Made by a program: the position numbers and the translations under genes
Shown: positions 1-64,000 of the stretch, in pieces
How the letters are laid out: every line of letters begins with the position of its first letter
Numbering within the stretch: position 1 is the first letter of the stretch
The notes under the pieces: generated by a model
Seen by the model: the letters and a program-made list of their open reading frames with translations, nothing else
Database searches by the model: none
Told to the model about the DNA's origin: nothing
Assembly (NCBI GenBank): GCA_002773395.1
Contig: PFBI01000006.1
Location: 242,797 to 306,796 of the forward strand
Source: Candidatus Kaiserbacteria bacterium CG10_big_fil_rev_8_21_14_0_10_47_16
GTDB taxonomy: Bacteria; Patescibacteriota; Minisyncoccia; Phycocordibacterales; UBA918
Direction: 5' to 3'
Length of the DNA stretch: 64,000 nucleotides

Positions 1-282
1 CCGTTCTGCGTACTCCAGTGTTGAAGTTGCCCCTTGAAACGCGCCACCGCCATCACGTATGACGAACCTGTCACTGTCTTCGAAATGGTACCCTTGCATA
101 TCAGCCTCATCGCATGGCCGGCGCTCTCTAACGTAGAAATGCTTAGCCAGTATTGCTTCCTGTTCGGGAGTTATCGACATGGTCGCCTCCTTCTGCCAAT
201 CTATCCTTGTTATAGACCTATATCGACATTATCGCAAGTCAGATTGTGAGACCACCACTTCTGCGTTATAGTCTTCTCATCC

Positions 283-343
283 CATCCGTAGCTCAGTTGG
301 TTAGAGCGCAAGGCTTACAATGAGCCGAGGGAAGTGAGTAGTG
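283..343 (+). other. tRNA-like 5' fragment: a 22 nt exact copy of the D-arm of the downstream tRNA, with no T-arm or acceptor 3' strand
   Basis: 'tagctcagttggttagagcgca' at 289-310 is identical to 351-372 of the intact tRNA. The sequence after it does not fold into an anticodon or T arm. Confidence 0.4.
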
Positions 344-344
344 T

Positions 345-418
345 CCGTGTGTAGCTCAGTTGGTTAGAGCGCAGAGCTTATACCTCTGTGGTCCTTGGTT
401 CGAATCCAAGCACACGGA
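345..418 (+). tRNA. tRNA with anticodon UAU (tRNA-Ile, AUA-reading); CCA not encoded
   Basis: Cloverleaf read by hand. Acceptor CCGTGTG pairs with CACACGG; D-stem GCTC/GAGC; anticodon stem CAGAG/CTCTG with loop CTTATAC (T33, anticodon TAT, A37); T-arm CTTGG-TTCGAAT-CCAAG; discriminator A; the 3' end is followed by 'ca', not CCA. Confidence 0.8.
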
Positions 419-454
419 CACTGGGCATTTCCGAACGAGGCGAAACTGTATCGA

Positions 455-497
455 AGATATACCTCTGTGGTCATTGGTTCGCACCACACGAGTATTT
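455..497 (+). repeat. Degenerate direct copy of the tRNA 3' half (anticodon loop to T-arm), att-like
   Basis: 'tatacctctgtggtcattggttcg' at 461-484 matches tRNA positions 379-402 with one mismatch. Flanks are degraded. Confidence 0.45.
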
Positions 498-558
498 CCA
501 TTTTTATAGTCGCTCTGCGTCTTAAAAATTAGGTCAATCCAAGCGGCCGGACAAGTAT

Positions 559-585
559 ATTCTAGGTTAGTCTGACTAACCTAGA
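559..585. promoter_or_regulatory. 27 bp palindromic element copy 1 (attctaggttagtctgactaacctaga), candidate operator
   Basis: Arms of 11-13 bp form a perfect inverted repeat around a central T. An identical copy sits at 19191-19217. Copy 1 is about 100 nt upstream of the membrane-protein gene 688-1107. Confidence 0.5.
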
Positions 586-687
586 TATTGAATTATGCAC
601 TTGCGTACTCTTCACAAGTATTGTGCACTGCTATACTAAACGCATCGAAGGTTTCTTCGTTATTAGTTTACTTTATCGTTCTTATTT

Positions 688-1107
688 ATGCGTCATAAAA
701 CCCTTCACGAAATTGCAAAGTTCTGTGCAGGTCTTGTTGCTGCAGATTTCATCATACTCGTATGGATGGCAAATGCAGGAATTCTACCAATCGAATTTCT
801 CGGTCGTATGTTTACCGTAGACATACTTCTCCCAGGACTTGTATTTGATGCGGCACTCTTTTTGATCCTCGTACACTACGGATGGAATATCGGAAAAATC
901 CCAGCGCTCCGTGAGCGTACATACCTCTTTATTGCAGGTATTGTGTTTGCAATCGTTGCGATTGCCCACCTTTTCCGTATTTTTGTTGGAGCTGACCTCA
1001 TTATTGGAGGTTGGGATGCCCCACTCTGGCTCTCATGGCTCGGCACTGCGGTGACCACGTACCTTGCGTACATGAGTCTCCGTCTTGCCCTTCGGATGAA
1101 GAAGTAA
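688..1107 (+). CDS. Hypothetical polytopic membrane protein (139 aa, about 4 TM helices)
   Basis: Hydrophobic helices (FIILVWMANAGILPIEFLG, LVFDAALFLILV, LFIAGIVFAIVAIAHLF, LWLSWLGTAVTTYLAYM). A perfect rho-independent terminator follows. Confidence 0.5.
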   Translation: MRHKTLHEIAKFCAGLVAADFIILVWMANAGILPIEFLGRMFTVDILLPGLVFDAALFLILVHYGWNIGKIPALRERTYLFIAGIVFAIVAIAHLFRIFVGADLIIGGWDAPLWLSWLGTAVTTYLAYMSLRLALRMKK

Positions 1108-1124
1108 GGACACGGACAGAATTC

Positions 1125-1156
1125 AAAAGGCCGGCGCAAAGCGCCGGCCTTTTGTA
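1125..1156 (+). terminator. Rho-independent terminator (ggccggcgc-aaa-gcgccggcc then TTTT)
   Basis: Perfect 9 bp stem followed by a T-run. Confidence 0.75.
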
Positions 1157-1222
1157 TTCTTTCCACATCATCCATTTCCTGCTACACTCTCGCCGAAACA
1201 GTTCACAAGGGAGTACATTGAA

Positions 1223-2125
1223 ATGCCCATAGAATCACCCATCAGCCTCGCGGCCGGCATGATCAAGTCTGCTTCGCATCTCCTCGATGCAAACAACCAC
1301 AACCTCCTCGGTCTCATGAACACCATTACGCTGGGTTCCTTTACCTTGGAACCACGAGAAGGCAACAAGGAACCTGTTTTTTGGTTCAATGAGGAAACAA
1401 ACGGCTCCATCAATGCCATTGGTCTCACAAATCCGGGTCTTCAACACTTTCTCGAGCGGGATTTGCGGATGCTCATGCATATCGTGGATCGGGGAGACCT
1501 TCTCCTTGGAGTCAGCCTTGCTCCGCTTGCAGCTGGACACCTGTCGATCATGTTCGACTGGATCCTCTCCTATCGAGGAACCGATAGGCTCTCACACATC
1601 GAGGTGAATGCCGCCTGTCCCAATCATCGAAACGAGAATGGACTCAGTCCCGTGCTCGCGTATGATGCTGAAGCCGTAGACCAACTCGTGAAAGAAATTC
1701 CTGAAGGGCCGGTGCGTAAATATACGTTCCTCAAGATCGCACCGGAAACACCGTACCGAACGCTCGAGGATATCGTGGACATCTGTCTCAAGGCAGGTCT
1801 TGGCGGTATCGTGAGCGGCAATACGCTTCGCGGTAGCTCGATCATCGACGGCGAGCAGCGTCTCAGCGTCGACATGGGCGGTTATGCAGGTCTCCCGCTT
1901 CTCCCGTCCGCCGTAACGCAGGCAGAACTGCTTCGTCAGTTCATCGATGATCGTGACGCTCGGGACCGACTGCAGCTCATCGGCTGCGGTGGAGTGATGA
2001 AGGCTGATGGTCTTCGTCAGTACTACGACAACGCCGCTGTTGCTGAAGTCCAGGTTGCTACACTCTTCTACCAATTCGGTACGCGGGGTGTGCAAGATCT
2101 TCTGACCGAACTTCACAATTCGTAG
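1223..2125 (+). CDS. pyrD: Dihydroorotate dehydrogenase-like, class 1 (PyrD family)
   Basis: Motifs 'AIGLTNPG', 'IEVNAACPN' (the xNxSCPN active-site region), a 'GGYAGLP' substrate loop, and 'IGCGGV...A.VQVATLF' at the C-terminus. Confidence 0.7.
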   Translation: MPIESPISLAAGMIKSASHLLDANNHNLLGLMNTITLGSFTLEPREGNKEPVFWFNEETNGSINAIGLTNPGLQHFLERDLRMLMHIVDRGDLLLGVSLAPLAAGHLSIMFDWILSYRGTDRLSHIEVNAACPNHRNENGLSPVLAYDAEAVDQLVKEIPEGPVRKYTFLKIAPETPYRTLEDIVDICLKAGLGGIVSGNTLRGSSIIDGEQRLSVDMGGYAGLPLLPSAVTQAELLRQFIDDRDARDRLQLIGCGGVMKADGLRQYYDNAAVAEVQVATLFYQFGTRGVQDLLTELHNS

Positions 2126-2251
2126 CAAGCGATGGAGGCGGGCTCACGCCCGCCTCCATCAACCCCTTCCTTTGGACGGGGTTTTTTGTTACTGTGCAGG
2201 CGGAACGTCATTCGACAACAACCCATTCTGGGATTGGAAAGGAAAGTTCTC

Positions 2252-3328
2252 ATGGATACGATGAAAATCCTGAAGCCATTCGATGCTCATGTGCATCTAC
2301 GTGATGGTGAACTCTTGCGAGCCGTCGTTCCTTTTACGGCGCGGCAGTGTTGGGGCGCTATCGCAGAACCGAACCTCAAGCCACCGATCACCACACGTGC
2401 GCAGGCACGTTCATACGCTGATCGAATTACCGCTGCGGCCGGTCCTGATTTCGTACCGTTCGTGCTCGCCTACTTCACTGACACCCTCGACCCACAGGAG
2501 TTCGTCGACGGACTCACCGAAGGTGATTTTTTTGGAGTGAAGTTTTATCCGAGAGGAGCAACGACCAATTCCGAGAACGGCATCGAGGATGTCAGTTTGC
2601 TCTGGACTCGCGGCACCCGGCAGTTCGACATTATCGAAGCGACAAAAACAACAAGGGGTGTCGTGCAACTTCATGGTGAAGCAAACTTTACCAAAGGAGG
2701 TGAAGAGCTTGACCCCTATGATAAGGAGACGTATTTCTACACAGAGATCATGCCCCGCCTCCAGGATGCCCATCCTCAGGTGAAGTTCTCAGGCGAACAT
2801 ATCACCACCTCTGAAGCGGCAGCCTATGCTCGAAAGAATGGTGGCGAATATTTTGGGGTAAGTGTCACCGCACATCATCTTCTCATCGACCGGCGGGATG
2901 TGTACCGCGGTGGATATCACCCCCACTCGTTCTGTCTCCCTGTCGTAAAGCGGGTACGGCACACCGAAGCGCTTCATGAGCTACTTTACGGCGATCATTC
3001 TTTCGTGTGGGCAGGAAGCGATTCTGCTCCACACGATTGGAAGAACAAAGAGAGCGAATGCTGCTCGGGCGGCGTCTTTTCCGCTCCGGCGATGGTGGAG
3101 CTTTACGCACAAGCTGCAGAAAATATCGGATTGCAGAAGTTGGCATTAGAACGTTTCCTTTCAAGAAACGCCCCAGCGTTCTACACGCTTACACCACCAC
3201 AGGAATACATCACTCTCGAAAAAACCCTATGGGACTTTTTGGGTCACATCGAGTATGGGGACAGCCCCACCGATTATGTGCGCTACTGGGATTATCCTGA
3301 GCTCAAGTGGCGCATGAAGTACGACTAA
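2252..3328 (+). CDS. pyrC: Dihydroorotase, type II (PyrC); the ORF track starts at 2132 but the likely start is M41
   Basis: 'FDAHVHLRDGE' matches E. coli PyrC 'DDWHVHLRDG'. An ATG at 2252 has a 'ggaaag' RBS. The upstream 120 nt overlaps a hairpin. Confidence 0.75.
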   Translation: MDTMKILKPFDAHVHLRDGELLRAVVPFTARQCWGAIAEPNLKPPITTRAQARSYADRITAAAGPDFVPFVLAYFTDTLDPQEFVDGLTEGDFFGVKFYPRGATTNSENGIEDVSLLWTRGTRQFDIIEATKTTRGVVQLHGEANFTKGGEELDPYDKETYFYTEIMPRLQDAHPQVKFSGEHITTSEAAAYARKNGGEYFGVSVTAHHLLIDRRDVYRGGYHPHSFCLPVVKRVRHTEALHELLYGDHSFVWAGSDSAPHDWKNKESECCSGGVFSAPAMVELYAQAAENIGLQKLALERFLSRNAPAFYTLTPPQEYITLEKTLWDFLGHIEYGDSPTDYVRYWDYPELKWRMKYD

Positions 3329-3352
3329 ACTTTGACATGTAACCAACATGCA

Positions 3353-3388
3353 AAAACCCCCGGCACGGAAACGTGTCGGGGATTTTTC
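3353..3388. terminator. Bidirectional terminator between convergent pyrC and ftsH
   Basis: GC-rich stem ccccggcacg/cgtgtcgggg flanked by an A-run and a T-run. Confidence 0.65.
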
Positions 3389-3405
3389 TTTTTCTATTTT
3401 ATTTC

Positions 3406-5463
3406 CTACTTCCCACCTTCCTTCATGTGATCTGCGTCGAACTCAATCGCTTTTGTTGGGTCGCCGATTCTCTCTTCCTCAAGACGCATATCGCGGTACA
3501 CATCATTGATTGGTACACCTTCTTGTTTCAAGATTGCTTCGTACTCTTCGCGTTCAAGTGTCTCTACCTCCACAAGCTTCTTTGCAATAGCATCGAGCGC
3601 ACTGCGGTACTTCGTGAGAATATCTCGCGCTGTTTGTTTTCCGTTTTCAATAAGGAGAGAAACCTCTTCATCAATAGCTCGTGCAACTTCAGGCGAGTAT
3701 CCACGGTCATCTCCATGACCACCTCCAATAAGACTTCCCCTGCTTCCTTCAAGAGCGACCGGGCCAAGCTTCTCACTCATGCCGTACTTTGTCACCATGT
3801 CGCGTGCAAGATTCGCAATCACTTGAAGGTCGTTTGATGGGCCAGTCGTAAGATCGTCAAAAATCATTTGTTCGGTGACGTATCCGCCAAGCGTCATTGC
3901 AATGTCATCGATAAATTCTTTCTTCGAGTGCATGCGGCGATCTTCATCAGGAAGTTTGAGCGTATAGCCAGCTGCACGTCCGCGAGAAATGATCGAAATC
4001 TTCTGTACAGGATCCGCGTATGGAAGGACCGACGCAACGAGTGCGTGCCCTGCTTCATGGTACGCCGTAACCTCGCGCTCGCGCTTTGAGAGTACATGAC
4101 TCTTTCGTTCTGGGCCGAGCATTACCTTTTCAATAGAGCGGATCATATCGAACTGCGCAACTTTCTTCCGCGCTTCACGTGCTGCAAGGATAGCTGCCTC
4201 GTTCATCAGTGAGTAGAGATCTGCTCCAGAGAATCCCGGAGTTCGCTGTGCAATGACTTCAAGATTCACATCTTCTGCAAGCGGCTTCTTACGCGCATGA
4301 ATAGCGAGAATCTCTTTACGATCATCACGATCGGGAAGATCAATCGTCACCCGACGATCGAATCGTCCGGGACGAAGGAGTGCTGGGTCGAGTACGTCAG
4401 GTCGGTTCGTCGCTGCCATCACAATCACCTTCTGCGTTGGTTCAAAGCCGTCCATCTCAACGAGAATCTGGTTGAGTGTTTGTTCTCGCTCATCGTTTCC
4501 ACCGCCGACGCCGGTGCCGCGCACGCGCCCGACAGCGTCGATTTCGTCCACGAAGATAATCGCGGGCGCGGCCTTCTTCGCCATCTGGAAGAGATCACGC
4601 ACACGACTTGCTCCAACGCCGACAAACATTTCTACGAATTCAGAACCAGAGATTGAGAAAAACGGTACACCCGCTTCACCTGCAACCGCGCGTGCGAGCA
4701 GTGTCTTTCCTGTTCCCGGTGCTCCCATCATCATCACCCCTTTTGGAATCTCTGCGCCAATATCAAGAAACTTCTTCGGATTGCGAAGGAAGTCTACAAT
4801 TTCTTCGAGTTCTTGCTTCGCTTCCTTTGCTCCTGCAACATCTTTGAATGTTACTTTCTGCGTAGCGTCATTTGGATCAATCACCCGAGCTTTCGATGAA
4901 CCGAAGTTGAGTGCCTGCATACCTGCTCCCTTCACTGAACGTGAGAAGAAATACACAATGAATCCGAGGAGGAGGAGTGGGAAAAGAAACGGTGCAAGAT
5001 TGCCAAGCCAGTATGCAAAGCCAGTTTGGTTTTGAACATCAATAGTGACGCCGCTTATTTGATCAGTACTTACCCCAAGGTTCGCAAGGGTTTCTGTGAT
5101 AGATGCATCAGTCTCTTTCTTCGCTTCACCTGCTGTGCGTGTCACATCAGTGTATGAAACCTCGAGCGTATCACCACGTACAATAATCTCTTTAATCTCT
5201 CCTGCTTTCACCTGCGTTGCAATCTCAGAGATTGAAAGCTGATCTGGTTTCGCCTGACGCTCTACAAGATATGAGTAGACAAACGTAAGGAGGATGAGGA
5301 GAAATACCGTTGAAAGTATATTGTTCCAAAAATTCCCCGGACCAGGGCCAACAGGCATTTTCCGTATGACATCCTTGCCATGTACCCCCCGTTCTGGCTT
5401 ATTCTTCTTCGTTTCTTCTTTTTTCGGTGTTTCTTTTTCCTGTGTATCCATAATGCGACTCAT
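3406..5463 (-). CDS. ftsH: ATP-dependent zinc metalloprotease FtsH
   Basis: N-terminal TM helix, Walker A '[22 protein letters not shown]', SRH region, zinc site 'HEAGHA'. The start was chosen at ATG 5463 because the track start 5481 is GTG. Confidence 0.9.
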
Positions 5464-5511
5464 TATACAAAAAGACACCACAAAAGCGAGTTATTTGCTA
5501 TAGTAGATCGC

Positions 5512-5961
5512 ATGAAGCCATACATTTCACACAAACGCGTCACGTTTGATTTTGATATCCTCGACACCTTCGAGGCGGGTATTTCCCTATTGGGTACTGA
5601 GGTGAAGTCAGTGCGGAATGGCCAAGGCAAACTCGAAGGCGCGCACGTGGTCATTCGTGGCGGTGAAGCCTTCCTCGTAGGTGCATCTATCCCCCCATTT
5701 CAGAAGGCAAACGCTCCAAAAACCTACGATCCAGAACGAACCCGCACACTCCTCCTCTCTCAAAAAGAGCTTGCGCGCCTCGGTACCGAGGGCGAAAAGG
5801 CTGGCTTGACAATAGTGCCAATTAAGTTGTATAATAAAAACAACAAATTGAAGCTTGAAATCGCTATCGCGCGTGGAAAGAAGAAGTACGACAAGCGCGA
5901 ATCCATAAAGGCTCGTGACACGAAGCGCGACATTGATCGCGAGATCAAGCGCGCAGTGTAG
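5512..5961 (+). CDS. smpB: SsrA-binding protein SmpB
   Basis: 'GIsLlGtEVKSvR...G...aYv' core; 149 aa; immediately followed by the tmRNA gene. The track ORF starts at 5380 but the ATG at 5512 fits SmpB length. Confidence 0.85.
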   Translation: MKPYISHKRVTFDFDILDTFEAGISLLGTEVKSVRNGQGKLEGAHVVIRGGEAFLVGASIPPFQKANAPKTYDPERTRTLLLSQKELARLGTEGEKAGLTIVPIKLYNKNNKLKLEIAIARGKKKYDKRESIKARDTKRDIDREIKRAV

Positions 5962-6020
5962 TCTGCCCTCCGCTCAAAGCCTACGTGGTGAGTTCTGAAA
6001 ACTCGCCCCGCGAGTTTTCA

Positions 6021-6418
6021 GGGGATGACAGGCATCGACGGTTAGTCCCGGTAGTATGTGCAGTGTCGAAGCTGATCGTAACTTCGTTAAAATGCGATCA
6101 TTCGTACGTGCTAAGAATAGCGTACCAAGTCCTTACGCGAACGCGTTTGGATTCGCATTTGCTCGAGCGTAAGTAATTACTGCTCGCTCATGCGACATCA
6201 CCCTTTCTGGTATCCGATACAGATTTGGTGGTGAAATAAAAATCGGACTCGAACACGTTACCCCGTTTCCATAATGTGTTTTAAATTCTAAGGAGACTCG
6301 GGGATGTATGATTTTGTGTGTCTTACACATACATCACTTAAATCAAAGGACACTCTACGCACTGTAGAGTCATGCTAACGACCTAGCTCGGACCCGGGTT
6401 CAACTCCCGGCATCTCCA
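6021..6418 (+). ncRNA. ssrA: tmRNA (ssrA), one-piece, about 398 nt, CCA not encoded
   Basis: The 5' end 'GGGGATGACAGGCATCGACGG' matches the tmRNA consensus GGGGNUGA...UCGACGG. The 3' end 'GGACCCGGGTTCAACTCCCGGCATCTCCA' is a tRNA-Ala-like T-arm and acceptor. The acceptor GGGGATG/CATCTCC contains the G3-U70 pair. The gene sits just downstream of smpB. Confidence 0.85.
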
Positions 6419-6454
6419 CATATGAAAATGCTCCCGTCAGGGAGTTTTTTCATA
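6412..6454 (+). repeat. Left copy of a 43 bp direct repeat, overlapping the tmRNA 3' end (att-like)
   Basis: 'atctccacatatgaaaatgctcccgtcagggagttttttcata' is identical to 7415-7457. It also contains the ssrA terminator hairpin. Confidence 0.8.
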
Positions 6455-7414
6455 TGTGGAGACGTAGAAAAGCACCTGCGTGCTTTTCGTCGGGAGTTGA
6501 ACGGCGGAACATGTTGCAACGCAACGGCGAGCCGCGACCAGCGTTCTTAACGAGCGAATGCGAGTTTAGAAAAAGCGGGTCACGACGGCATCTCCACAGA
6601 ATATGGAAATATATAGAACAATATGGAAGTTTGCTCAGACTGAGTAAGCTTCTTTATTTTGGTATACTCAATTGATGAATAAGGAAACTGCTCTAAATCT
6701 GATCTGGGAATACATGCACTTAAATCACCGACTTGAGAAAGCTGACGCTATTTTGGTGTTGGGAAATCGTGATACAAGAGTTGGTGAATATGCTGCCAAA
6801 CTCTGGCTGGATGGCTGGGCGCCTTACCTTATCTGTGCTGGCTCTGGTGATATCCATAATAATAAACCGGGCAGAGAAAAGTTTAAGGGAACCACTGAAG
6901 CCGAAGTGTTCGCACAGCTAGCAATGGAAATGGGTGTTCCAGAGGAATATATTATTGTAGAAAATAAATCACAAAACACAGGTCAAAATTACGAATTCTC
7001 AATTGAGCTACTCCAGAAGAAAGGTATCGAAGCAAAAAAACTGATTGCTGTTCAAAAACCGTACATGGAGCGCAGGACATATGCGACAGGAAAAGTTTGG
7101 CTACCAGAAGTGGACTTGATAGTGACATCGCCACCCATCTCTATAGAGGATTATCCAAACAAATCAAACAGTGTTGGTGAGCATTGGATTCACGCTCTTG
7201 TTGGAGACCTGCAACGAATAAAAGAATATCCTGCGAAGGGTTTTCAAGTTGAACAAGAGATTCCTGAAGAAGTGTGGGGAGCATATGAGTATCTAGTTGA
7301 ACAAGGCTATACAAATCGTTTGATTAAAGATTAGTTAGAGTCACCACAAATCAACCACCTTTAAAAAGTTAGAACACTCCATCTCAATCAAAGAGGTTCT
7401 AACTTGATACAAAG
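6455..7414 (+). mobile_element. About 1 kb ssrA-associated islet remnant bounded by 43 bp direct repeats and carrying one cargo gene (DUF218)
   Basis: Direct repeats of the tmRNA 3' end flank the segment. A third 13 nt partial att copy 'cggcatctccaca' lies at 6586-6598. The interior is AT-richer than the flanks. No integrase is present. Confidence 0.55.
6672..7334 (+). CDS. DUF218 (YdcF/ElyC/SanA-like) domain protein
   Basis: 'ADAILVLGNRD...' followed by 'LICAGSG' resembles the YdcF-family DUF218 core. It is the only gene inside the repeat-bounded islet. Confidence 0.6.
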   Translation: MMNKETALNLIWEYMHLNHRLEKADAILVLGNRDTRVGEYAAKLWLDGWAPYLICAGSGDIHNNKPGREKFKGTTEAEVFAQLAMEMGVPEEYIIVENKSQNTGQNYEFSIELLQKKGIEAKKLIAVQKPYMERRTYATGKVWLPEVDLIVTSPPISIEDYPNKSNSVGEHWIHALVGDLQRIKEYPAKGFQVEQEIPEEVWGAYEYLVEQGYTNRLIKD

Positions 7415-7457
7415 ATCTCCACATATGAAAATGCTCCCGTCAGGGAGTTTTTTCATA
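7415..7457 (+). repeat. Right copy of the 43 bp direct repeat
   Basis: Exact match to 6412-6454. Confidence 0.8.
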
Positions 7458-7534
7458 AATACACCCTGCTTTTCAACGCTACACGTAGAGAGATACTCCA
7501 AATAGTATATAATGCAAAACTAAATACCATATAT

Positions 7535-7930
7535 ATGCATCAAGGAAATTGGAAATGTAGTTCATGCGGAGGAGCGATAACAGAACTCCCGTTTCAGCCA
7601 CGCAGTGAATCGGGACTTACCTGTCGCGCGTGTTATAGCAAACAAAAAGGCGGCGGGAGCGGAGCGGCTCCCGAAGCATCCGGGATACCAGAAACGCCCG
7701 GAGCACCTGAAGTACTCGACATACCCGATCATGCTGAATTAGCAGGAGAACCTGCACCTGCTCCTGAAGATGACTTTGACGGGGCCGTTCCGGCGACGAA
7801 TGAACGTCCTAAATTTGAAGGTAACTGGACCTGCGCTGGATGCGGAGGAGCAATCACCTCACTACCTTTCACTCCACGTGATACGAGCAATCTAAAATGT
7901 CTTGATTGTTTCAAAAGCAGTAAGCGATAA
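7535..7930 (+). CDS. Small protein with two copies of a C4 zinc-ribbon motif (W-C-x2-CGGAIT-x-LPF-x-PR...C-x2-C)
   Basis: 'GNWKCSSCGGAITELPFQPRSESGLTCRACY' and 'GNWTCAGCGGAITSLPFTPRDTSNLKCLDCF' are separated by an acidic Pro/Ala-rich linker. Confidence 0.5.
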   Translation: MHQGNWKCSSCGGAITELPFQPRSESGLTCRACYSKQKGGGSGAAPEASGIPETPGAPEVLDIPDHAELAGEPAPAPEDDFDGAVPATNERPKFEGNWTCAGCGGAITSLPFTPRDTSNLKCLDCFKSSKR

Positions 7931-7960
7931 TTACTACCTACTCACACACATGAAAAAACT

Positions 7961-7990
7961 CCCGTACGGGAGTTTTTTCATGTGTCTTGT
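7961..7990. terminator. Palindromic bidirectional terminator, a variant of the ssrA terminator hairpin
   Basis: 'catgaaaaaactcccgtacgggagttttttcatg'. The same architecture as 6421-6452 but with a different stem. Confidence 0.6.
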
Positions 7991-8418
7991 TATGTAATTG
8001 TCTGAGGTGCAATAAGTAATTTCAATGTTTCTCGATTCTTCCAGATCAGATACAGGTTGAGCAGTAACATGAGGTCAGCGAGGACGGCGCCTGCTGTGAA
8101 TAATCCCCCATCAAGCACGAGGTGGAACGCGACAATGTTGAACACAATAGGTAGTTCGAGTAAGGCAGCGAGAGCTTCTCGCTTCGTCCAAAGCGCTATC
8201 AAAGCAATAATGTGAACCGCGGCCATCATATAGCTAATGTACACAGCAAGGCCATCAATCAATTGGATAAATGCAAATGCTTCATCAGTGTTATAAAGGT
8301 CACGCGTTGCTTCACCAAGTAATCCTGTTGCGCCGACAACTGGTAAGAGGATAACGAGCGAAAAGAGAACTTTGGCCACAATATGTAGATATTTTTTCAT
8401 ATACCAAAATCTTATCAT
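7990..8418 (-). CDS. Hypothetical membrane protein (about 4 TM helices); alternative start at 8400
   Basis: Hydrophobic helices throughout. Both 8418 and 8400 are ATG. Confidence 0.45.
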   Translation of the reverse strand: MIRFWYMKKYLHIVAKVLFSLVILLPVVGATGLLGEATRDLYNTDEAFAFIQLIDGLAVYISYMMAAVHIIALIALWTKREALAALLELPIVFNIVAFHLVLDGGLFTAGAVLADLMLLLNLYLIWKNRETLKLLIAPQTIT

Positions 8419-8476
8419 AAATCAACAAACCCCTGCGGCCAAGGCCGCAGGGGTTTGTTGATTCTCTTTCAACCGA

Positions 8477-8851
8477 CTAATTACTCGAGTAGCAACCGGC
8501 CAATTTCACCCCCTCGGTGAAGGATGGCGTTGCACCGTCTGTAATCTCTTGTATACGCGCACTTCCAACAGCGGTTTCTGCACACACCATCATTTCTTGT
8601 GTGACCGTTATTGAATCTGCATCAATACCAAGTGATGTGAGGAGCTTTCGCTGCCCATCAGTGAGCATGGACGCATCGATGGTTGTACCACTGGTACTCC
8701 CTGTATCATCTGTTGTTGTCCCGGTTTCAAGCTGTGAACCCGTACTCGATGATCCACTATAGAACGTTGCGGTCGTACGCCCCATCCAGAACCCGAGTGC
8801 AAACAGTGCAATGCCTAAAAAGATCAAAAGTATTATATGTGTTGTTTTCAT
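8477..8851 (-). CDS. Small membrane-anchored or secreted Ser/Thr-rich protein (124 aa); start at ATG 8851 after 'gaggatg'
   Basis: N-terminal TM 'IILLIFLGIALFALGFW', a Ser/Thr/Gly-rich linker, and a C-terminal Cys pair. The track ORF extends to 8992 across a palindromic terminator, which is unlikely to be real. Confidence 0.45.
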   Translation of the reverse strand: MKTTHIILLIFLGIALFALGFWMGRTTATFYSGSSSTGSQLETGTTTDDTGSTSGTTIDASMLTDGQRKLLTSLGIDADSITVTQEMMVCAETAVGSARIQEITDGATPSFTEGVKLAGCYSSN

Positions 8852-8961
8852 AACATCCTCAGTATACTCCTCTTTTGACTCGTGCGTTATGGCTGTGTTT
8901 CTTTTTTGCTCTGCCTTTATATACAAAAAACACTCCCGGATTGGGAGCGGTGTGGGCTTTT

Positions 8962-8987
8962 GGACGACGCGCACGTGCGCGTCGTCC
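8962..8987. terminator. Perfect 26 bp palindrome (ggacgacgcgcacgtgcgcgtcgtcc) downstream of purC
   Basis: Perfect inverted repeat right after the purC stop on the minus strand. Confidence 0.55.
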
Positions 8988-8994
8988 AACAAAC

Positions 8995-10017
8995 CTACTT
9001 CTTGATCGAAAGAGCGTCACGGACTGCCTCGTACCGCCAAAGGAGATCCTGGATGACCTCAGGCGGCGGCTCTGCAGAATACGGAGGCCAACCCGACTTA
9101 TCGTATGGAGCTTTTGCTTTCGCTTCACCAAGCTCCTTAACCCAGTCAGCGCAGCACTCTTCGTACCACCTCCGAACAGGGTCCTTGTCATAGCTCCGCC
9201 CCCCCGAATCGGTGAGACGGAGCTCATCAGGAGAAATAGAGTCGGCGATAACAAACATGCCTTCCTCCGTCAGAGCACCCTCGATCTTCCCATCACAAAG
9301 ATCGAACCCGACGCTCCGGAAGAGCGTCTTGAGGTAGATGGCCGCGCGAGCCACCACCTTGTAGATATCCTGCAGCTGACCGAGAGTGAGCCCAGCAAGA
9401 CGAGCTGCCTCCTCATCAGAGACATACGTATCGGCCGCCTGGTGCTTAGTGCTGCACTCGACGAATGGGTGCTGAAAACGCATCCCCGGAACGAGGTCTT
9501 CGTCCAAAGACAGTAGGCACTCGATTGCAGCACGGTCGACCGCGCCACCTTCAACACGACTACAGAACTTCTTTGTCGCCACGAAGCGAAAAAGAAACTC
9601 CAGTGGCAACAGTCGCCCGAACGCCTGCGGATAGTAGACATCGAGCTCAGGGATGTTGAATGGCGTTACTGCAATGCGCTGTTCATCAAGGCGTTCGCGG
9701 AAGTGTGTCCTGAAATCGGCTGCATCAAGCTTCTCGAATAGAATCGCTGCAATGCTGCACCGCACTGCCCCGAGACCAGTAAACGTTACCGGGATAGGTC
9801 CTCGGTCGAAGACCGAGACGCGGTCCGAAAAGTTGAATTCCATTCCCTTTACATCGCTGTAGAAGACGTCTTTCGAAGATCCTACTCGTGATATTTGCAC
9901 TGTTCCCTCCTCAGGGTTGTCACCCGACTCTTTTGAGCCAGGTGGGGGTTCATTTCCGCACGTGTTATACCTTAAAATTTCAAGAAATGCACGTTTGGTA
10001 ACCATAACGAAAAACAC
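8995..10017 (-). CDS. purC: Phosphoribosylaminoimidazole-succinocarboxamide synthase (PurC/SAICAR synthetase); start uncertain, possibly ATG 10005
   Basis: 'SDRVSVFDRGPIPVTFTGLGAVRCSIAAILFEKL' matches PurC 'TDRiSAFDvvlp..IpgKGavl.qlSaf.FekL'. 'LPLEFLFRF' matches 'iPlEvVvRn'. 'IADSISPDELRL' matches 'lADEvlTPDSSR'. Confidence 0.75.
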   Translation of the reverse strand: MFFVMVTKRAFLEILRYNTCGNEPPPGSKESGDNPEEGTVQISRVGSSKDVFYSDVKGMEFNFSDRVSVFDRGPIPVTFTGLGAVRCSIAAILFEKLDAADFRTHFRERLDEQRIAVTPFNIPELDVYYPQAFGRLLPLEFLFRFVATKKFCSRVEGGAVDRAAIECLLSLDEDLVPGMRFQHPFVECSTKHQAADTYVSDEEAARLAGLTLGQLQDIYKVVARAAIYLKTLFRSVGFDLCDGKIEGALTEEGMFVIADSISPDELRLTDSGGRSYDKDPVRRWYEECCADWVKELGEAKAKAPYDKSGWPPYSAEPPPEVIQDLLWRYEAVRDALSIKK

Positions 10018-10048
10018 GGTATTTCTCCGCGGATCTTTTCTTTTATAA

Positions 10049-10477
10049 ATGTCTGTTATACTTTTTCCTGTTATGTCAAAAAAGAAACCGCCTTCAGTAA
10101 AGGTTAAGAAGTCGTCAGCAGGGCTCGGACTCTACGCGATGGAAGATATTAAGAAAGAAGCATTCATTATTGAATACATCGGCGAGAAAATTACAACCGA
10201 CGAGAGCGACCGCCGTGGCGGAAAGTACCTCTTCACGCTCAGTAAGGACTACGTCATCGATGGAAAAGGTCGCACCAATATCGCGAGATACATCAACCAT
10301 TCATGCCGTCCCAACAGCGAAGTTGAAATTGACGAAGATAAGTGGACCATTAGCGTCTACGCAAAGAAAAATATCAAGGCAGGCGACGAACTCACCTATG
10401 ACTACGGGAAAGAGTACTGGAATGAACACATCAAGCCATATGGCTGTAAATGTGCGAAATGTACTGAAAAGAAATAA
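10049..10477 (+). CDS. SET-domain protein (putative protein-lysine methyltransferase)
   Basis: Canonical SET motifs 'NHSCRPN' and 'ELTYDY', plus a C-terminal Cys cluster (post-SET-like 'CKCAKC'). Confidence 0.8.
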   Translation: MSVILFPVMSKKKPPSVKVKKSSAGLGLYAMEDIKKEAFIIEYIGEKITTDESDRRGGKYLFTLSKDYVIDGKGRTNIARYINHSCRPNSEVEIDEDKWTISVYAKKNIKAGDELTYDYGKEYWNEHIKPYGCKCAKCTEKK

Positions 10478-10576
10478 AGAAATGGCCGCGTAATGCGGCT
10501 ATTTTAAAAGAAGGCCACTTATCCACTCTTTCCACATGCGTCCCCATTTTGGGGTAAAAACCGAAAAATATGCTGC

Positions 10577-12037
10577 GTGATACAATGGGGATTACCTATG
10601 GCGGACACGAGACAAAATATACAAAAAACAGCTTCAGCTTCGAGTCCTGAAGGGACTCGAAGCCGCCTCTTGCGTACTCCCCCGCACAACACTGACGCTG
10701 AACGCGCACTCATTGGTGCCATCATTCTCAAACCAGAAGTGATGCACGATGTATCGGTCACGGTATATCCGGAAAGTTTTTACGCAGACAAACACCGCGA
10801 AATTTTCCGCGCGATTCTCGATCTCTTTATGAAGGGAGATCCAATTGATATTCTCTCAATCACCAACAAGCTCAAGAGCCGTGAACTCCTCGAACGAACC
10901 GGCGGTGCCAGTTACCTCACCGAACTTGTGGAAACGGTCCCTGCTGCGGGTAACGGTCTCTACTACGCGGAGCTTGTACAAAACAAATCAATTCTACGCG
11001 GACTCATCAACGCAGCGAACGACATTGCAGAACTCGGCTACTCAGACCCTGAGAACGTAGAGGAAGCGATGGATACTGCGGAGAAAAAAGTCTACCAAGT
11101 CACCAACGCACCGACGACACAGAAGTTCACTCCAATTGGTTCTTCTCTCACCGAAGCGTGGCAGCGCTTTGAAGAGTTGAACTCTGGGAAAGAAGTACAC
11201 CGTGGTATTCCAACCGGATTTAAAGCGCTCGATGACTTCCTCTCAGGACTCCAACGTTCTGACCTCGTCATTCTTGCTGCACGTCCCTCTATGGGTAAGA
11301 CGACCTTCGCGCTCGACATTGCGCGCAACGCCGCGCTTCGTTATGGAAAGTCAGTGGGTATTTTCTCTCTCGAAATGAGTGACCAGCAGCTCGTCGATCG
11401 TATGCTCGCTGCAGAAGCGCAGGTGGATTCATGGAAACTCCGCACCGGAAAGCTTTCAAATGACCAAGAATACGAAGCGGTGCAGAGTGCTATGGCGCGT
11501 CTCGCGGAAGCACCGATTCACATCGATGACCAACCGGGAAACAATATTCTTAAGATGCGTTCTTCAGCGCGACGTCTCAAGAACGAGAGCGGACTCGACC
11601 TTCTCATTGTCGACTACCTTCAGCTCATGAGTCCAACGAGTACCAAGGCGAGTGATTCAATGGTGCAGCAGGTGACTGAGATTTCTCGTTCACTCAAAAT
11701 CCTCGCGCGTGAACTCGATGTACCGGTACTCGCCCTCTCACAGCTCTCGCGTGCGGTGGAACAACGTGGCGGAAAACCACGACTCTCTGACCTTCGTGAC
11801 TCTGGTTCTATTGAGCAGGATGCCGACGTGGTGATGTTCATCCACCGAGAAGACAAGATGAACAAAGACCAAGAATCAGACCGTCCAAACATTGCCGAAA
11901 TTCTTGTTGAGAAACACCGTAACGGACCAATTGGAAGTGCGGAACTCTACTTCGACAGCAAGCACGTTCGCTTCCTCAGTCTCGACACCCATCACCAAGG
12001 TATGGATTCAAATGCTTCTGCTGATGATGATTTTTAA
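10577..12037 (+). CDS. dnaB: Replicative DNA helicase DnaB
   Basis: N-terminal DnaB domain ('ERALIGAIIL'), Walker A 'ARPSMGKTTFALDIA', and downstream H2-H4 motifs. Confidence 0.9.
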   Translation: MIQWGLPMADTRQNIQKTASASSPEGTRSRLLRTPPHNTDAERALIGAIILKPEVMHDVSVTVYPESFYADKHREIFRAILDLFMKGDPIDILSITNKLKSRELLERTGGASYLTELVETVPAAGNGLYYAELVQNKSILRGLINAANDIAELGYSDPENVEEAMDTAEKKVYQVTNAPTTQKFTPIGSSLTEAWQRFEELNSGKEVHRGIPTGFKALDDFLSGLQRSDLVILAARPSMGKTTFALDIARNAALRYGKSVGIFSLEMSDQQLVDRMLAAEAQVDSWKLRTGKLSNDQEYEAVQSAMARLAEAPIHIDDQPGNNILKMRSSARRLKNESGLDLLIVDYLQLMSPTSTKASDSMVQQVTEISRSLKILARELDVPVLALSQLSRAVEQRGGKPRLSDLRDSGSIEQDADVVMFIHREDKMNKDQESDRPNIAEILVEKHRNGPIGSAELYFDSKHVRFLSLDTHHQGMDSNASADDDF

Positions 12038-12046
12038 CATACGTCC

Positions 12047-12658
12047 ATGACCGCACTTGAGAAACTGATAAAACACTTTGAACGATTCCCCGGTATTGGG
12101 AGCCGCCAAGCGCGGCGTTTTGCGCATCACCTTCTCACTGAACCGAGTGAAAACGTGCAAGAACTTTCAGAACTTATCGCAGGCATTAAGTCGACGATGA
12201 CTGAGTGTAGCGAGTGTTACCGGTTCTTTGCGCGAAATGGCGGTGGAAGCGTATGTGGAATTTGCAGTGATACAATGCGCGACCGAAGTAAACTCACGGT
12301 TGTAGAGCGTGACTCTGATATTCAATCTATTGAACGCTCTGGCAGCTATGACGGGCTCTACTTTGTACTCGGCGGGACAGTTCCTCTCCTCGATTCTGAA
12401 GATAGTAAAAAGCTCCGAGGTGGAGCTTTGAAACGCATTGTCCTAGAACGCCAAGATGATCTGGAAGAAATTATTCTCGGCTTCTCGGTGAACCCCGATG
12501 GAGAAAATACCGGACGCTTTGTCGAATCAATACTGAAAGACATTCTTGCAGAGAAGACCATCAAACTTTCGCAACTCGGTCGCGGACTCTCGACTGGTTC
12601 TGAACTTGAGTATGCGGATCCCGAAACTATTAAAAACGCGCTCGAAAACCGACACTAA
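12047..12658 (+). CDS. recR: Recombination protein RecR
   Basis: Helix-hairpin-helix 'FPGIGSRQARRFAHHLL', a C4 zinc finger 'CSECYRF...CGICSD', and a Toprim domain. Confidence 0.9.
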   Translation: MTALEKLIKHFERFPGIGSRQARRFAHHLLTEPSENVQELSELIAGIKSTMTECSECYRFFARNGGGSVCGICSDTMRDRSKLTVVERDSDIQSIERSGSYDGLYFVLGGTVPLLDSEDSKKLRGGALKRIVLERQDDLEEIILGFSVNPDGENTGRFVESILKDILAEKTIKLSQLGRGLSTGSELEYADPETIKNALENRH

Positions 12659-12860
12659 AAACATCCTCCTTTACTTCATCTACTTTGTCGCGCGACGAAA
12701 AACAAAACTCATCGTACAGTGATGTACGCCTCATTTTCTTTTTCTTGCGCTTCGCGTATCTAAAGCAAAAGCGGGTGTTTTTAAGAAAATATTGAAAAAA
12801 GAAAAAGAGCGCCCCGACCGAAGTCGTTGCGCTCTTGTCTAATCGAAGAGCCGTTGATCG

Positions 12861-13547
12861 TTAGACGATCTTTAGGCTCTCCGCGTTGATGTGGAAGTTG
12901 GTTTGATTTCGACCGCCTTCTTTTGAGCGGCGGAGTGCGACATCGGCATCCTTGAAGATCATCTGCGGATCCTTTTCAGAAGCTGATGCGATTCGTACCC
13001 CGATCGAAATAGTAACTGGAACCCGGACCGTCGTGCCGTGGATAACAAACGCTCGCCCTGCGACCGCTTCGCGAACCTTCTCAGCAGCATTCCGGAATGA
13101 GTTTTTGCGGTGATCGTCGCGCATCAGAATGGCAAACTCTTCGCCTCCCCACCGCGCTACGATTGAGTCGCGGCCGAAAAACTCCGGCCGAAACTTGCTA
13201 ACGACGTACTTGATGACCTCGTCGCCGACGTCATGCCCATGAGTGTCGTTCACCGACTTGAAATAGTCGATGTCGATCAACATGAGACAAAAACGCGTAC
13301 CCATCGACTCTTCCAAGGCATCGTCAAAGACACCTCGATTCCAAAGCCCTGTGAGGACGTCACGATCGGCCCGCTCAAGAAGCTCCGCGTTTTCTTCTTC
13401 CAGAGTCTGAAGCCGGCGAAGAAGTCGTTCCACTTCCATCTCCGCAAAAATGTAGGAGCCGTCCATAGACCGGTCCCCTTCGATCCCCCAAGCACGAAGC
13501 CTGCGGTTAAGATCTTTCTTCTTTTTAGCCACTGTAGTACCCTCCAA
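12861..13547 (-). CDS. GGDEF-domain diguanylate cyclase with an N-terminal coiled coil
   Basis: 'RWGGEEFAILM' (the GGEEF active-site motif) and 'DIDYFKSVNDTHGH'. Confidence 0.85.
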   Translation of the reverse strand: MEGTTVAKKKKDLNRRLRAWGIEGDRSMDGSYIFAEMEVERLLRRLQTLEEENAELLERADRDVLTGLWNRGVFDDALEESMGTRFCLMLIDIDYFKSVNDTHGHDVGDEVIKYVVSKFRPEFFGRDSIVARWGGEEFAILMRDDHRKNSFRNAAEKVREAVAGRAFVIHGTTVRVPVTISIGVRIASASEKDPQMIFKDADVALRRSKEGGRNQTNFHINAESLKIV

Positions 13548-13776
13548 GTTTCAATGTACGTTCTCTATTATTATACCATAATATGAGTATAAAAGCAAGA
13601 CATGGCTCTACCCCACTGAAAAAGCGCCCGAGTGGGTGCTTTTTCTTGTTTGCTAAAACGTTCAAAATTACTTTAGATGCAAGGCGTGCGAGGAGTGGGC
13701 GACGAGGTGAACTTGTCGTTCAGTGAGTCGCCCACTCCCGAAGCACAACGCCGCAGATGAAGTAATTTTGGAGGTT

Positions 13777-14112
13777 TTAGAGTGCGTCAATCTTTACGCG
13801 AGCGTAGTGCTGACGGTGACCAATGCGTCGGTCACGGTTGCTCTTTGCCTTGTAGCGAACGATTGTAAGCTTGATACCCTTCTTCTCCTCTTGGTATGTC
13901 GCCTTCACTGTCGCGCCCTTAATGTATGGAGTGCCAATAGTTGCATCAGAGCCGTTGTCGACAAGGAGTACTTTATCAAATTCTACCTTATCGCCTTCCT
14001 TAAGGTCGCCAGCAAGCAGCTCAACGTCAACGACGTCGCCTACTGAAACCATATATTGCTTGCCGCCAGTCTCAATAACTGCAAACTCTGTGTTTTCTGC
14101 TTTATTAGCCAT
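13777..14112 (-). CDS. rplU: 50S ribosomal protein L21
   Basis: 'FAVIETGGKQYMV..GD' and 'HRQHYARVKI'. No L27 gene lies downstream. Confidence 0.85.
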   Translation of the reverse strand: MANKAENTEFAVIETGGKQYMVSVGDVVDVELLAGDLKEGDKVEFDKVLLVDNGSDATIGTPYIKGATVKATYQEEKKGIKLTIVRYKAKSNRDRRIGHRQHYARVKIDAL

Positions 14113-14151
14113 AGTGCGCCCGATTGTACAAGAAAAGACCTAAAAGCGCAA

Positions 14152-15246
14152 CTAATCCTCCTGGACCGGTTTATCAATACTCAACTGGTCAATATCGAGG
14201 GAATCCCCCGTTATCCTCATAACGTCCTTATCTACCTTACCGAGCTCCTTGGTGGCTGCATTGTAGTGATTGACGGTCGTTGCGAGTGAGTTCCCCACCT
14301 TATTGAAATACTCCCCATACGCGTTCATGTGGCGTGTGAGCATCTCCACATTTTTCTGGATATCTTTGGCCTGTTCTTCTATCTTGAACGCCTTGAAGCC
14401 ATAGAGGACCGTCTGGAGGTACGCTGCAAAGGTCGTCGGTGACACAATGATCACATTCTTGTCTTTGTATGCGTAATCAATGAGTGAGCGTGTGTTCACC
14501 TTTATAGAACCCACTTCATTGACGAGGAGGTCGTAGTAGATTGCCTCTGCAGGAATGTACATGAATGCAAACGGAAGTGTGCCGTCCTTCGGGCGGATGT
14601 ATTGCGCTGTTTCATCGATACGCTTTTTGAGATCACTCTTGAATTCCTTTTCAAGTTCGAGTCGCACCGTTTCATCTTGTTCATCCACAAGTCTTCGGTA
14701 GTTGTCGAGGGAAAACTTCGCGTCGAGCGGGATCATTCCGTCTGGAGTGATGATGACGGCGTCCACTATCTTTTTATCATCAAACTGGTACTGGAGTTTG
14801 TATGCAGTCGGTGGCAACATATTTTCCAAAATGAGCTGGAGTGATGCCTCACCGAGATTTCCTCGTTGCTTTTGGTGCTTCAATACTTTCTCAAGATCTT
14901 TGAGACTCTCTGCAACGGTGAAGATTTGCTTCCCCGCTTCATTTGCTTCGGTGACGCCTTTCGTCACATCGGTGAGATGACGAATCATTTGTTCGTTTAC
15001 TTCCTTGATTGCTCGCTGACTCTCAGAAAACTGCGTCTTTACCGATTCATACATCTTTTCGGTACTCTCTCCCATACGTGCGTCGAGCGTGCGACGGAGC
15101 TGTTCCATCTGTTGCTGGAGCAGAAGCAGGCTCTTGCTATCATCAACCACTTTCTCGCGGCGGAAGAACGCATGGTATACCCCGACCGCAAGCGTCGCGC
15201 CGAGCAATATAACAATGAGTATCTCGAGATTATTCATAGGGACCAT
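14152..15246 (-). CDS. rmuC: DNA recombination protein RmuC family
   Basis: N-terminal TM, a long coiled coil, and a C-terminal 'DAVIITPDG...IPLDAKFSLDNYRRL' region matching the RmuC nuclease-like core. Confidence 0.65.
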   Translation of the reverse strand: MVPMNNLEILIVILLGATLAVGVYHAFFRREKVVDDSKSLLLLQQQMEQLRRTLDARMGESTEKMYESVKTQFSESQRAIKEVNEQMIRHLTDVTKGVTEANEAGKQIFTVAESLKDLEKVLKHQKQRGNLGEASLQLILENMLPPTAYKLQYQFDDKKIVDAVIITPDGMIPLDAKFSLDNYRRLVDEQDETVRLELEKEFKSDLKKRIDETAQYIRPKDGTLPFAFMYIPAEAIYYDLLVNEVGSIKVNTRSLIDYAYKDKNVIIVSPTTFAAYLQTVLYGFKAFKIEEQAKDIQKNVEMLTRHMNAYGEYFNKVGNSLATTVNHYNAATKELGKVDKDVMRITGDSLDIDQLSIDKPVQED

Positions 15247-15281
15247 AATACCACGAACCCATAAACCCTTACCCTGTTGCC

Positions 15282-18035
15282 TTACGCGGCGTTCCGCTTC
15301 TCAAAAAAGAACCATTTTGCTACCTCAATGACGATCATAGTAACCAGTCCATAGAGAATAGTGAGCAATACCCATGAGAGTGGGAGTGGTGTGTATGAGA
15401 GGAGCGTTTGCATAAATGGTATTGAAATTGCCACAAAAAGGAGCGCCATACTAATCACAAAGGAACCGAGGAAGAACTTGTTTGTGGTGAATGGAATACT
15501 CCAGAGCGGTACTGAAAGTGCGCGGAATGAAAATGCCATAAAGAGTGAGTCGATAGAAACTGCGAGGAACATGACACTGCGGAGCTGATCAATTGGTAGA
15601 CCTGCTGCAAGCAAGAACGCGTAGAGACCAAGGAGGAGTCCGCTCAATACCACAACGATGAGTGCGATAAACGAGAGCATGTGACGATCCAAGATACCTT
15701 CAGTGTGAATGTCGCGTGGTTTTTCTTTCATGGCGTTTTTGTCCCCCGGCTCAAACGCAAACGCAACGCTCATAAGCCCCTCTTCAATAAGGTTTGCCCA
15801 AAGGATTTGTGCAGGAACGAGTGGCATCGGCACACCCACAACGAGTGCAGCACCGATGAGCACTACTTCCGAGAGACTGGTTGAGAGGAGGTACCCCACA
15901 ATCTTCTGCAGGTTGCGCATGATGCGGCGACCTTCTTCGATAGCTGCTTGGACGATTTCAAAACTGTCATTAACGAGCACGAGATCAGAGGCTTCCTTAG
16001 CAACCTCAGTTCCTGAACCCAGTGCGATACCAATATGCGCTTTCTGAAGTGCGGGAGCATCGTTGATTCCATCACCTGTCATCGCAACGATTTCTCCGTG
16101 CTTTTGGAGAATTTGTGCAAGGCGCATCTTTTGACGTGGCAAAATACGCGCAAAGACGGGCGTCGTCTTAATAACGGTATACAACTCACTATCGCTCAGT
16201 GTTGCAATGTCCTTGCCGGTGAGCGCGATGTCGTGCGGGCGCGCGATGCCCACCGCGCGTGCAATCGTGAGGGCCGTTTCAGGATTGTCACCTGTTACAA
16301 GACGCACGTGCGCGCCCGCTTTCTGCACTGCCTCAATAGAAGCTGACACACCCTTTCGAACCGGATCATGAAACACGATAAGTCCCATGAATGTATTCCC
16401 TGCAATGAGCCCCTCGCCAGAGGCGGTAATGGTGCCGCTTGAAACCTGCCTCGTCCCCACTCCGATCACACGCTTCCCTTCTTTGGTGAGTTTTTCAATG
16501 CGCGCGGCGAATAACGCACGCTGCTCCCGCGTCATTACCACGGCGCCGCGCGCTCCCTCCACATGTGTTGCTGCTTCGAGAATATACTCTGGCGCGCCGT
16601 TAATACACATACGAAAGCCCTGTTCATCTTTAAAGACCCCCGCAGCAAAACGATTCTCTGATGAAAATGAAAGGAAGTCAGAACGTTTTGCCCGCGCACT
16701 CTCGCCCGTTGGCGCAATACCGATATCGAGCGCTGCTTCAAGAATTGCCCGCTCCATCGGTTCGCCGCGTACCACGTACGTATCGAGCGTTTCACTGATT
16801 TCATCCATGAATGCGTCTGACGCACACAGCGCAGTATCAAATATCATTCGACTCGTAACATCGTCTTTCCACTCTTCTGACGAAAGCCCGCCTTCATGTT
16901 CGCTATGAATAATGTGTGTCACTGCCATACGTCCTTCTGTCAGAGTGCCGGTCTTATCGGTAAGGACAAAAGTTGCACTTCCGAGTGTTTCCGCTGCAAG
17001 GAGATTACGGACGAGCCCTCCGCGACGAAGGAGCGCTTCCATACCGACCGCAAGCACAATCGTCACCGCAGCTGGCAATCCTTCCGGAATAGACGCCACC
17101 GCAATCGCGATTGCGGTGATGAGCATTGTACTCACACTCTCCCCGCGCAGGATTCCTAAGGCGAAAATAGCAACGACGAGCACCGCAATGACGATAAACA
17201 TCGCTCGAGAGACTCGCTTCATTTCAAACTGTAGTGGTGTTTCTACACTGAGTACGTCCTGTAGCTCATGAGAAAGTTTCCCAACTTCCGTATTATCGCC
17301 TGTTGCAACCACGACGCCGCTTCCATATCCATCAACGACGAATGTTCCTTTCCATGCCAAGTTGTTCTGCTCTGCAAGCGACGTTCCGACATCGAGGGCG
17401 TCAAGCGCTTTGGTGACCGCGAGCCATTCTCCGGTGAGCGGTGCCTCATTTATCATAAGGTGCTTCGCATCAACAAGGCGCATATCCGCAGGGACCTGCA
17501 CACCGCTTTGAAGAATAACAATATCTCCGGGCACCAATTCACCTGCAAGGATTTCGTGCCGCTTCCCTTCACGGAGCACAAACGCCATATGTACCTGTGA
17601 ATCCTCAAGCTTTTGGAATGCTCGCGAGGCACGACCCTCTTGGAACAGGCCGAGGAAGATTGCGATACAGAGCGCAAAGGTAATGACGGAACCATCCACC
17701 ACATCGCCAATAACAAACGTAATGACCGCAGCGGCGAGCAGGACGAGCGTAAGCGGGTTCATGCACTGCGCAATGAGTCGCTGCAAGAACGTGGTCCCTT
17801 TCTTCTTTGAAAACGCGTTGGCACCATACGCACTGCGACGTTCTTCAACCTCCTTCGGTGTTAAACCATCGACGTCACTGCCAAGCATAGAGAGCACACT
17901 CTGGTACGACTCTGCGTGCCAATTGCGATCTTCTGCCGTGTTGTTGGTGTTGTTCTCTAGTGATTCAAGTGCCGCCATAGCTTGTGATGCATTATTCCCT
18001 GTAGTATAACAATACGTACAGATATATTTCACCAC
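15282..18035 (-). CDS. Cation-transporting P-type ATPase (P2-type, Ca2+/Mg2+-like)
   Basis: Phosphorylation motif 'DKTGTLT', 'TGDN' region, hinge 'MTGDGINDAPAL', 10 predicted TM helices, 917 aa. Confidence 0.9.
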   Translation of the reverse strand: MVKYICTYCYTTGNNASQAMAALESLENNTNNTAEDRNWHAESYQSVLSMLGSDVDGLTPKEVEERRSAYGANAFSKKKGTTFLQRLIAQCMNPLTLVLLAAAVITFVIGDVVDGSVITFALCIAIFLGLFQEGRASRAFQKLEDSQVHMAFVLREGKRHEILAGELVPGDIVILQSGVQVPADMRLVDAKHLMINEAPLTGEWLAVTKALDALDVGTSLAEQNNLAWKGTFVVDGYGSGVVVATGDNTEVGKLSHELQDVLSVETPLQFEMKRVSRAMFIVIAVLVVAIFALGILRGESVSTMLITAIAIAVASIPEGLPAAVTIVLAVGMEALLRRGGLVRNLLAAETLGSATFVLTDKTGTLTEGRMAVTHIIHSEHEGGLSSEEWKDDVTSRMIFDTALCASDAFMDEISETLDTYVVRGEPMERAILEAALDIGIAPTGESARAKRSDFLSFSSENRFAAGVFKDEQGFRMCINGAPEYILEAATHVEGARGAVVMTREQRALFAARIEKLTKEGKRVIGVGTRQVSSGTITASGEGLIAGNTFMGLIVFHDPVRKGVSASIEAVQKAGAHVRLVTGDNPETALTIARAVGIARPHDIALTGKDIATLSDSELYTVIKTTPVFARILPRQKMRLAQILQKHGEIVAMTGDGINDAPALQKAHIGIALGSGTEVAKEASDLVLVNDSFEIVQAAIEEGRRIMRNLQKIVGYLLSTSLSEVVLIGAALVVGVPMPLVPAQILWANLIEEGLMSVAFAFEPGDKNAMKEKPRDIHTEGILDRHMLSFIALIVVVLSGLLLGLYAFLLAAGLPIDQLRSVMFLAVSIDSLFMAFSFRALSVPLWSIPFTTNKFFLGSFVISMALLFVAISIPFMQTLLSYTPLPLSWVLLTILYGLVTMIVIEVAKWFFFEKRNAA

Positions 18036-18038
18036 ATT

Positions 18039-18494
18039 ATGGAACTACATACACAAATTAAAGATCAACTGAAAGAGTCGCTCAAAGCAAAAGACGCGGT
18101 AAAGCTCCAAACCGTACGCAGCATGCTTACCGCCTTCACCAACGAACTCGTTGCAACAGGCAAAAAGCCAAACGAAATGCTCGATGACGCAGGCGTCCTT
18201 TCCGTTATCAAGCGTCTTGCAAAACAGCGAAAAGAATCGATCGTGCAGTACGAAGCCGCTGGTCGCCCTGAACTCGCAGCACCGGAAAAAGAAGAGCTTG
18301 TCATCCTTGAAAGTTACCTCCCTCAAATGATGAGTCGCGAGGAAATAAAGCCAATCGTGCAGGCTAAAATTGCAGAACTCGGAGTCACTGACAAGAGCAA
18401 AATGGGTATTCTCGTTGGGGCCTCTATGAAAGAGCTTGGCGGAAAGGCTGACGGTGCGGATGTAAAGGCGGTGGTTGAGGAGCTCCTCGGTTAG
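18039..18494 (+). CDS. GatB/YqeY domain protein
   Basis: A 151 aa all-helical protein with the YqeY signature and a 'KELGGKADG..VKAVVEELL' ending. Confidence 0.75.
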   Translation: MELHTQIKDQLKESLKAKDAVKLQTVRSMLTAFTNELVATGKKPNEMLDDAGVLSVIKRLAKQRKESIVQYEAAGRPELAAPEKEELVILESYLPQMMSREEIKPIVQAKIAELGVTDKSKMGILVGASMKELGGKADGADVKAVVEELLG

Positions 18495-18553
18495 GATAGG
18501 CTCTGGGGGCTCTAATTGACTCCTGTAGCCGTTTCTGGTACTCTTGGCGAACT

Positions 18554-18727
18554 ATGTCACAGGATAAACTCATAAAGCTTGTAGCCGTTGGCAACGCAGA
18601 AGGCGTTGGGAAAGGTCATATCTACTGGGCTCACAAAAACAAGCGCAAGCACGCTGATAAGAAATTTGAATTCAAGAAGTTCAACCCGATCACGCAGACA
18701 CACATGGTGTACAAGGAAAAGAAGTAA
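18554..18727 (+). CDS. rpmG: 50S ribosomal protein L33 (57 aa; below the ORF-track size cut-off)
   Basis: Hand translation gives MSQDKLIKLVAVGNAEGVGKGHIYWAHKNKRKHADKKFEFKKFNPITQTHMVYKEKK, which matches the L33 pattern (IKL.S..GTGhfY.t.KN...p.KLel.KfdP..r.Hv.ykE.K). A terminator follows at 18744-18772. Confidence 0.8.
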   Translation: MSQDKLIKLVAVGNAEGVGKGHIYWAHKNKRKHADKKFEFKKFNPITQTHMVYKEKK

Positions 18728-19190
18728 TCTCTCTTCAGGTACCAAAAAAGCCTCCTATACGGGGGCTTTTTTGATTTGAGAGAATAAGAAACGCCGGAAA
18801 GTCAAAAGAAGACAGACCGGACGTATTCAATTCAAGTTTATTTTCTAAAAGATTCGGATTGAATCTGAGATTCGGAGACCGCTGCAGCAGTTCCAAGTGT
18901 ATTGAACGTAGCAGTAAGTGCTTTGTCCAATGCAACGAAGCTTTGAGAAAATAAATGTGAGAGATACCACAAAATGAGTATCATCCCGAATGCTCGAAAC
19001 ATAGGTGTTAAAATTGCGAACGCAATGCTATATCTGACAAGATATAGCTGGAATATTTTCCGGCGGACGCCACCCTGATCGAACGAAAGAACTGTACTTC
19101 ACACAGAATACCACGCAAAAAATACTCAGGCAAATGTGTACAGAAAAAGCGCGGGCCAAAGGCCCACGCTTTTTCTCCCCCCTTTTTTTC

Positions 19191-19217
19191 ATTCTAGGTT
19201 AGTCTGACTAACCTAGA
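19191..19217. promoter_or_regulatory. 27 bp palindromic element copy 2 (identical to 559-585)
   Basis: 'ttctaggttagtctgactaacctagaa' is a 13+1+13 perfect palindrome located between the stop of gene 19226-19699 and a GC hairpin. Confidence 0.5.
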
Positions 19218-19225
19218 ATAGATGG

Positions 19226-19699
19226 TTAGCCTTTGAGGTAGAGTTCAAAGTCTTCAGGAGTTTCCCCTTCTCCCGCTGGTACGAGATTGAGTTCAACCTC
19301 TTGTCCCATGAACCGAGCTTTGATAACCGCCTCAGCACTTGCGTCAAATGAGACCTTGAATCGCTGCGGAGTAATTGCCTGCACACACGTCTCTGACGTG
19401 TTGATGACATTGAAGTCAATAGTCACTTGCTCCGGCATCGATTCTGCTACCGTTGCCTGCCCGTCGAGAAGGTCACACGGTGTTGGCATATCGATTTCCC
19501 CTGCAACCGTATGCGTTCCGTCTATGTAGAAATGCTTTGCATCAATACGCGTAATACCGTATGGATTCTCTGTCGGTGTCTGGTCTTCCACTGGCGCATC
19601 TTCTTTTGCATTGTTCTTATTGACGTACACGAGCACAAAAAGTCCAACGACAATCAGTACAAAAGCAATCCCCCCTACAATCATATTTTTTGGATACAT
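19226..19699 (-). CDS. Membrane-anchored hypothetical protein (157 aa), last gene of the surface locus
   Basis: N-terminal TM 'IVGGIAFVLIVVGLFVLVYV' and a soluble domain with two Cys. Confidence 0.5.
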   Translation of the reverse strand: MYPKNMIVGGIAFVLIVVGLFVLVYVNKNNAKEDAPVEDQTPTENPYGITRIDAKHFYIDGTHTVAGEIDMPTPCDLLDGQATVAESMPEQVTIDFNVINTSETCVQAITPQRFKVSFDASAEAVIKARFMGQEVELNLVPAGEGETPEDFELYLKG

Positions 19700-19738
19700 A
19701 TAGAGTCAATAATAGCGAATATATCTTAGTATACCATA

Positions 19739-20818
19739 TTAGGCTTCTGCCTCGGGTTCTGCTTTTTTAGGAGTTTTCTTGGCCACTTTCCGAACCGCCT
19801 TCTTTGTCGCTTTCTTCTTTGCTACTTTCTTTTTTGCGGGAGCCTTTTTAACGGTTGCTGCTTTTGCTTTCTTTTGGAATTGTTCAATATTTCGATACAA
19901 CTCAGCGCGAAGTGTCGCGAAGTTATCTTCTGCATGTTTATAGGCTGCTGCCATTTCACGAATGTGCGCGTCTACGAGTTTTTGATATCGGCGTCGTTCT
20001 GCACGAATCACAAAGAAGAGACAAGCGATTATAATCATTCCGAGTAAGAGGATGAGGTCGCTCGTTCGCAATGACTGCATTTTGAAAAACGACATACTGA
20101 CACCGTACTGTGCAACCTGTGTTTCAGGAACATTTAATGCTGTCGTCGTCGTACTGGTGTTGCCCGCACCATCGTGCGCAACAACCATAAGCGTATGGCT
20201 CCCCGGAGTAACGGCGTCGAGTAAGTACCCGTTCACAACATCTGCTGCCGATACTGTTGTAAGCGGCGTACCGTCGAGGGTAAGTTCGTAACGTGCTACA
20301 CCAGAACCTGCGTCAGTTGTATTAAATATAAGTACTGGTGATCCGTCAGTATCCTCAATAGCGACCGAGGTAACCTTCGGTGCGGTAACATCGATCTGGA
20401 TACGGTAGTACCCAACTGCGCCCCATCCCGCATCATTCTTAAATTGCACCGCGAGGTACTGCACTCCTTCATGGAGGTCGGTGGCATCAAGGGCCACCTT
20501 ATTCACCAATGAACTAGCAGAACTGCTTGGCGCTTGGTCTGGTGTGTCCATGAGTTCGTAGGCAACCTTTGTCGCGCCAGCGGGAATATTCCACCAAACC
20601 GTCCCTGATTCTCCTTGTTGCCAACCATCTTCTGGACCAAAGTCATCTGAGCAAATAGTTGGGGCTGCAGGTGTGCCGTCGTCTGAAGTAGATTCAAACA
20701 ACACTTCTTCCATGCACGGTGGTGTAGATTCTTGTGCACGTGCAAGTGTCACAAATCCAAACGCGAGGCTTGCGCTGAGAGTGATGCTGAGAATAGTGAT
20801 AGTGTTGCGTAAGAGCAT
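19739..20818 (-). CDS. Type I membrane protein: signal peptide, Ig-like ectodomain, TM, and a Lys/Ala-rich histone-H1-like cytoplasmic tail
   Basis: Signal 'ITLSASLAFGFVTLARAQE', a beta-rich 'TAPKVTSVAIED...GSHTLMVVAHDGAGNTS' segment (Big-like), TM 'LILLLGMIIIACLFFVI', and the tail 'KKAKAATVKKAPAKKKVAKKKATKKAVRKVAKKTPKK'. Confidence 0.55.
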   Translation of the reverse strand: MLLRNTITILSITLSASLAFGFVTLARAQESTPPCMEEVLFESTSDDGTPAAPTICSDDFGPEDGWQQGESGTVWWNIPAGATKVAYELMDTPDQAPSSSASSLVNKVALDATDLHEGVQYLAVQFKNDAGWGAVGYYRIQIDVTAPKVTSVAIEDTDGSPVLIFNTTDAGSGVARYELTLDGTPLTTVSAADVVNGYLLDAVTPGSHTLMVVAHDGAGNTSTTTTALNVPETQVAQYGVSMSFFKMQSLRTSDLILLLGMIIIACLFFVIRAERRRYQKLVDAHIREMAAAYKHAEDNFATLRAELYRNIEQFQKKAKAATVKKAPAKKKVAKKKATKKAVRKVAKKTPKKAEPEAEA

Positions 20819-20953
20819 AAAGAACGGTTACCTCCAACTCCTTTCGTCATCTGTATAAAACAATAATAAACTATTTTCATTTTAAGAACATCGACTTGTA
20901 CACAAAACGCACGATGCGAAGCATCGTGCGTTTTGTTTCTCACACTTTATTTT

Positions 20954-21940
20954 TTAAATAATTGTGACACCTGCCGTTAGTGCAACGTGAATATAAAAGA
21001 GAAGTGCCATCGCTGCCAAGAGTCCCCCACCGTACGCAATCTGAATCGGATGTTGCTTTCGCCACTCCATCACAATTGAAAGAATGAGTGACGCGGCAAC
21101 AAAGAGCGCGAGGAGTGCGTAGAGAATTTGCAACATTGTATTCGGGTTGGTGGCAATGCGGCCAAAGATACCTGCGGCTGCTGTTGGCGCTTCGATACCT
21201 GTTCCGGTGCCAAGCGAGCTGGCTTCTGCGTCGCGAGACGTCGTGGCAAGATCTGAATAGCGTGCAGGAGTATCAGTAGTGTCTCCAAGGGCTTCCGGAG
21301 CTACTGTCTGTGCGGCAGGGATTGCTGTCGCAACAGGCGCTGCGACACTCTCTCCAGCAACTGTCTGTGTTCGAAGTGGTGTTGAGGCTGGTGTGCCGAA
21401 AAACTGAACGACAAATACCGTGTCATATCCTTCGTATGTCCCCTTTGCCGTACCGACACCTATTTCAGTAAAATCGCCGTTTAAAATATTTGCGCGGTGA
21501 CCTGGTGAACTCATCCATGCATCAACCACATCTTCTGAGTCGGTGAAGTACACCGCAAGATTTTCTCCTGCGTGTACGAAGTTGTATCCTGACTCATCAA
21601 ACCAAAACCACGGTGCAACACCTTCAGGAGAGTAGTGCGCGAAGTATCCTTCCTTCGCCATATCGTTTGCTTTTTGCTGTGCAGCCTCATCGAGAACACT
21701 ACTGCGACGCAGTGTACCGACAGCTTCACTGCCCCGCGCTTCGTTTGTGAGGTCGACAATGACTGCAGGCAAAATAGTAGATACCAGCCAGTCAGAACTC
21801 ATCCAGAGAAATGACTGAATGTTCGCGAGCGAAAACGAAATAAGAATCAGTATCGCCATGACGGCAACTGACATTTTCTGCAGAACGTGTGGACGATATT
21901 TGTTTTCTTCACACGGAATGAAGTACGGACGTGGTCGCAT
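20954..21940 (-). CDS. CAP/SCP/PR1-like (YkwD-type) domain protein with TM segments at the N- and C-termini
   Basis: 'GYFAHYSPEG', 'AGENLA' and 'SPGHRANIL' match the CAP-domain motifs of YkwD-like proteins. A C-terminal hydrophobic block follows. Confidence 0.65.
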   Translation of the reverse strand: MRPRPYFIPCEENKYRPHVLQKMSVAVMAILILISFSLANIQSFLWMSSDWLVSTILPAVIVDLTNEARGSEAVGTLRRSSVLDEAAQQKANDMAKEGYFAHYSPEGVAPWFWFDESGYNFVHAGENLAVYFTDSEDVVDAWMSSPGHRANILNGDFTEIGVGTAKGTYEGYDTVFVVQFFGTPASTPLRTQTVAGESVAAPVATAIPAAQTVAPEALGDTTDTPARYSDLATTSRDAEASSLGTGTGIEAPTAAAGIFGRIATNPNTMLQILYALLALFVAASLILSIVMEWRKQHPIQIAYGGGLLAAMALLFYIHVALTAGVTII

Positions 21941-22041
21941 AATGTCGTGAATATACTATGTTTTATTGGGTTTGTCAATGGTTATCCCCACTCTGTGAAA
22001 AGAAAAGACCGGCCTTCGGCCGGTCTTTTCTTTTCGCCCTA

Positions 22042-23472
22042 CTACACACTCGAATCATCAAAGAAGAGGAGAATGATTGATCCGGCTGCAATCACCACAA
22101 ATGGCCATGCAACACAGAGTATCGGCGTAAAGGAGCCGAGAATCAACACCACGATCGATGCTGCTGCGAAGTAGAGGTTGCGAATACGCGGATTCCACAT
22201 CGGAGAGAGTATGTGGTGTCCTCGGTAATCGAGTACAGTCGCCGCAAGCCACGCAAGGACGAAGACCCACCAGTATGCGCCTGCAAAGCCGAAGTAAATA
22301 CCGAGCAGAACCGCGATTGTGTACAATGCATCAAAGATAACGCCACGGGTAAAGATTCGCGCAAAGAGTGCTGGTGGGTGACGAAGCTTGTCGTCAATCA
22401 CCGTCCAGAGGAATGACATTGCTGCCAAAATGAGAAGCCACCACGGTACGCATGCTGCAGTGTCGGTCATTGCCGATTTCACCGCATCAATAATATTCGC
22501 AGCAAGACCTTCTACGAGACCTTCCGGACTTGCAGTACCTTCATCTCCTGTTGAAGTGCTTGCACCAAGTACATCTCCAAACGGAGCCCCGCCGCCAACT
22601 CCAAAGAAGTTACCACCTGTCGGCAACGTGAAGGTAAGCGCAATGCCCACGGTAAAGTCATCACTAATATCTTCACGCGATGCTGGTCGACATTCATAGG
22701 TTCCCGGTGTAAGACCGGTGAGTACCGCAGTGTGATCCACCACTTTCGCAGTATCTTCACTTACTTCAAACTCATAGCCAAAGAAATCAGATTGATCGGT
22801 ATTGAGAACAAACGGACCGTTCGCTGTATTGCCGCAGACAAGGTACGTCGTCGAATTTCTATTTGTATCCCATGAAAGTACGGCCCCACCAACGTCGGTG
22901 TTTACCACATCTACTTGTTCATTAAAGAGAATGAATCGTGAGCTTCCGCCGCCGCCGCCACCTCCTCCCCCGCCGCCGCAGTCAGTTACACATTCGTTAT
23001 CCGTCACTGAATCTCCACCTTCAAATCCAACAATGAGATCAAATCCCATACTGCTCTTTTGATATGCGTTCCCTGTACTACTATCGAGTGACGCAGTAAA
23101 GGTGTAGGTACGAGTTGCCCCCGCACCGAGCGTTCCGAGTGATACCGGCGTTGCGGCAAAGAAATTGATGAACGTATCGTTGAAGTAGCTTGTCGGTGAA
23201 CTATCGGTAATTGAAAGTTCCATCACATCGGCAAGACCATTGTTTGACGCTTTATCGATAGAGACGTAGACGTTCTCTATCTCCGTACCATTGTTCGTCA
23301 CGACGACCGTACGACTCACACTGTCCCCCGGTGTTACGTTACTGTTGCTAAAGAGTGGCGTTTGCTCAAATACCACACTGAGGGTTGCTGCTTCTGCTGC
23401 AACCGGCATGAATGCGAGCGCGAGAAAAGCGAGCGTAAGAAGAATATGCTGTTGTAGTGTGCGCGTTATCAT
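22042..23472 (-). CDS. Sec-secreted beta-rich protein with a (Gly)12 tract and a C-terminal multi-helix membrane domain; its start overlaps the stop of the upstream gene (ATGA)
   Basis: Signal 'LAFLALAFMPVAAEAA', 'CGGGGGGGGGGGSS' and about 6 TM helices in the last 150 aa. The 4 bp overlap with 23469-25187 implies translational coupling. Confidence 0.55.
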   Translation of the reverse strand: MITRTLQQHILLTLAFLALAFMPVAAEAATLSVVFEQTPLFSNSNVTPGDSVSRTVVVTNNGTEIENVYVSIDKASNNGLADVMELSITDSSPTSYFNDTFINFFAATPVSLGTLGAGATRTYTFTASLDSSTGNAYQKSSMGFDLIVGFEGGDSVTDNECVTDCGGGGGGGGGGGSSRFILFNEQVDVVNTDVGGAVLSWDTNRNSTTYLVCGNTANGPFVLNTDQSDFFGYEFEVSEDTAKVVDHTAVLTGLTPGTYECRPASREDISDDFTVGIALTFTLPTGGNFFGVGGGAPFGDVLGASTSTGDEGTASPEGLVEGLAANIIDAVKSAMTDTAACVPWWLLILAAMSFLWTVIDDKLRHPPALFARIFTRGVIFDALYTIAVLLGIYFGFAGAYWWVFVLAWLAATVLDYRGHHILSPMWNPRIRNLYFAAASIVVLILGSFTPILCVAWPFVVIAAGSIILLFFDDSSV

Positions 23473-25187
23473 ACTGTTTCAGTTATATTTTCAACCGGTG
23501 TTTCTGCAGGAACATCTACTGGTTCTTTTGCAGGAGCCTCTTCGACTACCGGTTCCTCTGCAGGTACTTCCTCTTCTTCAGTCACCGGTACCTCTTCTTC
23601 TGCTACAACCTCCTCCTCTGCTGGAGCAGACTCCTCTTCAGTAGAAGTGGTCGTTTCTTCCGTTGGTGTTGTCTCTTCTTCGACAACCGGTGTTTCTTCG
23701 CTCGGAGTCTCAACACTTTCATCAGATGTTACCACCTCTTCTTCAGAGGTTCCGTCAGTCGGAGTTTCCGTTCCTGCATCTTCTTTCGGAGTAGCTCCTG
23801 ACCCAGTGCCTGCACCATTTGTGGAATCTCCGGAATCGTCACTACTTTCAGTTTGTGTAATTCCTTCGTCTACAACCACAATCTCTTCTGGTTTATTAGC
23901 GTACTCATTTTCAGTATCAGCCGTCTCGTCGTCGACTGGCTCTTCTTCTGTTTCCACAACTGGCTGCACCTTATTCAACTCACCAACCGCGACACCGAGT
24001 GCGAGGAGTGCGAGCTCTTCCTTCGTTAAATCATTCTCTGTATTTGGTATACCTGGTGTTGGAATTGGGTCCACCCATGCACCTATCCCGTCAGGAATAC
24101 GTGCGTATGATTTATTGTCAGGGACTGTTGCTCCCGGAGTGCAGTCGATACCGCCGCCACTCGGAACAGAATTATTGCCACCACCCGGTGTTGGCGTGAA
24201 GTAACAATAGTCGTAGTCACTTGTGTACGCGTACGAATCTTGAAGTACATCACTTGGGTTATAAAGCTTCACCGTATCACCAGTGTTATTCAAGATAGGC
24301 TTATTCATGTACACCACGAGGAATCCGTTTGCTGGAATGGTTGTTGTTGCAGCGTGTGTAAGATCAACATGTATGGTATTCCCCGCACCACCTGATGCGT
24401 CAACGACATACCATCCCGTAAGGTCAATTGCTGCTGCACTGAGGTTATAGAGCTCTACCCACTCTCCTTGTGGCATATCCGCGCTGTCGTTCCCGTAGTC
24501 AAAAATAAAGTCTGGATCCCTTGAGTCACAACTGTCATTCTCAGGGTCACTACAGAGTGGTCCGTGGGGACTTGGGAGGAATTCATTGAGTACGACAGGG
24601 TGCGCAACTCCTTCCGGTCCAGAGTCTTGTGTATTAATCGTAATACGAAGTTTTTCAACATCGAAGAATCCTGAGTTTGCTTGAATATCTACTCCATCAA
24701 GCCACGCACTAAAGATAAGATCAAACGTACATTCAGTATCAACAGGCGCTACAAATCCGTCAGTGACGGTAATGAACGAGTTCCAGAGACCGTAATCATT
24801 TGTCGGCGTTGTATCGGTGAGTGCGAGCGGTCCGCTGTATGTTGTTGTTCCATGTGCTGCATTCAATGAGAGTGCGCTGCAAACAGATTCATCTCCGCTT
24901 ACAAACTCATACGAGAGTGCGTATTTTGCGTCAATACTTCCTGAAACCAATGCAACGTTTGTATCAAATTGTACTTCATCGGCAGGTTCATTCGTAATTA
25001 CCCCTTCAAATTCATTCATTGAGAGTTCGATATCAAGGAAGCCTGCACTCCAACTATTGATACCTCCTGTTTCAGTGTCACTAAAAAACGCAAATGCTGC
25101 CGTCGGTGCAATGAGCGTAACGCAGAGAAGCGCCGCAATCGCTGCGCTTAGGTATGTGGTTACTCGTGTATGTAATATATGTTTCAT
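23469..25187 (-). CDS. SipW-cognate signal peptide protein with a lamin-tail domain (LTD) and a long acidic low-complexity C-terminal tail
   Basis: N-terminus 'TAAFAFFSDTETGGINSWSAGFLDIEL' is a variant of the TasA/camelysin-class signal. LTD motifs 'VVLNEFLP...GEWVELYNLSAAAIDLTGWYVVD...IPANGFLVV'. The C-terminal tail of about 170 aa is Glu/Thr/Pro/Val-rich. Confidence 0.7.
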   Translation of the reverse strand: MKHILHTRVTTYLSAAIAALLCVTLIAPTAAFAFFSDTETGGINSWSAGFLDIELSMNEFEGVITNEPADEVQFDTNVALVSGSIDAKYALSYEFVSGDESVCSALSLNAAHGTTTYSGPLALTDTTPTNDYGLWNSFITVTDGFVAPVDTECTFDLIFSAWLDGVDIQANSGFFDVEKLRITINTQDSGPEGVAHPVVLNEFLPSPHGPLCSDPENDSCDSRDPDFIFDYGNDSADMPQGEWVELYNLSAAAIDLTGWYVVDASGGAGNTIHVDLTHAATTTIPANGFLVVYMNKPILNNTGDTVKLYNPSDVLQDSYAYTSDYDYCYFTPTPGGGNNSVPSGGGIDCTPGATVPDNKSYARIPDGIGAWVDPIPTPGIPNTENDLTKEELALLALGVAVGELNKVQPVVETEEEPVDDETADTENEYANKPEEIVVVDEGITQTESSDDSGDSTNGAGTGSGATPKEDAGTETPTDGTSEEEVVTSDESVETPSEETPVVEEETTPTEETTTSTEEESAPAEEEVVAEEEVPVTEEEEVPAEEPVVEEAPAKEPVDVPAETPVENITETV

Positions 25188-25213
25188 AAATGTGATTCTG
25201 CGTTGGGATCCTA

Positions 25214-25759
25214 CTACTCAGAAGCCTCTTCATCTTTTTTGCGAAACTCTCGCACAAGCGTACGTGCTTCATCAATGAATACGAGGGCTGCCGGGAGAAC
25301 AATGATGAGAATGAAGCCGAGTGGCTTCCGCGCGAAATCAATGATGTGCCCAATGTACGGGATATCAAAGATGACTTCGCCCGTGATCTTCGATGCGGGA
25401 GTCGGCGTAATATCAGCCTCCTCGTTGGCATCACCCTTTGTGGTGTACATCAACTCTCCCTTTGTAATAGTTTCCGCAATAATACGGTGTGTCGTCGGAA
25501 CGCGTGTTTTGGTATCTTCACCAAATGTCACCACATCACCAACGCGGTATGAACCTGTCGGATAAATAAGGACAAGCGCACCCGTTTTTATTGCCGGCTC
25601 CATAGAACCCGATTGGACGATTTTGATTGAGTAGTCTCCAAAGAGCGGTACCTTGGTACCAATGAGAAGTACCCCAATCAGAATAATAAATCCAATAAAG
25701 AATCCGTAAGCTATTTTTGAAAAGAGCGCTGTGTTCATTATGTTCTTCAGGATTTCCAT
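25214..25759 (-). CDS. sipW: Signal peptidase I of the SipW/archaeal-ER type
   Basis: The catalytic Ser box 'VQSGSMEP' is identical to the B. subtilis SipW motif. One N-terminal TM helix and a C-terminal TM/basic tail. Confidence 0.8.
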   Translation of the reverse strand: MEILKNIMNTALFSKIAYGFFIGFIILIGVLLIGTKVPLFGDYSIKIVQSGSMEPAIKTGALVLIYPTGSYRVGDVVTFGEDTKTRVPTTHRIIAETITKGELMYTTKGDANEEADITPTPASKITGEVIFDIPYIGHIIDFARKPLGFILIIVLPAALVFIDEARTLVREFRKKDEEASE

Positions 25760-25798
25760 CCTGACCCCAACCCCCGAGTATTCGGGAGTTGTTCGTCA
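25748..25798 (-). repeat. Intercistronic hairpin repeat copy 2 (aaccccgagtattcggg core), candidate attenuator between the TasA-like gene and sipW
   Basis: About 90% identical to 27799-27849. GC stem-loop flanked by 'ggatttccatcc'. Confidence 0.55.
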
Positions 25799-25805
25799 GA
25801 AAAGA

Positions 25806-27761
25806 TTATTCGAAGTCTGAGATTTGACCGTCAAAGTTGATCCAGTCAACGTAACCAGTTTCACCCGCAGGTCCTGGGTGTCCTACACGTATTCCAAACC
25901 ATGAATCGGTTGATCGTGTTTCTGCGTTTGGATAGTTCGCAAGAATGTCCGCCCATGTACGTGGTGTAGAGCCTGGTGTTGTACCTGTGTTATCTACTGC
26001 ACCTGCTGGCCAATTGCCACCAGAAAGTGTCCACATTCCTGCAAGGGCGTCCACTGTTGTCCATGTATTTGCCGTTACACCAGTTGGAACCTGCACAAGA
26101 CGTCGCTGCCATGTATCAGAATTATCGAAGTCGACGTTGAAGTGCAGATACGGAGTCTCGCCTGAAACTGATCCGTCATACATACGGTATGACAGCGTTC
26201 CAATATCAGAGAGCTTCACGTCGTTATAACGATAGGTCGCGATGTTATAACGTGCAGCAGCCTCATGGAGCACCATCTTTGCTGCTCCTGAACCAGCAAC
26301 GGCTTCAAAGTGGTTTTCACCACCTGAACCACTGAACTGGTCGATGCTCATAACTGTATCGTTGGTGTCATTGTAGAAGAACCATGCGCCACTTACTTTT
26401 GCGGCAACTTTGTCACCTGTTTCAAGATCATCTTCGGCAACTTCATTTTCATTGCCTCCACCATTTTGATCATCTCCAATGTGGATGTTCTCACACTGGA
26501 ATGAACCATTGTTTCGAACTTGCTCTGCGTATGCAGTAAGAGACGCGGTGAATGAATCACTCATTGCATCGTTATGCATCGTTGATCCGTCACAACCGAA
26601 TGCATTATCGATGTTTGCACTGATTGTACCCGCACACCACGCAAGACCAACGTACCCTGTTGTCGTTGCGGTGAGATATTGTCCATTGTCTGAATCGAGA
26701 CTTGCGATACTACCGAGGTTTCCGAGTGTTGATTCTCCAAGAGAAGTTTCACCAGTCTCATATACTCCGTCAGCGTCAGTATCAAGCCATGAGAAGAACG
26801 TAATGTAGTCCTGTAGTTCACCGTCTTGATCATCATCACCGTACTTTGCTTCTGGTTCCATGATGTCGTTTTCCGCATCCTCTCCATCATGTGCAATGAG
26901 ACATGTGTATGCATCGTTGTCGAACACGTGAAGTGAGATAACGTTTGTTCCAAGGTCTCCTGGCTTCACATCATTGAAGGTGAAGAATGTTTGATCCGTA
27001 AGATCTGTCTCTTCCCAAAGTTGGCACTGCCAAACGTCTGAAGGAATGCCATCGATATCTTCATTATCGCAGTGAAGTGCTCGTACCGCATCAAGATCAA
27101 AACCGTCAGCGTCACTGTTATGCAGCGTTGGATCAGTCGTGTCAGTAATACGAACGTAGTAGACCAATGGTGCATTTCCGTCGAGGTCAATTTCGATAGT
27201 CCCGTCAAACGTAACTGATGAAGGACTTACGTCAACAGTCGTCCAGTCAGATCCATTTGGACTTACTTCGACTTTTACACTTTCATCAGGATACGCAGGT
27301 GAAGTTACACCTGTTGCTTCGTAGATTCGGAGATCATCTCCTGGACCGTCATCAATTCCGTCTGGGAAGTGGAGTACGATGCTGCCGCCAAATCCAAGAC
27401 TCACGAAGCCTGTTGGCGATACGTCCGGAGTACTTCCAGATGTATCTGCTGGGCCGGTGGCATCGTCTGGATTACTCCGTCCTGCAAGAACCGCATCTCC
27501 TCCCTTTCGCAATCCTTGGTTGAAAGAAGTTACTTCTTCAGCCCAACGATTACAACGCGTTGTACAGTCTTCGCCGTTATATGTTTGCTTGAGGTGGTCA
27601 ACCTTAAGATCGATAGAACCTGCGGTAAAGATGTTACCGGTTGAAGTTTCTGTATCGTTAAAGAACGCACCTGTTGCGCTAATAACGAGGGCGGCAATAG
27701 CCACAAGAAGGGCCGCGCTGAGTAATAATCGTTTTTTCGTTAAAATCTGGTTCATGGTCAT
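25806..27761 (-). CDS. TasA/camelysin-like (peptidase M73 family) fibre protein, 651 aa, with a SipW-cognate signal peptide
   Basis: 'ATGAFFNDTETSTGNIFTAGSIDLKV' is the textbook SipW-cognate signal. The core 'FFTFNDVKPGDLGT' parallels the TasA 'LKPGD' region. Confidence 0.75.
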   Translation of the reverse strand: MTMNQILTKKRLLLSAALLVAIAALVISATGAFFNDTETSTGNIFTAGSIDLKVDHLKQTYNGEDCTTRCNRWAEEVTSFNQGLRKGGDAVLAGRSNPDDATGPADTSGSTPDVSPTGFVSLGFGGSIVLHFPDGIDDGPGDDLRIYEATGVTSPAYPDESVKVEVSPNGSDWTTVDVSPSSVTFDGTIEIDLDGNAPLVYYVRITDTTDPTLHNSDADGFDLDAVRALHCDNEDIDGIPSDVWQCQLWEETDLTDQTFFTFNDVKPGDLGTNVISLHVFDNDAYTCLIAHDGEDAENDIMEPEAKYGDDDQDGELQDYITFFSWLDTDADGVYETGETSLGESTLGNLGSIASLDSDNGQYLTATTTGYVGLAWCAGTISANIDNAFGCDGSTMHNDAMSDSFTASLTAYAEQVRNNGSFQCENIHIGDDQNGGGNENEVAEDDLETGDKVAAKVSGAWFFYNDTNDTVMSIDQFSGSGGENHFEAVAGSGAAKMVLHEAAARYNIATYRYNDVKLSDIGTLSYRMYDGSVSGETPYLHFNVDFDNSDTWQRRLVQVPTGVTANTWTTVDALAGMWTLSGGNWPAGAVDNTGTTPGSTPRTWADILANYPNAETRSTDSWFGIRVGHPGPAGETGYVDWINFDGQISDFE

Positions 27762-27798
27762 AAATAAAGTTTTATTTTTAGATCAAGTAACGTTATTC

Positions 27799-27849
27799 TA
27801 GGATTTACATCCTGACCCCAAACCCCGAATACTCGGGGTTTGTTCGTCA
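27799..27849 (-). repeat. Intercistronic hairpin repeat copy 1 after the first TasA-like gene
   Basis: 'catcctgaccccaaaccccgaatactcggggtttgttcgtca'. Perfect stem aaccccgag/ctcggggtt. Confidence 0.55.
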
Positions 27850-27862
27850 AGAAATAGTCTTG

Positions 27863-29182
27863 TTAGTCTTGTTCTCCGAGATATTCCCCTGCGATTACAT
27901 CACATGAGAATTGCTCATTATTTCGCTTCTGTACTGCGTATGCAGTCAGAGATGCTGTGTATGAGTCACTTTGGGTGATGTTACCCATAGTCTCCCCATC
28001 ACAATCAAAGTCTGATCCCGCAGTCGCTGTAAGCGTACCTGCACACCATGCAACACCTACGTATGCAGTTGTTGTGGCTGAAAGATAGTCAGTGAGTGTA
28101 TCAAGACTTGCGATACTCCCGAGGTTACCGAGTGTAGTCTGCCCGAGAGCAGTTTCACCATTCTCGTAAATACCATTGCCATTATCATTCCAAGTGAATA
28201 CATCAATGTAATCTTGGAGTTCTCCAGCAGTGTTATCGTCACCAAGGTCAGCCTCTGGTTCAGTTACAGAGTTATCTGCATCTACACCATCATGTGCAAT
28301 GAGACATGCGTATGCATCATTGTCATATACGTGAAGTGAGATGACGTCTGTTCCCAGATCTCCTGGCTTCACATCATTGAAGTTGAAGAATGTGTCTCCT
28401 TCTCCAAGATCCTTTTCTTGCCAGAGCTTACATACTTGCTGGAATGATGAGTCTTCTGCACATTCTTCTGCATCACGATCGATATCAAGCTTGAAGAGAA
28501 GACCTGCTGGATTCTGTGTTACAGGATCTCCTGCAAGTGCTTTGTTGCGAACAACAATCTGGAGGGTGTTTTCACCATTCACCATTGCCCCCATGAAAGT
28601 CGTTTCTTCTCCACCCGTTAGCTGAACAGCAGATCCATAGTTAAACTCTGTAGCGAGTTTATCTACAATAGTGACACCGTTAAGGATAACCTTGTATCCG
28701 TTATCTGCCGCGATGGCAAGATCGAGGTCTACGTTCACTGCTGTTCCATTCCATTGGAACTTATTTTCGAACGTATATTCAACATCTCCTACACTGTCAG
28801 CCGCATTTGGAGCAGTTGCCCAAATCCAGATTGCTGGAGCCAAAGCTGCTTCATTCTGCCACGCAGGGTGTGGAGCTGCTACATCAGTTGCAGGAATTGG
28901 GAATGGTCCCTGGTATACAGCAGCCGCATTTGAACCAACGACCTGTGTTGCTGTAGAACTGAATACGTCTACGCTACATGTCTCACAATCAACATCATTG
29001 TACGTTTGTATAAGGTGATCAACTTTGAGGTCGATAGAACCTGCAGTAAAGATGTTGCCTGTTGAAGTTTCTGTATCGTTGAAGAACGCGCCTGTCGCGC
29101 CGATCACGAGTGCTGCAACAAACACCATCATGCCGAGTGCGAGAAGCACTCGTTTGTTTGCAATAAGTGTTGCAATTTTCAT
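27863..29182 (-). CDS. TasA/camelysin-like fibre protein, 439 aa, paralogous to the 651 aa protein; start at ATG 29182
   Basis: N-terminus 'IGATGAFFNDTETSTGNIFTAGSIDLKVDHL' is almost identical to that of 25806-27761. Shared blocks include 'FFNFNDVKPGDLGTDVISLHVYDNDAYACLIAHDG', 'LGNLGSIASLD', 'GVAWCAGT' and 'YTASLTAYA'. Confidence 0.75.
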   Translation of the reverse strand: MKIATLIANKRVLLALGMMVFVAALVIGATGAFFNDTETSTGNIFTAGSIDLKVDHLIQTYNDVDCETCSVDVFSSTATQVVGSNAAAVYQGPFPIPATDVAAPHPAWQNEAALAPAIWIWATAPNAADSVGDVEYTFENKFQWNGTAVNVDLDLAIAADNGYKVILNGVTIVDKLATEFNYGSAVQLTGGEETTFMGAMVNGENTLQIVVRNKALAGDPVTQNPAGLLFKLDIDRDAEECAEDSSFQQVCKLWQEKDLGEGDTFFNFNDVKPGDLGTDVISLHVYDNDAYACLIAHDGVDADNSVTEPEADLGDDNTAGELQDYIDVFTWNDNGNGIYENGETALGQTTLGNLGSIASLDTLTDYLSATTTAYVGVAWCAGTLTATAGSDFDCDGETMGNITQSDSYTASLTAYAVQKRNNEQFSCDVIAGEYLGEQD

Positions 29183-29477
29183 AAAATAATTTGAGTTACT
29201 TGGTAAAGTTTGATTAATAACCACTCCAAAACACACCTAGAAAAGAACTTCCTTGGATGTGTTCATCATCCCACCATTTAGGTACACGGTGGACAAGTGG
29301 AGGAACTTCAATTGGTAACAAAAACGCGCACAATATATTGTGCGCGTTTTTAATTACGTATGTAGTGAAGTCGCCTCCTGTGTCCATCCTGTCTTCTTCA
29401 TGGTGTTCCTAGTATAGACTCACCATAGTAAGCTGCAACCTTGCAGAGATGTAAAATTTGTTTCGTGATGTAAAAAT

Positions 29478-29519
29478 GAATAGCCTGAAAACCGCACGAG
29501 TGCGGTTTTCAGGCTATTC
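29478..29519 (-). terminator. Strong terminator hairpin (perfect 18-20 bp arms) between the LTXXQ gene and the TasA-like operon
   Basis: 'gaatagcctgaaaaccgcac-gag-gtgcggttttcaggctattc'. Confidence 0.7.
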
Positions 29520-29553
29520 TATACATCACTACTTTTGTTCTATGGTGGGTTGT

Positions 29554-30207
29554 TTATTGATCATCTGCTGACGTGTCAGATGATAGGGCGTCATGGCGTG
29601 GAGCCCCGAACACTGGTGGGAGACCGGCGTCACGGAGGAGCTGGTGGGCCCCCCTGTGATCGCCACTTTGGTTGAGTTCGTACGCTTCGAGAAGCGTATT
29701 GAACGACTCTTGGCTTATCATGTCTTTGAATGGAGCATTCTCTGTTGCTGCAACAAAGGCATCATAATCCTTGTTCGCAAGTGCATTACGGATGGCATCA
29801 CGCACTGCCTGATTCCCTTCTCCGCGAGGTCCAATGTGATTTCCAAACGGCGGAATGTCTATTCCCGCATCTGCAAGTACTTGCTTCGCGGCATCATCAT
29901 TACCTTGCTCATGAAGTGTTCGCGCTTCCGTAAGAGCATCCTTCTGCTCCTCGGTGAGATTAGCAAACTCACCCTTGTGCGGCCGCTGTGACATCATGTT
30001 TTTGGTAACGCCTGCGTCTTGAAGTACTTGTTTTGCGCCGTCGAAGTCACCTGATTCCCGGAGATCACGCGCCTCATCGAGGGCGTCTTTCTGGTCATCC
30101 GTGAGATCTTTGAAATCTGCGTAGGCATAGGAGACACCGAGGACTCCAAAGAGGAGAATCGGTATAACCAGCGCGGCAAATTTTTGATCTCGAGTCAGTG
30201 TGTTCAT
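29554..30207 (-). CDS. Secreted repeat protein with three LTXXQ (Spy/CpxP-like) motif repeats
   Basis: N-terminal TM, then three copies of 'LT(D/E)(D/E)QKDAL.EAR.L.E.GD.D.AKQVL.DAG'. Confidence 0.5.
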   Translation of the reverse strand: MNTLTRDQKFAALVIPILLFGVLGVSYAYADFKDLTDDQKDALDEARDLRESGDFDGAKQVLQDAGVTKNMMSQRPHKGEFANLTEEQKDALTEARTLHEQGNDDAAKQVLADAGIDIPPFGNHIGPRGEGNQAVRDAIRNALANKDYDAFVAATENAPFKDMISQESFNTLLEAYELNQSGDHRGAHQLLRDAGLPPVFGAPRHDALSSDTSADDQ

Positions 30208-30226
30208 AACGATTGCATATGGTTAA

Positions 30227-31087
30227 TTATTTTTGCAAGATGCGAACTCGTACGCGCTCGCACTCATTACTACGCATAGCCGGATCTTTTATTTCACTTT
30301 CTGGTCGTACCCTCTCGAGGAATGCGCTCCGACGGCCGAGCATATCGCTAATTGAGTTTTGTTCATGTGGCAGAAATCCTGGCAAGATAATACATGCGTA
30401 GAAGACATCGTCTGATGTTGTTGCTTGGTAGCCAATCACACGAACCTCCTCAAAGCGTGCAAGCGCATCAAGATCCTTCGGACTCAGGCCAGCAGTATAG
30501 AGCGTCCACTTTGTGCCATTGGTGTCAGTGAAGAGGATCGTTTCTTCTGTAAGTGGCGCGCTCGCGCTTCCGATAAGACGACCTTCATCCGCGTCGTCCC
30601 ACAGTTCTTCTTGAAGCCTGACCACTGATGTATGGAACGGGATACGCTCCCCAACCATAACTTCTATCGTTGATCCCGCACCAATGCCGTAGAGTATTGC
30701 TCCTCCCACGAAGCTGCCACCAATACTCATAATCATCACGATGGTGAGTGAGTATCGATACCCTGTCTTCGTGTGACGAAGGTTGAAGTACCCAAAGAGT
30801 ACCGTGCCCGCAAGAATGCCGATCCAAAGATACGGCAGTACCGTCACAATGAATGTGATCATGTTACGGTGCGTTGCCTCATAGAACTCCCATCCTGCGT
30901 GCTCTGTCGCAAAGGCGGAGGCCGCGAGCGCTGCGCTTCCGATAAGGACCGCCCCGCCCCACAGAGTCCAGAACGTAACGTCGCGCGAGACGAATACCCA
31001 TCGCGCTCGCGGCGAAACAGCATCATCACTGATACGCATCATGACTCTCTGCTTTATATCTTCTGTTGTGTGTTGTGTGCTATTCAT
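30227..31087 (-). CDS. Putative membrane-bound anti-sigma factor (overlaps the ECF sigma gene by 8 bp)
   Basis: Position and 8 bp overlap with the sigma gene, 4-5 TM helices, and a C-terminal extracytoplasmic domain. No recognisable ZAS motif. Confidence 0.45.
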   Translation of the reverse strand: MNSTQHTTEDIKQRVMMRISDDAVSPRARWVFVSRDVTFWTLWGGAVLIGSAALAASAFATEHAGWEFYEATHRNMITFIVTVLPYLWIGILAGTVLFGYFNLRHTKTGYRYSLTIVMIMSIGGSFVGGAILYGIGAGSTIEVMVGERIPFHTSVVRLQEELWDDADEGRLIGSASAPLTEETILFTDTNGTKWTLYTAGLSPKDLDALARFEEVRVIGYQATTSDDVFYACIILPGFLPHEQNSISDMLGRRSAFLERVRPESEIKDPAMRSNECERVRVRILQK

Positions 31088-31658
31088 ACGCTGGATGTTC
31101 TTTGAGTTCTTTGCGGAGGCGGCCTTTGGCTCTGTGGAGGAGCGTGGCCACCGAACCTATGGGTATCTTTAAAATGTCGGAGATCTCGTCATATTCCTTA
31201 TGTTCAAAAAACCGCAAGATGACAACGTCTCGGTATTTATTATCAAGATGACTCACCGCTCTCCCGACAACCGCAGCGTCGAGCGCAGCATCAAAGAGTA
31301 TTTCGCTCCCTTTCTCGGTACTCGCAACAAACGTGAGGATATCCTCACTGTCTGACACAAGGTGTCCTTCGGGACGCACTCGCTTCTTTCGAAACGAGTT
31401 TATGGCTTCATTGTGGGCAATACGATACATCCATGAAGAAAACGACAACGCCGTATCAAATTCATTGAGATTCCGGTACGCTTTTATAAAAATTTCTTGG
31501 AGAACGTCTGCAACATCTTCCTCATCACGCACGCCAAGTCGGCGTACGTATCGTGCGAGCTTTGCTTCATACCGTTCGATGAGTAGGCCAAAGAACTCAC
31601 GCTGATTACGCGCCATTTCCACCAGCTCCTCGTCTGTTTTTATCCCACCAACAGGCAT
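31080..31658 (-). CDS. ECF (group IV) RNA polymerase sigma factor
   Basis: Region 2 'VLQEIFIKAYRNLNEFD...SFSSWMYRIAHNEAIN' and region 4 'EISDILKIPIGSVATLLHRAKGRLRKEL'. Confidence 0.85.
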   Translation of the reverse strand: MPVGGIKTDEELVEMARNQREFFGLLIERYEAKLARYVRRLGVRDEEDVADVLQEIFIKAYRNLNEFDTALSFSSWMYRIAHNEAINSFRKKRVRPEGHLVSDSEDILTFVASTEKGSEILFDAALDAAVVGRAVSHLDNKYRDVVILRFFEHKEYDEISDILKIPIGSVATLLHRAKGRLRKELKEHPAYE

Positions 31659-31726
31659 ATAAGCTATCTATAGTTACTACGCATGATACGCTTATTTCTT
31701 TCACTCTGCATGCTACAATCTCTCGT

Positions 31727-32203
31727 ATGAAAACTATTCAGTTCCGCACGATTGTGCCGTTTATATTCTTTATTACGCTCTTTTTTCTCGTACCGACGCA
31801 TGCGCACGCAAGTGACACGGTAAACGCTACGTTGTTTTACACCATAGACTTTGCCATCAATGCCGATGACGAGGACATTCACATTCCCGTTATTGCAGAA
31901 CGCGGGAGTTCTGAGCTCAATACAATTGGCTTTGACGTACTGCAAGGAAAGTACAAGAACGTCTTGAAAAAAGGTGCCGCCAGCGGATTTGTCGTGAGCA
32001 GTCTCCCCATTGATGCAGATCTTACCTACACTGTTCCTGCCGGCAGCACGCACTTCTTCACGCTGTACATTATTTATTCACATGAGGAGATTCGAAAGAA
32101 GACACCGTATCAGGTAGAACTCCGTGGTCTTATACCGACCGTACTCGCAGAGAACTTCAGCTTCACGGGCGTACGTGCAACATTCAAGATTGCTGGGGAA
32201 TAA
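31727..32203 (+). CDS. Secreted hypothetical protein (signal peptide, 158 aa)
   Basis: Signal 'IVPFIFFITLFFLVPTHAHA'. Divergent from the sigma gene. Confidence 0.45.
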   Translation: MKTIQFRTIVPFIFFITLFFLVPTHAHASDTVNATLFYTIDFAINADDEDIHIPVIAERGSSELNTIGFDVLQGKYKNVLKKGAASGFVVSSLPIDADLTYTVPAGSTHFFTLYIIYSHEEIRKKTPYQVELRGLIPTVLAENFSFTGVRATFKIAGE

Positions 32204-32292
32204 TCTGGGTATAACCCTGTGTATAGAGGTAGGGATATCACATAGGAAAAGTATGTGTGTATCCTCCCTATAAGGCTGTGTAGAAGCTGTGG

Positions 32293-33102
32293 TTAACGAT
32301 GTGGATAGAGCGCTGAAGCAATCTTGAGCCATGTTTCAAGCGGTACATCTTCCCCGCGGACGGTCTCTTTCAGATTGAGTGAATGCAGAATGTCGGCAAC
32401 CATATCTCGAGCAAACTTCTTGGACAGATTTCCAAGAAGTTGTTTTCGTTTCGCTGCAAAGCCGAGATGCAGGACTTCAAAGAAGAATGCTTCATCAAGA
32501 TTATTAAAATGGTCTTTTGAGATACCCGAGACGGCAATAATGGCTGAATCAACTTTCGGTGCAGGGCTGAAGTTGCCACGAGATACTGTTTTGACGTACC
32601 GTGGACTTCCATACGCTTTTACACCGAGTGAGAGGAGTGATTCTTTGGGATCGCGACAAATACGCTCGGCAACTTCCTTTTGTGTAAGGAAAACCAATGT
32701 TGAAGGAGCTGTTTCGCTTTCAAGAAAAAGTCTGAACAGCATTCCCGAAAGATAGTATGGGATATTGGCGACTAGTTTATACGCACCGCGGGTCAGTCCT
32801 ATTGCTTCAAGGTCGATCTCACGGATATCTCCGTGATGAAGGACGAGAGTGCCTGCGGCAATCTCGTCCGCAAACGTATCCTCTAGAAGTTCAATTGCTC
32901 GCTGATCCGCTTCAACTGCCACCACGCGAACTCCTCGCTTTAAGAACTCTTGCGTCAGTGCCCCTGTCCCTGGGCCGATCTCAAGTACCGTGTCTTCTAA
33001 GGTAAGTTCTGCGGCATCAGCCATCAATTCGGGAATGCGGGGATTGGTGAGGAAATTTTGTCCAAGACTTTTCTTTGCTTCAATCTTTCCGAGGGGTTTC
33101 AT
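32293..33102 (-). CDS. rsmA: 16S rRNA (adenine1518/1519-N6)-dimethyltransferase RsmA/KsgA
   Basis: 'LGQNFL', SAM site 'VLEIGPGTGALT', 'NIPY'. Confidence 0.9.
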   Translation of the reverse strand: MKPLGKIEAKKSLGQNFLTNPRIPELMADAAELTLEDTVLEIGPGTGALTQEFLKRGVRVVAVEADQRAIELLEDTFADEIAAGTLVLHHGDIREIDLEAIGLTRGAYKLVANIPYYLSGMLFRLFLESETAPSTLVFLTQKEVAERICRDPKESLLSLGVKAYGSPRYVKTVSRGNFSPAPKVDSAIIAVSGISKDHFNNLDEAFFFEVLHLGFAAKRKQLLGNLSKKFARDMVADILHSLNLKETVRGEDVPLETWLKIASALYPHR

Positions 33103-33195
33103 AGAGGTTCATTGTATCAGCACTTGTGCATCTCACGTATTGTGGTCAAACCAAGTCTGTGATACAATACGTATAGATATCAAGGTAATTGTGCC

Positions 33196-33414
33196 TTGAT
33201 TTACACCCTGGAGGGGGTCATGGTAGCACCAAGTACTACGAAGGAGCGCAACGGCTGGTGGATCTTCCTCGGCCTTCTGGCCGTTGGAATTCTGTTCTAC
33301 ACGGTAACATCAACCTATGCCGCCAATACAGCGCCCATCGAGAGGTCTGACGGCTTCTACATCGGCAATCCCCCGCCCGACAAGGCGACGGAAGCGTTCT
33401 TCGGCAAGTTTTGA
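33196..33414 (+). CDS. Small single-TM hypothetical protein
   Basis: TM 'WWIFLGLLAVGILFYTV'. Weak support, and the start is uncertain. Confidence 0.3.
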   Translation: MIYTLEGVMVAPSTTKERNGWWIFLGLLAVGILFYTVTSTYAANTAPIERSDGFYIGNPPPDKATEAFFGKF

Positions 33415-33482
33415 CATTATACGGCGACACCGGCGTGGCACCTTGGCCCGCGAGCAATCTTTTGGTTGCGAGCGGGTCTTTT

Positions 33483-35432
33483 TTAATCTAAATACACTGT
33501 CGTCTCATACCCTGTCCCATCACCTCCTGGATTTGCATGTTCGAGCAATTCTTCACGGATATCACCAATAAATTGTGACGGTGCATTGATACGCTGGCTG
33601 CCAAAAATAGTTCGTATGTGTGCAAACGAGAGAAAGACTTTCTTTTCTGCACGCGTGAGCGCTACATAAAAGAGTCGTCGCTCTTCTTCTTCATCAATTT
33701 TATCTGCTGAAAGTCGTTCGTGTGGAAAGAGACCTTCTTCAAGGCCAGTAATAAATACATACGGAAATTCAAGCCCTTTCGCCGAGTGGACCGTCATGAG
33801 ACGCACCGCATCTTGTTCTTCTTTCGCTTTTATTTCATCTTGATCGCTCTGAAGCGCCGCTTCTTCAAGCACCGCTTCGATCGCGTCTTCCGATTCGAGC
33901 TCATCATACCGCGCAGCGAGTGTGACGAGCTCACGAAGGTTTTCAATACGCTCCAATCCTTCTTCACCATCTTTCTTTAGCATCTCTTCAATACCGGTAC
34001 GCTTCAGAATAAATTTAAATGTCTCTGAGAGCGGTTGTTCCCGCGCAGCCTGTGCGATATCGTCCATAAGATTATAAAAGTTCTCTACTTTTTCGCGGGT
34101 ACTTCCTTTGAGTTCATCCCGTCGTCCCTCCATGAGCTTGAGGAGTGTCACCTTCCCGATACCGCGCACCGGTGTATTGATAACACGCGCCAAGTCGCTC
34201 GTACTGTCAGGGTTCATTGCAAGCCGAAGATACGAAAGTGCATCTTTTACTTCTCTTCGCTCGAAGAATTTTGTTCCGAGAAGCTGGTACGGAACGCTAA
34301 AATTGAGAAATGCCTCTTCGAGTACCCGTGACTGAAAGTTGGTACGATACAGCACTGCAATATGTGACGGTGACGCGCCGCTCTTGATAAGCTCTTTTGC
34401 ACGAAGCGCAATATGCTCTGCCTCATCGTTCCCGTTCATTCCGACGTAGAGTTCAATCAACTCTCCCTCGTGATTGTTTGTGAAGACCTTCTTCGGCGGG
34501 CGGTTGAAGTTCTTTTCAATAATATCGTTTGATGCTGCGATGATGGTTTGTGTTGAACGGTAGTTTTCTTCAAGGAAAATGGTGGTGGTTTCTGGGAAAT
34601 GTTTTTCAAACTGAAGAATATTTGAAATGTTTGCCCCACGCCACGAATAAATAGACTGATCGACGTCCCCTACAACACAAATATTGTGTACGTCTCCAGT
34701 GAGGAGCCGCGCAATTTCATACTGCACTTTGTTGGTATCCTGATACTCGTCAATGTGAATATATTTAAAACGTTCTCGGTACATCTCAAGTACATCTGGA
34801 TGACTCTTGAGGAGATTTACCGTCTTGAGGAGAAGGTCGTCGAAGTCGAGTGCGTGTTCTTCCCGAAGTGTCTTATCGTAGTGTTCCCATATTTCACCGG
34901 CAACTTGCTCGGGGTAGCTTCGCGCGCCGTCCATGAAATCGAGCCGTGAGAGTGCATCGCCTTTTGCCTTTGAGATAATTGAAAGCATCTTTCGTGGCTC
35001 AAACTGCTTTGGATCGTAGCTTGCCTGTTCGAGTGCTTTCTTAATAGCCTTATTACTATCGCTCCGGTCATAGATAACGAAGTGACGACGGAGCCCGAGG
35101 ACCTCGTGATTCTCTCTGAGAATGCGCACGCCGAGCGCGTGGAATGTCGTGACAGTCGGGAGTGAATCAATGCCCGCGCGGCTCGCACCGAAATGCTCCT
35201 GAATGAGATTTTGTACACGTTCACGCATTTCTTTTGCAGCCTTATTGGTGAACGTCACCGCAAGAATATTGTGTGGGGAGGTGCCCTTTTCGATAAGGTG
35301 GATAATGCGGTGTGTAATGACACGCGTCTTTCCAGACCCAGCACCTGCAAGAACAAGGACAGGGCCTTCGGTTGTTTCAACTGCTTGTTTTTGTGCGGCA
35401 TTTAAACCGTGGAGATGATTGTGATCGTTCAT
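33483..35432 (-). CDS. pcrA: ATP-dependent DNA helicase PcrA/UvrD family
   Basis: Walker A 'LAGAGSGKTRVITHRI', a 'DEYQDTN' box, and a 'VTLMTVHSAKGLEF' motif. The start was chosen at ATG 35432 (MNDHNHL). Confidence 0.9.
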   Translation of the reverse strand: MNDHNHLHGLNAAQKQAVETTEGPVLVLAGAGSGKTRVITHRIIHLIEKGTSPHNILAVTFTNKAAKEMRERVQNLIQEHFGASRAGIDSLPTVTTFHALGVRILRENHEVLGLRRHFVIYDRSDSNKAIKKALEQASYDPKQFEPRKMLSIISKAKGDALSRLDFMDGARSYPEQVAGEIWEHYDKTLREEHALDFDDLLLKTVNLLKSHPDVLEMYRERFKYIHIDEYQDTNKVQYEIARLLTGDVHNICVVGDVDQSIYSWRGANISNILQFEKHFPETTTIFLEENYRSTQTIIAASNDIIEKNFNRPPKKVFTNNHEGELIELYVGMNGNDEAEHIALRAKELIKSGASPSHIAVLYRTNFQSRVLEEAFLNFSVPYQLLGTKFFERREVKDALSYLRLAMNPDSTSDLARVINTPVRGIGKVTLLKLMEGRRDELKGSTREKVENFYNLMDDIAQAAREQPLSETFKFILKRTGIEEMLKKDGEEGLERIENLRELVTLAARYDELESEDAIEAVLEEAALQSDQDEIKAKEEQDAVRLMTVHSAKGLEFPYVFITGLEEGLFPHERLSADKIDEEEERRLFYVALTRAEKKVFLSFAHIRTIFGSQRINAPSQFIGDIREELLEHANPGGDGTGYETTVYLD

Positions 35433-35529
35433 GCGACTACCACTATACCCCATGCTGATAGTGAGACAAAAGAAAAGACGGGGACGCGCATGCGTGTCCC
35501 CGTCCCTCACTGTCGCCGGCCGATGATTT

Positions 35530-35826
35530 TCAGAGAGGAAAATCGATACTCAGACTGAACGTCCCGAGCTTGTCGTACAGTCCTTCAAGCGGGGACTGGA
35601 TTGGATCCCGAACGAAGCGTCGCGGTCCAAGCGTCGTCCGAACCTCGACGGTCGACCACCCCTTCAGCGGCAAGGTGCGGAAGCCGAGATCAAGGTTTTC
35701 CTCCTGGTTGAGCCGCTGCATGGATGCAGCCTGCTTTTCTTGAGGAAGCCAAGTACTCGCCTGTGCATGTGCCGTCAGAGCAAAAAGGGCAGAGACGACC
35801 GTTACCAACATGACCAATTTCATCAT
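35530..35826 (-). CDS. Small secreted hypothetical protein
   Basis: Signal peptide 'LVMLVTVVSALFALTAHAQA'. Confidence 0.4.
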   Translation of the reverse strand: MMKLVMLVTVVSALFALTAHAQASTWLPQEKQAASMQRLNQEENLDLGFRTLPLKGWSTVEVRTTLGPRRFVRDPIQSPLEGLYDKLGTFSLSIDFPL

Positions 35827-35947
35827 ATGTCTCCCCAGTTACAATATCAATCTTCAGCCTACACCCGATTACTCAGCTACACAACAAAAGAAAAACGCCG
35901 CAAGCTACTGCTTGCGACGTACCCCGTAGGGATTTTGTTTGTGTGAA

Positions 35948-36466
35948 TTACCGACGATTCCGTCGCTTCTGTTCCCGTGACGCAACGGTGAGTGCGGTGA
36001 CAGCCTTGTCGTACCACGCCTGCCACAGTTCGTCATCGCGTGACCAGTTCTCGAAACGCCTGATGTAGTTGGCGTAATCGAAGTAGTCCAGTCCTCGATC
36101 GAGGATGCCATCGAGGTTTTGATCCTCGAGCCAGCCACTGTCGCGCGGGATACGCACCCGCGGGTTCCGCGTCACCTTAATCCAGATGACCGGCAGAAGT
36201 GCGCCATCATTGCTGACCGCGACAACGTAGCGCATGCGTTCATAATCGAATACGGCCTCGAGCGCAGGCTGCTTGCCTGTGTTCGGAGTCTCGACCGCCA
36301 CATCACGACGATTGTCGGCTGTGCGGACCATGTCAGCGACATCTGCAACATCTTCTAGCGATGCCGCAAATGCGCTTGCGAGTACCGACGCGAAAAATAT
36401 GATGCCGGTTACAGTGATTGCGATTGCGACGATACGTGACCGTCGTGAGGGTTTGGTATCTTCCAC
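35948..36466 (-). CDS. Membrane-anchored hypothetical protein
   Basis: N-terminal TM 'IVAIAITVTGIIFFASVLASAFAA'. Confidence 0.4.
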   Translation of the reverse strand: MEDTKPSRRSRIVAIAITVTGIIFFASVLASAFAASLEDVADVADMVRTADNRRDVAVETPNTGKQPALEAVFDYERMRYVVAVSNDGALLPVIWIKVTRNPRVRIPRDSGWLEDQNLDGILDRGLDYFDYANYIRRFENWSRDDELWQAWYDKAVTALTVASREQKRRNRR

Positions 36467-36731
36467 TTTCTACTCCCTTCGTCAGGCCGGTAGTACCGGC
36501 AATGTTTCTACTCCACGGCAAGAATGCCATGCCAAAAATATCCTGTCAATACTTAAAAAAAGGCCCCACTCAGGCTCCGTTTATCCAACATGAACATACT
36601 GTGGAGAAGTCGATTTGGCAAGGTTGACCCTATTACTGAGAGGTCTATCATTGACCCTGTACGAAGAGCTTACGAGCTCTTTTTATTTCAGAATGATACT
36701 GTAGCGGAAGCAAAACGGCGGTGAGTCCATA

Positions 36732-37829
36732 ATGAACTACGTTATACAACCTAGCACTCAAGACCCTGAGCCTTCAGATATACCCAAGTCTGGCCAGACG
36801 ACATATTCTCACGTAAAGCATATTCTTGTTGAAATGCTTCCTATTGTGATACTCGTTGTTGCCCCGCTATCTGTGCATGCGGGTGTTTTTTCTTCATTTC
36901 TAAACGGGAGTGTTGTGTACTATCAACAAGATCCGATCTTCGCAAATGCGCAAACGGAAAGTCTTCTCAAGGCGGCGAACCATACTGACCCAAACCCAGC
37001 AAAAGGCGGCGGTGATATTTTAATAGAAGACGGTGCGCTTGTAGCCGAATCACTCAGTGACGGGACTGATAGTGTGAACTCGCGTACGGCAAACGGTGAG
37101 ATTAGTGTGTACGTCGTACGCGAGGGTGACACGCTTTCACAAATCGCACAGATGTTTGATGTGTCTCCAAATACTATTCTGTGGGCGAACGACATCACGG
37201 ACCCGAGTATTATTCGTCCCGGGAAAGAGCTCGTCATTCTCCCTATCACGGGTGTACGTCACATCGTAAAGAAAGGTGACACGATTGCCACCATCGCGAA
37301 GAAGTACGACGGTGACGCGGAAGAAATCATTGCATACAACCGCCTTGCATCAGCACAAGATATTAGTGTTGGTGATACCGTGGTGATCCCAAGTGGTGTA
37401 GTCGCAGCTCCTTCACTCTCAAAGACTACGAGTGGTTCGCGAACTTCAACGAGTGGGTCTGCAGTTGCAACAGGAAGTGGCAGTAGCGGATTCATCAATC
37501 CTCTCCCCGGCTCAGTAAAGACACAAGGTATCCACGGATACAACGGCGTCGACCTCTCTGGTGTCTCTGTTGGAACAGCAGTACGTGCTGCAGCGAGTGG
37601 ATCAGTTATTGTAGCGAAAGCATCTGGATGGAACGGTGGCTACGGAAGTTATATCGTTATTAAACACTCAAATGGAACACAGACGCTCTATGCCCACCTT
37701 TCATCTGTCTCTGTTTCTGTAGGACAGCAAGTTTCTGCAGGCGCAACAATTGGTGGTATGGGTAACTCAGGAAAGTCGACAGGGCCACACCTTCACTTTG
37801 AAGTTCGTGGAGCAAGTAACCCATTCTAA
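36732..37829 (+). CDS. LysM-domain M23 family peptidase (LytM-like); likely start at ATG 36834 with a signal peptide
   Basis: Two LysM domains ('YVVREGDTLSQIAQMF', 'HIVKKGDTIATIAKKY') and an M23 catalytic region 'GVDL...GSYIVIKHSNGTQTLYAHL...GNSGKSTGPHLHFEV'. Confidence 0.85.
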   Translation: MNYVIQPSTQDPEPSDIPKSGQTTYSHVKHILVEMLPIVILVVAPLSVHAGVFSSFLNGSVVYYQQDPIFANAQTESLLKAANHTDPNPAKGGGDILIEDGALVAESLSDGTDSVNSRTANGEISVYVVREGDTLSQIAQMFDVSPNTILWANDITDPSIIRPGKELVILPITGVRHIVKKGDTIATIAKKYDGDAEEIIAYNRLASAQDISVGDTVVIPSGVVAAPSLSKTTSGSRTSTSGSAVATGSGSSGFINPLPGSVKTQGIHGYNGVDLSGVSVGTAVRAAASGSVIVAKASGWNGGYGSYIVIKHSNGTQTLYAHLSSVSVSVGQQVSAGATIGGMGNSGKSTGPHLHFEVRGASNPF

Positions 37830-37835
37830 TATTTA

Positions 37836-37878
37836 AAACAAAGGTCCCGTGAGCGTAGCTCACGGGACCTTTGTTTTT
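37836..37878 (+). terminator. Rho-independent terminator (14 bp perfect stem)
   Basis: 'aaaggtcccgtgagc-gta-gctcacgggaccttt' followed by a T-run. Confidence 0.75.
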
Positions 37879-37894
37879 AAAGCTTCAACGTCAG

Positions 37895-37982
37895 GTTTCT
37901 AAGCTCACTACGTTCGCTAAGAACCTCCTGTCCGGGCTCGCAATCGCCGCATTAGGAATAGCGGCGATATAGCTCCGCCGGG
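37895..37982. repeat. Intergenic repeat family member A
   Basis: Shares 'c.ctacg.t.g...ctaag.ac.tcct.tccgggctcgc' and 'cattaggaatag...gctccg' with the copies at 45.7, 49.7 and 57.2 kb. Confidence 0.5.
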
Positions 37983-38015
37983 TGAAACTAAAAAATATGA
38001 AGCAGTTCATATTTT

Positions 38016-39530
38016 TTAAAGTTTCACCCTATATTGCAGCGCTTCTAGAATATGGGGTGGTTCGATATTTTCCTTCTCATCAAGATCCGCTATTGTCTGC
38101 GCCACCTTGATCACTCGGTGGTAGCTGCGGGGCGAGAGCTTGAGTTTCGTTGCTGACATCCGTAAAAGGTCACGAACTTCGTCGGACAATACTATCTTTT
38201 CATCAATGACTCGCGCAGACATTTCTGCGTTCGCGGTAATGCCTCTGCCCTCAAACCGTTTCTGTTGTCGCGTTCGTGCGGCCGCTATCTGTTCTCGAGC
38301 GCGAGCAGTTTCTCCCGTGCGTGCATTCTCACTCGTCATCGTATCAAAATCAACATGTGGCACTGGAAGCCACAAATCAATACGGTCCAGAATCGGGCCT
38401 GATATTTTCTGTTTATAGGTCTCAAGCATTTGGTCGGTGTAATTGCCGCCATCATCTCCTCCGCGCGTTGGATTCATCGCTGCTACGAGCATGACGTCTG
38501 CAGGAAAGAGTACGGTGGAGTGAACACGTGAAATAGAAACGACTCGATCTTCAAGTGGTTGGCGGAGTGCGTCAATCGAGCGCCGTTCAAATTCAGGAAA
38601 CTCGTCGAGAAACAGTACGCCTCTATGTGCGAGTGTTACTTCCCCTGGTTTCGGGTGAGTGCCACCCCCAACAAGCGACGTGTGCGATGCGGTGTGATGG
38701 GGACTTCGAAACGGCGGCTTCCGCGAAATACCTTCTTCGAGTGTTCCTGCCACGGAATGGATCGCTGTTACTTCGAGTGCCTCCTCGGTAGTAAGTGGTG
38801 GAAGAATACCTTGGAGCGCACGCGCCAGCATTGTCTTTCCTGTCCCCGGTGGTCCAACGAAGATAATATTATGTCGCCCTGCTGCAGCGATAAGCAGTCC
38901 ACGCTTCGCGCTTTCCTGTCCGCGGATATCTTCAAGACGAATGATACCTTCATCCCAGAGTGTTTCGATTTGTGTTGGTGATTGCGAAGGAATGGTTGCA
39001 TGATCTTCCCGTGTTGCATCAATGTGTCTGATAACAGCAAGTAGATTTTCAGCAGGTGTCACGGTAATCCCCGGGATCAATGCTGATTCTTCTGCATTCT
39101 CCATTGGCACAATGACTTCAGTGAAGCCTGCGCGCACTGCCGCTTGCACAACAGGTAGCACGCCCCGTACTCCGCGGAGCGTTCCATCGAGCGCCAACTC
39201 ACCGACCAATAACGTGCGGTCAATTGATACCGTAATTTCTTCGGCAGCAATGAGATACGCAATCGCAATCGGTAAGTCAAAAAGCGGCCCCTCTTTCTTT
39301 AAATCTGCAGGTGCAAGTGAGACAACAATTTTATGATTTTCACTCTTTGGTGACGTAAACCCAGAATTTTTGATAGCGCTACTCACACGATCCTTCGCTT
39401 CTTCCACCGCCTTGCCCGCAAGCCCAACAAGCTGGAACGAATGCAGACCTCGTGAGAGGTCTGCTTCTACCGTGACGATATCTCCCCGAAGAATTCCTGG
39501 CTGTGCGGCAAAAACTCGGGCAACTGACAT
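38016..39530 (-). CDS. comM: Mg-chelatase-like AAA+ protein YifB/ComM
   Basis: Lon-like N-domain, Walker A 'FVGPPGTGKTMLA', Walker B 'VLFLDEFPEF', a ChlI-like C-terminus. Confidence 0.85.
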   Translation of the reverse strand: MSVARVFAAQPGILRGDIVTVEADLSRGLHSFQLVGLAGKAVEEAKDRVSSAIKNSGFTSPKSENHKIVVSLAPADLKKEGPLFDLPIAIAYLIAAEEITVSIDRTLLVGELALDGTLRGVRGVLPVVQAAVRAGFTEVIVPMENAEESALIPGITVTPAENLLAVIRHIDATREDHATIPSQSPTQIETLWDEGIIRLEDIRGQESAKRGLLIAAAGRHNIIFVGPPGTGKTMLARALQGILPPLTTEEALEVTAIHSVAGTLEEGISRKPPFRSPHHTASHTSLVGGGTHPKPGEVTLAHRGVLFLDEFPEFERRSIDALRQPLEDRVVSISRVHSTVLFPADVMLVAAMNPTRGGDDGGNYTDQMLETYKQKISGPILDRIDLWLPVPHVDFDTMTSENARTGETARAREQIAAARTRQQKRFEGRGITANAEMSARVIDEKIVLSDEVRDLLRMSATKLKLSPRSYHRVIKVAQTIADLDEKENIEPPHILEALQYRVKL

Positions 39531-39541
39531 GACTGAGTATA

Positions 39542-39919
39542 TTAGTTTGGAAGGTTAGCTTCTTCTTCTATGTGCGCTTTGCAAGTACGAGCTGCAGGAT
39601 TTGCGTCGAGACGGTCTGTCTCAATTTCTTCTCCTCCTATTTCACACACTCCGTATGTTCCCGCTTCAATATTTGCTAATGCGTGGGTGATGTTGTTGTA
39701 CCGTGTTTCAAGTACCGCAACAGTCGCCTTTCGCTCATCCCATTCTTCCGTGCGATCTGCCACATCGAGTGGATCAGCGTTCGACGTTCCTAAATCTTTC
39801 GTTGTCTCTATCCAGTTTTCAGTATTTTTTGGATCATGAATCCCTATCTCAGTGAGGTCCGCAGTTAATTCTGCAAGCAGTTCTTCAAGCTGTGTTTTAT
39901 ATTTCTGTGTATCTATCAT
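39542..39919 (-). CDS. DksA/TraR-family (general stress protein 16O-like) zinc-finger protein
   Basis: Coiled-coil N-terminus and a 'AL.RIE.GTYG.CE..GEEI...RL.A.P.A..C..C' C-terminus. Confidence 0.6.
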   Translation of the reverse strand: MIDTQKYKTQLEELLAELTADLTEIGIHDPKNTENWIETTKDLGTSNADPLDVADRTEEWDERKATVAVLETRYNNITHALANIEAGTYGVCEIGGEEIETDRLDANPAARTCKAHIEEEANLPN

Positions 39920-39945
39920 AGATATATGGTATCACGAGGTATCTA

Positions 39946-41586
39946 TTACTGAAAAGCTGCTGCAATAGAGGCGAAGGCTTCTTCGGTTGTGGTGATGATG
40001 AGTGTATTTTGATTCAGGAAACCGTAGGTAATGTGCGCAGTAAGCGCTTCATCATAGAGTACACGAACGTTATGTCCTGATACCGTTCGATCGATGAAGC
40101 GTATGCCCGCAGGCTGTCCAAAGAGTGGCGAGAGATCTTGGCTCATGAATGATTCCCACTCAAGCATATTTGCGAATACCGTATCGAAGTTGTTTGTCTT
40201 CAATACCATGTACGGATGTACGCCCGATGTCTTGATACCACCGATCATCATGCGATCATCGAATGCTCTGACGAGACTACTCTGCACATGCGGGTTCAGC
40301 ACCGCAAAGAAATCTCCAGACGTCCATGCAATTGGATTTGCGGTACCGGGAGCAGTGAACACTATCTGACTCTCTGCGCCTGACTGCTGCGCAATAGCAT
40401 TTTGAATACCCCCGAGAAGCGCTGCGCGATCACTCGCGAGAGGAACTGAGAGCGATGAGTCGGTCGCAAAGAATCCAGCAACTGGTTGTGGTTGCGCATT
40501 CTGTCCTTGTGAACGAATGAACGTGTACCCTGCTGTTCCCGCTCCCCCAAGAAGCACAATGGCAAGAAGCACAATGAGGATCTTCCCAATAGAATAATTT
40601 TCTATAAAGCGCGCAAACGCACTCGGACCTTTGGGGACGCTTGGTATTTCTTTCTTCTCTTCGATGATTTTCTTTGGAATCTCAGGTTCAGGAATCGGTT
40701 CTGGCTCTTCTACGATCTCTGGTTCGGGAGTAGGTGGCGGGATAACGGGTTCTGGAACCGGCTCTGGTATTGGTTCCGGAATTGGTTCAGGAATCGGTTC
40801 TGGCTCTTTGACTGGTTGTGGCACAGGGATTGGTTCAGGCTCTGGTATTGAAATAGGTTCTGGTACCGGAGTTGGTACTGGTGCAGGCGCCTGCGTAGGA
40901 GTCTGCGCTTGCGGCTCTGGTCGTGGCGCCACTACCGGAGGTTTCGCTTCTACCCCTGGAGTGCGCTCCGTTATCGTACGCGCAATAAGATCTGGTTTTT
41001 CTTTTATAACTTTTTCCTCACGTCCGCCGAGGAAGTGTGACCATGATGGGCTTTCTTCTTCTCTGTCCTTTTTCTGAATAACAAACGGTTTCCCGGTCAC
41101 TCGTTCTGCATCTTGCTGAAGTGTACGAATACTCGCAAGTACCGCCGATCGATCGTTCGGTTCGGGAGTGAGTTTGTTGGTCACCGCTTCCGTGACTATC
41201 TGTACCCGCTCAGTCCCTGGAGCAACGGTTGGCACTTCCTTTTTCTTTGGGATCATCGGTGTGACGACTGCTTTTGTGGTATCACCTACGATTTCTGAGG
41301 CAGCATCCCTCATTGCCCCAAAGATAGAGCGCCGTGAACGTTGCTTGTCAGTCACAATCACTGCATCGTCCTCAGAGCTTTTCTCTGAAATATTCACGGT
41401 ACTGTCTGCTCCCGAAAGGAGTGAGTTCTTCTCCTCAGCATGGTGCATCGGAGGATTGGCGGGGGCACTGCTCGAAAACGCTGCCTTTGCTTTTGCAGCG
41501 TCAGTTGCCATTGTGTGCACTCCGTTATTCGGTTTCGATGATGACTTTTCGTCCATACAATATGTATAGTATCGCATACGCGACAT
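39946..41586 (-). CDS. Proline-rich (PEPIPEPIPE tandem repeat) membrane protein
   Basis: 'PEPISIPEPEPIPVPQPVKEPEPIPEPIPEPIPEPVPEPV' encoded by 9/18 bp tandem DNA repeats at about 40690-40900, followed by a TM helix and a C-terminal domain. Confidence 0.5.
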   Translation of the reverse strand: MSRMRYYTYCMDEKSSSKPNNGVHTMATDAAKAKAAFSSSAPANPPMHHAEEKNSLLSGADSTVNISEKSSEDDAVIVTDKQRSRRSIFGAMRDAASEIVGDTTKAVVTPMIPKKKEVPTVAPGTERVQIVTEAVTNKLTPEPNDRSAVLASIRTLQQDAERVTGKPFVIQKKDREEESPSWSHFLGGREEKVIKEKPDLIARTITERTPGVEAKPPVVAPRPEPQAQTPTQAPAPVPTPVPEPISIPEPEPIPVPQPVKEPEPIPEPIPEPIPEPVPEPVIPPPTPEPEIVEEPEPIPEPEIPKKIIEEKKEIPSVPKGPSAFARFIENYSIGKILIVLLAIVLLGGAGTAGYTFIRSQGQNAQPQPVAGFFATDSSLSVPLASDRAALLGGIQNAIAQQSGAESQIVFTAPGTANPIAWTSGDFFAVLNPHVQSSLVRAFDDRMMIGGIKTSGVHPYMVLKTNNFDTVFANMLEWESFMSQDLSPLFGQPAGIRFIDRTVSGHNVRVLYDEALTAHITYGFLNQNTLIITTTEEAFASIAAAFQ

Positions 41587-41656
41587 GATCCTCTGTACAC
41601 CATATCGGGAAAACGCCCTGCAGCTAAAAGCTGCAGGGCGTTTCTATTCGAAGAAA

Positions 41657-43789
41657 TTAATTATGTTCGGGAGCGGTGAGGCCTTTCTTCGCGCCAAACT
41701 CTGGGTCAACCTGCTTGATAGAAAGTCCAACCTTTCCATCTTCCACCTTCGTCACAACAACAGAAACGGTCTCACCTTCTGCAAGCACACCATCGAGATC
41801 CTCAAGTCGCCACGGCACGATCTCTGAAATATGAATGAGCCCTTCCGTGGAACCATTGAGGCGTGCAAACGCACCAAACGGCGCGATGCGTGTAATCACT
41901 GCATCCATCTTCTCCCCTACCGCAAAGACGCGAGTGAGTTCGCGGATACGCTCCGCGGCCTTCTCTGCAGTTCCGTCCTTACCGGTAATATATATCGTTC
42001 CGTCTTCTTCAATAGAAATTTCCTGTACGCCGGTATCGTCCTTGATTCCGTTAATTGTTTTTCCGCCACCGCCGATGACGAGTCCAATCTGCGATGACAG
42101 AATACTGAGCGTAATAATCTTTGGCGCACGCGGTGAAATGTCTGGTCGATGTGTTGGCATTTCTTTCTCCATCACCTCAATAATCTGCAAGCGTGCCTGC
42201 TTTGCTTTCTCAAGTGCTTCCCCAAGAATTTTCACAGGAATACCGCCCACCTTCACATCCATCTGCATCGCCGTCACTCCCTCTCGTGTTCCTGCAACTT
42301 TAAAGTCCATATCACCGTGTTCATCTTCCGGACCTTGGATGTCGGTGAGGAGTGCATACTTCTCAGGACTTTCCATCATGAGTCCTGATGCAATACCCGC
42401 AACGTGGCGCATGATTGGCACACCGCCGTCGAGCAGTGCGAGCGTTGAGCCACACACCGATCCCATTGATGATGATCCATTCGATGCCATCGTTTCTGAA
42501 ACCAAACGAATCGTGTATGGAAATTCATCCTTCGGAGGAATAACGGGCACGAGCGCCTTTTCTGCGAGAGCGCCGTGCCCAATCATACGACGATTAAAAC
42601 CGCCAACACGCCCTGCCTCCCCCACTGAAAATGGTGGGAAGTTGTAGTGGTGCATGAATCGCTTCTTTACGTCACGTTCCTCCATCGAATCAATGAGCTG
42701 TGAGTCTTCAGGGCCGCCGAGTGTGAGCGCGGTGAAGATATGTGTTCCTCCGCGGTAGAAGATACCGCTTCCATGAAGGACCGGGGACACGCCGCCGGCC
42801 TGTGCGTAGAGGCTTCGCACTTCATCCATAGCACGACCATCCGCTCGCTTCCCCTCTTCAAGAGCTCCGCGATGAAGTTCGGCGTCGATCGCATGTTCAA
42901 ACATATCCGCGGCCATACCATTGTTTGGATTTTCTATCTGTTCTTTGAGAAGCGTAAACCATTCATCTTTCAGTTCGTAAAGATGCGCTTTTCCCGGCTT
43001 CTCCGAAAAAAGCACTGCAGAGAGTTTTGGAAGAATCGCTGAATCAAAGAGAGCTTGTACATCTTCCGGAATCTCCTTCGATTTGATAGCGCGCTTTTCT
43101 TTCCCAATCTCTGCAATAATATCCTGCTGGAATTTCAGAAGTGTGTTGTGAATTTTCACAGATTCTTCAAGTGCTGCAAGTATCTCACTCTCAGAGACCT
43201 CATTCCCTGCAGTCTCAATCATGTTTACATTGCCATCTTTCCCACAAGCAAGCACCTCGAGTGGAAGCGCTCCTTCTGCACGCTCTTTGTACGTAGGATT
43301 GAAGACCCAATTGCCGGCGATGTCCTTCCCGATACGTACTGCGCCAACAGGGCCTGCCCACGGAATGTTTGAGGTAGCAAGTGCAAGTGATGCACCAATA
43401 ACACCGAGCACGTCTGGGTCATCTTCACCCATTGCGAGCACGGTGATAACCACCTGCACGTCATACCGAATACTATGATCAAAGAGCGGTCTGATGGTAC
43501 GGTCAACAATACGCGCAGAGAGTACTGCTTCATCACTCGGCCGTCCTTCTCGTCGCATAAAGCGACTGCCGAGAATTTGTCCTGCAGCATAAAACTTTTC
43601 CTCAAAGTCTACCGAGAGTGGAAAATACGGCATGCCCGGCTTTTCTTCTTCACCCATGACTGCGGTTACGAGCACCACTGTCTCTCCCATACGAAGCATG
43701 ACTGAGCCGTGTGCGTGTTCGGTAAGGTCAGTAAAGTCTGCGGTGAGGGTCTTCCCCGCAATGTCTACCGAATATGATTTCTTTTGCAT
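41657..43789 (-). CDS. pnp: Polyribonucleotide nucleotidyltransferase (PNPase)
   Basis: Two RNase PH domains, plus KH and S1 domains ('GKVGLSIKQ'). 710 aa. Confidence 0.95.
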   Translation of the reverse strand: MQKKSYSVDIAGKTLTADFTDLTEHAHGSVMLRMGETVVLVTAVMGEEEKPGMPYFPLSVDFEEKFYAAGQILGSRFMRREGRPSDEAVLSARIVDRTIRPLFDHSIRYDVQVVITVLAMGEDDPDVLGVIGASLALATSNIPWAGPVGAVRIGKDIAGNWVFNPTYKERAEGALPLEVLACGKDGNVNMIETAGNEVSESEILAALEESVKIHNTLLKFQQDIIAEIGKEKRAIKSKEIPEDVQALFDSAILPKLSAVLFSEKPGKAHLYELKDEWFTLLKEQIENPNNGMAADMFEHAIDAELHRGALEEGKRADGRAMDEVRSLYAQAGGVSPVLHGSGIFYRGGTHIFTALTLGGPEDSQLIDSMEERDVKKRFMHHYNFPPFSVGEAGRVGGFNRRMIGHGALAEKALVPVIPPKDEFPYTIRLVSETMASNGSSSMGSVCGSTLALLDGGVPIMRHVAGIASGLMMESPEKYALLTDIQGPEDEHGDMDFKVAGTREGVTAMQMDVKVGGIPVKILGEALEKAKQARLQIIEVMEKEMPTHRPDISPRAPKIITLSILSSQIGLVIGGGGKTINGIKDDTGVQEISIEEDGTIYITGKDGTAEKAAERIRELTRVFAVGEKMDAVITRIAPFGAFARLNGSTEGLIHISEIVPWRLEDLDGVLAEGETVSVVVTKVEDGKVGLSIKQVDPEFGAKKGLTAPEHN

Positions 43790-43935
43790 TATAAATTTAC
43801 GTCTTAGGAGCGGTACAGGCTCCAGAGTACAACACTATACGTTGAAACCTGCCTGCCTATATCGCTCACTGATAACACGCCTAGTGTACCAAATATAAAA
43901 AAGCGGCGGAAGGCACTCTGCCTTCCGCCACATAT

Positions 43936-44412
43936 TCAGTGCAACAGCACGCCGTCTTCGAGCATGCATGATGCCAATCGCTCCATAATTGTGGCGCCAA
44001 TACCTCTAAACTTTGGATCGTCCCCCGAGACGCTCTTTTGCGCCCAGTAGAGGAGGACGCGCTTGTTTGCAACAGAACGGAACGTCCCGACACGTGCGAG
44101 ATTTTTATGTTTACTTCCTCGCTTCGCGAAAGAGTGGAACGTATCTGCCAGACGTGCAACCTGAGTCGCATACATTCCTTTTTCCAAGAGACGCGGAGCG
44201 ATCGATTGGATGTAATCGCTGAGAAGCATTGCCTCGTCTATGCTGTTGCGACGTTCGAGCGTTTTGATCAAATCCTCGATGACACGAGGATCACGACCAG
44301 ACGCATCGACCAACTGTTGGAGAGCGACCGCCATCGGTCCTTCAGCACGAAACACATGTTTACTCATGGTATTCCCCACTAATGTAACTATTCTACCGGC
44401 ACTATACTCCAA
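43936..44412 (-). CDS. Hypothetical protein
   Basis: ORF only. No recognisable motifs. Confidence 0.3.
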   Translation of the reverse strand: MEYSAGRIVTLVGNTMSKHVFRAEGPMAVALQQLVDASGRDPRVIEDLIKTLERRNSIDEAMLLSDYIQSIAPRLLEKGMYATQVARLADTFHSFAKRGSKHKNLARVGTFRSVANKRVLLYWAQKSVSGDDPKFRGIGATIMERLASCMLEDGVLLH

Positions 44413-44459
44413 AAAGCCGCGGCACGAAAGTGCCGCGGCTTTTTGGAATGGAGAAGAAA

Positions 44460-45035
44460 TTATCCTTCAATATCATCAGTGTCGGTACCGACAATGTGTT
44501 GAATTTGTCGTTTGAATCCTCCGCGCTGTCGATATCCGATAAGATATTTCTTCGGGTCTTCATCAAGGTCGGTAAATTCATCCACAAACTCTCGGAGCTT
44601 TGATGAACATGAACGACCAAAGGTAATGGCCTCAATCTGGCATCCCTCTGAACGTACATATTCGACAAGTGGAATGAAGTCGCCGTCTCCGGTTGCAATT
44701 ACGATTGCATCTACCTTGCTTGCGACTTTAACGGCATCAATAGCCATTCCAACGTCCCAATCGGCTTTCTTTGCGCCACCGTAAAAGATCTGAAGATCCT
44801 TCGTTTTTACTTCGATGCCTATTTTTTCAAGTGCTTCGAAAAATGGTTGCTCTTCACCTGATTCGGTAGTGACCACGTACGCTTGTGCGCGCACGAGCTT
44901 ACGTCCTCCAACTGCTGTTTTTACAATAGCATCGAAGTTTGCTTTCGCTTTATAAAGGTTTTTTGCACTGTGGTAGAGGTTTTGTGTATCAATAAAAATT
45001 GCCACACGTTGCTCTGGGTGTTTTATAACTGACAT
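44460..45035 (-). CDS. NYN/LabA-like (DUF88) domain protein
   Basis: 'RVAIFIDTQNLYHS' with conserved Asp residues typical of NYN ribonuclease-like domains. Confidence 0.65.
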   Translation of the reverse strand: MSVIKHPEQRVAIFIDTQNLYHSAKNLYKAKANFDAIVKTAVGGRKLVRAQAYVVTTESGEEQPFFEALEKIGIEVKTKDLQIFYGGAKKADWDVGMAIDAVKVASKVDAIVIATGDGDFIPLVEYVRSEGCQIEAITFGRSCSSKLREFVDEFTDLDEDPKKYLIGYRQRGGFKRQIQHIVGTDTDDIEG

Positions 45036-45171
45036 AGAGTATATCGTTTGAATTATTAAAAAGTGAAACAGCGCTTCACGCTTCGACTATGAAAATGGGT
45101 GCTGTTCCACTCGTACTATAACATAATGCGCGTCCCCGAAGGGAACGCGCATTATGTCCTGCATGAAGATA

Positions 45172-45438
45172 TTACTTCTTGATGCCGAGCTTCTTGATGA
45201 GTGCAGCGTATGCCTTTGCATCTTTTCGCTCGAGGTACTTAAGGTGCTTGCGGCGATCCGCAACCATCTGAAGTAGTCCACGACGTGAGTGAAAATCCTT
45301 ACCGTGCTTCTTGAGGTGCTTTGAAAGCTCATCAATTTGCTTTGTGAGAATTGATACCTGAACTTCTGGTGAACCAGTGTCAGAATCATGACGCTTCACG
45401 TCTTTTATTACGTTCTCTTTCTTTCGTTTGGTCAACAT
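45172..45438 (-). CDS. rpsO: 30S ribosomal protein S15
   Basis: An 89 aa protein with 'DTGSPEVQVSILTKQI..L..HLK.H.KD.HSRRGLL'. Confidence 0.9.
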   Translation of the reverse strand: MLTKRKKENVIKDVKRHDSDTGSPEVQVSILTKQIDELSKHLKKHGKDFHSRRGLLQMVADRRKHLKYLERKDAKAYAALIKKLGIKK

Positions 45439-45640
45439 ATTCGATATTGTAAAATGAAATATATAGTTCTGCGAGGTAGATAGCCCTCTCGAAGGTGGGA
45501 CTACTTTACCACAAATTGACAGGGAATGCAAGCATAAGACCGGTGAGAAAATGGCGTCTGCTCGCCATTTTTAGGTTACACAAAAGGCCGGCGTGTAACG
45601 CCGGCCTTTTGTAAAACCTAAAATAAAGGCTTATTTTACC

Positions 45641-45813
45641 TCTTCTTCCTTTTGAAGCGGAAGGGTCAAGTTGCTAAGTATAATTCTTCGCTACGCTTGA
45701 ATTCTACTAAGCACTTCCTCCCCGGGCTCGCCTGTTTTGTTTCTAGAAACGAAACAAAACACGGCTCCGCCTCTTACCCACTTCACGAAAGCAAAGCAGT
45801 TTGCTTTCTAAAA
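45641..45813. repeat. Intergenic repeat family member B (directly downstream of the rplE stop, where the spc operon breaks)
   Basis: The 69 nt core 'gggtcaagttgctaagtataattcttcgctacgcttgaattctactaagcacttcctccccgggctcgc' differs from copy C (57202-57270) by 3 nt. It also contains the hairpin 'gttttgtttc-taga-aacgaaacaaaac'. Confidence 0.65.
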
Positions 45814-45819
45814 GCCTCC

Positions 45820-46359
45820 CTATTCGGTCGGCTTTTGAAGTGGCAAGCCAATGTGTCGGAGAACTGCTTCTGCTTCCTCCTTTGACTTTGCTGATGTAAC
45901 AATTGTTACTGCAAACCCAAAAGCGTCCTTGAGTTCATCATCTGCTGTTTCTGGGAAAATACTGTGCTCTGGAATACCGAGCGTATAGTTCCCCATTTCA
46001 TCAATCGCTGAAACCTTAAGACCGCGGAAGTCGCGAGTACTTGGAAGTGCAATGTGTATAAGCTTATCAAGGAAGTGATGCATTCGGGCTCCACGAAGTG
46101 TTACCTGAAATCCAATCACGTCTCCCTCTCGAAGTTTAAAGCTTGCAATAGATTGCTTCGCCTTACGTGGTGCAACTTTCTGACCAGTAATAAGTGCGAG
46201 ACGATTCTGAATCAACTGAATCTTCTGTTTATCTGCAACCTTACCAATACCTGTTGAGATCACCACCTTCTCGATACGCGGTGTTTGCATAACATTCACA
46301 TATCCAAACCCTTCTTTCAGGGTATCAAATGCTGTCTGTAATTTTTCTTTTATAATCAT
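45820..46359 (-). CDS. rplE: 50S ribosomal protein L5
   Basis: L5 signature 'GIGKVADKQKI...ITGQK' and 'REGDVIGFQVTLRG'. Confidence 0.9.
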   Translation of the reverse strand: MIIKEKLQTAFDTLKEGFGYVNVMQTPRIEKVVISTGIGKVADKQKIQLIQNRLALITGQKVAPRKAKQSIASFKLREGDVIGFQVTLRGARMHHFLDKLIHIALPSTRDFRGLKVSAIDEMGNYTLGIPEHSIFPETADDELKDAFGFAVTIVTSAKSKEEAEAVLRHIGLPLQKPTE

Positions 46360-46369
46360 ATGCGTATAT

Positions 46370-46687
46370 TTATGCTTTTTCACCGCTTGGGCGTACGACG
46401 CGAACCTTTTTCGCATCCTTGCCTTCGCCTTCTACATTGTATCCAATTCGACCGGGTTTATCTGTTTTTCCATCTTTGAGTCCAACGTTCGATACGTGAA
46501 TCGGCATTGGCTTCTTGATGATTTGCCCCTGTGAGCCACGAGTACGTGACTTTTGGTGCTTCGTCATGATGTTGATTCCTTCAACGACCACCATCTCTGT
46601 CTTTGGGAATGCGTGCACAACGCTTCCACTCTTACCTTTGTCTTTGCCAGAAATGACAATAACATGGTCTCCTTTCTTGATTTTCAT
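46370..46687 (-). CDS. rplX: 50S ribosomal protein L24
   Basis: KOW motif 'IKKGDHVIVISGKDKGKSG'. Confidence 0.9.
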   Translation of the reverse strand: MKIKKGDHVIVISGKDKGKSGSVVHAFPKTEMVVVEGINIMTKHQKSRTRGSQGQIIKKPMPIHVSNVGLKDGKTDKPGRIGYNVEGEGKDAKKVRVVRPSGEKA

Positions 46688-46702
46688 AACAATAAAATAA
46701 GA

Positions 46703-47074
46703 TTAGACAACCTCGGGTGCGAGGGACACAATTTTCTGATAACCAGCTTCTGCAATTTCTCGTGGAATCGGACCGAACACTCGGTTTGCCCGTGGTTCTT
46801 TCTTCGTCTTTTCGACGAGTACCACTGCATTCTCATCGAAACTCACGTACGATCCGTCTTTTCGACGAAACGGCTTCTTCTGACGTACGACAATTCCGTA
46901 CACGATGTCTTTCTTCTTCACTTGCTTTCGTGGTTCTGCTACCTGAATAGAAAGCACTACCATTTCACCAAGTTCTGCGTATCGCTTCTTTGAACCGCCG
47001 AGCACTTTGAAGACTCGTCCGATCTTACCGCCGGAGTTGTCTGCAATTTTAACGATAGTCTGTGGTTGAATCAT
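46703..47074 (-). CDS. rplN: 50S ribosomal protein L14
   Basis: 'MIQPQTIVKIADNSGGK'. Confidence 0.9.
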   Translation of the reverse strand: MIQPQTIVKIADNSGGKIGRVFKVLGGSKKRYAELGEMVVLSIQVAEPRKQVKKKDIVYGIVVRQKKPFRRKDGSYVSFDENAVVLVEKTKKEPRANRVFGPIPREIAEAGYQKIVSLAPEVV

Positions 47075-47078
47075 AAGC

Positions 47079-47336
47079 CTATTGTGTGATTACGAGTTCA
47101 AATCGCTTACGCTTTGAAAGCGGACGCGTCTCTCTAATGTCGACCGTATCACCGACGTTTGCGGTGTTGCCCTTATCGTGCACAAGAAACTTCTTGGTAC
47201 GACGTTGGAACTTTTTGTACTTTGGGTGCTTCACGTATCGCTCAACTGCAACCGTAATCGTGTCTTGCATCTTTGATGCCACGACGGTTCCGCGAAGCAC
47301 GCGCCCCTTCTTCTCTGTGTTAGTTTCTGTTGCCAT
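47079..47336 (-). CDS. rpsQ: 30S ribosomal protein S17
   Basis: 'GRVLRGTVVASKMQDTITV.VER'. Confidence 0.9.
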   Translation of the reverse strand: MATETNTEKKGRVLRGTVVASKMQDTITVAVERYVKHPKYKKFQRRTKKFLVHDKGNTANVGDTVDIRETRPLSKRKRFELVITQ

Positions 47337-47349
47337 ATGCTTTTGCGGA

Positions 47350-47544
47350 TTACGCCATGCTCTTACGAGCGCGAGCGTTACGTTCTGTTAAACCCTGTGC
47401 GACCTCTCGTTTGATGTTTCGAATTTCTTTCACATCGCGCATACCACTTCCTGCTGTCTTGAAGCGGATCTCGCGAAGTGCCTCACGCTTCTCTTCAATG
47501 AACTTTGCGAGATCAGCGTCAGATTTTTTTTGAATATCTTTCAT
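47350..47544 (-). CDS. rpmC: 50S ribosomal protein L29
   Basis: A 64 aa helical protein in the canonical position. Start at M15 of the track ORF. Confidence 0.8.
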   Translation of the reverse strand: MKDIQKKSDADLAKFIEEKREALREIRFKTAGSGMRDVKEIRNIKREVAQGLTERNARARKSMA

Positions 47545-47557
47545 ATAACGGAATTGA

Positions 47558-47992
47558 TTATGCGCGAGTTTCCTCACGAGTAACAAACTTCGCTTTCACG
47601 GGAAGTTTTGCAGTGGCCTTACGAAATGCTTCGCGAGCCAATTCCTCGGGGACTCCATCAACTTCGAATAACACACGACCGGGAAATACTTCAAAGATGA
47701 AGTGACTTGGGTCTCCCTTTCCCTTACCCATACCTACTTCTGCAGGCTTCTTTGTAACTGGCTTGTCTGGAAAAATACGAATCCAGATTTTACCTGTCTT
47801 ACCAAGAGTACGACTGATCACACGGCGCGCTGCCTCAATTTGCTTTGATTCAACACGTGACTGTGATGTAGCTTTTAGGCCATACGCACCAAACGCAACC
47901 GTAACGCCACGAGTATCTGGACTCAGGAGTTTTGCTGGGTTCTTGCGGCCAACCTGCCACTTTCGGTGTTTTACTTTCTTTGGAAACAACAT
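47558..47992 (-). CDS. rplP: 50S ribosomal protein L16
   Basis: 'MLFPKKVKHRKWQVGR'. Confidence 0.9.
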   Translation of the reverse strand: MLFPKKVKHRKWQVGRKNPAKLLSPDTRGVTVAFGAYGLKATSQSRVESKQIEAARRVISRTLGKTGKIWIRIFPDKPVTKKPAEVGMGKGKGDPSHFIFEVFPGRVLFEVDGVPEELAREAFRKATAKLPVKAKFVTREETRA

Positions 47993-48002
47993 ACGTGTTT
48001 AA

Positions 48003-48728
48003 TTAAGCTTCTTTGTGACTAGAACGACGTGCGCCGTGTGCTGGAGCTTCTGCCTTCTCAGCTGCCTTTCGGTCTGCGAAGACTTCTCCACGGTAGATCC
48101 ATACTTTTACGCCGATTGTACCGTACGGAAGTACTGCACGTTCGCGCGCAAAGTCGATGTCTGCACGAAGGGTTTGTAGTGGTACTCGACCTTTCTTTAA
48201 TTCTTCTTTACGTGCCATTTCAGCACCACCAAGGCGGCCTGATGCAATGATACGAATACCTTGTACGTCGCGGTTTGCCATAACCTTTTCTGCGGTCTGC
48301 TTCATCACACGACGAAACGGCATGCGCTTCTCAAGTCCTTCTACAATCATCTGACCAACAATAGATGCGCTGGTTTCTGGTGATCGTACTTCTTCAATAT
48401 CAATTTTGATCTCTGGTTTCTCAGAGAGTTTGAGTGTTCGCATGAGCATATCAATCTCCTTTCGAAGCTTGGTTGCTCCTTCTCCACTGCGGCCAATAAC
48501 GAGACCTGGGCGAGAAGTTGCGATGATGATTCGGTAAACCTTTTCATCACGCTCAATATCGATGCTTGCGATGTACATGCCTTTAAGGCGCTTGCCGAGG
48601 AGTGAGCGTACTGCTTCGTCGGTGCGAACGTATTCGCGGAACCGCTTCGGATCAGCAGCAAACCATCGACTCTTCCAATCTCGGATAATACCGAGGCGCT
48701 GTACGAATGGATGTGCAACGTGTGTCAT
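48003..48728 (-). CDS. rpsC: 30S ribosomal protein S3
   Basis: KH domain and 'GIKVWIY.GE'. Confidence 0.9.
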   Translation of the reverse strand: MTHVAHPFVQRLGIIRDWKSRWFAADPKRFREYVRTDEAVRSLLGKRLKGMYIASIDIERDEKVYRIIIATSRPGLVIGRSGEGATKLRKEIDMLMRTLKLSEKPEIKIDIEEVRSPETSASIVGQMIVEGLEKRMPFRRVMKQTAEKVMANRDVQGIRIIASGRLGGAEMARKEELKKGRVPLQTLRADIDFARERAVLPYGTIGVKVWIYRGEVFADRKAAEKAEAPAHGARRSSHKEA

Positions 48729-48743
48729 AAATACTAATTACAA

Positions 48744-49067
48744 TTACTTCTCACCGAGTTCTACGGTGATGTGGCTGTTGCGGCGGTTAATCGGTGAGGC
48801 TGAACCACGTGCTCGTGGCATGTATCGTTGATACACCTCTCCCTTATTCACTGCGACAGTTTTGATAACGAGTGCCTCTGGCTTCTTTCCTTCGCGAGCT
48901 GCGTTTGCAACTGCAGATTGAATAACCTTTGCAAATGGCCCTGCTGCCTTCTTATCGGCAAACTTGAGCGCTGCAAGTGCATCAATCACTTTCTTACCAC
49001 GAATGAGATCCGCAATAAGGCGAACTTTACGTGGAGATTGACGATAGTTTTTTAGTACTGCTTTCAT
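48744..49067 (-). CDS. rplV: 50S ribosomal protein L22
   Basis: 'SPRKVRLIADLIRGK'. Confidence 0.9.
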   Translation of the reverse strand: MKAVLKNYRQSPRKVRLIADLIRGKKVIDALAALKFADKKAAGPFAKVIQSAVANAAREGKKPEALVIKTVAVNKGEVYQRYMPRARGSASPINRRNSHITVELGEK

Positions 49068-49079
49068 AGAGAGTAATTA

Positions 49080-49406
49080 TTACGCAGACTTAGCAGCTTT
49101 CGCAGCAGCAATTTCAGCGTCCTTACGCTTTTGCTCCTGTTCTTTCTGCATCTTACCGCCGTGACGAACAAACTTCTTGGTTGGTGAAAATTCACCAAAA
49201 CGATGGCCAACCATTTCTTCGGTAACCAGTACGTCAATGTGACTCTTCCCATTATGGACACCAAAGGTAAATCCAACCATTTCTGGAGAGATAACCGATG
49301 CGCGTGCCCATGTTTTGATGGCGTCCGTTGTAGCCGGCTTCTTCCCCTCAATCTTCTCGAGGAGGTTCTCGTCTACATATGGACCTTTATATAGTGATCG
49401 TGACAT
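49080..49406 (-). CDS. rpsS: 30S ribosomal protein S19 (with a Lys/Ala-rich C-terminal extension)
   Basis: '[13 protein letters not shown]'. 108 aa compared with the usual 92. Confidence 0.9.
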
Positions 49407-49637
49407 ACGAAAAAATCGCGCGTTATGCGCTTCTTAGGGATCTCTTGCAAAGACATTTAACGGTTGTCCTTGGCAGAGACCCCTAAAACCAATAATTAAC
49501 TGTTCAATTGTGTTGTTTCCCGCTTCCCAAGGCCGAAAACAACTGAGGTTTGGAACGTGGCTATAGTACGGGATTTGGGGGAAGATGTCAATGAAAATGA
49601 CCCGAATCTGCGAAAAGGGCTTGTTTATCGCTTCCGT

Positions 49638-49790
49638 CACAAGTTGCTAACTATATTTTTTCGCTTCGCTCAAAATCTAGTAAGCACTCGCGACCCCGCC
49701 TCATAGTCGTGCTCGCTTCGCTGCGCGCGACATATTCCGGCTTGGCAAAAGGTCGAAAGCAAATCCTTTTGCTTTCTAAACAACAAAAAT
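49638..49790. repeat. Intergenic repeat family member D inside a 410 nt insert between rpsS and rplB
   Basis: 'caagttgctaa.tat...cgct.cgct....ctagtaagcact' and 'cgaaagcaaa.c..tttgctttctaaa' are shared with copy B. It ends in a bidirectional terminator at 49784-49815. Confidence 0.5.
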
Positions 49791-49817
49791 CCCTCCGCAA
49801 GGAGGGATTTTTGTTGT

Positions 49818-50678
49818 TTACCTTTTACCACCCATGATGCGACCTGGCTTGCGCCGAGCAACAATGAGGTTGTTTGAGTATTTCTTTGGACTTCGAGTCT
49901 TTTGACCCTTTCCTGTTGGGCGACCTTGTTTGGTTCGCTGACGGCGGTGTCCTCGAGGACTCACACCTTCTCCACCTCCATGTGGGTGGTCAACAGGGTT
50001 ACGTGCAGTACCACGGTTCTTCGGTCGAAGACCACGGTGACGCGCGCGTCCCGCCTTACCAAGTGTTACGAGCTGATGCTCTTCGTTTGATACCTCACCG
50101 ATGGTTGCCCATGCAGTTGAGAGTACTTTACGAATTTCAGATGATGGCATTTTCACTTGCGTGTATCCTGCATCATGTGAGAGCACTTCTGCTCGGTTTC
50201 CAGCACTTCGTGCAAGTCGTGCACCAGCGCCTGGCTTGATTTCAACGTTATACACCGGAGTTCCTGATGGAATGTTACCAAGTGGCAACCGATTCCCTGG
50301 TGTTGGCTTTGCTTTTTCTGAGACGATGAACGTATCTCCTACCTTCATGCTTTGTGAAGCAAGAACGTATCGACGCTCACCATCTGCGTAACATACGAGT
50401 GCAATGAATCCTGATCGGTATGGATCGTATTCAACAGATTCAATTTTTGCTGGCACGTCTTTTTTATCGAATTTGAAGTCGACTGTCCGATACGTGCGCT
50501 TGTTTCCCCCACCACGGTAGTGCTGGGTGATGCGACCCTGGTTGTTACGACCACCAGTTCGCGAGCCTCCACGCGTGAGGCGCTTTGCCGGACTATTTTT
50601 CGTGCTGGACAGTTTCTCTTTGTATGAGACCACGGTCATCCCGCGCCGTCCAGCTGATGTTGGCTTGTATTTCTTCAT
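49818..50678 (-). CDS. rplB: 50S ribosomal protein L2
   Basis: The conserved L2 C-terminal region. Confidence 0.9.
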   Translation of the reverse strand: MKKYKPTSAGRRGMTVVSYKEKLSSTKNSPAKRLTRGGSRTGGRNNQGRITQHYRGGGNKRTYRTVDFKFDKKDVPAKIESVEYDPYRSGFIALVCYADGERRYVLASQSMKVGDTFIVSEKAKPTPGNRLPLGNIPSGTPVYNVEIKPGAGARLARSAGNRAEVLSHDAGYTQVKMPSSEIRKVLSTAWATIGEVSNEEHQLVTLGKAGRARHRGLRPKNRGTARNPVDHPHGGGEGVSPRGHRRQRTKQGRPTGKGQKTRSPKKYSNNLIVARRKPGRIMGGKR

Positions 50679-50691
50679 AAGCGTGGATTAG

Positions 50692-51063
50692 TTACACGAG
50701 GTCAATCTTATCGCCGTCTTTAAGGTAGACGTACGCTTTCTTAAGACCGCTCTCGCTTATTTTTCTACCTTTGCTGCGTGCCATGTAGGTACGAGCTTTC
50801 TTTGTAACAGTGTGTACCTTTTTAGGGGTTACCTTGAACAATGCAATTACCGCATCACGTACGTCAAATTTTGTTGCACGTGGGTCGATTTCAAACGTGT
50901 ACACGTTCTTTTCAGTGCCGAGTACCGCTTTCTCAGTAATACGTGGCTTACGAATTACTGATGAGAGATCACGCATCGCAATCGGTGCTGAAGCTCCCTT
51001 CTTTGTCTTCTTTGCGTCAGCAGTTGTTTCAACTGCTTCGCCTTTCTTTGCAAAAAGTGCCAT
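50692..51063 (-). CDS. rplW: 50S ribosomal protein L23 (with an N-terminal extension)
   Basis: 'ITEKAVLGTEKNVYTFEIDPRATKFDVRDAV'. Confidence 0.85.
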   Translation of the reverse strand: MALFAKKGEAVETTADAKKTKKGASAPIAMRDLSSVIRKPRITEKAVLGTEKNVYTFEIDPRATKFDVRDAVIALFKVTPKKVHTVTKKARTYMARSKGRKISESGLKKAYVYLKDGDKIDLV

Positions 51064-51066
51064 ACG

Positions 51067-51759
51067 CTATTTACTTACCGCCTTACGTGCAGTCTTGGTT
51101 GCAACTCGGGTTTCAAGAACCTTAATTGCATCCGCTGGTTCTGCAACAATGACGTACTTATAGGTGAGTAACTCGACCGGACTGATGTCCTTTGCCTGCA
51201 GTGTTCGTATGTTCCCGAAGTTTCGGAAACTAAGCTCTGCGTTTTCACTTCGTGCCGGAAGCACAATAAGTGCGTTGTTCTTCTTCTTTGTTTTGAGGTC
51301 TTCTGCTCCTGCTACACCACTGAGTGACACGAGCGCTGCTTTTGCATCGAGTGTCTTCGGTGCGCTGAAGTTGAAGGTGTCAACAAAGAGTACTTCGCCG
51401 TCTGCGTACTTCTTTGAAAGTACACTCGCGAGTGCTTTTGCACGAACGTTCTTATTGATCTTCTTACTGTAATCTTTTTCAGCAATAGGACCGTGTGCAA
51501 CACCTCCTCCTGCCCAAATCGGTGAACGACGTGAACCGTGACGTGCGCGTCCAGTACCCTTCTGCTTCCATGGCTTTTTACCACCACCTTGTACTTCGCT
51601 TCGGTCCTTTGTATCTGCAGTACCCTTGCGAGCGTTTGCTTGCATCGAAGTTACTACTTCGTGTACAAGGTCTGCGTTCCACTTTGTACCAAAGACTGCG
51701 TCAGGAAGTGCTACTTTTCCCGTTTCCTTCCCCGCTGTTGAATATACTTTTGCTTCCAT
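51067..51759 (-). CDS. rplD: 50S ribosomal protein L4
   Basis: 'KPWKQKGTGRAR.GS...P.W.GGGVA.GP'. Confidence 0.9.
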   Translation of the reverse strand: MEAKVYSTAGKETGKVALPDAVFGTKWNADLVHEVVTSMQANARKGTADTKDRSEVQGGGKKPWKQKGTGRARHGSRRSPIWAGGGVAHGPIAEKDYSKKINKNVRAKALASVLSKKYADGEVLFVDTFNFSAPKTLDAKAALVSLSGVAGAEDLKTKKKNNALIVLPARSENAELSFRNFGNIRTLQAKDISPVELLTYKYVIVAEPADAIKVLETRVATKTARKAVSK

Positions 51760-51764
51760 GATAC

Positions 51765-52385
51765 TTATACGCTACGTACTTCCACTAATGTTCCTGTTCG
51801 ACCTGGTACTGCTCCTTTCACAAGGAGTAGATTTTCATCTTTATTTACTTGGAGAACTTTGAGGTTCTGTACGGTAATACGATCGCCTCCCATACGTCCC
51901 GCCATACGGGTACCTTTCTGTACGCGCTGGATACCACCGATACCGATAGATCCTGGCTCACGATGTGAGTGCTTCTGACCGTGCGACGCACGACCTCCTG
52001 CGAAATTGTGACGCTTTACCACACCCTGAAATCCCTTTCCTTTTGAGATTGCAGAAACGGTAATAACATCACCTGCTTCAAATACTGATACATCAAGTTC
52101 CTGTCCCTTTACGAACTCTCCGAGCACTTCGCTCTTTGATGGTCGTGGACGAAATTCCTTGATGAATTTTTTTGCACCGCCGAGATGACCCTTGATGGCT
52201 TTTCCGAGACGTTGTTCCTTCTGTTCACCTGCTGCAATTTGTACCGCTTCGTACCCGTCCTTCTCAGGATTACGTACTTGCGACACGATTGCTGGGGTGA
52301 CACGAAGAATGGTTGCAGCATGCGCTACACCCTGCTCGTCGAAGATCTGAGTCATTCGTTCTTTTGTGCCTACAATGAATTTCAT
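51765..52385 (-). CDS. rplC: 50S ribosomal protein L3; start at ATG 52385
   Basis: 'GTKERMTQIFDEQG' and 'GKGFQGVVKRHNF.GG..SHG'. The track ORF runs upstream into a noncoding spacer. Confidence 0.9.
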   Translation of the reverse strand: MKFIVGTKERMTQIFDEQGVAHAATILRVTPAIVSQVRNPEKDGYEAVQIAAGEQKEQRLGKAIKGHLGGAKKFIKEFRPRPSKSEVLGEFVKGQELDVSVFEAGDVITVSAISKGKGFQGVVKRHNFAGGRASHGQKHSHREPGSIGIGGIQRVQKGTRMAGRMGGDRITVQNLKVLQVNKDENLLLVKGAVPGRTGTLVEVRSV

Positions 52386-53029
52386 TCTAAAATCATTGTT
52401 ACCTGATAAATCGCTTAAGAGACCCCGAGTGTTCCTTTTTAAATGACGGCAGATGCGAGGCATGCGAAGAAAATATTGTGAGCCGTATATACATACGGTG
52501 AACATTATTTTACTGACGCATAACGATGCAGATGTGGCATTTTAAAAGGAACAAAAAACCGCGCTTTCATAGCGCGAGCACAAGCTCGCACAATAAAAAG
52601 CGCGGTTTTGTGCCCATTGGTCCGTCAAAACTGACGTACATAGGTCTTTAAAGCTGGCCGCAGTATACGTTTTCTCACAGAAATTGCAAGGATTCCTGAT
52701 ATAAACTGCAGAGGGCTTGCTGTTTTAAAGAATAAGACGTACAGTACGGAAAGCAGGGACCAAGGGGGTCACTGCGTGTTAAAAAGAGGAGGTCGACATG
52801 CATCCCATTGCACGTCACGTCGCGGGAGCACCCCCTATCGTGGGAGTCCACCCTGAGCGGCCTCTCAAAGTTCCTTGGTTCATTTCATAAGGAGACTCAT
52901 CTGGGACACTAGGTCCCCCTGATAGACGTCAGTACGGCCCCGACACATGTACGCGTGTGTCGGGGTCTACTTATTTTATACATACAATACAAAACCCCGC
53001 GCCTACGGCGCGGGGTTTTGTATGTTCTC

Positions 53030-53155
53030 CTATTTCTTCATCTTGTTCGTAAGCCACATGATCACGAGAATCCCCACAATCAACCATACTATTTCGTTTG
53101 CAAACCCAAGGAGACTGTTGAGTCCCCATTCATGAAACGGACCGTAACCCATCAT
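53030..53155 (-). CDS. Candidate 41 aa single-TM peptide inside the rpsJ-rplC spacer (speculative)
   Basis: MMGYGPFHEWGLNSLLGFANEIVWLIVGILVIMWLTNKMKK. Flanked by terminator hairpins, with no clear RBS. Confidence 0.25.
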   Translation of the reverse strand: MMGYGPFHEWGLNSLLGFANEIVWLIVGILVIMWLTNKMKK

Positions 53156-53380
53156 ATAAGAATAATTAATGAAATAATATTCATTATACGAGAGAATCCG
53201 TAATCGCGGGTTCCCTGTGGGGGACACACAAAAACCAAAAAGCCGGCTCTTTACGGAGCCGGCTTTTTGCCAAAACAACAACGCTACTGTCAAACGAGCG
53301 AACGTCGTGAGAAATCGAAGCGAGTGCGACGATTTTTCATGACTGAGCGAGCGCTGACAGAAAGAAAAGCTGTGCTTTTC

Positions 53381-53740
53381 TTACATCATCTTCACGTCAA
53401 TGTTGACGCCCGATGGGAGTGAGAGATTCGTAAGTGCTTCAATGACTTTTGCACTCGGATTCATGATGTCGATGACACGCTTGTGCATTCGCATCTCGAA
53501 TTGTTCTCGCGCATCTTTAAAGATGAATGACGAACGGTTCACCGTATACTTTTTGATTTCTGTTGGCAGTGGAATTGGACCAATCACTTTCGCATCAAAG
53601 CGAAGTGCAGTATCAATAATCTGCTTCACTGAAACATCAAGGATCTTGTGCTCATAGGCTCGCACGCGGATGCGCAGTTTCTGCACATCGCCTGCTGGCG
53701 CCGCACTCTTCTTACTCTTTGTTGTTGTTTTTGTTGTCAT
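53381..53740 (-). CDS. rpsJ: 30S ribosomal protein S10
   Basis: 'KLRIRVRAYEHKILDVSVKQII'. Confidence 0.9.
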   Translation of the reverse strand: MTTKTTTKSKKSAAPAGDVQKLRIRVRAYEHKILDVSVKQIIDTALRFDAKVIGPIPLPTEIKKYTVNRSSFIFKDAREQFEMRMHKRVIDIMNPSAKVIEALTNLSLPSGVNIDVKMM

Positions 53741-53765
53741 GGTACTACTTCAATTACTAATAGGG

Positions 53766-54956
53766 TTAGGCGATGATCTTTGTTACCACACCTGCTCCTA
53801 CTGTCTTACCTCCTTCACGAATCGCAAAGTTCTGTTGTTCTTCGAGCGCAACTGGCGCAACGAGCTTTACCTTAAAGGTAGCGGTATCTCCTGGCATAAC
53901 CATTTCAGTACCTTCAGCAAGTGTTACGTCTCCTGTTACGTCAGTTGTTCGGATGTAGAACTGTGGCTTGTATCCAGAGAAGAATGGTGTGTGACGACCT
54001 CCTTCATCCTTAGAAAGTACGTATACTTCCGCTTCAAATTCTGTGTGCGGTGTTACTGAGCCCTTTGCTGCAAGCACCTGACCTCGGTGTACGTCTTCCT
54101 TCTTTGTACCACGGAGGAGGATACCGGCGTTGTCGCCAGCCTGCGCAGCGTCGAGCTGCTTGTTGAACATTTCAACTCCAGTCACTGTTGTGAGTGCAGT
54201 ATCCTTGATACCAACAATCTGAATTTCTTCACCTACCTTTACCTTTCCACGTTCTACACGACCAGTTACTACTGTACCGCGTCCTTCAATTGAGAAGATG
54301 TCTTCAATTGGCATAAGGAACGGCTTGTCGAGATCACGTTGTGGCTCTGGGAAGTAGCTATCCATCGCATCAACGAGTTCGATAACCTTCGCTCCCCATT
54401 CGCTACTTGGATCTTCAAGTGCCTTCAAACCAGAACCCTTGATGATTGGCGCGTTTGCACCATCAAATCCGTTCTTCGTAAGGAGTTCTCGAAGTTCTTC
54501 TTCAACGAGCATGATCATTTCCTCGTCGTCTACCATATCGCACTTGTTGAGGAATACGATAATGTTTGGTACACCCACCTGCTTCGCAAGAAGTACGTGC
54601 TCACGAGTTTGTGGCATCGCACCGTCTGTCGCAGCTACTACGAGTACCGCGCCGTCCATCTGCGCTGCACCAGTGATCATGTTCTTGATGTAGTCAGCGT
54701 GTCCTGGAGCGTCGATGTGTGCGTAGTGACGATTTGGTGTCTCGTACTCAGAGTGAGAAAGAGAAATAGTAATACCACGCGCCTTTTCTTCTGGCGCTTT
54801 ATCAATATCTTCTACGGCCTTCATGTTTGCAGCATATCCTTCACCCTTACCGTGAAGTACGCTGAGAATCGCGGCAGTAAGCGTTGTCTTACCATGGTCA
54901 ACGTGACCAATAGTACCTACGTTTACGTGCGGCTTTGATCGATCAAAATCTGCCAT
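53766..54956 (-). CDS. tuf: Elongation factor Tu
   Basis: '[14 protein letters not shown]', 'DAPGHADY', 'NKCD'. Confidence 0.95.
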
Positions 54957-55316
54957 ATTACGCAAAAATTAATTTACTAAATGATAATTTTCCGCACATA
55001 CTGCGACTCTTTAAAAAAGAGATGTTGTGCAAGCACTCAGGGGTAACGGCGCGAGAACGCCGCGTTACCTCCAATCACTTGCGCTTGTATGAATAAAGAG
55101 CGAAAACCCGTTTGAGTTACTCCTCACATCCTACGGATGCTGTACACTGTGTGGCTTTATTATTTCGCAATGCTCATAATATAGCTCACACAGTCTTGCG
55201 GAGTTTCACTCCTCACACGCCAAAAGCGCGATGCGGTGCCCGCCATGGTACATGAGTGTATACCCAACGTCAAGCCATTTTTAATCAAAATACACCGTCT
55301 TCCTGTGGTATGATTT

Positions 55317-56462
55317 TTGGTAATGGAGCAGGCAAAACAGGTTGTCAGCACACTACTCAAAAAGGCCAACATTGAATTGGGCGGTAGCCGGCCGTTTGAC
55401 CCTACCGTGAACGACGAACGTCTCTACCAGCGTATTCTTCGTGGTGGCTCCCTCGCGCTCGGTGAGAGCTATATGGACGGGTGGTGGAGTGTCGATAGGC
55501 TTGATGCACTCATTGCAAAAGTACGGCGCCTCGACCTTCAAAGAGATTTGTATGCAAAGCCGCTTGCAGGAGCAGCGCTCTTCTTTCACATCATAAAAGC
55601 ACGCCTCTTTAACCTCCAAAACATGAAGCGAGCGCTCCACGTGAACGAGCGACACTATGATATTGGAAATGATTTGTATGAAAAGATGCTCGACCCGTGG
55701 ATGCAGTACACCTGTGCGTACTGGGATCGTGGTGCTGAAAACCTCAATGAGGCGCAAGTAGCAAAACTGGCCCTTATTGCAGAGAAACTCAAACTCCGAC
55801 CCGGTATGCGAGTACTTGATATTGGATGCGGATGGGGTGGTCTCTCCAAATACCTCGCGCAGACACACGGTGTCATTGTAGACGGCATTACCCTTTCAAA
55901 AGAACAAAAGGTCTTTGCGGACAACTTTGTAAAAGGTACCTCCGCCACCATTCACTACGCTGATTATCGTACATACACGAATGAACCCTACGATCGCATT
56001 GTGTCTATTGGTATGTTTGAAGCGGTGGGATACAAAAATTTCCGTACGTACATGGAGTGCGCGCATCGACTCCTCAAGGACGACGGGATCTTTCTTCTGC
56101 ATACCATTGGTACGAATGTGACCGTGTACGCTGGTGATCCGTGGATTGATGCCTACATTTTTCCGAACGGCATGCTCCCTTCCCCATCGCAAATTTCTGA
56201 CAGTATCGAAAAACTCTTTGTCATGGAGGATTGGCACAACTTCGGTCCAAGTTACGACAAAACGCTCATGGCGTGGTACGAAAACTTCAAAGCTGCATGG
56301 CCAGAGCTGAAAGAGAGCGGTGCATACGACGATCGTTTTTATCGCATGTGGGAGTACTATCTCCTCATGTGTGCAGGACTCTTCCGCGCGCGCAAGACGC
56401 AGCTTTGGCAGATAATACTGACAAAAGGTGGATTGCCTGATGGGTATCAAAGTGTTCGATAG
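55317..56462 (+). CDS. cfa: Cyclopropane-fatty-acyl-phospholipid synthase family SAM-dependent methyltransferase
   Basis: 'RVLDIGCGWGGL' SAM motif and overall CFA synthase architecture. Confidence 0.8.
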   Translation: MVMEQAKQVVSTLLKKANIELGGSRPFDPTVNDERLYQRILRGGSLALGESYMDGWWSVDRLDALIAKVRRLDLQRDLYAKPLAGAALFFHIIKARLFNLQNMKRALHVNERHYDIGNDLYEKMLDPWMQYTCAYWDRGAENLNEAQVAKLALIAEKLKLRPGMRVLDIGCGWGGLSKYLAQTHGVIVDGITLSKEQKVFADNFVKGTSATIHYADYRTYTNEPYDRIVSIGMFEAVGYKNFRTYMECAHRLLKDDGIFLLHTIGTNVTVYAGDPWIDAYIFPNGMLPSPSQISDSIEKLFVMEDWHNFGPSYDKTLMAWYENFKAAWPELKESGAYDDRFYRMWEYYLLMCAGLFRARKTQLWQIILTKGGLPDGYQSVR

Positions 56463-56511
56463 TATAAAAATGTGAAAGCCGCAGGTCCCCTTGGGGGCCT
56501 GCGGCTGGTGT

Positions 56512-57054
56512 TTACGAAAGATGTTTCGATTCAGTTCCTTCAAAGAGTGTCCGTACAAGTCGTTCACCCTCTTCAAGAAATGCGTCTCCTTCCATAGATG
56601 TACCCATGTATCGCTCCATCAAAGGAGCAAACGCATATGCGCTATTACTAATTTCTCGCGAGCGATGTTCGCAAAAAACAGTGACGTCCGCAGGGTCGGC
56701 CTTTTCTTGGAGAAACAATGGGATTTCCCATATGCCGATCAACTGATATGCGACCGTCTCCTCTGAAACATTCGAAGTCACGACCAGTAGGAGGTACTCT
56801 TGGATAAGATCCCGCAAGAAGTATGCAAGGTCCACGGATTTTCCCTGTTCGTCTTTCATTACGAACGTGATCTCCGTGTAAAAGAGGATGTTTTCCTCTG
56901 ATTCACGGATTTCCGAAGTGATACTCAAGGTCTTGCTCTGATGAATCAATTGTCGTGCAACAGGCATCGTCCAATCTTCGGTGTTTACAAGCTCCCAGCC
57001 TGACTGCTGAAGGAGCTCCATGACGTCAGTGACCTCTTCTACGTTAATGGACAT
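56512..57054 (-). CDS. Hypothetical protein
   Basis: ORF only. Confidence 0.3.
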   Translation of the reverse strand: MSINVEEVTDVMELLQQSGWELVNTEDWTMPVARQLIHQSKTLSITSEIRESEENILFYTEITFVMKDEQGKSVDLAYFLRDLIQEYLLLVVTSNVSEETVAYQLIGIWEIPLFLQEKADPADVTVFCEHRSREISNSAYAFAPLMERYMGTSMEGDAFLEEGERLVRTLFEGTESKHLS

Positions 57055-57201
57055 CGTGTTCTCTCTTATAACTCAAGGTACGTTCCTTTGCAGTATTGCG
57101 TATATGAGGAGGGTTGTAAAGGAAAAGGCCAACAGCGGAGCTGTTGGCCTTTTCCTTGGTTGCATGGTTTTTTTATTCTTCCTTGAAGTTTATATCCTTG
57201 A

Positions 57202-57313
57202 GGGTCAAGTTGCTAAGTACAATTCTGCGCTACGCTTGAATTCTACTAAGCACTTCCTCCCCGGCCTCGCTGGTTCGGGACATTAGGAATAGTCCCTCAC
57301 ATCGCTCCGGCTC
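57202..57313. repeat. Intergenic repeat family member C (upstream of the fusA terminator)
   Basis: Its 69 nt core is nearly identical to copy B. It shares 'cattaggaatag' with copy A. Confidence 0.65.
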
Positions 57314-57373
57314 ATAAAAGATATTGAGGTAGTATAAACAAAAAACCATCCCCGGAGGGATGGTTTTTTGTTT

Positions 57374-59545
57374 TTACTCTTCAACCTCAATATCTTTTAT
57401 GCCGCGTTCTTTCTTGATCTCCATTGCGATGTTTGGTGGCACTACTGCGTAGTGGTCAAATTCCATCACCATGTTTGCACGACCTTCAGTCATTGAGCGA
57501 AGTGTCGTTGTGTAGCCAAACATTTCTGAGAGTGGGACTTTCGCATTGATAACCTTCACCATATCGCGGTCTTCCATTCCTTCTACGAGACCACGCTTTG
57601 ATGAGATGTTTCCGTTTACGTCACCCATGAATTTCTCAGGAGTCGTCACTTCAATCTTCATTACCGGCTCAAGGAGCACTGCGTTTGCTCGCTTGGCAGC
57701 AATCTTGAACGCATTGATAGCGGCAAGTTTGAAGGCAATTTCAGAAGAGTCCACATCATGGAAACTACCGTCGTATAGTTCGACAGTCACATCTTCCATT
57801 TTGTATCCTGCAACGAGACCTCGTCCCATCGCTTCTTTCGCTCCCTTCATGACCGCAGGAATGTATTCCCCAGGAATCGCACCTCCCTTGATACTGTTTA
57901 CGAATTCGAAGTGATCTTCACGTGTTACGTTTTTCGCAACTTCTTCACCTTCTGCAAGCGGCTTCATTGGGCGGATACGAATCTTCACGTGACCGTACTG
58001 TCCGCGACCTCCTGACTGCTTTACATACTTGTATTCTGCCTCTGCTTCGTTCTGAATCGTTTCTCGGTATGCTACCTGCGGCTTTCCTGTTGATGCTTCT
58101 ACACCGAACTCTCGCTTCATACGGTCCACAAGAATTTCGAGATGAAGCTCACCCATACCTGCAATAATAGTCTCGAGTGTTTCATCGTCGGTAGAAACCT
58201 TGAATGTTGGGTCCTCGTCAGAAAGTTTCTTGAGGGCCATACCCATCTTTTCTTGGTCATTCTTTGTCTTTGGTTCAATACGCATTGCAACCACTGGTTC
58301 TGGGAAGACGATTTGTTCAAGAATAATCGGTGCATCTTCAGTACAGAGTGTGTGTGAAGTCTTCACATCTTTGAGACCTACACCGGCTGCAATTTCTCCT
58401 GCGTATACTTCCTCCACTTCTTCACGCTTATCAGCCTGAAGACGTACGATACGTCCAAGACGCTCCTTCTCGCCTGTTGAAGCGTTGAAGATGTAGCTTC
58501 CTGACTTTACCGTACCTGAGTACACACGGAAGAAGGCGAGTTGCCCAACGAATGGGTCAGTTTGGAGTTTGAACGCGAGCGCACAAAACGGTGACGTGTC
58601 AGATGCGATACGAGTTTCTTCTGCGTCAGTCTTTGGATTTGTTCCTAATACTGGCGGAAGATCGAGTGGCGATGGGAGGTAGTCCACCACTGCGTCGAGA
58701 ATACGCTGTACACCAACGTTCTTGAGTGCAGAACCAGTCATCACAGGGAAGATGGCATTCGCAATCACCGCCTTTCGGAGTGTTGCTTGGAGCTCATCGT
58801 AGCTTGGTTCATTTCCCTCAAGGTACGCACTCATTTGTTCGTCGTCGTTTTCAACGATACGTTCAACGAGTTCACCGTGGTACTTCTCTGCTTCAGCTCG
58901 GAGTTCATCAGGAATTTCGTGCTCAAGTACGTTCATTCCCATATCACCCTCAAATGTGTATGCCTTCATCTTGAGAAGGTCGATAACACCCTTCAGGTTT
59001 TCTTCAGATCCCCATGGGAGTTGGAATCGTACTGCCTTTGGAGAGAGTCGCTTGATGATTGTTTGGTATGACCGTTCATAGTCAGCACCGGTACGATCCA
59101 TCTTGTTGATGAAACAAATACGCGGCACTCCGGCTTCGTCAGCGTATCGCCAGTTCGTTTCAGATTGTGGCTCTACACCCGCAACACCGTCAAACACAAC
59201 AATCGCTCCGTCGAGTACACGCATCGATCGCTTTACTTCAGCAGTAAAGTCGATGTGTCCCGGAGTATCGATGATGTTGAACGTGAATTTGTGTTCTTTT
59301 GAGGTACGGTCTGGGTTGAGTGATGGCGTCCAATCACATGAAATCGCAGCAGCCGTAATCGTGATACCACGTTCACGCTCCTGATCCATCCAGTCAGTAA
59401 CTGTTTCTCCATCATGCACCTCACCAATCTTGTGACTCATTCCGGTATAGAAAAGCACGCGCTCTGATGTCGTGGTTTTTCCTGCGTCTACGTGCGCAAC
59501 AATACCAAAGTTGCGAAGTCTCTCGAGTGGATATTTTCGAGCCAT
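57374..59545 (-). CDS. fusA: Elongation factor G
   Basis: '[19 protein letters not shown]', 723 aa. Confidence 0.95.
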
Positions 59546-59859
59546 AATAATAACTAAATCAATAATTTACTTTGTAATACCTCCCTTTTGGTGTTACGCA
59601 AAAGAAACGCCGGTAGAGCATGTATGAAAACCTGTCGCAATCTAAAGATGAAAAATGCTCGTGCGAAGCGCCGGTGTGGAGGACGAGTTGAACACTGGTT
59701 CAACGAATCCAAACACCAAGCTGCAGCCGAGCAGTTTGCATCGACGATGCGAAACAGAGCTACGCATACCCCTAAAAACCTTGTGTCAGGTTTTCAGATA
59801 TGCTCGTGGCTATTGGGCGATACTATACGGTATTTATGCAGTAAGAGCAACTGGGAATT

Positions 59860-60519
59860 CTACTCTCCTTCTGGTGCAAGGGGGTACTTTTTCATCACTT
59901 CCTCTTTAAACCACTCAGTCTCAATGAGTGCACGTGTCCACGCTTCCACTTTCGGGAAATCAGTAAAATCGAATTCTCCCTCTCGCGTCCGCATGATCTG
60001 ACGAATAAATGGAATAACCGCAATATCTGCGAGCGTGAGCCGTTCATCCACGAGAAAAGAATGTCCGGTCAGTTGTAGTTCTAGTTTCTCGACACGTTGT
60101 CTGAGTGCTGCGGTGTGCGCTATATGTTTTTCTGGGTCAAACTGGAGCTGTTCTCCATACTTATACAAATCAATCATCGGCTTCAACTCGTCAGCACACC
60201 AGGCGAGCCACGTCTGCATTTCTTGATACTCACCCGTTCCCTCGTCCGGTATATACTCGCGACTACCGTGATGCGTGTCCAAAAAAATATTTATATCATC
60301 TGATTCGGGAATGACAGTCTCGCTCCCATCCTCCGCCACAATACGCAGAAGCGGCACTCGCGGTCGTTCTCCGTTTTTCTCTGCCCATTCTTGCAACCAC
60401 TTCGTCCACGCGCGGAGCGGTTCTTCTACCACCTCATACGGAACACCCTTGAGGTGCATCATAATGCGTACCCGAATACAAAACGGGCAGCGGCGGTAAC
60501 TGTGCAGTATGTATTTCAT
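59860..60519 (-). CDS. Glutathione S-transferase/glutaredoxin-like (thioredoxin-fold) protein inserted between fusA and rpsG
   Basis: N-terminal 'YRRCPFCIRVR' (glutaredoxin/GST N-domain CPFC) and a helical GST-C-like C-terminus. Confidence 0.55.
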   Translation of the reverse strand: MKYILHSYRRCPFCIRVRIMMHLKGVPYEVVEEPLRAWTKWLQEWAEKNGERPRVPLLRIVAEDGSETVIPESDDINIFLDTHHGSREYIPDEGTGEYQEMQTWLAWCADELKPMIDLYKYGEQLQFDPEKHIAHTAALRQRVEKLELQLTGHSFLVDERLTLADIAVIPFIRQIMRTREGEFDFTDFPKVEAWTRALIETEWFKEEVMKKYPLAPEGE

Positions 60520-60719
60520 AACAATAGTATATGTATACTACATGAAATACCTGTGGATGCCTTTTCTCAAAGAGTGCGGTAATCCCCTTTTGTCTTTCAA
60601 GCTCCATATTTAGGTGAGATACAAGGCAAACAAGAAAAAAGACCCGAATCGTACTCTGTCGTACGGTGAGGGTCTTTTTTCGTAGTTTAACGAAGGAGAT
60701 CGCTAAATATGGAGCTTGA

Positions 60720-61193
60720 TTACCAAGCGAAGTGAGCAAATGCTCGGTTCGCCTCAGCCATCTTGTGTGTATCTTCCTTCTTCTTCACTGCTGCACCTTC
60801 CTCACGTGCTGCCATCATAATTTCTTGCGCGAGTGCTTTGTGCATTGGGACACCTTTCTGTCCGCGTGCTGCAGTAATAATCCAACGGAATGCGAGTGCG
60901 AGACGTCGTTCTGGACGTACTTCTCGTGGAACTTGATAGTTCGCACCTCCCACACGTCGTGAACGTACTTCCATCTGCGGACCTGCGTTCTGGATCGCTG
61001 TTTCAAAAACAGTGAGTGGATCCCCGCCACCTTCTTTGGCGTTCTTAATTTCTTCAAATGCTGCGTACACGATTTTTCGTGACGTTTCTTTCTGTCCGCG
61101 GATCATCACATAATTGATGAGTCGTGAGACACTTTCTGATTTATATCGTTCGTCAGCAGATACTGCTGGTCGTTTTTTTATTGGTCGTCGCAT
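60720..61193 (-). CDS. rpsG: 30S ribosomal protein S7
   Basis: S7 signature throughout. Confidence 0.9.
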
Positions 61194-61245
61194 ATTGTTC
61201 CTATCATTTATCTATAGCGAGTATAGTCTATTTATAATGTTTTGC

Positions 61246-61659
61246 TTACGCGGCCTTTGGTCGCTTCGCACCGTATCGTGATCGTCCACGACGGCGTGCA
61301 TCTACACCCGTTGAGTCGTACTTACCTCGTACGATAGTGTAGTTCACACCGATGTCTTTCACACGGCCACCGCGCACAAGTACCACCGAGTGTTCTTGGA
61401 GAGTATGGCCTTGACCTGGGATGTACGCGGTAATTTCCTGACCGTTTGTAAGACGTACACGAGCAATCTTTCGGATCGCAGAGTTCGGCTTACGAGGAGT
61501 CTTTGTTGTTACACGAGTACACACCCCACGCTTAAATGGTGCGTTGTACTTGTTTGGTTGATTCTTTACTTTGTTGAATCCACTTTGTAGCGCCGCAACC
61601 TTTGACTTAGTCACTGGATTACGTCGCTTGTTCTTTGTAAGTTGATTGATTGTTGCCAT
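61246..61659 (-). CDS. rpsL: 30S ribosomal protein S12 (137 aa)
   Basis: '[23 protein letters not shown]', 'GGRVKD'. Confidence 0.9.
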
Positions 61660-61732
61660 ATGTTTCTGCGAGCAAAATAAATGCCCGCGAAAGGGTGCCA
61701 GTACTCTACTATATGAGAGAAAATATGCAAGC

Positions 61733-62377
61733 TTATAGCCCGCCGAGTCCGGTCAATGCCTCAAAGATGAAATAGACGAAGGTGAAGAATGGGCCAGAAA
61801 AGAGCGTAATGAATAGGAAGATAAAGAGGAAGGTAAACAAAAGACCCATCCGTTCAATACCTGCCATAATACCGCGGTATTTCATTGCTGCGTTAAAGGG
61901 CAAGAATCCGAGAAGCACTTTTGATCCATCGAGCGGCGGAATAGGAATGAGATTAAAGAGCGCAAGGAGGATGTTGATATATACAATATATGAGCTCAAC
62001 TCTATAAAGGAACCTGAGAGTCCTAGTGGGACAGCCGCTCGAATAATAACGGCAAATATAACTGCGATGAGAATATTTATTCCGGGCCCCGCTGCTGCCA
62101 CGATGGTATCCCCCCACTTTTGGTTTCGTAAATTGTACGGATTGTACGGAACAGGCTTTGCCCATCCGAAGAGAATCCCTGCACTTGAGAGTAAGAGGAG
62201 CGCAGGTACCAACACAGAACCCACGGGGTCAATGTGCTTGATAGGATTGAGCGTAAGACGCCCTGCGAGACGAGCCGTTGGGTCACCAAGCCAGTTGGCA
62301 GCGTACCCATGAGACACCTCGTGGATGACGATTGAAAGAATGAGAACAATAATGATGGCAATACTGGTGCTGTCCAT
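61733..62377 (-). CDS. Peptidase M50 (site-2 protease/SpoIVFB-like) membrane metalloprotease
   Basis: 'HEVSHG' (HExxH), later '[14 protein letters not shown]' (the LDG motif), and about 6 TM helices. Confidence 0.65.
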
Positions 62378-62485
62378 AGTCCTCTTATACTACGGTATAT
62401 CGATCCTATCTCAAAATAACTGCCGGCAGCGCATATTGCGTATTTACTGCGGTGTGTTACTATGGCGCCACTAAACGAAATCCAT

Positions 62486-62728
62486 ATGGCTAAGCAATGT
62501 CCAGTAACCGGAAAGAAAACCCAGATTGGGGGACGCTACTCAAACCGCACTCGTGCGACGCAGTTTAACCCATGTGGCAAAACTCGACGTCAGCCAAATC
62601 TCCAGAAGAAGCGAATCTATATTCCTGAGCTTCAGAAGACAGTGACGGTTACTGTTTCAACAAAAGCACTTCGTACAATTGCAAAGAACGGTGCGTACGT
62701 AACACTCAAAGGAGCAGGACTTATCTAA
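62486..62728 (+). CDS. rpmB: 50S ribosomal protein L28
   Basis: 'MAKQCPVTGKKTQIGGRYSN...TQFNP' matches the L28 N-terminal pattern (C.VTGK....GN..SHA). Confidence 0.75.
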   Translation: MAKQCPVTGKKTQIGGRYSNRTRATQFNPCGKTRRQPNLQKKRIYIPELQKTVTVTVSTKALRTIAKNGAYVTLKGAGLI

Positions 62729-63030
62729 GTTCACAGAGCAAAACAAAAGCCCCGCGACAGAGTCGCGGGGCTTTTGTTTTAATATGAAAAAAGAGGTGGG
62801 TATATTATTCCCGCACCTCCCTCTTTTCGACGACCTTCATCGTTCGACTTTTGAAGTCGAAAATCTTTTTTGGCTGCACGAGCACGAGCGGTATCCCATC
62901 GCACTTCATACAAAATTTTTCTCCTCTCGAATGTGAAACCCCCGAGTGGCACGCACGACACATATATACGTCACGCGATATCGTCTTGGCTGATGCGTTC
63001 ATAGATCTTCCTTTCCACTTGTAGCGTACC

Positions 63031-63927
63031 TTATTTGATAGTAACTGCAATGCCATTTGATATTGCCATGATTGTCCCTTCATCAATCGTACTGTGCGTC
63101 TCCACACCATAGTTAAAGAGTGAGTCAGTCACTTCTACGTGGGGGTGCCCGTACTGATTGTTTTTCCCTGCAGAAATAATTGCATACGTTGGCGAAACTT
63201 CTGCCAAGAAGAGCTCCGATGTCGACGTACGTGAACCATGGTGCCCAACCTTGAGTACATCAGCCTTCAAGTACTCACCGTCACGAAGTACTAAATATTC
63301 TTCAATCGCTTTCGGAGAATCCCCCGTAAAGAGAAACGACGTACTTCCATACGTGAGACGAACAATGATTGATGACGTGTTACTCTCAAGCCCACTCGGA
63401 TCAATGTCAGGAAACAAAACCTCAAGCGCCGCGCCGCCGCCAAGGTCATACGTTTGACTACGGCGTGCATAGATGATTTTTGCACCTTCAGCATTCATTC
63501 CTCGTTCTACTTCTTGCCAGACTGGTGTACCGCTTTCATTCTCAGTGCGCAAAATAGTACCGACGGTGTATCTATCAAACACATCAACAAATCCTGCAAC
63601 GTGATCTTTATCAGGATGCGTCACAATCACCATATCGATATCTTTATCAAAAAATCCCATGACCGCGGAGAGCTCCCGAATCACACTACTGTCTGGCCCT
63701 GCATCAATGAGTACCTGCTCACCTGTTGGAGACACAATCAGCGTCGCGTCTCCCTGTCCAATATTTAAATAGTACATACAGAACTCACCTTCAGGGCACG
63801 ACTCGCTGCCGCCAACCGAACCGTCCCCGAATATGGCTCCGCCATATTCGGGGACATACAACACCACCGTTGCCAAAAGCAACACCCCAAGTACCACACT
63901 TCGCACCATAATTTGAGTCCGCAACAC
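63031..63927 (-). CDS. ComEC/Rec2-associated metallo-beta-lactamase-fold domain protein
   Basis: 'GDATLIVSPTGEQVLIDAGPD' and 'VTHPDKDHVAGF' match the MBL motifs of the ComEC C-terminal domain. N-terminal TM. Confidence 0.65.
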   Translation of the reverse strand: MLRTQIMVRSVVLGVLLLATVVLYVPEYGGAIFGDGSVGGSESCPEGEFCMYYLNIGQGDATLIVSPTGEQVLIDAGPDSSVIRELSAVMGFFDKDIDMVIVTHPDKDHVAGFVDVFDRYTVGTILRTENESGTPVWQEVERGMNAEGAKIIYARRSQTYDLGGGAALEVLFPDIDPSGLESNTSSIIVRLTYGSTSFLFTGDSPKAIEEYLVLRDGEYLKADVLKVGHHGSRTSTSELFLAEVSPTYAIISAGKNNQYGHPHVEVTDSLFNYGVETHSTIDEGTIMAISNGIAVTIK

Positions 63928-64000
63928 TCATTTATTATAGAGTACGCCTCATCCACCGTTTATTTTAGGTGTGGTACAATTCCTCGACATTAGTAAGTCT

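Follow-up and report, generated by a model that had tools for sequence, protein, structure and literature searches.

An insert 3′ of ssrA that resembles a compact DUF218 cassette without an integrase, accompanied by a small structured element, both of kinds that recur at ssrA in related Paceibacteria

The ~1-kb insert that follows the tmRNA gene ssrA in the 64,000-nucleotide stretch of DNA that we analysed (contig PFBI01000006.1 of a Candidatus Kaiserbacteria bacterium; hereafter the window) looks like a compact, integrase-less cassette carrying a DUF218 gene, accompanied by a small structured element, and not like a decayed prophage. The element types that make up the insert recur 3′ of ssrA in related Paceibacteria, in some of them as arrays. 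Comparison with a set of ~130 related loci split the interval 6421–7949 into three inserted segments, and we estimate a probability of about 60% that this interval is accessory DNA gathered at the 3′ end of ssrA through successive rounds of recombination at a short core that corresponds to the tmRNA terminus. A sequence-only reading of the same DNA had proposed more than one insertion event at ssrA followed by decay. The multiplicity of events held up and the decay did not: the DUF218 gene sits between a conserved leader (Ld) and a conserved end element (C80), a cassette type that forms runs in other genomes.

The tmRNA gene itself is intact (6021–6419, + strand; ARAGORN and Rfam RF00023), scoring 111.7 bits against the Rfam tmRNA model over 6021–6421 and encoding the tag AKNSVPSPYANAFGFAFARA (ARAGORN). 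It has no encoded CCA, ending in ...GGCATCTCCAC, and the genes adjoining this anchor are its partner smpB (5512–5961, + strand; Pfam SmpB, 1.7e-47), immediately 5′, and ftsH. The final nucleotides of the gene form a core, A (ATCTCCACA in the window; consensus (C/T)T(C/T)CCAC for the cores that copy the tmRNA 3′ terminus), which opens a 43-nt repeat (copy 1, 6412–6454, + strand) completed by a terminator hairpin, T1 (6421–6454). As the sequence-only reading had noticed, the ssrA 3′ end and its hairpin recur downstream: a repeat search of the window found a second, exact copy 1003 nt away in direct orientation (7415–7457, + strand), consisting of core A″ (7415–7423) and terminator T1′, and this 43-mer is the longest exact direct repeat within the 64 kb. 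Copy 1 is also the left half of a longer palindrome (6413–6435 with 6440–6462), the right-hand extension of which is absent at copy 2, and weak similarity to the tmRNA T-loop extends 5′ of copy 2 (GGTTCTAACT, ~7394–7403). A third copy of the core and hairpin, at 7940–7982, is 77% identical to the 43-mer. The 13-mer CGGCATCTCCACA occurs exactly at 6408–6420 and 6586–6598, the only two window sites found with up to one mismatch allowed (shuffled sequences gave a mean of 0.12 matches, with 1 of 100 reaching two). Displaced copies of the core thus lie at 6586–6598, at 7415–7423 and, in degenerate form, at ~7941–7949, all on the + strand. A motif scan of the 64 kb found T1-type hairpins at 6422, 7425 and 7950 only, which rules out the possibility, raised beforehand, that the repeat is simply a widespread terminator.

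The gene between the repeats had been described as DUF218/YdcF-like, and Pfam agreed (6675–7334, + strand, 219 aa; PF02698, 5.8e-16). The enclosed DNA is indeed AT-richer: the segment 6599–7414 has a GC content of 39.7%, as against 48.2% for the window, placing it in the lowest 0.2% of equal-size windows. Upstream of the gene lies Ld (6599–6672, + strand), which contains an AT-rich palindromic box, a terminator-like hairpin (~6624–6658, with two G·U pairs on the + strand) and a −10-like TATACT. The hairpin arms carry compensatory changes across aligned Ld copies, which nhmmer found in L026 (three copies), in L025 and in many metagenome loci, directly 3′ of C80 and its core. Downstream of the gene, C80 (7341–7423, + strand; nhmmer 7.5e-17) runs from ACCACAAATCAAC to GAACACTCCATCTCAATCAAAGAGGTTCTAACTTGATACAAAG and terminates in core A″, and nhmmer found three to four further copies in each of L026 and L037 and one in L025. 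It is strongly conserved in sequence, and a short optional GTGGAG...CTCCAC stem was noted by eye. The window has one such Ld/C80 cassette, and T1′ acts as the predicted terminator of its gene. Homologues of the DUF218 protein in Paceibacteria are 78–84% identical to it and occur in varied contexts; because this range equals that of SmpB, DUF218 is not foreign to the clade. One homologue, 82% identical, lies inside the L296 array in the order Ld2-DUF218-C80-Ld-Gp49.

Beyond T1′, the third segment carries a gene for a double treble-clef zinc-finger protein (7535–7930, + strand; Pfam zf_Tbcl_2, 5.3e-15), preceded by a putative promoter region (7458–7534) that resembles, by eye, the right flank of the variable region of L020 and had no match outside the window (blastn-short, E ≤ 0.05). 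The gene is followed by the degenerate core CTCACACACA and a perfect-palindrome terminator, T3 (together 7940–7985), which is common to the convergent gene h142 (7990–8418, minus strand). In L092 an h142 orthologue (63% identity) stands directly after the ssrA terminator, and the single cassette of L025 terminates in ...TTTACACACA followed by a near-identical hairpin. T3 is, by comparison with L092, probably the terminator that ssrA had ancestrally, and 7940–7985 would then be the oldest displaced ssrA end.

Insert-free states occur among the relatives, with L092 reading ssrA-T-h142 and L228 reading ssrA-T-SET, and none of 84 related loci has a DUF218 homologue within 8 kb of ssrA. The repeats are thus, as had been proposed, copies of the ssrA 3′ end that bound DNA absent from ssrA in relatives, and a DUF218 gene standing at ssrA without repeats was not seen in these 84 loci. 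An exact 21-base C80 pattern matched 42 metagenome loci, in each of which C80 and Ld always lie on a single strand, with up to six (L260) or five (L261) C80 copies spaced 0.56–1.7 kb apart. In L254, L255, L261/L269, L272/L294, L282 and L295, which are every fetched metagenome stretch containing a tmRNA gene, the C80/Ld series begins just past the tmRNA 3′ end in the same orientation, as it also does in L025 and L026; in L291 the array follows tRNA-Gln. The cargo includes toxin-antitoxin pairs, a restriction-modification system, lipases, transporters and DUF218, and a Gp49+HTH cassette recurs in L026, L260 and L261, with a Gp49 gene following the DUF218 cassette of L296.

These arrays bear on the proposal that the islet is what is left of two or more full-size islands or prophages at ssrA, nearly all of whose DNA, integrases included, has been lost. 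Such a history would be in keeping with the direct orientation of the tmRNA-end copies, the low GC content of the segment, the recombinase-bearing elements at the same site in relatives and the standing of ssrA as the most enriched integration target (PMC4383910). However, independent decay would not keep yielding one compact unit of 0.56–1.7 kb, made up of a leader, an intact gene or two and a conserved 80-nt end element, as seen at dozens of loci and up to six in a row. Moreover, the cargo ORFs are intact, we saw no pseudogene debris, and the 13-nt copy is part of a conserved structured element, described below. We consider this history distinctly unlikely.

The observation that no integrase is left was borne out among the window ORFs that we tested with Pfam, which included no integrase or recombinase: the ORFs of 6421–7949 are the DUF218 and zinc-finger genes only, ten more integrase-sized ORFs are housekeeping or unrelated, and a serine-recombinase fragment from L102 had no tblastn match in the window. 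An integrase at ssrA in relatives had been thought worth seeking, and the search returned large serine recombinases but no recurrent tyrosine-integrase family. Full-length genes are present in L023, L043, L079 and L084 (Pfam domains Resolvase+Recombinase+Zn_ribbon_recom) and in L065 (Resolvase+Zn_ribbon_recom); they encode proteins of 522–563 aa on the reverse strand, and the 3′ end of each gene either overlaps that of ssrA or sits ~100 nt away. Three other loci (L098, L045 and L102) gave tblastn or partial serine-recombinase matches at ssrA. Because the serine-recombinase loci are without M (the structured element) and C80, the link between enzyme and cassettes is circumstantial; the 25 Pfam families most common in 76 ORFs of the array loci included no recombinase family.

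In the serial-recombination model that we favor, cassettes would travel as circles, with site-specific recombination supplied in trans, most likely by a large serine recombinase like those overlapping the ssrA 3′ end in other Paceibacteria. Segment 1 comprises T1 and M, terminating in core A′ (6586–6598); segment 2 comprises Ld, with its terminator and promoter, the DUF218 gene, and C80 with core A″ (6599–7423); and segment 3 comprises T1′, the zinc-finger gene and the degenerate core (7424–7949), with T3 next. The 43-nt repeat is core plus T1, flanking segments 1 and 2 on either side. Recombination of a circle (T1-M-A′-Ld-DUF218-C80-A″) with a resident ssrA-core-T1 site would be expected to produce this layout, and the empty-site junction would be ssrA-core-T1 joined to AATACACC. 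Each arriving element would restore the tmRNA 3′ end and bring an ssrA terminator and a promoter for cargo. Eleven contigs of the same organism, with identical SmpB protein, are 100% identical to the window here and include no empty-site or circular-junction variant, a result that counts against the model. Short contigs, considered as possible strain variation, end inside the repeat at k-mer limits, which reflects assembly and is no sign of excision.

Serine integrases normally leave a very short shared core, and the identity blocks found here (43 nt in the window; 83 nt in L026) therefore fit homologous recombination at least as well. The cassette and repeat might accordingly have arisen with no site-specific recombination at all, through homologous recombination or gene conversion among short near-identical elements (core+T, core+Ld and C80) or through duplication of the ssrA terminator. 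The order in L026 is tmRNA-Ld-MORN-C80/core-T-M-Ld-(Gp49+HTH)-C80/core-Ld-HD-C80, with the HD gene inverted within its cassette; these are the components of the window cyclically permuted, with a repeat composed of core and Ld (83 nt at 86% identity), as expected of crossovers at different shared segments. In addition, T1 and T1′ are 100% identical yet the T-arm adjoining copy 2 is decayed, which calls for a recent event or gene conversion. However, homologous exchange leaves unaccounted for the arrays that start at the tmRNA 3′ end wherever the fetched DNA had a tmRNA gene, the tmRNA-terminus-like core that ends every cassette and the serine-recombinase elements at the same site in other genomes, and some prior mechanism must have made cassettes with such ends. 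As the origin of the insert we regard it as unlikely.

The closest parallel to serial recombination at ssrA that we considered is that of the Dehalococcoides ssrA islands, which stand in tandem, are flanked by a 20-bp repeat of ssrA and have a ~540-aa serine recombinase adjoining attL on the reverse strand; the integrase-less ones among them were interpreted as cis-mobilizable elements acquired by accretion (McMurdie et al. 2011; PMC3146451). The Paceibacteria loci likewise have tandem inserts 3′ of an ssrA present in one copy, with direct repeats of the ssrA 3′ end at their borders; a reverse-strand large serine recombinase at attL (in L023, L043, L079, L084 and L065); extra conserved sequence beside each repeat (here C80, upstream of each core); some inserts without an integration module; and insertion within the T-loop or close to it, M's displaced copy showing identity from TCAA|TTCC onward. 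They differ in the size of their units (0.56–1.7 kb, with one or two genes, in dense same-strand runs), in having an 80-nt end element and a leader with terminator and promoter, in that no recombinase was seen in any cassette-bearing locus, in their CPR (Paceibacteria) host and in the continuation of identity past the tmRNA end into the terminator. In the window we found three tandem segments with ssrA-end repeats and no recombinase at attL; the islet would at best be an integrase-less, cis-mobilizable relative of Dehalococcoides-type elements.

Other systems share fewer of these features. The definition used by Islander requires an integrase inside each island (PMC4383910), and the tycheposons at Prochlorococcus tRNA genes each carry several genes and bring integrases or transposases of their own (bioRxiv 10.1101/2020.12.28.424599). 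As in both, an intact gene and displaced 3′ fragments mark the ends of the insert, and a variable island of flexible genes accumulates where one tDNA is used repeatedly; for the window, the intact tmRNA gene, its displaced fragments and the empty sites in relatives are all in evidence but, unlike in Islander islands, no integrase was found inside the insert.

An integron has an IntI tyrosine recombinase beside attI, and its attC sites are imperfect palindromes conserved in structure and not in sequence. The ssrA cassettes resemble integron cassettes in being small, mostly single-gene units with a recurring boundary element and one fixed anchor, in their diverse cargo, toxin-antitoxin pairs included, and in the presence of the same cassette at different array positions. 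Same-strand cassette arrays at one site do occur in the relatives; by contrast, the anchor is the ssrA 3′ end with no IntI-type tyrosine recombinase adjoining it, the boundary element is conserved in sequence and not only as an imperfect palindrome, and the cassettes bring a promoter-like leader. Membership of the ssrA cassettes among integrons is not supported.

The structured element M (6455–6598, + strand; ~145 nt) scores 125.7 bits against our covariance model R1. Its 5′ part consists of an anti-acceptor segment, TGTGGAGA (6455–6462), a hairpin, hp1 (6467–6488), and an anti-T-arm segment, CGGGAGTTGAAC (6491–6502), and its 3′ part of two more helical arms, a degenerate T-arm and core A′. 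The 13-nt copy at 6586–6598 that had been taken for a third, partial att copy is the 3′ terminus of M and not a relic peculiar to this genome. R1 matches lie 3′ of ssrA in more than 20 loci, the window M is 72% identical to the region 3′ of ssrA in L021, and M after ssrA is conserved in Paceibacteria that are distant relatives (51–84% SmpB identity to the window). Across 28 R1 matches, 88.4% of cells were paired, compared with 57% in shuffles, and 31 of 32 pairs showed compensatory change, for a structure that was built by hand and realigned with the covariance model (MAFFT with RNAalifold gave hp1 alone). With Rfam, the window passed for tmRNA and tRNA only, a permissive scan of 6400–8100 gave only chance-level matches, and nothing was found in L025, L026 or L037; M matches no Rfam family.

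Such a structure might mean that tmRNA-like termini are kept for an RNA function, with M and the cassette ends being cut from read-through transcripts by tRNA-processing enzymes and the antisense segments regulating tmRNA 3′-end maturation. Besides the covariation, this idea would fit the excess of G·U over A·C on the M sense strand (41 to 22), the own terminator found downstream of M in many loci and the way in which the M antisense tracks the tmRNA T-arm of its own species (longest complementary run 9.1, versus 5.6 for others; p = 0.001); in L230 the antisense matches the variant acceptor CCACTTCCA and M's own 3′ copy does not. However, the antisense segments sit past the T-run of the ssrA terminator and would thus be missing from terminated tmRNA transcripts, and the DUF218 insertion, the arrays and the inverted HD gene of L026 are left unaccounted for. 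We judge this explanation of the insert highly improbable, although an RNA function for M alone could be compatible with DNA insertion as the source of the cassette. The RtT repeats 3′ of E. coli tyrT are structured ~170-nt units that end in a copy of the gene's 3′ terminus and are processed from read-through transcripts by tRNA-processing enzymes. M resembles them in its place directly after a tRNA-type gene and in having a copy of the gene terminus at its end; unlike them, it also follows protein genes and tRNAs, antisense to whichever gene is upstream, and there is no sequence or Rfam similarity between the two.

M is dispersed, being found also 3′ of protein and tRNA genes with a segment antisense to the 3′ end of the upstream gene, and the window holds three further copies of its core, all on the minus strand. 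The strongest (37884–38014; R1 68.8 bits, E ~1e-20) directly follows the stop codon of ORF 38016–39530, has a segment antisense to the 3′ end of that ORF and a terminator downstream, and is followed by a diverged copy of the same 3′ end. The weakest (57180–57358; 25.4 bits, E ~1e-5 to 5e-7) lies after a 723-aa ORF (57374–59545), again followed by a diverged copy of the ORF 3′ end. The remaining copy (45662–45808; 39.1 bits) follows rplE, the gene for ribosomal protein L5.

A broader and more tentative proposal, to which we give somewhat less than even odds, is that Paceibacteria (CPR) possess an undescribed, ssrA-anchored, integron-like cassette system together with a new class of ~130–190-nt structured elements, M. 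On this view a recombinase whose gene lies elsewhere, perhaps one of the DsiB-like serine recombinases, would stack small promoter-bearing cassettes, each with a conserved ~80-nt end element, at the 3′ end of the tmRNA gene. M sits at the 3′ ends of genes for tmRNA, tRNAs and proteins, precedes a copy of the gene end and has a target-complementary, guide-like segment, and such a class of elements would imply targeting directed by base pairing or a part in RNA 3′-end biology. Our literature search found neither a described CPR ssrA cassette system nor an M-like motif. The genomes of CPR/Patescibacteria are tiny, and little is understood of how accessory genes enter them and are reshuffled; a compact platform for cassettes at ssrA, an essential gene, would, if true, offer one concrete route for gene flux in this group. 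Genome engineers could take an interest in the serine recombinases, whose natural attB is defined and lies in a universal gene, and M may be a sign of a new mechanism, RNA-level or guide-dependent, that acts at gene 3′ ends.

Several identities for M were considered and disfavored: a minus-strand tRNA-like gene (the T-stem partner is absent), a retroviral-type primer-binding site (the antisense tracks the genomic ACA and not CCA), a group I or II intron (M is far too small and coreless) and an IS200/605 omega-RNA or IS110 bridge RNA (there is no Rfam or sequence support, and no enzyme nearby). A phage origin was likewise rejected: the M pattern had no match in viral contigs, and 22 viral matches to a 16-mer of M are attributable to chance because none was confirmed by the covariance model. 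Matches to the tmRNA end in viral contigs were numerous and not specific to this clade. At the rplE-side copy of M, the DNA that follows encodes an in-frame, L5-like C terminus, LPLQKEEEVK*, the real end of rplE being LPLQKPTE*; when we compared L5 homologues, asking whether the displaced end might be the ancestral one, their tails proved variable (PTE, PVEEAK, EEKETA, EEKDA and others).

The DUF218 gene (6675–7334, plus strand) lies on the chromosome of a CPR bacterium (Candidatus Parcubacteria/Paceibacteria), in the gene order ftsH (minus strand), smpB, ssrA, DUF218, zinc-finger gene, two hypothetical genes (minus), SAICAR synthetase (minus), SET and dnaB; the identical locus is also found in GCA_009991995.1 and in several metagenomes. 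A sequence-only reading had reported that the end of the tmRNA gene (ssrA, 6021–6419) recurs as a 43-nucleotide repeat and a 13-mer, and both are present and exact (6412–6454 and 7415–7457; 6408–6420 and 6586–6598), the 43-mer being the longest exact direct repeat of the window. The enclosed DNA is AT-richer, as that reading had noted, with 39.7% GC in 6599–7414 versus 48.2% for the window (lowest 0.2% among same-size windows), and its statement that no integrase is left agrees with our finding no integrase or recombinase among 20 window ORFs scanned with Pfam. It had overlooked a third copy of the core (the tmRNA 3′ terminus) plus hairpin, 77% identical, at 7940–7982, between the convergent zinc-finger gene (7535–7930, plus) and h142 (7990–8418, minus). 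Also overlooked were an inverted T-arm copy (6491–6502) and a longer palindrome, of which repeat copy 1 is one half and which includes a segment antisense to the tmRNA acceptor strand (6455–6462).

The 13-nucleotide copy, previously taken for a third att copy, instead forms the 3′ terminus of M (6455–6598), a conserved structured element. Window positions 6089–6600 aligned to the related loci L021 and L022, in which SmpB is 79% identical, as a single contiguous block with 72% identity, and in L020 (SmpB 84% identical) the match to window 6426–6579 sits ~740 nucleotides past the tmRNA end. Shared by at least 15 of the 84 Paceibacteria loci that we fetched through SmpB, the M layout after ssrA comprises, in order, a terminator, an anti-acceptor segment, a 9-bp hairpin, an anti-T-arm segment, two helical arms, and a degenerate T-arm with the tmRNA 3′ terminus. 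M matched no Rfam family; a covariance model made from six copies gave 28 matches at E<1e-6. In the model-fitted alignment, which somewhat inflates these figures, 88.4% of cells were paired (versus 57% when shuffled and 31–45% with partners slid), 31 of 32 pairs had a compensatory change, and the sense strand had 41 G·U versus 22 A·C pairs. Moreover, the antisense segment tracks the tmRNA of its own species, with a mean longest complementary run of 9.1 for own versus 5.6 for other tmRNAs (Wilcoxon p=0.001, n=14), and in four loci (L041, L061, L064 and L230) it matches variant tmRNAs.

The DUF218 gene is flanked by a leader, Ld (6599–6672), containing an AT-rich box, a terminator hairpin and a −10-like box, and by a cassette-end element, C80 (7341–7423), which ends in the core. 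Both are conserved non-coding elements that recur in L025, L026 and L037. None of the 84 related loci had a DUF218 homologue near ssrA; homologues with 78–84% identity occur in varied places, once directly past a tRNA-Asn. This tDNA-adjacent homologue (L105 4827–5657, GCA_035714785.1; 78% identity) stands straight after tRNA-Asn(GTT) and its terminator, without Ld or C80. The DUF218 cassette recurs in the array of another organism, since L296 has a cassette that combines a DUF218 gene of 82% identity with C80/core and is followed by Ld–Gp49. Many C80 copies (L037 13853–13994, L025 9787–9930 and others) hold a ~55-nucleotide hairpin-containing insertion (CACCACMAGGGCATTTCCG...CTAGGTC) between GAGGTTTT and AACTTGG, and the element thus has short and long forms.

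The order in L026 is tmRNA–Ld–MORN ORF–C80/core–T–M–Ld–(Gp49 toxin and HTH antitoxin)–C80/core–Ld–HD (minus)–C80, of whose parts the window order, T1–M–Ld–DUF218–C80/core–T1′ (T1 and T1′ being the terminator hairpins after the first two core copies), is a cyclic permutation. A 21-base C80 pattern, searched against metagenomes, matched 42 loci, which we mapped. C80 and Ld were always on the same strand within one locus, and C80 copies were spaced 0.56–1.7 kb apart in runs of up to six (L260) or five (L261). In every fetched stretch holding a tmRNA gene (L254, L255, L261/L269, L272/L294, L282 and L295), C80/Ld start right past the tmRNA 3′ end in the same orientation; in L291 the array is placed after tRNA-Gln. 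Each cassette ends in ...GGACACTCCATTTCAATCAAAGAGGTTCTAACTTGGTACAAAGTCTTCCAC, past which comes Ld, a terminator with M, or a terminator with a degenerate anti-acceptor/anti-T stretch. The cargo is of many kinds (Gp49/HTH pairs in three arrays, EamA, phosphodiesterase, patatin, HD, GDSL lipase, and a methylase with MamI), its most recurrent member being a Gp49 (HigB-like) toxin gene, found in four different arrays (L026 13999–14606, L260 3482–4086, L261 2091–2393 for the toxin, and L296 1050–1355), with the neighbouring HTH antitoxin gene confirmed in L026 and L260. The arrays resemble integron cassette arrays in organisation but not in membership. The DUF218 unit had been described as a decayed remnant, which is the wrong picture: it is intact, and judged by these comparisons it is most probably a member of a recurrent, integrase-less type of mini-cassette stacked at ssrA in Paceibacteria.

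The sequence-only reading was correct in its core idea that the repeated ssrA 3′ ends mark a classic hotspot at which integration took place, and its suggestion of more than one event was borne out. The h142 orthologue stands directly past the ssrA terminator in L092, ssrA is directly followed by SET in L228, and the single cassette of L025 closes with ...TTTACACACA and a hairpin nearly identical to T3, the hairpin after the third core copy. Based on these layouts, we consider that the ancestral ssrA end is probably T3 with its degenerate core, and that 6421–7949 comprises three putative accreted segments: T1, M and A′ (the core copy at 6586–6598); Ld, DUF218, C80 and A″ (the copy at 7415–7423); and T1′, the zinc-finger gene and the degenerate core. 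The 43-nucleotide repeat is core plus T1, on either side of the first two segments. A circle of T1–M–A′–Ld–DUF218–C80–A″ integrating at a resident core–T1 site would give this layout; an insertion of M that duplicated core and T1, followed by cassette insertion at A′, would fit equally well.

A large serine recombinase gene is present on the reverse strand in eight of the SmpB-fetched loci, all lacking M and C80. Five are full-length (522–563 amino acids), with Resolvase, Recombinase and Zn_ribbon_recom domains in L023, L043, L079 and L084 and Resolvase and Zn_ribbon_recom domains in L065; L098, L045 and L102 gave tblastn or partial matches. At its 3′ end the gene either overlaps that of ssrA or stops ~100 nucleotides from it. 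The genes of L023 (9168–10799), L043 (8777–10468), L079 (8850–10514), L084 (8734–10314) and L102 (8986–9939), all minus strand, run into the tmRNA gene from the other strand and stop within it, so that both genes contain the att core; in L102 the tmRNA T-loop and acceptor, read in antisense, supply the final codons (...CGEGRN*). In L065 a ~150-nucleotide insert separates the tmRNA gene from a second tmRNA-end copy (about 9063–9073), which by coordinates falls within the recombinase ORF (9011–10579), an arrangement compatible with very small elements inserting at this site too. The L102 recombinase fragment had no tblastn match in the window, and no recombinase recurred in the array loci. The serine-recombinase loci have the same architecture as the Dehalococcoides ssrA islands, which stand in tandem between copies of a 20-bp ssrA repeat, have their insertion point in the T-loop and a ~540-amino-acid serine recombinase (DsiB) adjoining attL, and include integrase-less islands interpreted as cis-mobilizable elements (PMC3146451). 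These islands, with their cis-mobilizable satellites, are the closest known system.

M is a dispersed family that is not restricted to ssrA. The covariance model found further window copies at 37884–38014, 45662–45808 and 57180–57358 (minus, the gene-sense strand), directly past the stop codons of a 504-amino-acid ORF, rplE and a 723-amino-acid ORF, respectively, and ahead of a terminator; the copies at 45662 and 57180 share a 37-nucleotide exact stretch. M also follows tRNA-Ile in L230 (3715–3851) and, at a contig end, a tRNA-like 3′ end at which ARAGORN calls no gene (L104 6460–6523, minus). At each window copy, the segment 3′ of the first hairpin is antisense to the last part of the upstream gene, whose 3′ end recurs in diverged form in the DNA downstream of M; past the rplE copy, that DNA encodes an in-frame L5-type tail, LPLQKEEEVK*, the gene itself ending LPLQKPTE*. 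M thus behaves like a tiny element that sits in the 3′ end of a gene and is flanked on both sides by that end.

The tRNA-Ile(TAT) gene (345–419) has an upstream pseudo-copy of its 5′ half (a 23-nucleotide exact match, 288–310 = 351–373; region 281–495) and a downstream pseudo-copy of its 3′ half (about 460–495, ATACCTCTGTGGTCATTGGTTCG...), which suggests that recombination or integration has occurred here as well; relative to smpB, the same tRNA has the reverse orientation in L019 and L102. An exact 27-nucleotide palindrome, TTCTAGGTTAGTCTGACTAACCTAGA, occurs twice in intergenic DNA 18.6 kb apart (559–585 and 19191–19217) and may be a REP-like element. The L021 tmRNA gene, for which ARAGORN made no call, has a ~130-nucleotide insertion relative to the window (about 7020–7148), and a 23S_rRNA_IVP/bAvd-family gene lies between smpB and ssrA in L227 (2242–2625) and L228 (2712–3089).

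Follow-up and report, generated by a model that had tools for sequence, protein, structure and literature searches.

Two adjoining but separable modules in a Parcubacterium: a probable TasA/SipW-type fibre cassette and an ECF sigma factor unit

Eleven consecutive minus-strand genes (g1-g11) of an uncultured, ultra-small Parcubacterium (Parcubacteria/CPR) raise the question of whether they constitute a single system, in which an ECF sigma factor governs a TasA/SipW-type fibre, or several adjoining units. The first-pass annotation of the 64,000-nucleotide stretch analysed here (the window) had proposed the former. All eleven ORFs were indeed found as placed there (Table 1), but their shared orientation is weak evidence of unity, since the minus strand carries about 72% of the window's larger ORFs. 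Terminators and promoters divide the genes into at least four transcription units, g1-g3, g4-g8, g9 and g10-g11, and the notion of one coherent system has to be given up, as g9 has its own promoter and terminator and g10 and g11 are nearly devoid of homologs in the other loci. The best explanation of the whole, which we consider reasonably probable, is that of two modules that adjoin but are separable: a TasA/SipW fibre cassette (g4-g8) and an ECF module (g1-g3).

Table 1. Positions of genes and regulatory features in the window, in minus-strand reading order after the divergent ORF
Feature	Coordinates	Strand	Size	Remarks
Divergent ORF	31727..32203	+	158 aa	N-terminal hydrophobic anchor, TM segment at residues 4-22
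ECF-type promoter candidate before g1	31678..31702	-		AGTGAAAG-N16-CGTAGTAA; motif and weight matrix
g1, ECF-family sigma factor	31080..31658	-	192 aa	Sigma70_r2 and r4_2 domains
g2, membrane anti-sigma candidate	30227..31087	-	286 aa	three hydrophobic segments; C-terminal domain of ~150 aa
Second ECF-type promoter candidate	30271..30295	-		AGTGAAAT-N16-CGTAGTAA; inside g2 3' end, 64 nt before g3 start
g3, exported or anchored helical-repeat protein	29554..30207	-	217 aa	N-terminal hydrophobic segment and repeats
Intrinsic terminator closing g1-g3 unit	29478..29519	-		19-bp stem, 9 GC pairs, T-run
Leader before g4	29316..29405	-		CACCATGAA, 15-codon ORF (MKKTGWTQEATSLHT), hairpin with U-run
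g4, putative TasA-family fibre subunit	27863..29182	-	439 aa	inserted CBM-like domain
Stem-loop after g4	27806..27856	-		duplicate of g5/g6 junction, with relic AGGATGTAA; -28.4 kcal/mol
g5, paralogous TasA-family subunit	25806..27761	-	651 aa	different insert; C-terminal extension of ~220 aa
Stem-loop after g5	25761..25799	-		pairs G-rich ribosome-binding stretch of g6; -24.7 kcal/mol
g6, SipW-type (archaeal/ER-type) signal peptidase I	25214..25759	-	181 aa	
g7, third SipW-type substrate	23469..25187	-	572 aa	donor-strand-like N-terminus, N-domain, lamin-tail domain (LTD), acidic tail of ~170 aa
g8, membrane-anchored protein	22042..23472	-	476 aa	Sec signal, five C-terminal helices
Intrinsic terminator closing g4-g8 operon	21995..22037	-		-31.1 kcal/mol, A and U runs on flanks
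Sigma-70-like promoter of g9	21950..21978	-		TTGACA-17-TATATT, 11/12 matches
g9, CAP/YkwD-domain protein	20954..21940	-	328 aa	membrane segments at both ends
g10, type I membrane protein	19739..20818	-	359 aa	cytoplasmic Lys/Ala-rich tail
g11, N-terminally anchored protein	19226..19699	-	157 aa	two terminators 3' of g11

The operon that had been proposed for g4-g8 is borne out, the genes being tightly packed, terminator-bounded and syntenic in many Patescibacteria. Of 23 independent loci, the window apart, that contain a homolog of g8, 22 have TasA-like genes and 20 have SipW just upstream of this homolog, and in most loci g8 and the gene at the g7 position directly adjoin or overlap (-4 to +10 nt). 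Judged from this gene order, g4-g8 are a conserved five-gene cassette that is widespread in Patescibacteria. The identification of g6 as a SipW-type peptidase rests on TIGR02228 (103 bits, cutoff 51.85); the Bacillus SipW equivalog scores 111 bits, under its cutoff of 190, and residues S50, S52, H91, D110 and D116 are conserved in at least 95% of 27 homologs. The SipW-cognate signal model TIGR04088 matches both g4 (26.6 bits) and g5 (25.9 bits) above its cutoff of 19, which agrees with their description as two paralogous TasA/camelysin-like proteins; this model and the signal-peptidase one had been set beforehand as refutation tests, and both match. For g7, described as a SipW-cognate LTD protein with an acidic tail, the lamin-tail domain (54 bits, cutoff 34.3) and the tail (33% Asp+Glu over residues 400-572) are confirmed, but TIGR04088 remains sub-threshold (16.8 bits versus 19). 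Proteins at the g7 position have a SipW-type N-terminus in most loci, starting A(Y/F)(Y/F)xDxE..N.F.AG.LDF. On grounds of homology, g4, g5 and g7 are exported and g6 is the dedicated peptidase for their special signal peptides.

The family alignment and public gene calls place the start of g4 at ATG 29182 (439 aa), not at GTG 29236. The g4 family counts more than 1,293 homologs, some of them named TasA family protein at NCBI. g4 and g5 share 69% identity in their N-terminal 68 aa and 59% in the core, and a run of 29 residues spanning the SipW site and the N-terminal strand is identical in both, with 11 synonymous differences in 87 nt. The check with PF12389 gave a mixed outcome: it matches g4 and g5 at the N-terminus only (signal and first strand), leaving out the rest of both proteins, but it covers nearly the full profile (positions 11-193 of 196; 30.4 bits, cutoff 22.5) in a 263-aa homolog without insert from locus L046, which itself aligns to both flanks of the g4 and g5 inserts (E ~1e-12). 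In the model of g4, the first strand and the remainder of the TasA core are separated by an inserted domain of ~190 aa with a carbohydrate-binding-module fold; by sequence comparison g5 carries an insert too, whose matches to F5/8 type C are all sub-threshold. These insertions had been missed in the first-pass annotation. Carbohydrate binding by the g4 insert is a guess at the level of the modelled fold.

The last gene of the cassette, g8, overlaps g7 by ATGA and fits its earlier description as a Sec-secreted protein with a C-terminal polytopic membrane domain. It comprises a Sec signal, a DUF11-like beta-sandwich (DUF11 matches being sub-threshold only), a poly-Gly linker, an FN3-like domain with YECRPASR, a disordered linker and five predicted helices (AF2 model pLDDT 70). 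Its family includes 584 cluster representatives at E<=1e-30, the polytopic tail being confined to one subclade and replaced elsewhere by a single TM segment, and hhalign detects no relation to the TasA family (probability 1%). The best structural match of g8 is WxLIP of Enterococcus/Lactobacillus WxL loci (Foldseek E 4.5e-9, 9i25/9i1y), which likewise has two tandem beta-sandwich domains; however, TM-scores are low (0.18-0.30), sequence similarity is nil and the window locus has no WxL-domain partners. The modelled resemblance is thus one of fold and architecture only. Architecture and synteny suggest that g8 acts as an anchor, although the roles of g7 and g8 could be swapped or different.

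We consider it fairly probable that g4-g8 encode a TasA/SipW-type donor-strand fibre, as a cassette separate from the ECF module. In TasA the donor strand corresponds to mature residues 28-38, and TapA provides a similar N-terminal strand (PMC9674648, PMC10151520). When g6 cleaves g4, g5 and g7, an N-terminal strand of high conservation, (A)FFNDTETSTGNIFTAGSIDL, would be uncovered. By analogy with TasA, and as far as a monomer model can tell, it would enter the following subunit's beta-sandwich core, g4 and g5 thereby polymerising; since their N-terminal strands are identical, the two may co-polymerise. As g7 has the same strand on a different body, it may play a TapA-like role, nucleating or terminal, and g8, translationally coupled to g7, would fix the assembly to the membrane. 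The stem-loops that follow g4 (without a U-run) and g5 may benefit the mRNA of the subunits while restraining translation of SipW.

The same proteins could instead be SipW-processed, lectin-like surface or secreted proteins that do not polymerise, with g8 holding single adhesins or a coat. Domains as large as those inserted or appended here could get in the way of TasA-like packing, the monomer model is already complete as a two-domain protein, the direct PF12389 match is limited to the N-terminus and the C. perfringens paralog BsaB forms no long oligomers (PMC11580942). However, conservation peaks on the mature N-terminal strand and not on the globular domains: residues 31-61 average 0.88, as against 0.60-0.63 for the domains, with a pLDDT of 40-49 in the monomer model. 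This strand is identical in both paralogs under purifying selection, whereas a signal-peptidase site by itself needs just a few residues, and the core matches the fibre form of TasA. We judge the non-polymerising alternative unlikely. That the TasA-like proteins might be camelysin-type (M73) proteases or antimicrobial factors is suggested by the name of PF12389, camelysin metallo-endopeptidase; yet the match is confined to signal and first strand, inspection by eye finds no HExxH-type zinc motif in g4 or g5, and solved relatives are fibre subunits, which makes a non-structural role very improbable.

Upstream of the cassette, g1 is confirmed as an ECF sigma factor (TIGR02937 98 bits, cutoff 42.9). 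Its best named matches are SigW-like models, which recalls the SigW-RsiW modules of Bacillus, but g1 falls below the SigW equivalog cutoff (108 versus 209 bits) and g2 matches no family, anti-sigma families included, in profile searches. The 8-nt overlap with g1 and the three hydrophobic segments are in line with the earlier description of g2, which stays an anti-sigma candidate; homologs directly follow an ECF gene in L006 (34% identity) and L042. Spy and CpxP are stress-induced periplasmic helical proteins, exported and behind a stress-type promoter. As in these, g3 is exported, is preceded by an ECF-type promoter candidate, and has helical repeats (three, LTxxQK..A..L...G....A...L..AG) with two literal LTxxQ motifs, each opening a repeated unit. 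Nevertheless, LTXXQ/Spy/CpxP HMMs give no match even at E<=10, which places g3 outside the LTXXQ family, contrary to its former assignment; a 25-residue DUF2379 match lies just over cutoff (22.2 versus 21.1 bits) and other helical-repeat matches are all sub-threshold. The strong terminator reported after g3 is present, the 66-nt stretch around it folding with -41.3 kcal/mol. The divergent ORF has no family match in profile searches, but in L006 (E 6e-10) and L012 (E 4e-5) a weak homolog lies next to the cassette, likewise in divergent orientation, making it a possible accessory gene.

An ECF-type motif is common to g1, g3, L042 (two sites) and L006, one of the L042 sites (272-296) preceding an unlinked g3 homolog. 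A weight matrix built only from the L042 and L006 sites ranks the g3 and g1 sites second and fourth among ~128,000 window positions. The SigW consensus is TGAAAC-N16-CGTA, and the candidates match it as TGAAA(N)-N16-CGTA; we regard TGAAA-N17-CGTA as a candidate SigW-like promoter before both g1 and g3, and g3 is likely a target of g1. The promoter model rests on five sites, and the matrix made from them, which includes both window sites, gives these 24-26 and the g4 candidate only 1.1. The motif was not found before g9 either, where a sigma-70-like promoter stands.

These data bear on the possibility of one envelope-stress regulon, in which g1, freed from g2, would turn on the fibre operon together with the CAP, Ig-like and anchored proteins. 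Three divergent loci (window, L006, L042) have the ECF pair directly upstream in the same orientation, and these alone share the leader before g4 (hairpin -20.3 kcal/mol; no Rfam family at its cutoff), whose CACCATGA motif occurs in 3/3 of them versus 0 of ~30 other upstream regions and which could reflect ECF-tied regulation. A CAP gene, confirmed for g9 (73 bits, cutoff 21.1), recurs in 5 of 21 loci, at most 6 kb downstream of the g8 homolog; g9 is a recurrent neighbour of the cassette, transcribed separately. On the other hand, synteny, which favours g4-g8, fails for the ECF pair (2 of the 23 other loci), for g10 (L042 only, ~4 kb from the cassette) and for g11 (no other locus, and no family match in profile searches). 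The Lys-rich tail reported for g10 is real (30% Lys, 23% Ala) but its Ig-like matches are sub-threshold; g10 and g11 are probably bystanders. With the -41 kcal/mol terminator between the modules and no ECF motif before g4, the sequence gives no sign of g1 driving the fibre operon, the claimed ECF control of the fibre is not sustained, and we hold the single regulon to be rather improbable. The ECF sigma factor might still act on g4-g8 by way of a divergent promoter or the conserved leader.

The two-module reading places the cassette close to tapA-sipW-tasA of B. subtilis, with which it shares a dedicated archaeal/ER-type SipW beside substrates with a TIGR04088-type signal, a conserved mature N-terminal strand, an accessory protein of similar N-terminus and other body (TapA there, g7 here) and tight coupling of accessory genes. 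It differs in gene order, in its two subunit paralogs with ~190-aa inserts after the first strand, in the membrane-anchored g8, for which no Bacillus counterpart was found, in the absence of SinR-type regulators and in its host, a Parcubacterium; a search for a TapA sequence homolog found none. In the sipW-bsaA-bsaB-bsaC locus of C. perfringens, SipW likewise precedes a pair of TasA-like paralogs and a further secreted protein, whose adhesion-type domain is VWA where the cassette has LTD. The oligomers that BsaA forms are anchored in the membrane (PMC11580942), not wall-linked, and some relatives have a sortase gene nearby, as do L006 and L060. In Bsa an Asn-Glu-Lys isopeptide locks the BsaA strand; inserted CBM-like domains and a g8-type anchor gene, both present in the cassette, are lacking there. 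Archaeal bundling pili (AbpA/AbpB, Pyrobaculum) and other archaeal TasA-like fibres share the TasA-fold subunit, the donor-strand polymer and a larger accessory protein, proposed as assembly initiator and adhesin (PMC9245690), but a dedicated signal peptidase is missing from the ABP operon and its sequences have diverged much further; the proteins of the window fall within the bacterial PF12389/TIGR04088 set.

The combination cannot be regarded as undescribed, as had been suggested, since a 2022 report (PMC9245690) had described TasA homologs from Patescibacteria and NCBI already uses the name TasA family protein. To these known homologs the present cassette adds subunits that hold inserted sugar-binding-like domains: its fibre would display many lectin-like modules and may serve as a multivalent adhesin that binds glycans of a host or partner.

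The eleven minus-strand reading frames (g1-g11, from 31658 down to 19226) that the first-pass annotation had read as one ECF-controlled TasA/SipW fibre system are all present, the start of g4 being revised to ATG 29182 (439 aa) from public gene calls and the family alignment. Co-orientation says little by itself, because the minus strand carries about 72% of the window's larger ORFs. A terminator separates the ECF module (g1-g3) from the cassette g4-g8, whose genes are closely packed, with intergenic distances of 101, 46 and 26 nt followed by a 4-nt overlap (ATGA) between g7 and g8, and which is closed by another terminator. The CAP-protein gene g9 has its own terminator and a sigma-70-type promoter that is close to consensus (TTGACA-17-TATATT); g10 and g11 come after it, with two terminators 3' of g11. 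These terminators and promoters thus divide the region into four or more units, and it is not a single operon or locus. The surroundings are housekeeping genes (KsgA, UvrD, ribosomal proteins, EF-Tu/EF-G, PNPase, FtsH, DnaB) and therefore the locus is not an obvious mobile island; the window sequence recurs in several metagenome assemblies, including the Candidatus Parcubacteria MAG GCA_009991995.1 (contig JAACWM010000003.1).

We annotated 52 related loci fetched from genome and metagenome collections and three from later context look-ups (L059-L061), in which all organism-named records are Patescibacteria. Among the 23 non-duplicate loci with at least 5 kb upstream of the g8 homolog, TasA-like genes are found within 6.5 kb upstream of it and on the same strand in 22, and SipW upstream in 20; an ECF gene is upstream in only 2 (L006 and L042), the later look-ups adding no further ECF-linked loci. 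A CAP gene occurs within 6 kb downstream in 5 of 21 loci. The g7-position gene adjoins or overlaps g8 in nearly all loci. These counts therefore give [1-3 TasA-like subunits]-SipW-[g7-like]-[g8-like] as the conserved unit. The transcription signals and the rarity of the ECF gene do not support the reading as an 'ECF-linked 11-gene system'. The subunits are decorated differently from locus to locus, with weak beta-helix/NosD matches, ice-binding-like PF11999 domains or plain short forms; some g4 homologs of 660-670 aa (the relatives' proteins P0016, P0022 and P0092) end in the PF11999 domain.

The search with PF12389 gave a partial result for the two paralogs: g4 scores 24.5 bits (gathering cutoff 22.5) over profile positions 12-49 only, g5 remains under the cutoff at 17.3 bits, the coverage comprises just the signal and first strand, and the C-terminal halves of both proteins on their own have no PF12389 match. 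The SipW-dependent-type signal TIGR04088 is found in both as anticipated (26.6 bits in g4 and 25.9 in g5, cutoff 19), with g6 directly downstream, and in the whole 64 kb a SipW-type motif occurs in g4, g5 and g7 only. Homology nevertheless extends beyond the signal region across the whole beta-sandwich core, by way of insert-less natural forms that exist in related loci. One of these, a 263-aa protein of locus L046, matches positions 11-193 of the 196 of PF12389 (30.4 bits) and aligns with residues 3-65 and 261-427 of g4 and 3-54 and 253-423 of g5 (E about 1e-12 to 1e-14); therefore some 190 residues in g4/g5 stand for about 5 residues of the plain TasA-like protein. Read from these alignments, g4 and g5 have a clean domain insertion after the first strand. 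Since TasA comes only at rank 59 in the structure-match list for g4, evidence for a TasA-like fold beyond the signal is moderate and leans on this sequence bridge. We file g4 and g5 as TasA-family members; the g4 family numbers more than 1,293 matches of 50-66% identity in Paceibacterota, Kaiserbacteria, Nealsonbacteria, Zambryskibacteria and Minisyncoccota (NCBI names), and NCBI calls its members 'TasA family protein' or 'SipW-dependent-type signal peptide-containing protein'.

Over the N-terminus g4 and g5 are 69% identical and over the core 59%; the two inserts do not align to each other. An extra C-terminal domain of g5, about 220 aa, has no significant family match. Searching the PDB by sequence returned nothing meaningful for g4, g5 and g7 or for the profile of g8. 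Nearly identical stem-loops follow both genes; in the copy after g5 the SipW gene's G-rich ribosome-binding stretch is base-paired, and the copy after g4 retains the relic AGGATGTAA, and therefore the g4/g5 duplication took the g5-g6 junction along. In the g4-family alignment C66, C69, C241, C251, C293, C380 and C427 are invariant and C394 is nearly so, which suggests up to four disulfides. An Asn of the N-terminal strand is also conserved in the family and Lys272 (DVKPGD) is invariant, so that a BsaA-like isopeptide lock may be present.

In B. subtilis, residues 28-38 of TasA, the first after SipW cleavage, serve as the donor strand by which the following subunit is completed; TapA, whose N-terminal strand is similar, is the nucleator of assembly (PMC9674648, PMC10151520). 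Among 48 g4-family members, mean conservation reaches 0.88 at the mature N-terminal residues 31-61, the signal averaging 0.51 and the two domains 0.60-0.63, and in the monomer model of g4 residues 31-61 have a pLDDT of 40-49. A 29-residue run, ATGAFFNDTETSTGNIFTAGSIDLKVDHL, is identical in g4 and g5 in spite of 11 synonymous differences in its 87 nt, a codon pattern that indicates selection on the peptide rather than recent gene conversion. By analogy with TasA, it is reasonable to expect that g4 and g5 would polymerise by N-terminal donor-strand exchange.

The peptidase g6 was correctly assigned to the SipW type, scoring 103 bits against TIGR02228 (cutoff 51.85), the archaeal/ER-type signal peptidase I model. 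Its residues S50/S52, H91, D110 and D116 are kept in at least 95% of 27 homologs, corresponding to Ser/His/Asp and not to a Ser/Lys dyad. The bacterial-type signal peptidase model gives 26 bits (cutoff 47) and the Bacillus SipW equivalog NF046067 111 bits (cutoff 190), both under cutoff. Judged by these profiles, g6 is the same type of enzyme as Bacillus SipW and not its ortholog by NCBI's criterion.

The lamin tail domain reported for g7 is well supported (PF00932, 54.3 bits, cutoff 34.3, residues 236-322), and 33% of the residues in its tail are acidic. Its description as a third SipW-cognate protein holds in part: TIGR04088 aligns over positions 1-31 of 34 and stays sub-threshold at 16.8 bits (cutoff 19), but in most related loci the protein at this position has the N-terminus A(Y/F)(Y/F)xDxE..N.F.AG.LDF, on a body that varies between loci and often contains an LTD. 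In these proteins, following the TapA pattern, a strand like that of the subunits is joined to another kind of body. The likeness of g7 and g8 to TapA is one of functional analogy only; family scans of both, PDB sequence searches with g7 and the g8 profile, and Foldseek of the g8 model gave no TapA match.

Members of the g8 family have a Sec signal and an N-terminal beta-sandwich (PLF..N..PGDS), joined through a poly-Gly linker to an FN3-like domain in which YECRPASR is almost invariant. The C-terminus is a single TM in most relatives and a helical membrane domain in one subclade; that of the window protein has five helices in the AlphaFold model (pLDDT 70), and in the single-TM loci the polytopic tail was not found as a separate gene. 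The best Foldseek match of the g8 model is Enterococcus WxLIP (E 4.5e-9), over the two beta-sandwich domains, with pilins, RbmA and transglutaminase barrels lower in the list. An exhaustive profile search retrieved 3,561 cluster representatives at E<=1e-3, 584 of them at E<=1e-30, and a second word-index search with the alignment added one protein; for distant relatives no taxonomy was obtained from the clusters. This family has no Pfam or NCBIfam match at or above cutoff: DUF11 (PF01345) is sub-threshold on the N-domain in 5 of 11 members (21.8-22.9 bits, cutoff 24.6), and PF12389 gives a sub-threshold match (18 bits) in 1 of 11. The notion of the g8 N-domain as a strand-less TasA core was dropped, the g8/g4 profile-profile probability being 1%.

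In the ECF module, the sigma factor g1 is as claimed (TIGR02937, 98 bits, cutoff 42.9), with Pfam sigma-70 r2 and r4_2 domains only and, as best named models, SigW-like ones under their equivalog cutoffs. For g2 a candidate anti-sigma role is supported by position, an 8-nt overlap with g1, three hydrophobic segments and conservation beside the ECF gene in L006 and L042, but it has no recognisable anti-sigma domain and no Pfam or NCBIfam match. The g3 protein has an N-terminal anchor and three helical repeats, two of which open with LTxxQ (LTDDQ, LTEEQ); its placement in the Spy/CpxP LTXXQ family is withdrawn, no HMM match being obtained at E<=10, and the idea survives as a functional analogy, that of an exported helical protein that would be driven by a stress sigma factor.

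SigW-like motifs precede g1 and g3. L042 has the motif twice, once before its ECF gene and once before the g3 homolog, which lies 3.5 kb away behind unrelated genes; in L006 it stands before the ECF gene. The window contains 9 occurrences of the bare pattern GAAA-N17-CGTA where 2.4 are expected, and none of 100 shuffles reached 9. When about 128,000 window positions are scored with a weight matrix from the three external sites only, the g3 site comes 2nd and that of g1 4th. The recognisable regulon of g1 is therefore g1 itself and g3, which the motif sites make its likely targets. The proposed ECF control of the fibre genes is not borne out, as nothing comparable stands before g4: with a matrix from five sites, the two window sites included, g1 and g3 score 24-26 and the best g4-upstream candidate 1.1. 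That candidate, TGAAGT-N16-CGTGTA, was rejected as a chance-level pattern (3 found in the window, 3.3 expected) that is not conserved in L006 or L042. A regulatory link may still exist, since a leader before the fibre genes is present in exactly the three ECF-linked loci and absent from about 30 other upstream regions. It comprises, in order, a possible TTGC..N16-17..TAnnCT promoter, CACCATGAA, an ORF of 9-18 codons and a terminator-like hairpin with a U-run; Rfam gave sub-threshold hairpin matches only, and the element could be an attenuator or a small RNA.

Downstream of the cassette, the CAP domain of g9 is secure (PF00188, 73.1 bits, cutoff 21.1), the YkwD subfamily model scoring 98 bits, under its cutoff of 171. 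For the type I membrane protein g10, the Ig-like matches are sub-threshold, and its cytoplasmic tail (residues 300-359, 30% Lys and 23% Ala, AKKKVAKKKATKKAVRKVAKK) resembles that of histone H1; a homolog is found in L042 only, at some distance from the cassette. The anchored 157-aa protein g11 has no family match, and no homolog among the annotated loci. Elsewhere in the window, a stand-alone diguanylate cyclase gene could bear on surface or attachment regulation, and a tRNA-Ile with anticodon TAT (UAU) is uncommon, since the usual bacterial reader of AUA is a CAU tRNA modified with lysidine.

Coordinates of sequence features in the window and, where a locus is named, in related loci
Feature	Position	Strand	Remarks
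SigW-like motif before g1	31678-31702	-	AGTGAAAG-N16-CGTAGTAA
SigW-like motif before g3	30271-30295	-	AGTGAAAT-N16-CGTAGTAA; inside g2 3' end
Terminator 3' of g3	29519-29478	-	19-bp stem, -41 kcal/mol
Leader before fibre genes, window	29316-29405	-	ECF-linked loci only
Leader, L006	5907-~5990
Leader, L042	6155-~6240
Stem-loop after g4	27806-27856	-	GACGAACAA..CCCGA.TA.TCGGGG.TTGGGGTCAGG
Stem-loop after g5	25761-25799	-	nearly identical to that after g4
Terminator closing g4-g8	22037-21995	-	-31 kcal/mol
g10	19739-20818	-	type I membrane protein
Further good TGAAA-N17-CGTA matches	5151-5187, 1689-1725, 45086-45122, 19524-19560	+	candidate promoters only; some antisense to genes (ftsH, g11)
GGDEF diguanylate cyclase	12861-13547	-	about 6 kb downstream of locus
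tRNA-Ile	345-419	+
ORF, 398 aa	2132-3328	+	no Pfam match
ORF, 546 aa	39946-41586	-	no Pfam match
Insert-less TasA-like protein	L046:7498-8289
545-aa protein, sortase and TasA-like protein	L006:3352-7667		after anti-sigma gene; weak Beta_helix (PF13229) match in TasA-like protein
Sortase	L060:6213-6851		downstream of g8 homolog
Type IV pilin-like gene	L059:1134-1601		N_methyl motif; just upstream of TasA-like gene

Overall, the observation of the first-pass annotation stands, and the fibre is the best explanation of the cassette, one that we consider somewhat favoured. TasA (PF12389) homologs in Patescibacteria are known from a 2022 Pfam survey (PMC9245690), and TasA-family operons containing several paralogs, a signal peptidase, a sortase and adhesin-domain genes are on record from Firmicutes (PMC11580942). 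In our literature search only PF12389 in Patescibacteria was mentioned, the cassette in CPR, the g7 and g8 families and the domain-inserted subunits being undescribed; the cassette is common and uncharacterised, and its underlying principle is already known. A wider proposal, which we put forward tentatively and regard as rather improbable, is that g4-g8 builds an unrecognised kind of adhesive appendage of Parcubacteria/Paceibacteria. Each subunit of this TasA-type donor-strand fibre would carry a binding module that is inserted and can be swapped; it would resemble a CBM in g4 and, among the relatives, be of the kind seen in the weak beta-helix/NosD matches or the ice-binding-like domain. A dedicated pair, the strand-donating LTD protein g7 and the membrane anchor g8, neither with a counterpart found in the Bacillus and Clostridium systems, would start and hold the fibre. 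Beside type IV pili, such fibres could contribute to the recognition and holding of host surfaces by these ultra-small episymbionts.

The majority of Patescibacteria are uncultured, and of their means of attaching to hosts, to our knowledge, only the type IV pili of Saccharibacteria are known; the cassette bears on how Parcubacteria attach, with subunits that are unusually conserved for surface proteins. The locus also illustrates that an ECF module does not become the regulator of genes by lying next to them, the likely targets of the sigma factor being nameable here. If fibres are built, the TasA donor-strand principle would reach a third major lineage and the TasA core would tolerate whole-domain insertions, which would be useful for fibre engineering, and g4, g5, g7 and g8 would be concrete candidates for host-binding studies.

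What the first reader, a model, noticed from the sequence alone, without database searches (positions are those of the whole stretch)
23469..25187. SipW-cognate protein combining a lamin-tail domain with a roughly 170 aa poly-acidic tail
Its N-terminal signal is a divergent variant ('AFFSDTETGGINSWSAGFLDIEL') of the signal on the two structural paralogs. The protein then carries a clear LTD ('NEFLP...EWVELYN...DLTGWYVVD...IPANGFLVV'). It ends in an extremely Glu/Thr/Pro/Val-rich low-complexity region, whose reverse strand yields the 185 aa Ser-rich shadow ORF at 23647-24204. I am not aware of an LTD fused to a SipW-class signal. The tail could bind cations or matrix material.
Basis: partly seen in the sequence, partly recalled or inferred. 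Interest (0 to 1): 0.55.

Follow-up and report, generated by a model that had tools for sequence, protein, structure and literature searches.

The report
LTD accessory subunit of TasA-like fibre
This is a real secreted protein of an ultra-small (Patescibacteria) bacterium; it belongs to a widespread but unstudied family that always sits beside a SipW signal peptidase and TasA-like fibre proteins, and it most likely plugs into those fibres to display a lamin-tail domain and a long acidic tail.

Summary
Window 23469-25187 (-) encodes a 572 aa protein with four parts:
- a signal peptide;
- an Ig-like N-domain;
- a significant lamin-tail domain (PF00932, 54.3 bits, E 2e-14);
- a tail of about 190 aa with 32% Asp+Glu and net charge about -57.

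The architecture is not a rarity. At least 373 database clusters and 100 species genomes carry it, and every named one is Patescibacteria. They are annotated only as 'lamin tail domain-containing protein'.

Gene order is fixed: one to four TasA/camelysin-like genes, then SipW, then this gene, then a membrane-anchor gene. In 6 of 80 loci SipW is fused to this gene.

The 'divergent signal' is mostly the first segment of the mature protein. It matches the paralogs' N-termini and aligns with the TasA donor strand. The downstream anchor protein has a related body domain but lacks that strand.

Best reading (about 0.5, inferred): a TapA-like initiator or tip subunit. SipW cleaves it. It donates its N-terminal strand to a TasA-like fibre and presents the LTD and an acidic disordered tail.

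- The target itself is below the TIGR04088 cutoff.
- The tail DNA has no tandem repeats.
- Cation binding by the tail is untested.

The parts
23469..25187 (-). Complete ORF of the LTD protein (572 aa plus stop)
   Evidence: Homologues at 37-63% identity over 86-100% of aa 1-406.
25089..25187 (-). Signal peptide, aa 1-33. The n-region is MKHILHTR, the h-region is aa 9-30, and the predicted AxA site is AFA|FF.
   Evidence: Hydropathy. The cleavage site is inferred by analogy with TasA (A27|A28, PMC9674648) and with the family consensus TxA|YFND. It has not been shown.
25023..25088 (-). Mature N-terminal segment FFSDTETGGINSWSAGFLDIEL (aa 34-55), the donor-strand-like motif shared with the TasA-like paralogs
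   Evidence: hhalign against the paralogs: 97% probability, E 6e-11; 98%, E 3e-13 with larger profiles. Aligns to mature TasA residues 2-20. AF2 pLDDT is only 55-72 here, so it is not packed on its own domain.
24618..25022 (-). Compact Ig-like beta-sandwich N-domain (aa 56-190) with invariant C103 and C153
   Evidence: AF2 pLDDT 90.8, pTM 0.82. Foldseek finds only generic pilin and chaperone sandwiches, TM 0.35-0.47. hhalign to the N-domain of the downstream anchor: 94.7%, E 6e-8. Invariant Cys residues.
24039..24602 (-). Lamin-tail domain region (aa 196-383). The Pfam match covers aa 236-322 (nt 24222-24482). It is flanked by the invariant first strand VLNEFLP and by the invariant block NKSYARIPDGxGxWVDPxPTPGxxN. 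An inserted loop carries C328 and C349.
   Evidence: PF00932, 54.3 bits. Invariant columns. AF2 pLDDT is about 80 for aa 198-322 and below 50 for aa 330-389.
23472..24038 (-). Acidic low-complexity tail (aa 384-572), ending ...NITETV
   Evidence: 32% D+E, 2.6% K+R, net charge -57. The character of the tail is conserved across the family while its sequence and length are not: 59-313 aa, median 164.5.
23647..24204 (+). Ser-rich shadow ORF, antisense to the tail. Not a gene.
   Evidence: It lies entirely inside the conserved coding region of the opposite strand.
25214..25759 (-). SipW-type (archaeal/ER-type) signal peptidase I, 26 nt upstream of the target
   Evidence: TIGR02228, 103 bits against a cutoff of 51.85; NF046067 SipW, E 4e-32 but below its equivalog cutoff. 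Directly upstream or fused in 59 of 69 loci.
25806..27761 (-). TasA/camelysin-like SipW-cognate paralog B (651 aa)
   Evidence: TIGR04088, 25.9 bits. Family hhalign to TasA 8AUR: 63%, E 7e-5.
27863..29236 (-). TasA/camelysin-like SipW-cognate paralog A (457 aa as listed). The real start is probably the ATG at 29182, giving MKIATLIANKR.
   Evidence: TIGR04088, 26.6 bits; PF12389, 24.5 bits. The alignment with orthologues starts at that Met.
22042..23472 (-). Downstream partner, the 'anchor' (476 aa). Order of parts: ordinary signal peptide; TasA-like body domain lacking the donor-strand motif; an 11-Gly run; an FN3-like domain; five C-terminal hydrophobic helices. Its start overlaps the target's stop codon by 4 nt.
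   Evidence: hhalign of its body to the TasA-like paralogs: 93.9%, E 1.6e-7. Directly downstream of the LTD gene in 46 of 64 loci.
29478..29519 (-). Strong terminator-like hairpin (19 bp stem) upstream of the operon
22007..22021 (-). Weak terminator-like hairpin just after the anchor gene. It suggests a five-gene transcription unit running from about 29.3 kb to about 22.0 kb.
   Evidence: pattern match only

Best explanation
The protein is the accessory (minor) subunit of a TasA-type, SipW-dependent, donor-strand fibre system that is conserved in Patescibacteria.

Proposed sequence of events:
1. The protein is exported through Sec.
2. The adjacent SipW peptidase cleaves it after A33.
3. Cleavage frees the N-terminal segment FFSDTETGGINSWSAGFLDIEL.
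4. This segment is the counterpart of the donor strand of the two TasA-like major subunits encoded upstream. It inserts into the beta-sandwich of a major subunit, as B. subtilis TapA does with TasA.
5. The protein thereby starts or caps the fibre.

The downstream operon partner has a related body domain. It has no donor strand and carries C-terminal membrane helices. It is therefore suited to accept the strand at the other end of the fibre and tie that end to the cell. On this logic the LTD protein would sit at the distal end. There its compact Ig-like N-domain would act as a stalk, the LTD as the functional (binding) module, and the roughly 190 aa polyanionic disordered tail as a hydrated, charge-repelling extension.

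Shown here: the domain content, the shared N-terminal segment, the conserved operon and the SipW fusions.

Inferred: the cleavage site, strand donation, the tip position, and what the LTD and tail bind.
For: **Domains**
- LTD, 54.3 bits.
- N-domain model, pLDDT 90.8.
- Acidic tail.

**Shared N-terminal segment**
- hhalign to the paralogs: 97-98% probability, E 6e-11 to 3e-13.
- It aligns with mature TasA residues 2-54, E 4.5e-4, with reversed-sequence controls at 0.3% probability or less. The TasA sequence was verified as PDB 8AUR chain A.
- In TasA, residues 28-38 are the donor strand. TapA has a similar N-terminus that complements TasA (PMC9674648, PMC10151520).

**Genomic context**
- The order TasA-like, SipW, LTD, anchor holds in 80 Patescibacteria loci. 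SipW is adjacent or fused in 59 of 69, the anchor is adjacent in 46 of 64, and TasA-like genes lie upstream in 48 of 55.
- Natural SipW::LTD fusions retain the internal membrane helix and the YFSDAESS motif.
- Only these three ORFs in the 64 kb window carry the motif.

**Anchor family**
- It has an ordinary signal peptide. The motif is absent in 49 of 51 members and a C-terminal membrane helix is present in 49 of 51.
- Its body is homologous to the TasA-like body (93.9%, E 1.6e-7) and to the LTD protein's N-domain (94.7%, E 6e-8).
- It aligns to TasA only from mature residue 23 onward, so it lacks the donor strand.

**Payload**
- Longer family members keep the LTD and insert adhesin-type domains (Big_13, Laminin_G_3, fn3) between the N-domain and the LTD, as expected for a displayed payload.
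Against: - No complex could be modelled and no experiment exists, so strand donation is inferred.
- The target's own scores for TIGR04088 (14.4 against 19) and PF12389 (19.2 against 22.5) are below cutoff.
- The N-domain body shows no direct profile similarity to the TasA-like paralogs once the signal and strand are trimmed (2.3% probability).
- Foldseek does not return TasA or TapA among the top 50 hits, and the best TM-scores are below 0.5.
- It could not be decided whether the N-domain is self-complete (TapA-like) or has an open groove (in-fibre subunit).
- The profile matches to TasA itself are only moderate, 29-63% probability against a single sequence.
- Neither the LTD nor the tail has a demonstrated ligand. 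The role of bacterial LTDs is unresolved in the literature (PMC6085458).
Confidence: 0.5

Rival explanations
1. In-fibre decorated subunit or adaptor. The N-domain has both a donor strand and an open acceptor groove. The protein is therefore incorporated along the fibre, or between tip and shaft, and studs it with LTDs and acidic tails.
For: The N-domain body is homologous to the N-domain of the anchor (94.7%, E 6e-8), and the anchor is proposed to accept a strand. The Foldseek neighbours are mainly pilins and chaperones of donor-strand systems. The fixed operon partnership also fits this reading.
Against: There is a single copy per operon next to one to four major-subunit genes. The body is not detectably similar to the major subunits. 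A roughly 190 aa polyanionic tail on every subunit would hinder the fibre bundling seen for TasA (PMC9674648). Whether a groove exists was not testable here.
Confidence: 0.2
2. Free secreted SipW substrate. The protein shares only the export and cleavage route with the fibre proteins. It acts on its own as a soluble or matrix-associated binding protein, for example for extracellular DNA, host envelope or cations.
For: Bacterial and archaeal LTDs occur in extracellular nucleases and in ComEC/ComA-type DNA-uptake proteins (PMC6085458, PMC5118699). The protein has no membrane helix or sorting motif at its C-terminus. The target scores below the TIGR04088 cutoff.
Against: The conserved segment lies after the predicted cleavage site and matches the donor strand, not just the signal. 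Conservation of the mature N-terminus across the family would not be needed for export alone. Strict synteny with the anchor and fibre genes also argues against independence. A polyanionic tail next to a DNA-binding module would be odd.
Confidence: 0.2
3. Cell-proximal nucleator and anchor, the original 'TasA anchoring protein' idea for TapA. The LTD or the acidic tail binds the cell envelope or S-layer, and fibres grow outward from it.
For: A membrane-targeting role has been proposed for prokaryotic LTDs (Mans et al. 2004, as cited in PMC6085458). TapA co-localises with the cell surface (PMC10151520).
Against: The operon already encodes a dedicated membrane-anchored protein without a donor strand. 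By strand polarity that protein can only cap the opposite end of the fibre from a strand-donating protein. Variable adhesin-type inserts before the LTD in relatives suggest outward display.
Confidence: 0.1

Closest known systems
TapA (YqxM) of the Bacillus subtilis tapA-sipW-tasA operon
   Same: - It is the minor, single-copy partner of TasA-type subunits.
- It is encoded beside sipW.
- It has a SipW-type N-terminus.
- Its mature N-terminal segment resembles the major subunit's donor strand.
- An Ig-like domain follows that segment, then a long disordered C-terminal part (PMC10151520, PMC9674648).
   Different: - No sequence match to TapA or to any TapA family model was found.
- The gene order differs: here the TasA-like genes come first and the accessory gene follows sipW.
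- This protein carries an LTD and a polyacidic tail.
- It is paired with a dedicated membrane-anchor protein, which B. subtilis lacks.
AbpB of the archaeal bundling pilus (Pyrobaculum calidifontis)
   Same: It is an accessory protein encoded next to a TasA-homologous pilin. It has been proposed to initiate the filament by donating a strand and to display distal beta-domains as an adhesin (PMC9245690).
   Different: It belongs to a different lineage and has different domains. The archaeal operon has no dedicated SipW. No sequence relationship was tested or found here.
Tip adhesins of chaperone-usher pili (FimH, CfaE, FmlH)
   Same: They have a two-module design, with a pilin-like Ig domain and a binding domain, at one end of a donor-strand fibre. 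They are the nearest Foldseek neighbours of the N-domain.
   Different: TM-scores are only 0.3-0.47. The polarity is opposite, since FimH accepts a strand rather than donating one. The assembly machinery is different and unrelated in diderm bacteria. This is analogy, not membership.
Prokaryotic LTD proteins such as ExeM nuclease and haloarchaeal ComA/Hvo_1477
   Same: They are secreted or envelope-associated proteins with a PF00932 domain of unresolved function (PMC6085458, PMC5118699).
   Different: In those proteins the LTD accompanies hydrolase domains. Here it accompanies a donor-strand N-terminus, an Ig-like stalk and an acidic tail, with no enzymatic domain.

Membership tests
Lamin tail domain (Pfam PF00932) | HMM score at or above the gathering cutoff (34.3 bits) | tested here: met
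   54.3 bits, E 2e-14, aa 236-322, profile positions 20-108 of 109. All 120 listed homologues carry PF00932.
SipW-dependent-type signal peptide proteins (NCBIfam TIGR04088) | HMM score at or above 19 bits on the N-terminus | tested here: not met
   The target scores 14.4 bits, E 0.032. The two paralogs pass with 26.6 and 25.9 bits. 15 of 29 orthologues match at E <= 0.01, the best at 1.3e-8.
SipW-dependent-type signal peptide proteins (NCBIfam TIGR04088) | Encoded next to a SipW-type (archaeal/ER-type) signal peptidase I | tested here: met
   SipW lies 26 nt upstream. It is adjacent or fused in 59 of 69 related loci, with 6 fusions (P0009).
SipW-dependent-type signal peptide proteins (NCBIfam TIGR04088) | Actual cleavage by SipW | not testable with these tools
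   Needs N-terminal sequencing or proteomics, or a SipW knockout or heterologous assay.
TasA/camelysin family (Pfam PF12389 Peptidase_M73) | HMM score at or above 22.5 bits, covering the jelly-roll body | tested here: not met
   19.2 bits, over aa 16-78 only (profile positions 10-70 of 196). The body shows no direct similarity to the TasA-like paralogs. 13 of 29 orthologues match at E <= 0.01. So the protein shares the N-terminal strand, not the whole family domain.
TapA-like fibre initiator (functional class) | Mature N-terminus resembles the donor strand of the co-encoded major subunit | tested here: met
   hhalign gives 97-98% probability, E 6e-11 to 3e-13. The segment aligns to TasA 8AUR residues 2-54.
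TapA-like fibre initiator (functional class) | Sequence homology to B. subtilis TapA | tested here: not met
   No TapA family appeared in the Pfam or NCBIfam scans. No PDB chain, TapA 6HQC included, was matched by the family profiles or appeared among the Foldseek top 50.
TapA-like fibre initiator (functional class) | Donates its strand to the major subunit and accelerates or nucleates polymerisation | not testable with these tools
   Needs multimer modelling or in vitro assembly.
Chaperone-usher pilins and chaperones | Fold match with TM-score above 0.5, and an usher-chaperone gene context | tested here: not met
   The best TM-scores are 0.35-0.47 with E about 3e-4. No usher or chaperone genes are in the operon.

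The most novel reading that the evidence does not exclude
Patescibacteria build a previously undescribed, fully polar, cell-anchored TasA-type pilus. Its base would be a donor-strand-less TasA-like domain on a poly-Gly/FN3 stalk with C-terminal membrane helices. Its shaft would be one to four TasA-like subunits. Its tip would be this protein, added first. The LTD, with extra adhesin domains in some lineages, would be the organ that captures host cells or extracellular DNA. The polyanionic tail would keep the tip extended and unbundled. If so, this would be a third kind of monoderm surface pilus, beside sortase pili and type IV pili, in a phylum whose host-attachment machinery is largely unknown.
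Probability: 0.3. Interest if true: 0.75.

Novelty: new variant of a known kind. Interest (0 to 1): 0.55.

Why it matters
Patescibacteria (CPR) make up a large share of bacterial diversity. Most appear to live attached to other cells, yet apart from type IV pili little is known about their surface appendages.

The TasA/TapA/SipW donor-strand fibre has been worked out only in Bacillus, with an archaeal cousin. TasA homologues in Patescibacteria have merely been noted (PMC9245690).

This locus shows a conserved four-part version: shaft subunits, a dedicated peptidase, an LTD-bearing strand donor, and a strand-less membrane anchor. It gives a testable assembly polarity and a candidate attachment or capture module.

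It would also give the bacterial lamin-tail domain, whose function is still unresolved, a defined structural context: displayed on a fibre.

Tried and rejected
**Leads that went nowhere**
- Tandem repeats in the tail DNA. TRF found none and only weak cryptic repeats are present, so 'repetitive DNA' is rejected.
- Direct sequence links to solved structures. Profiles of the whole family, of the N-domain and of the TasA-like paralogs found nothing meaningful in the PDB.
- Foldseek of the two-domain model. It returned two-domain pilus chaperones at TM about 0.19 query-normalised (about 0.35 target-normalised) and rmsd about 14 A, which is uninformative. The N-domain alone gave only generic pilin and chaperone sandwiches with TM below 0.5. 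I do not claim fold identity.
- Small-profile hhalign of the anchor against the paralogs was negative. It became significant only with 51- and 113-sequence profiles.

**Ideas considered and dropped**
- A PDZ-ligand reading of the C-terminus (...TETV...NETI). The [ST]-x-[IVL] end is not enriched: 5 of 186, p = 0.8.
- A sortase-type signal. 'IPTPG' is not LPXTG, and it is followed by an acidic tail, not by a basic membrane-spanning tail.

**Literature**
- No paper links the LTD with TasA/SipW or with CPR bacteria.
Full report
**1. Observation**

The ORF at 23469..25187 on the minus strand is real. It starts with ATG and encodes 572 aa.

- Pfam finds one significant domain, the lamin tail domain PF00932: 54.3 bits, E 2e-14, gathering cutoff 34.3, aa 236-322.
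- The N-terminus has a short basic n-region and one hydrophobic segment, aa 9-30. This is followed by AFA-FFSDTETGGINSWSAGFLDIEL.
- The last part of the protein is a low-complexity acidic region. aa 396-572 are E 27%, T 15%, V 14% and P 9%, with 58 acidic and 4 basic residues. Counted from the conserved PTPG motif, the tail is 193 aa with net charge -57.
- The Ser-rich ORF at 23647..24204 (+) exists: 185 aa, 25% Ser. It is simply the antisense reading of the Glu-rich tail.
- The remark that the coding DNA is repetitive is not borne out. Tandem Repeats Finder reports no array in the tail. The direct-repeat search finds only 27-29 nt stretches of 65-76% identity that reflect runs of Glu codons.

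**2. The neighbourhood is an operon**

All genes below are on the minus strand.

| Gene | Coordinates | Size | Key evidence |
|---|---|---|---|
| Paralog A | 27863-29236 | 457 aa | TIGR04088 26.6 bits; PF12389 above cutoff |
| Paralog B | 25806-27761 | 651 aa | TIGR04088 25.9 bits |
| SipW-type signal peptidase I | 25214-25759 | 181 aa | TIGR02228 103 bits |
| Target | 23469-25187 | 572 aa | starts 26 nt after SipW |
| Downstream 'anchor' | 22042-23472 | 476 aa | start overlaps the target's stop by 4 nt |

- A 19-bp-stem terminator-like hairpin precedes the cluster at 29519-29478. A weak one follows the 476 aa gene at 22021-22007.
- Only the two paralogs and the target carry the FF[NS]DTET motif in the whole 64 kb window.

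**3. The target is 'SipW-cognate' by context, not by HMM cutoff**

- On the target, TIGR04088 scores 14.4 bits against a cutoff of 19. PF12389 scores 19.2 bits against 22.5. Both are below cutoff.
- The family as a whole matches. 15 of 29 orthologues hit TIGR04088, the best at 1.3e-8, and 13 of 29 hit PF12389.
- Profile-profile comparison of the family's N-region with the TasA-like paralogs gives 97% probability, E 6e-11. That match is restricted to 36 columns: the end of the hydrophobic segment plus the first mature residues. With larger profiles it rises to 98%, E 3e-13.

**4. The architecture is common, not unique**

- A search with aa 1-406 returned 373 clusters at E <= 1e-3. The 120 listed are 415-691 aa long and all carry PF00932. 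Where named, they come from Zambryski-, Kaiser-, Sung- and Pacebacteria and other Parcubacteria/Patescibacteria, and are labelled 'lamin tail domain-containing protein'. The best hit is only 63% identical.
- A scan of one genome per GTDB species found 100 relatives. The 80 loci kept have Patescibacteria titles, apart from generic 'bacterium' labels and four TPA assemblies titled 'uncultured Gammaproteobacteria', which look like crude automatic labels.
- The N-domain alone finds 266 representatives among 1.84 billion 50%-identity clusters.
- All seven scanned members that include the region after the N-domain keep an LTD match. One of these is a 256 aa fragment scoring below the cutoff.
- Four of the six long members have extra sequence between the N-domain and the LTD. 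Three of them carry recognisable adhesin-type domains there: Big_13, Laminin_G_3 or fn3.

**5. Conserved features of the family**

- A mature N-terminal motif: A|[YF][FY]NDxExSxxNxFxAGxLD[FI]xL.
- A roughly 140 aa N-domain with two invariant Cys residues (C103, C153).
- The LTD, with an invariant first strand NEFLPxP.
- An insert with two further invariant Cys residues (C328, C349).
- An invariant block NKSYARIPDGxGxWVDPxPTPGxxN.
- A tail whose sequence is not conserved but whose character is:
  - length 59-313 aa, median 164.5;
  - acidic fraction median 0.29;
  - basic fraction median 0.011;
  - net charge median -44;
  - pooled composition E 22.9%, T 9.7%, P 9.1%, V 9.0%, S 8.2%, I 8.1%;
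  - almost no aromatic residues;
  - a TM-like stretch in only 3 of 121 tails.

**6. Synteny**

In three loci retrieved by exact protein look-up the order is the same: TasA-like genes (weak or faint PF12389), a gene of about 184-206 aa, the LTD gene, then a 400-452 aa gene. A CAP-domain gene is often nearby.

Across the 80 GTDB loci I used my own ORF calling and phmmer with the window proteins:

| Feature | Count |
|---|---|
| SipW homologue directly upstream on the same strand, or fused | 59 of 69 informative loci |
| Homologue of the 476 aa protein directly downstream | 46 of 64 |
| TasA-like genes upstream | 48 of 55 |

- The order was always TasA-like (1-4 copies), SipW, LTD, anchor.
- In six loci a single ORF matches both SipW and the LTD protein.
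- P0009 (Zambryskibacteria, 691 aa, seen on 17 contigs) is such a fusion. It keeps an internal membrane helix and YFSDAESS between the peptidase and the N-domain.
- These single-sequence searches give lower bounds.

**7. Structure**

- AlphaFold2 with a 108-sequence alignment gives pLDDT 76 for aa 1-410. The N-domain is very confident, the LTD is at about 80, and aa 330-410 are below 50.
- The N-domain alone (aa 30-196) gives pLDDT 90.8 and pTM 0.82. It is a nine-strand beta-sandwich. The first ~20 residues, aa 30-51, are of lower confidence and not packed on the domain.
- Foldseek against the PDB returns pilins, adhesins and chaperones of chaperone-usher pili (Caf1M, AggA, CfaE, FimA, FmlH). 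E is about 3e-4 to 3e-3 and TM only 0.3-0.47. TasA and TapA are not in the top 50. I read this as a generic Ig-like sandwich, not as membership.

**8. How the three operon protein types relate**

I built larger profiles from the GTDB loci: 66 LTD N-regions, 113 TasA-like proteins and 51 anchors. I trimmed away signal peptides and the N-terminal motif before comparing the bodies.

| Comparison (bodies only) | Probability | E-value | Columns |
|---|---|---|---|
| Anchor vs TasA-like | 93.9% | 1.6e-7 | 107 |
| LTD N-domain vs anchor | 94.7% | 6e-8 | 94 |
| LTD N-domain vs TasA-like | 2.3% | not significant | - |
| Reversed-sequence controls | <= 0.8% | - | - |

Against the TasA sequence itself, which I verified to be identical to PDB 8AUR chain A, the results were:

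| Family | Probability | E-value | Mature TasA residues aligned |
|---|---|---|---|
| TasA-like | 63% | 7e-5 | 7-76 |
| LTD N-region | 33% | 4.5e-4 | 2-54 |
| Anchor | 29% | 6e-4 | 23-86 |
| Reversed controls | <= 0.3% | - | - |

The matches are moderate but colinear.

The anchor family has an ordinary AxA signal. The N-terminal motif is absent in 49 of 51 members. A run of five or more Gly is present in 34 of 51 and a C-terminal membrane helix in 49 of 51. The anchor is therefore a TasA-like body without the donor strand, tethered in the membrane by its C-terminus.

**9. What the literature adds**

- In TasA fibres, residues 28-38 of each subunit form a donor strand. This strand completes the sandwich of the next subunit. 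TapA has a similar N-terminus, is predicted to complement TasA, and nucleates fibres (PMC9674648).
- Roske et al. showed that TapA accelerates filament formation by donating its N-terminus. Because its own Ig fold is complete, it is unlikely to take part in the filament beyond initiation (PMC10151520).
- Wang et al. noted PF12389 homologues in Patescibacteria. They proposed that the archaeal accessory protein AbpB starts the filament and displays distal domains as an adhesin (PMC9245690).
- The role of prokaryotic LTDs is unresolved. Membrane targeting and a link to extracellular DNA metabolism have both been suggested (PMC6085458, PMC5118699).
- I found no paper that connects LTDs with TasA/SipW or with CPR bacteria.

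**10. Interpretation**

The most economical model is this. SipW cleaves the protein after A33 (inferred from the AxA rule and the TasA precedent). The freed strand inserts into a TasA-like subunit. The protein thereby initiates or caps a fibre.

Strand polarity then places the strand-less, membrane-tethered anchor at the opposite end of the fibre. The LTD protein would therefore be distal, with the LTD as payload and the polyanionic tail as a disordered, hydrated extension.

I put this at about 0.5. The rivals are:
- an in-fibre decorated subunit, 0.2;
- an independent secreted SipW substrate, 0.2;
- a cell-proximal nucleator that binds the envelope, 0.1.

The main gaps are the lack of a multimer model, the lack of experiments, the sub-threshold HMM scores on the target, and no direct body similarity to the major subunits.

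**11. Novelty and score**

The protein family is already present in databases under a generic name. The finding is therefore not a unique fusion.

What appears undescribed is the system it belongs to: a Patescibacteria version of the TasA/TapA/SipW donor-strand fibre. It has an LTD-bearing strand donor and a dedicated strand-less membrane anchor.

I rate it a new variant of a known kind, with interest 0.55.

Noticed in passing
window 22042-23472 (-): The 476 aa downstream partner has these parts in order: an ordinary signal peptide; a TasA-like body domain that lacks the donor-strand motif; a run of 11 Gly; an FN3-like region; and five C-terminal hydrophobic helices. Its family (51 members) is almost always directly downstream of the LTD gene. 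It looks like a membrane base or terminator for the fibre.
   Followed up: partly
P0009; L003/L004 8001-10076; 6 of 80 loci in L005-L084: These are natural gene fusions of SipW with the LTD protein. They keep an internal membrane helix and the YFSDAESS cleavage/strand motif, so peptidase and substrate are in one polypeptide.
   Followed up: partly
C-termini of 186 family members; target ends ...NITETV at window 23472-23489: The tails are unalignable, yet the extreme C-terminus is biased. It ends in E in 88 of 186 members. The dipeptide [ST]E closes 47 of 186 tails, against a 3.4% internal frequency. 'TI' closes 17. The sequences are related, so the binomial p-value (2e-27) overstates the case. 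The meaning is unknown.
   Followed up: partly
window 29554-31658 (-); L001 1320-2484: An ECF-type sigma factor (192 aa), a 286 aa membrane protein and a 217 aa DUF5667-like repeat protein lie just upstream of the operon, separated from it by a strong terminator. L001 also has Sigma70_r2/r4 and DUF5667 genes upstream. With 7 kb flanks, phmmer found this pairing in only 2 of 80 loci. It may be a dedicated regulator.
   Followed up: no
window 20954-21940 (-) and 19739-20818 (-): A CAP/SCP-domain protein with a C-terminal membrane helix follows the operon, with its own good promoter-like site at 21978-21950. A CAP homologue is next to the operon in 13 of 80 loci. The next gene encodes a 359 aa surface protein with a Big/OmpL47-like domain, a membrane helix and a Lys-rich (AKKKVAKKKATKK) cytoplasmic tail.
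   Followed up: no
window 27863-29236 (-) and 25806-27761 (-): Both TasA-like paralogs carry large lineage-specific insertions. There is an insertion of roughly 200 aa between the donor strand and the KPGD strand in both. Paralog B also has a C-terminal extension of about 230 aa with only a weak DUF1935 match. The listed GTG start of paralog A is probably wrong; the ATG at 29182 fits the orthologues.
   Followed up: partly
N-termini of homologues P0002-P0120: Many orthologues have a long Lys/Arg-rich N-terminal extension of 20-70 aa before the signal-peptide helix. The target has only MKHILHTR. The purpose is unknown; it may be a cytoplasmic retention or targeting segment that SipW removes.
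   Followed up: no
window aa 207-235 of the target (nt 24483-24569): Between the first LTD strand and the Pfam-matched core lies an Asp-rich loop. The family consensus is FDFGxDSSDMPQGEW, with the motif F229-D230-F231-G232-x-D234 invariant at G232 and 90% or more conserved at the other four positions. In this subfamily the loop has an extra Cys-containing insert, PLCSDPENDSCDSRDPD, which P0009 also has. It could be a metal-binding loop. Not tested.
   Followed up: no
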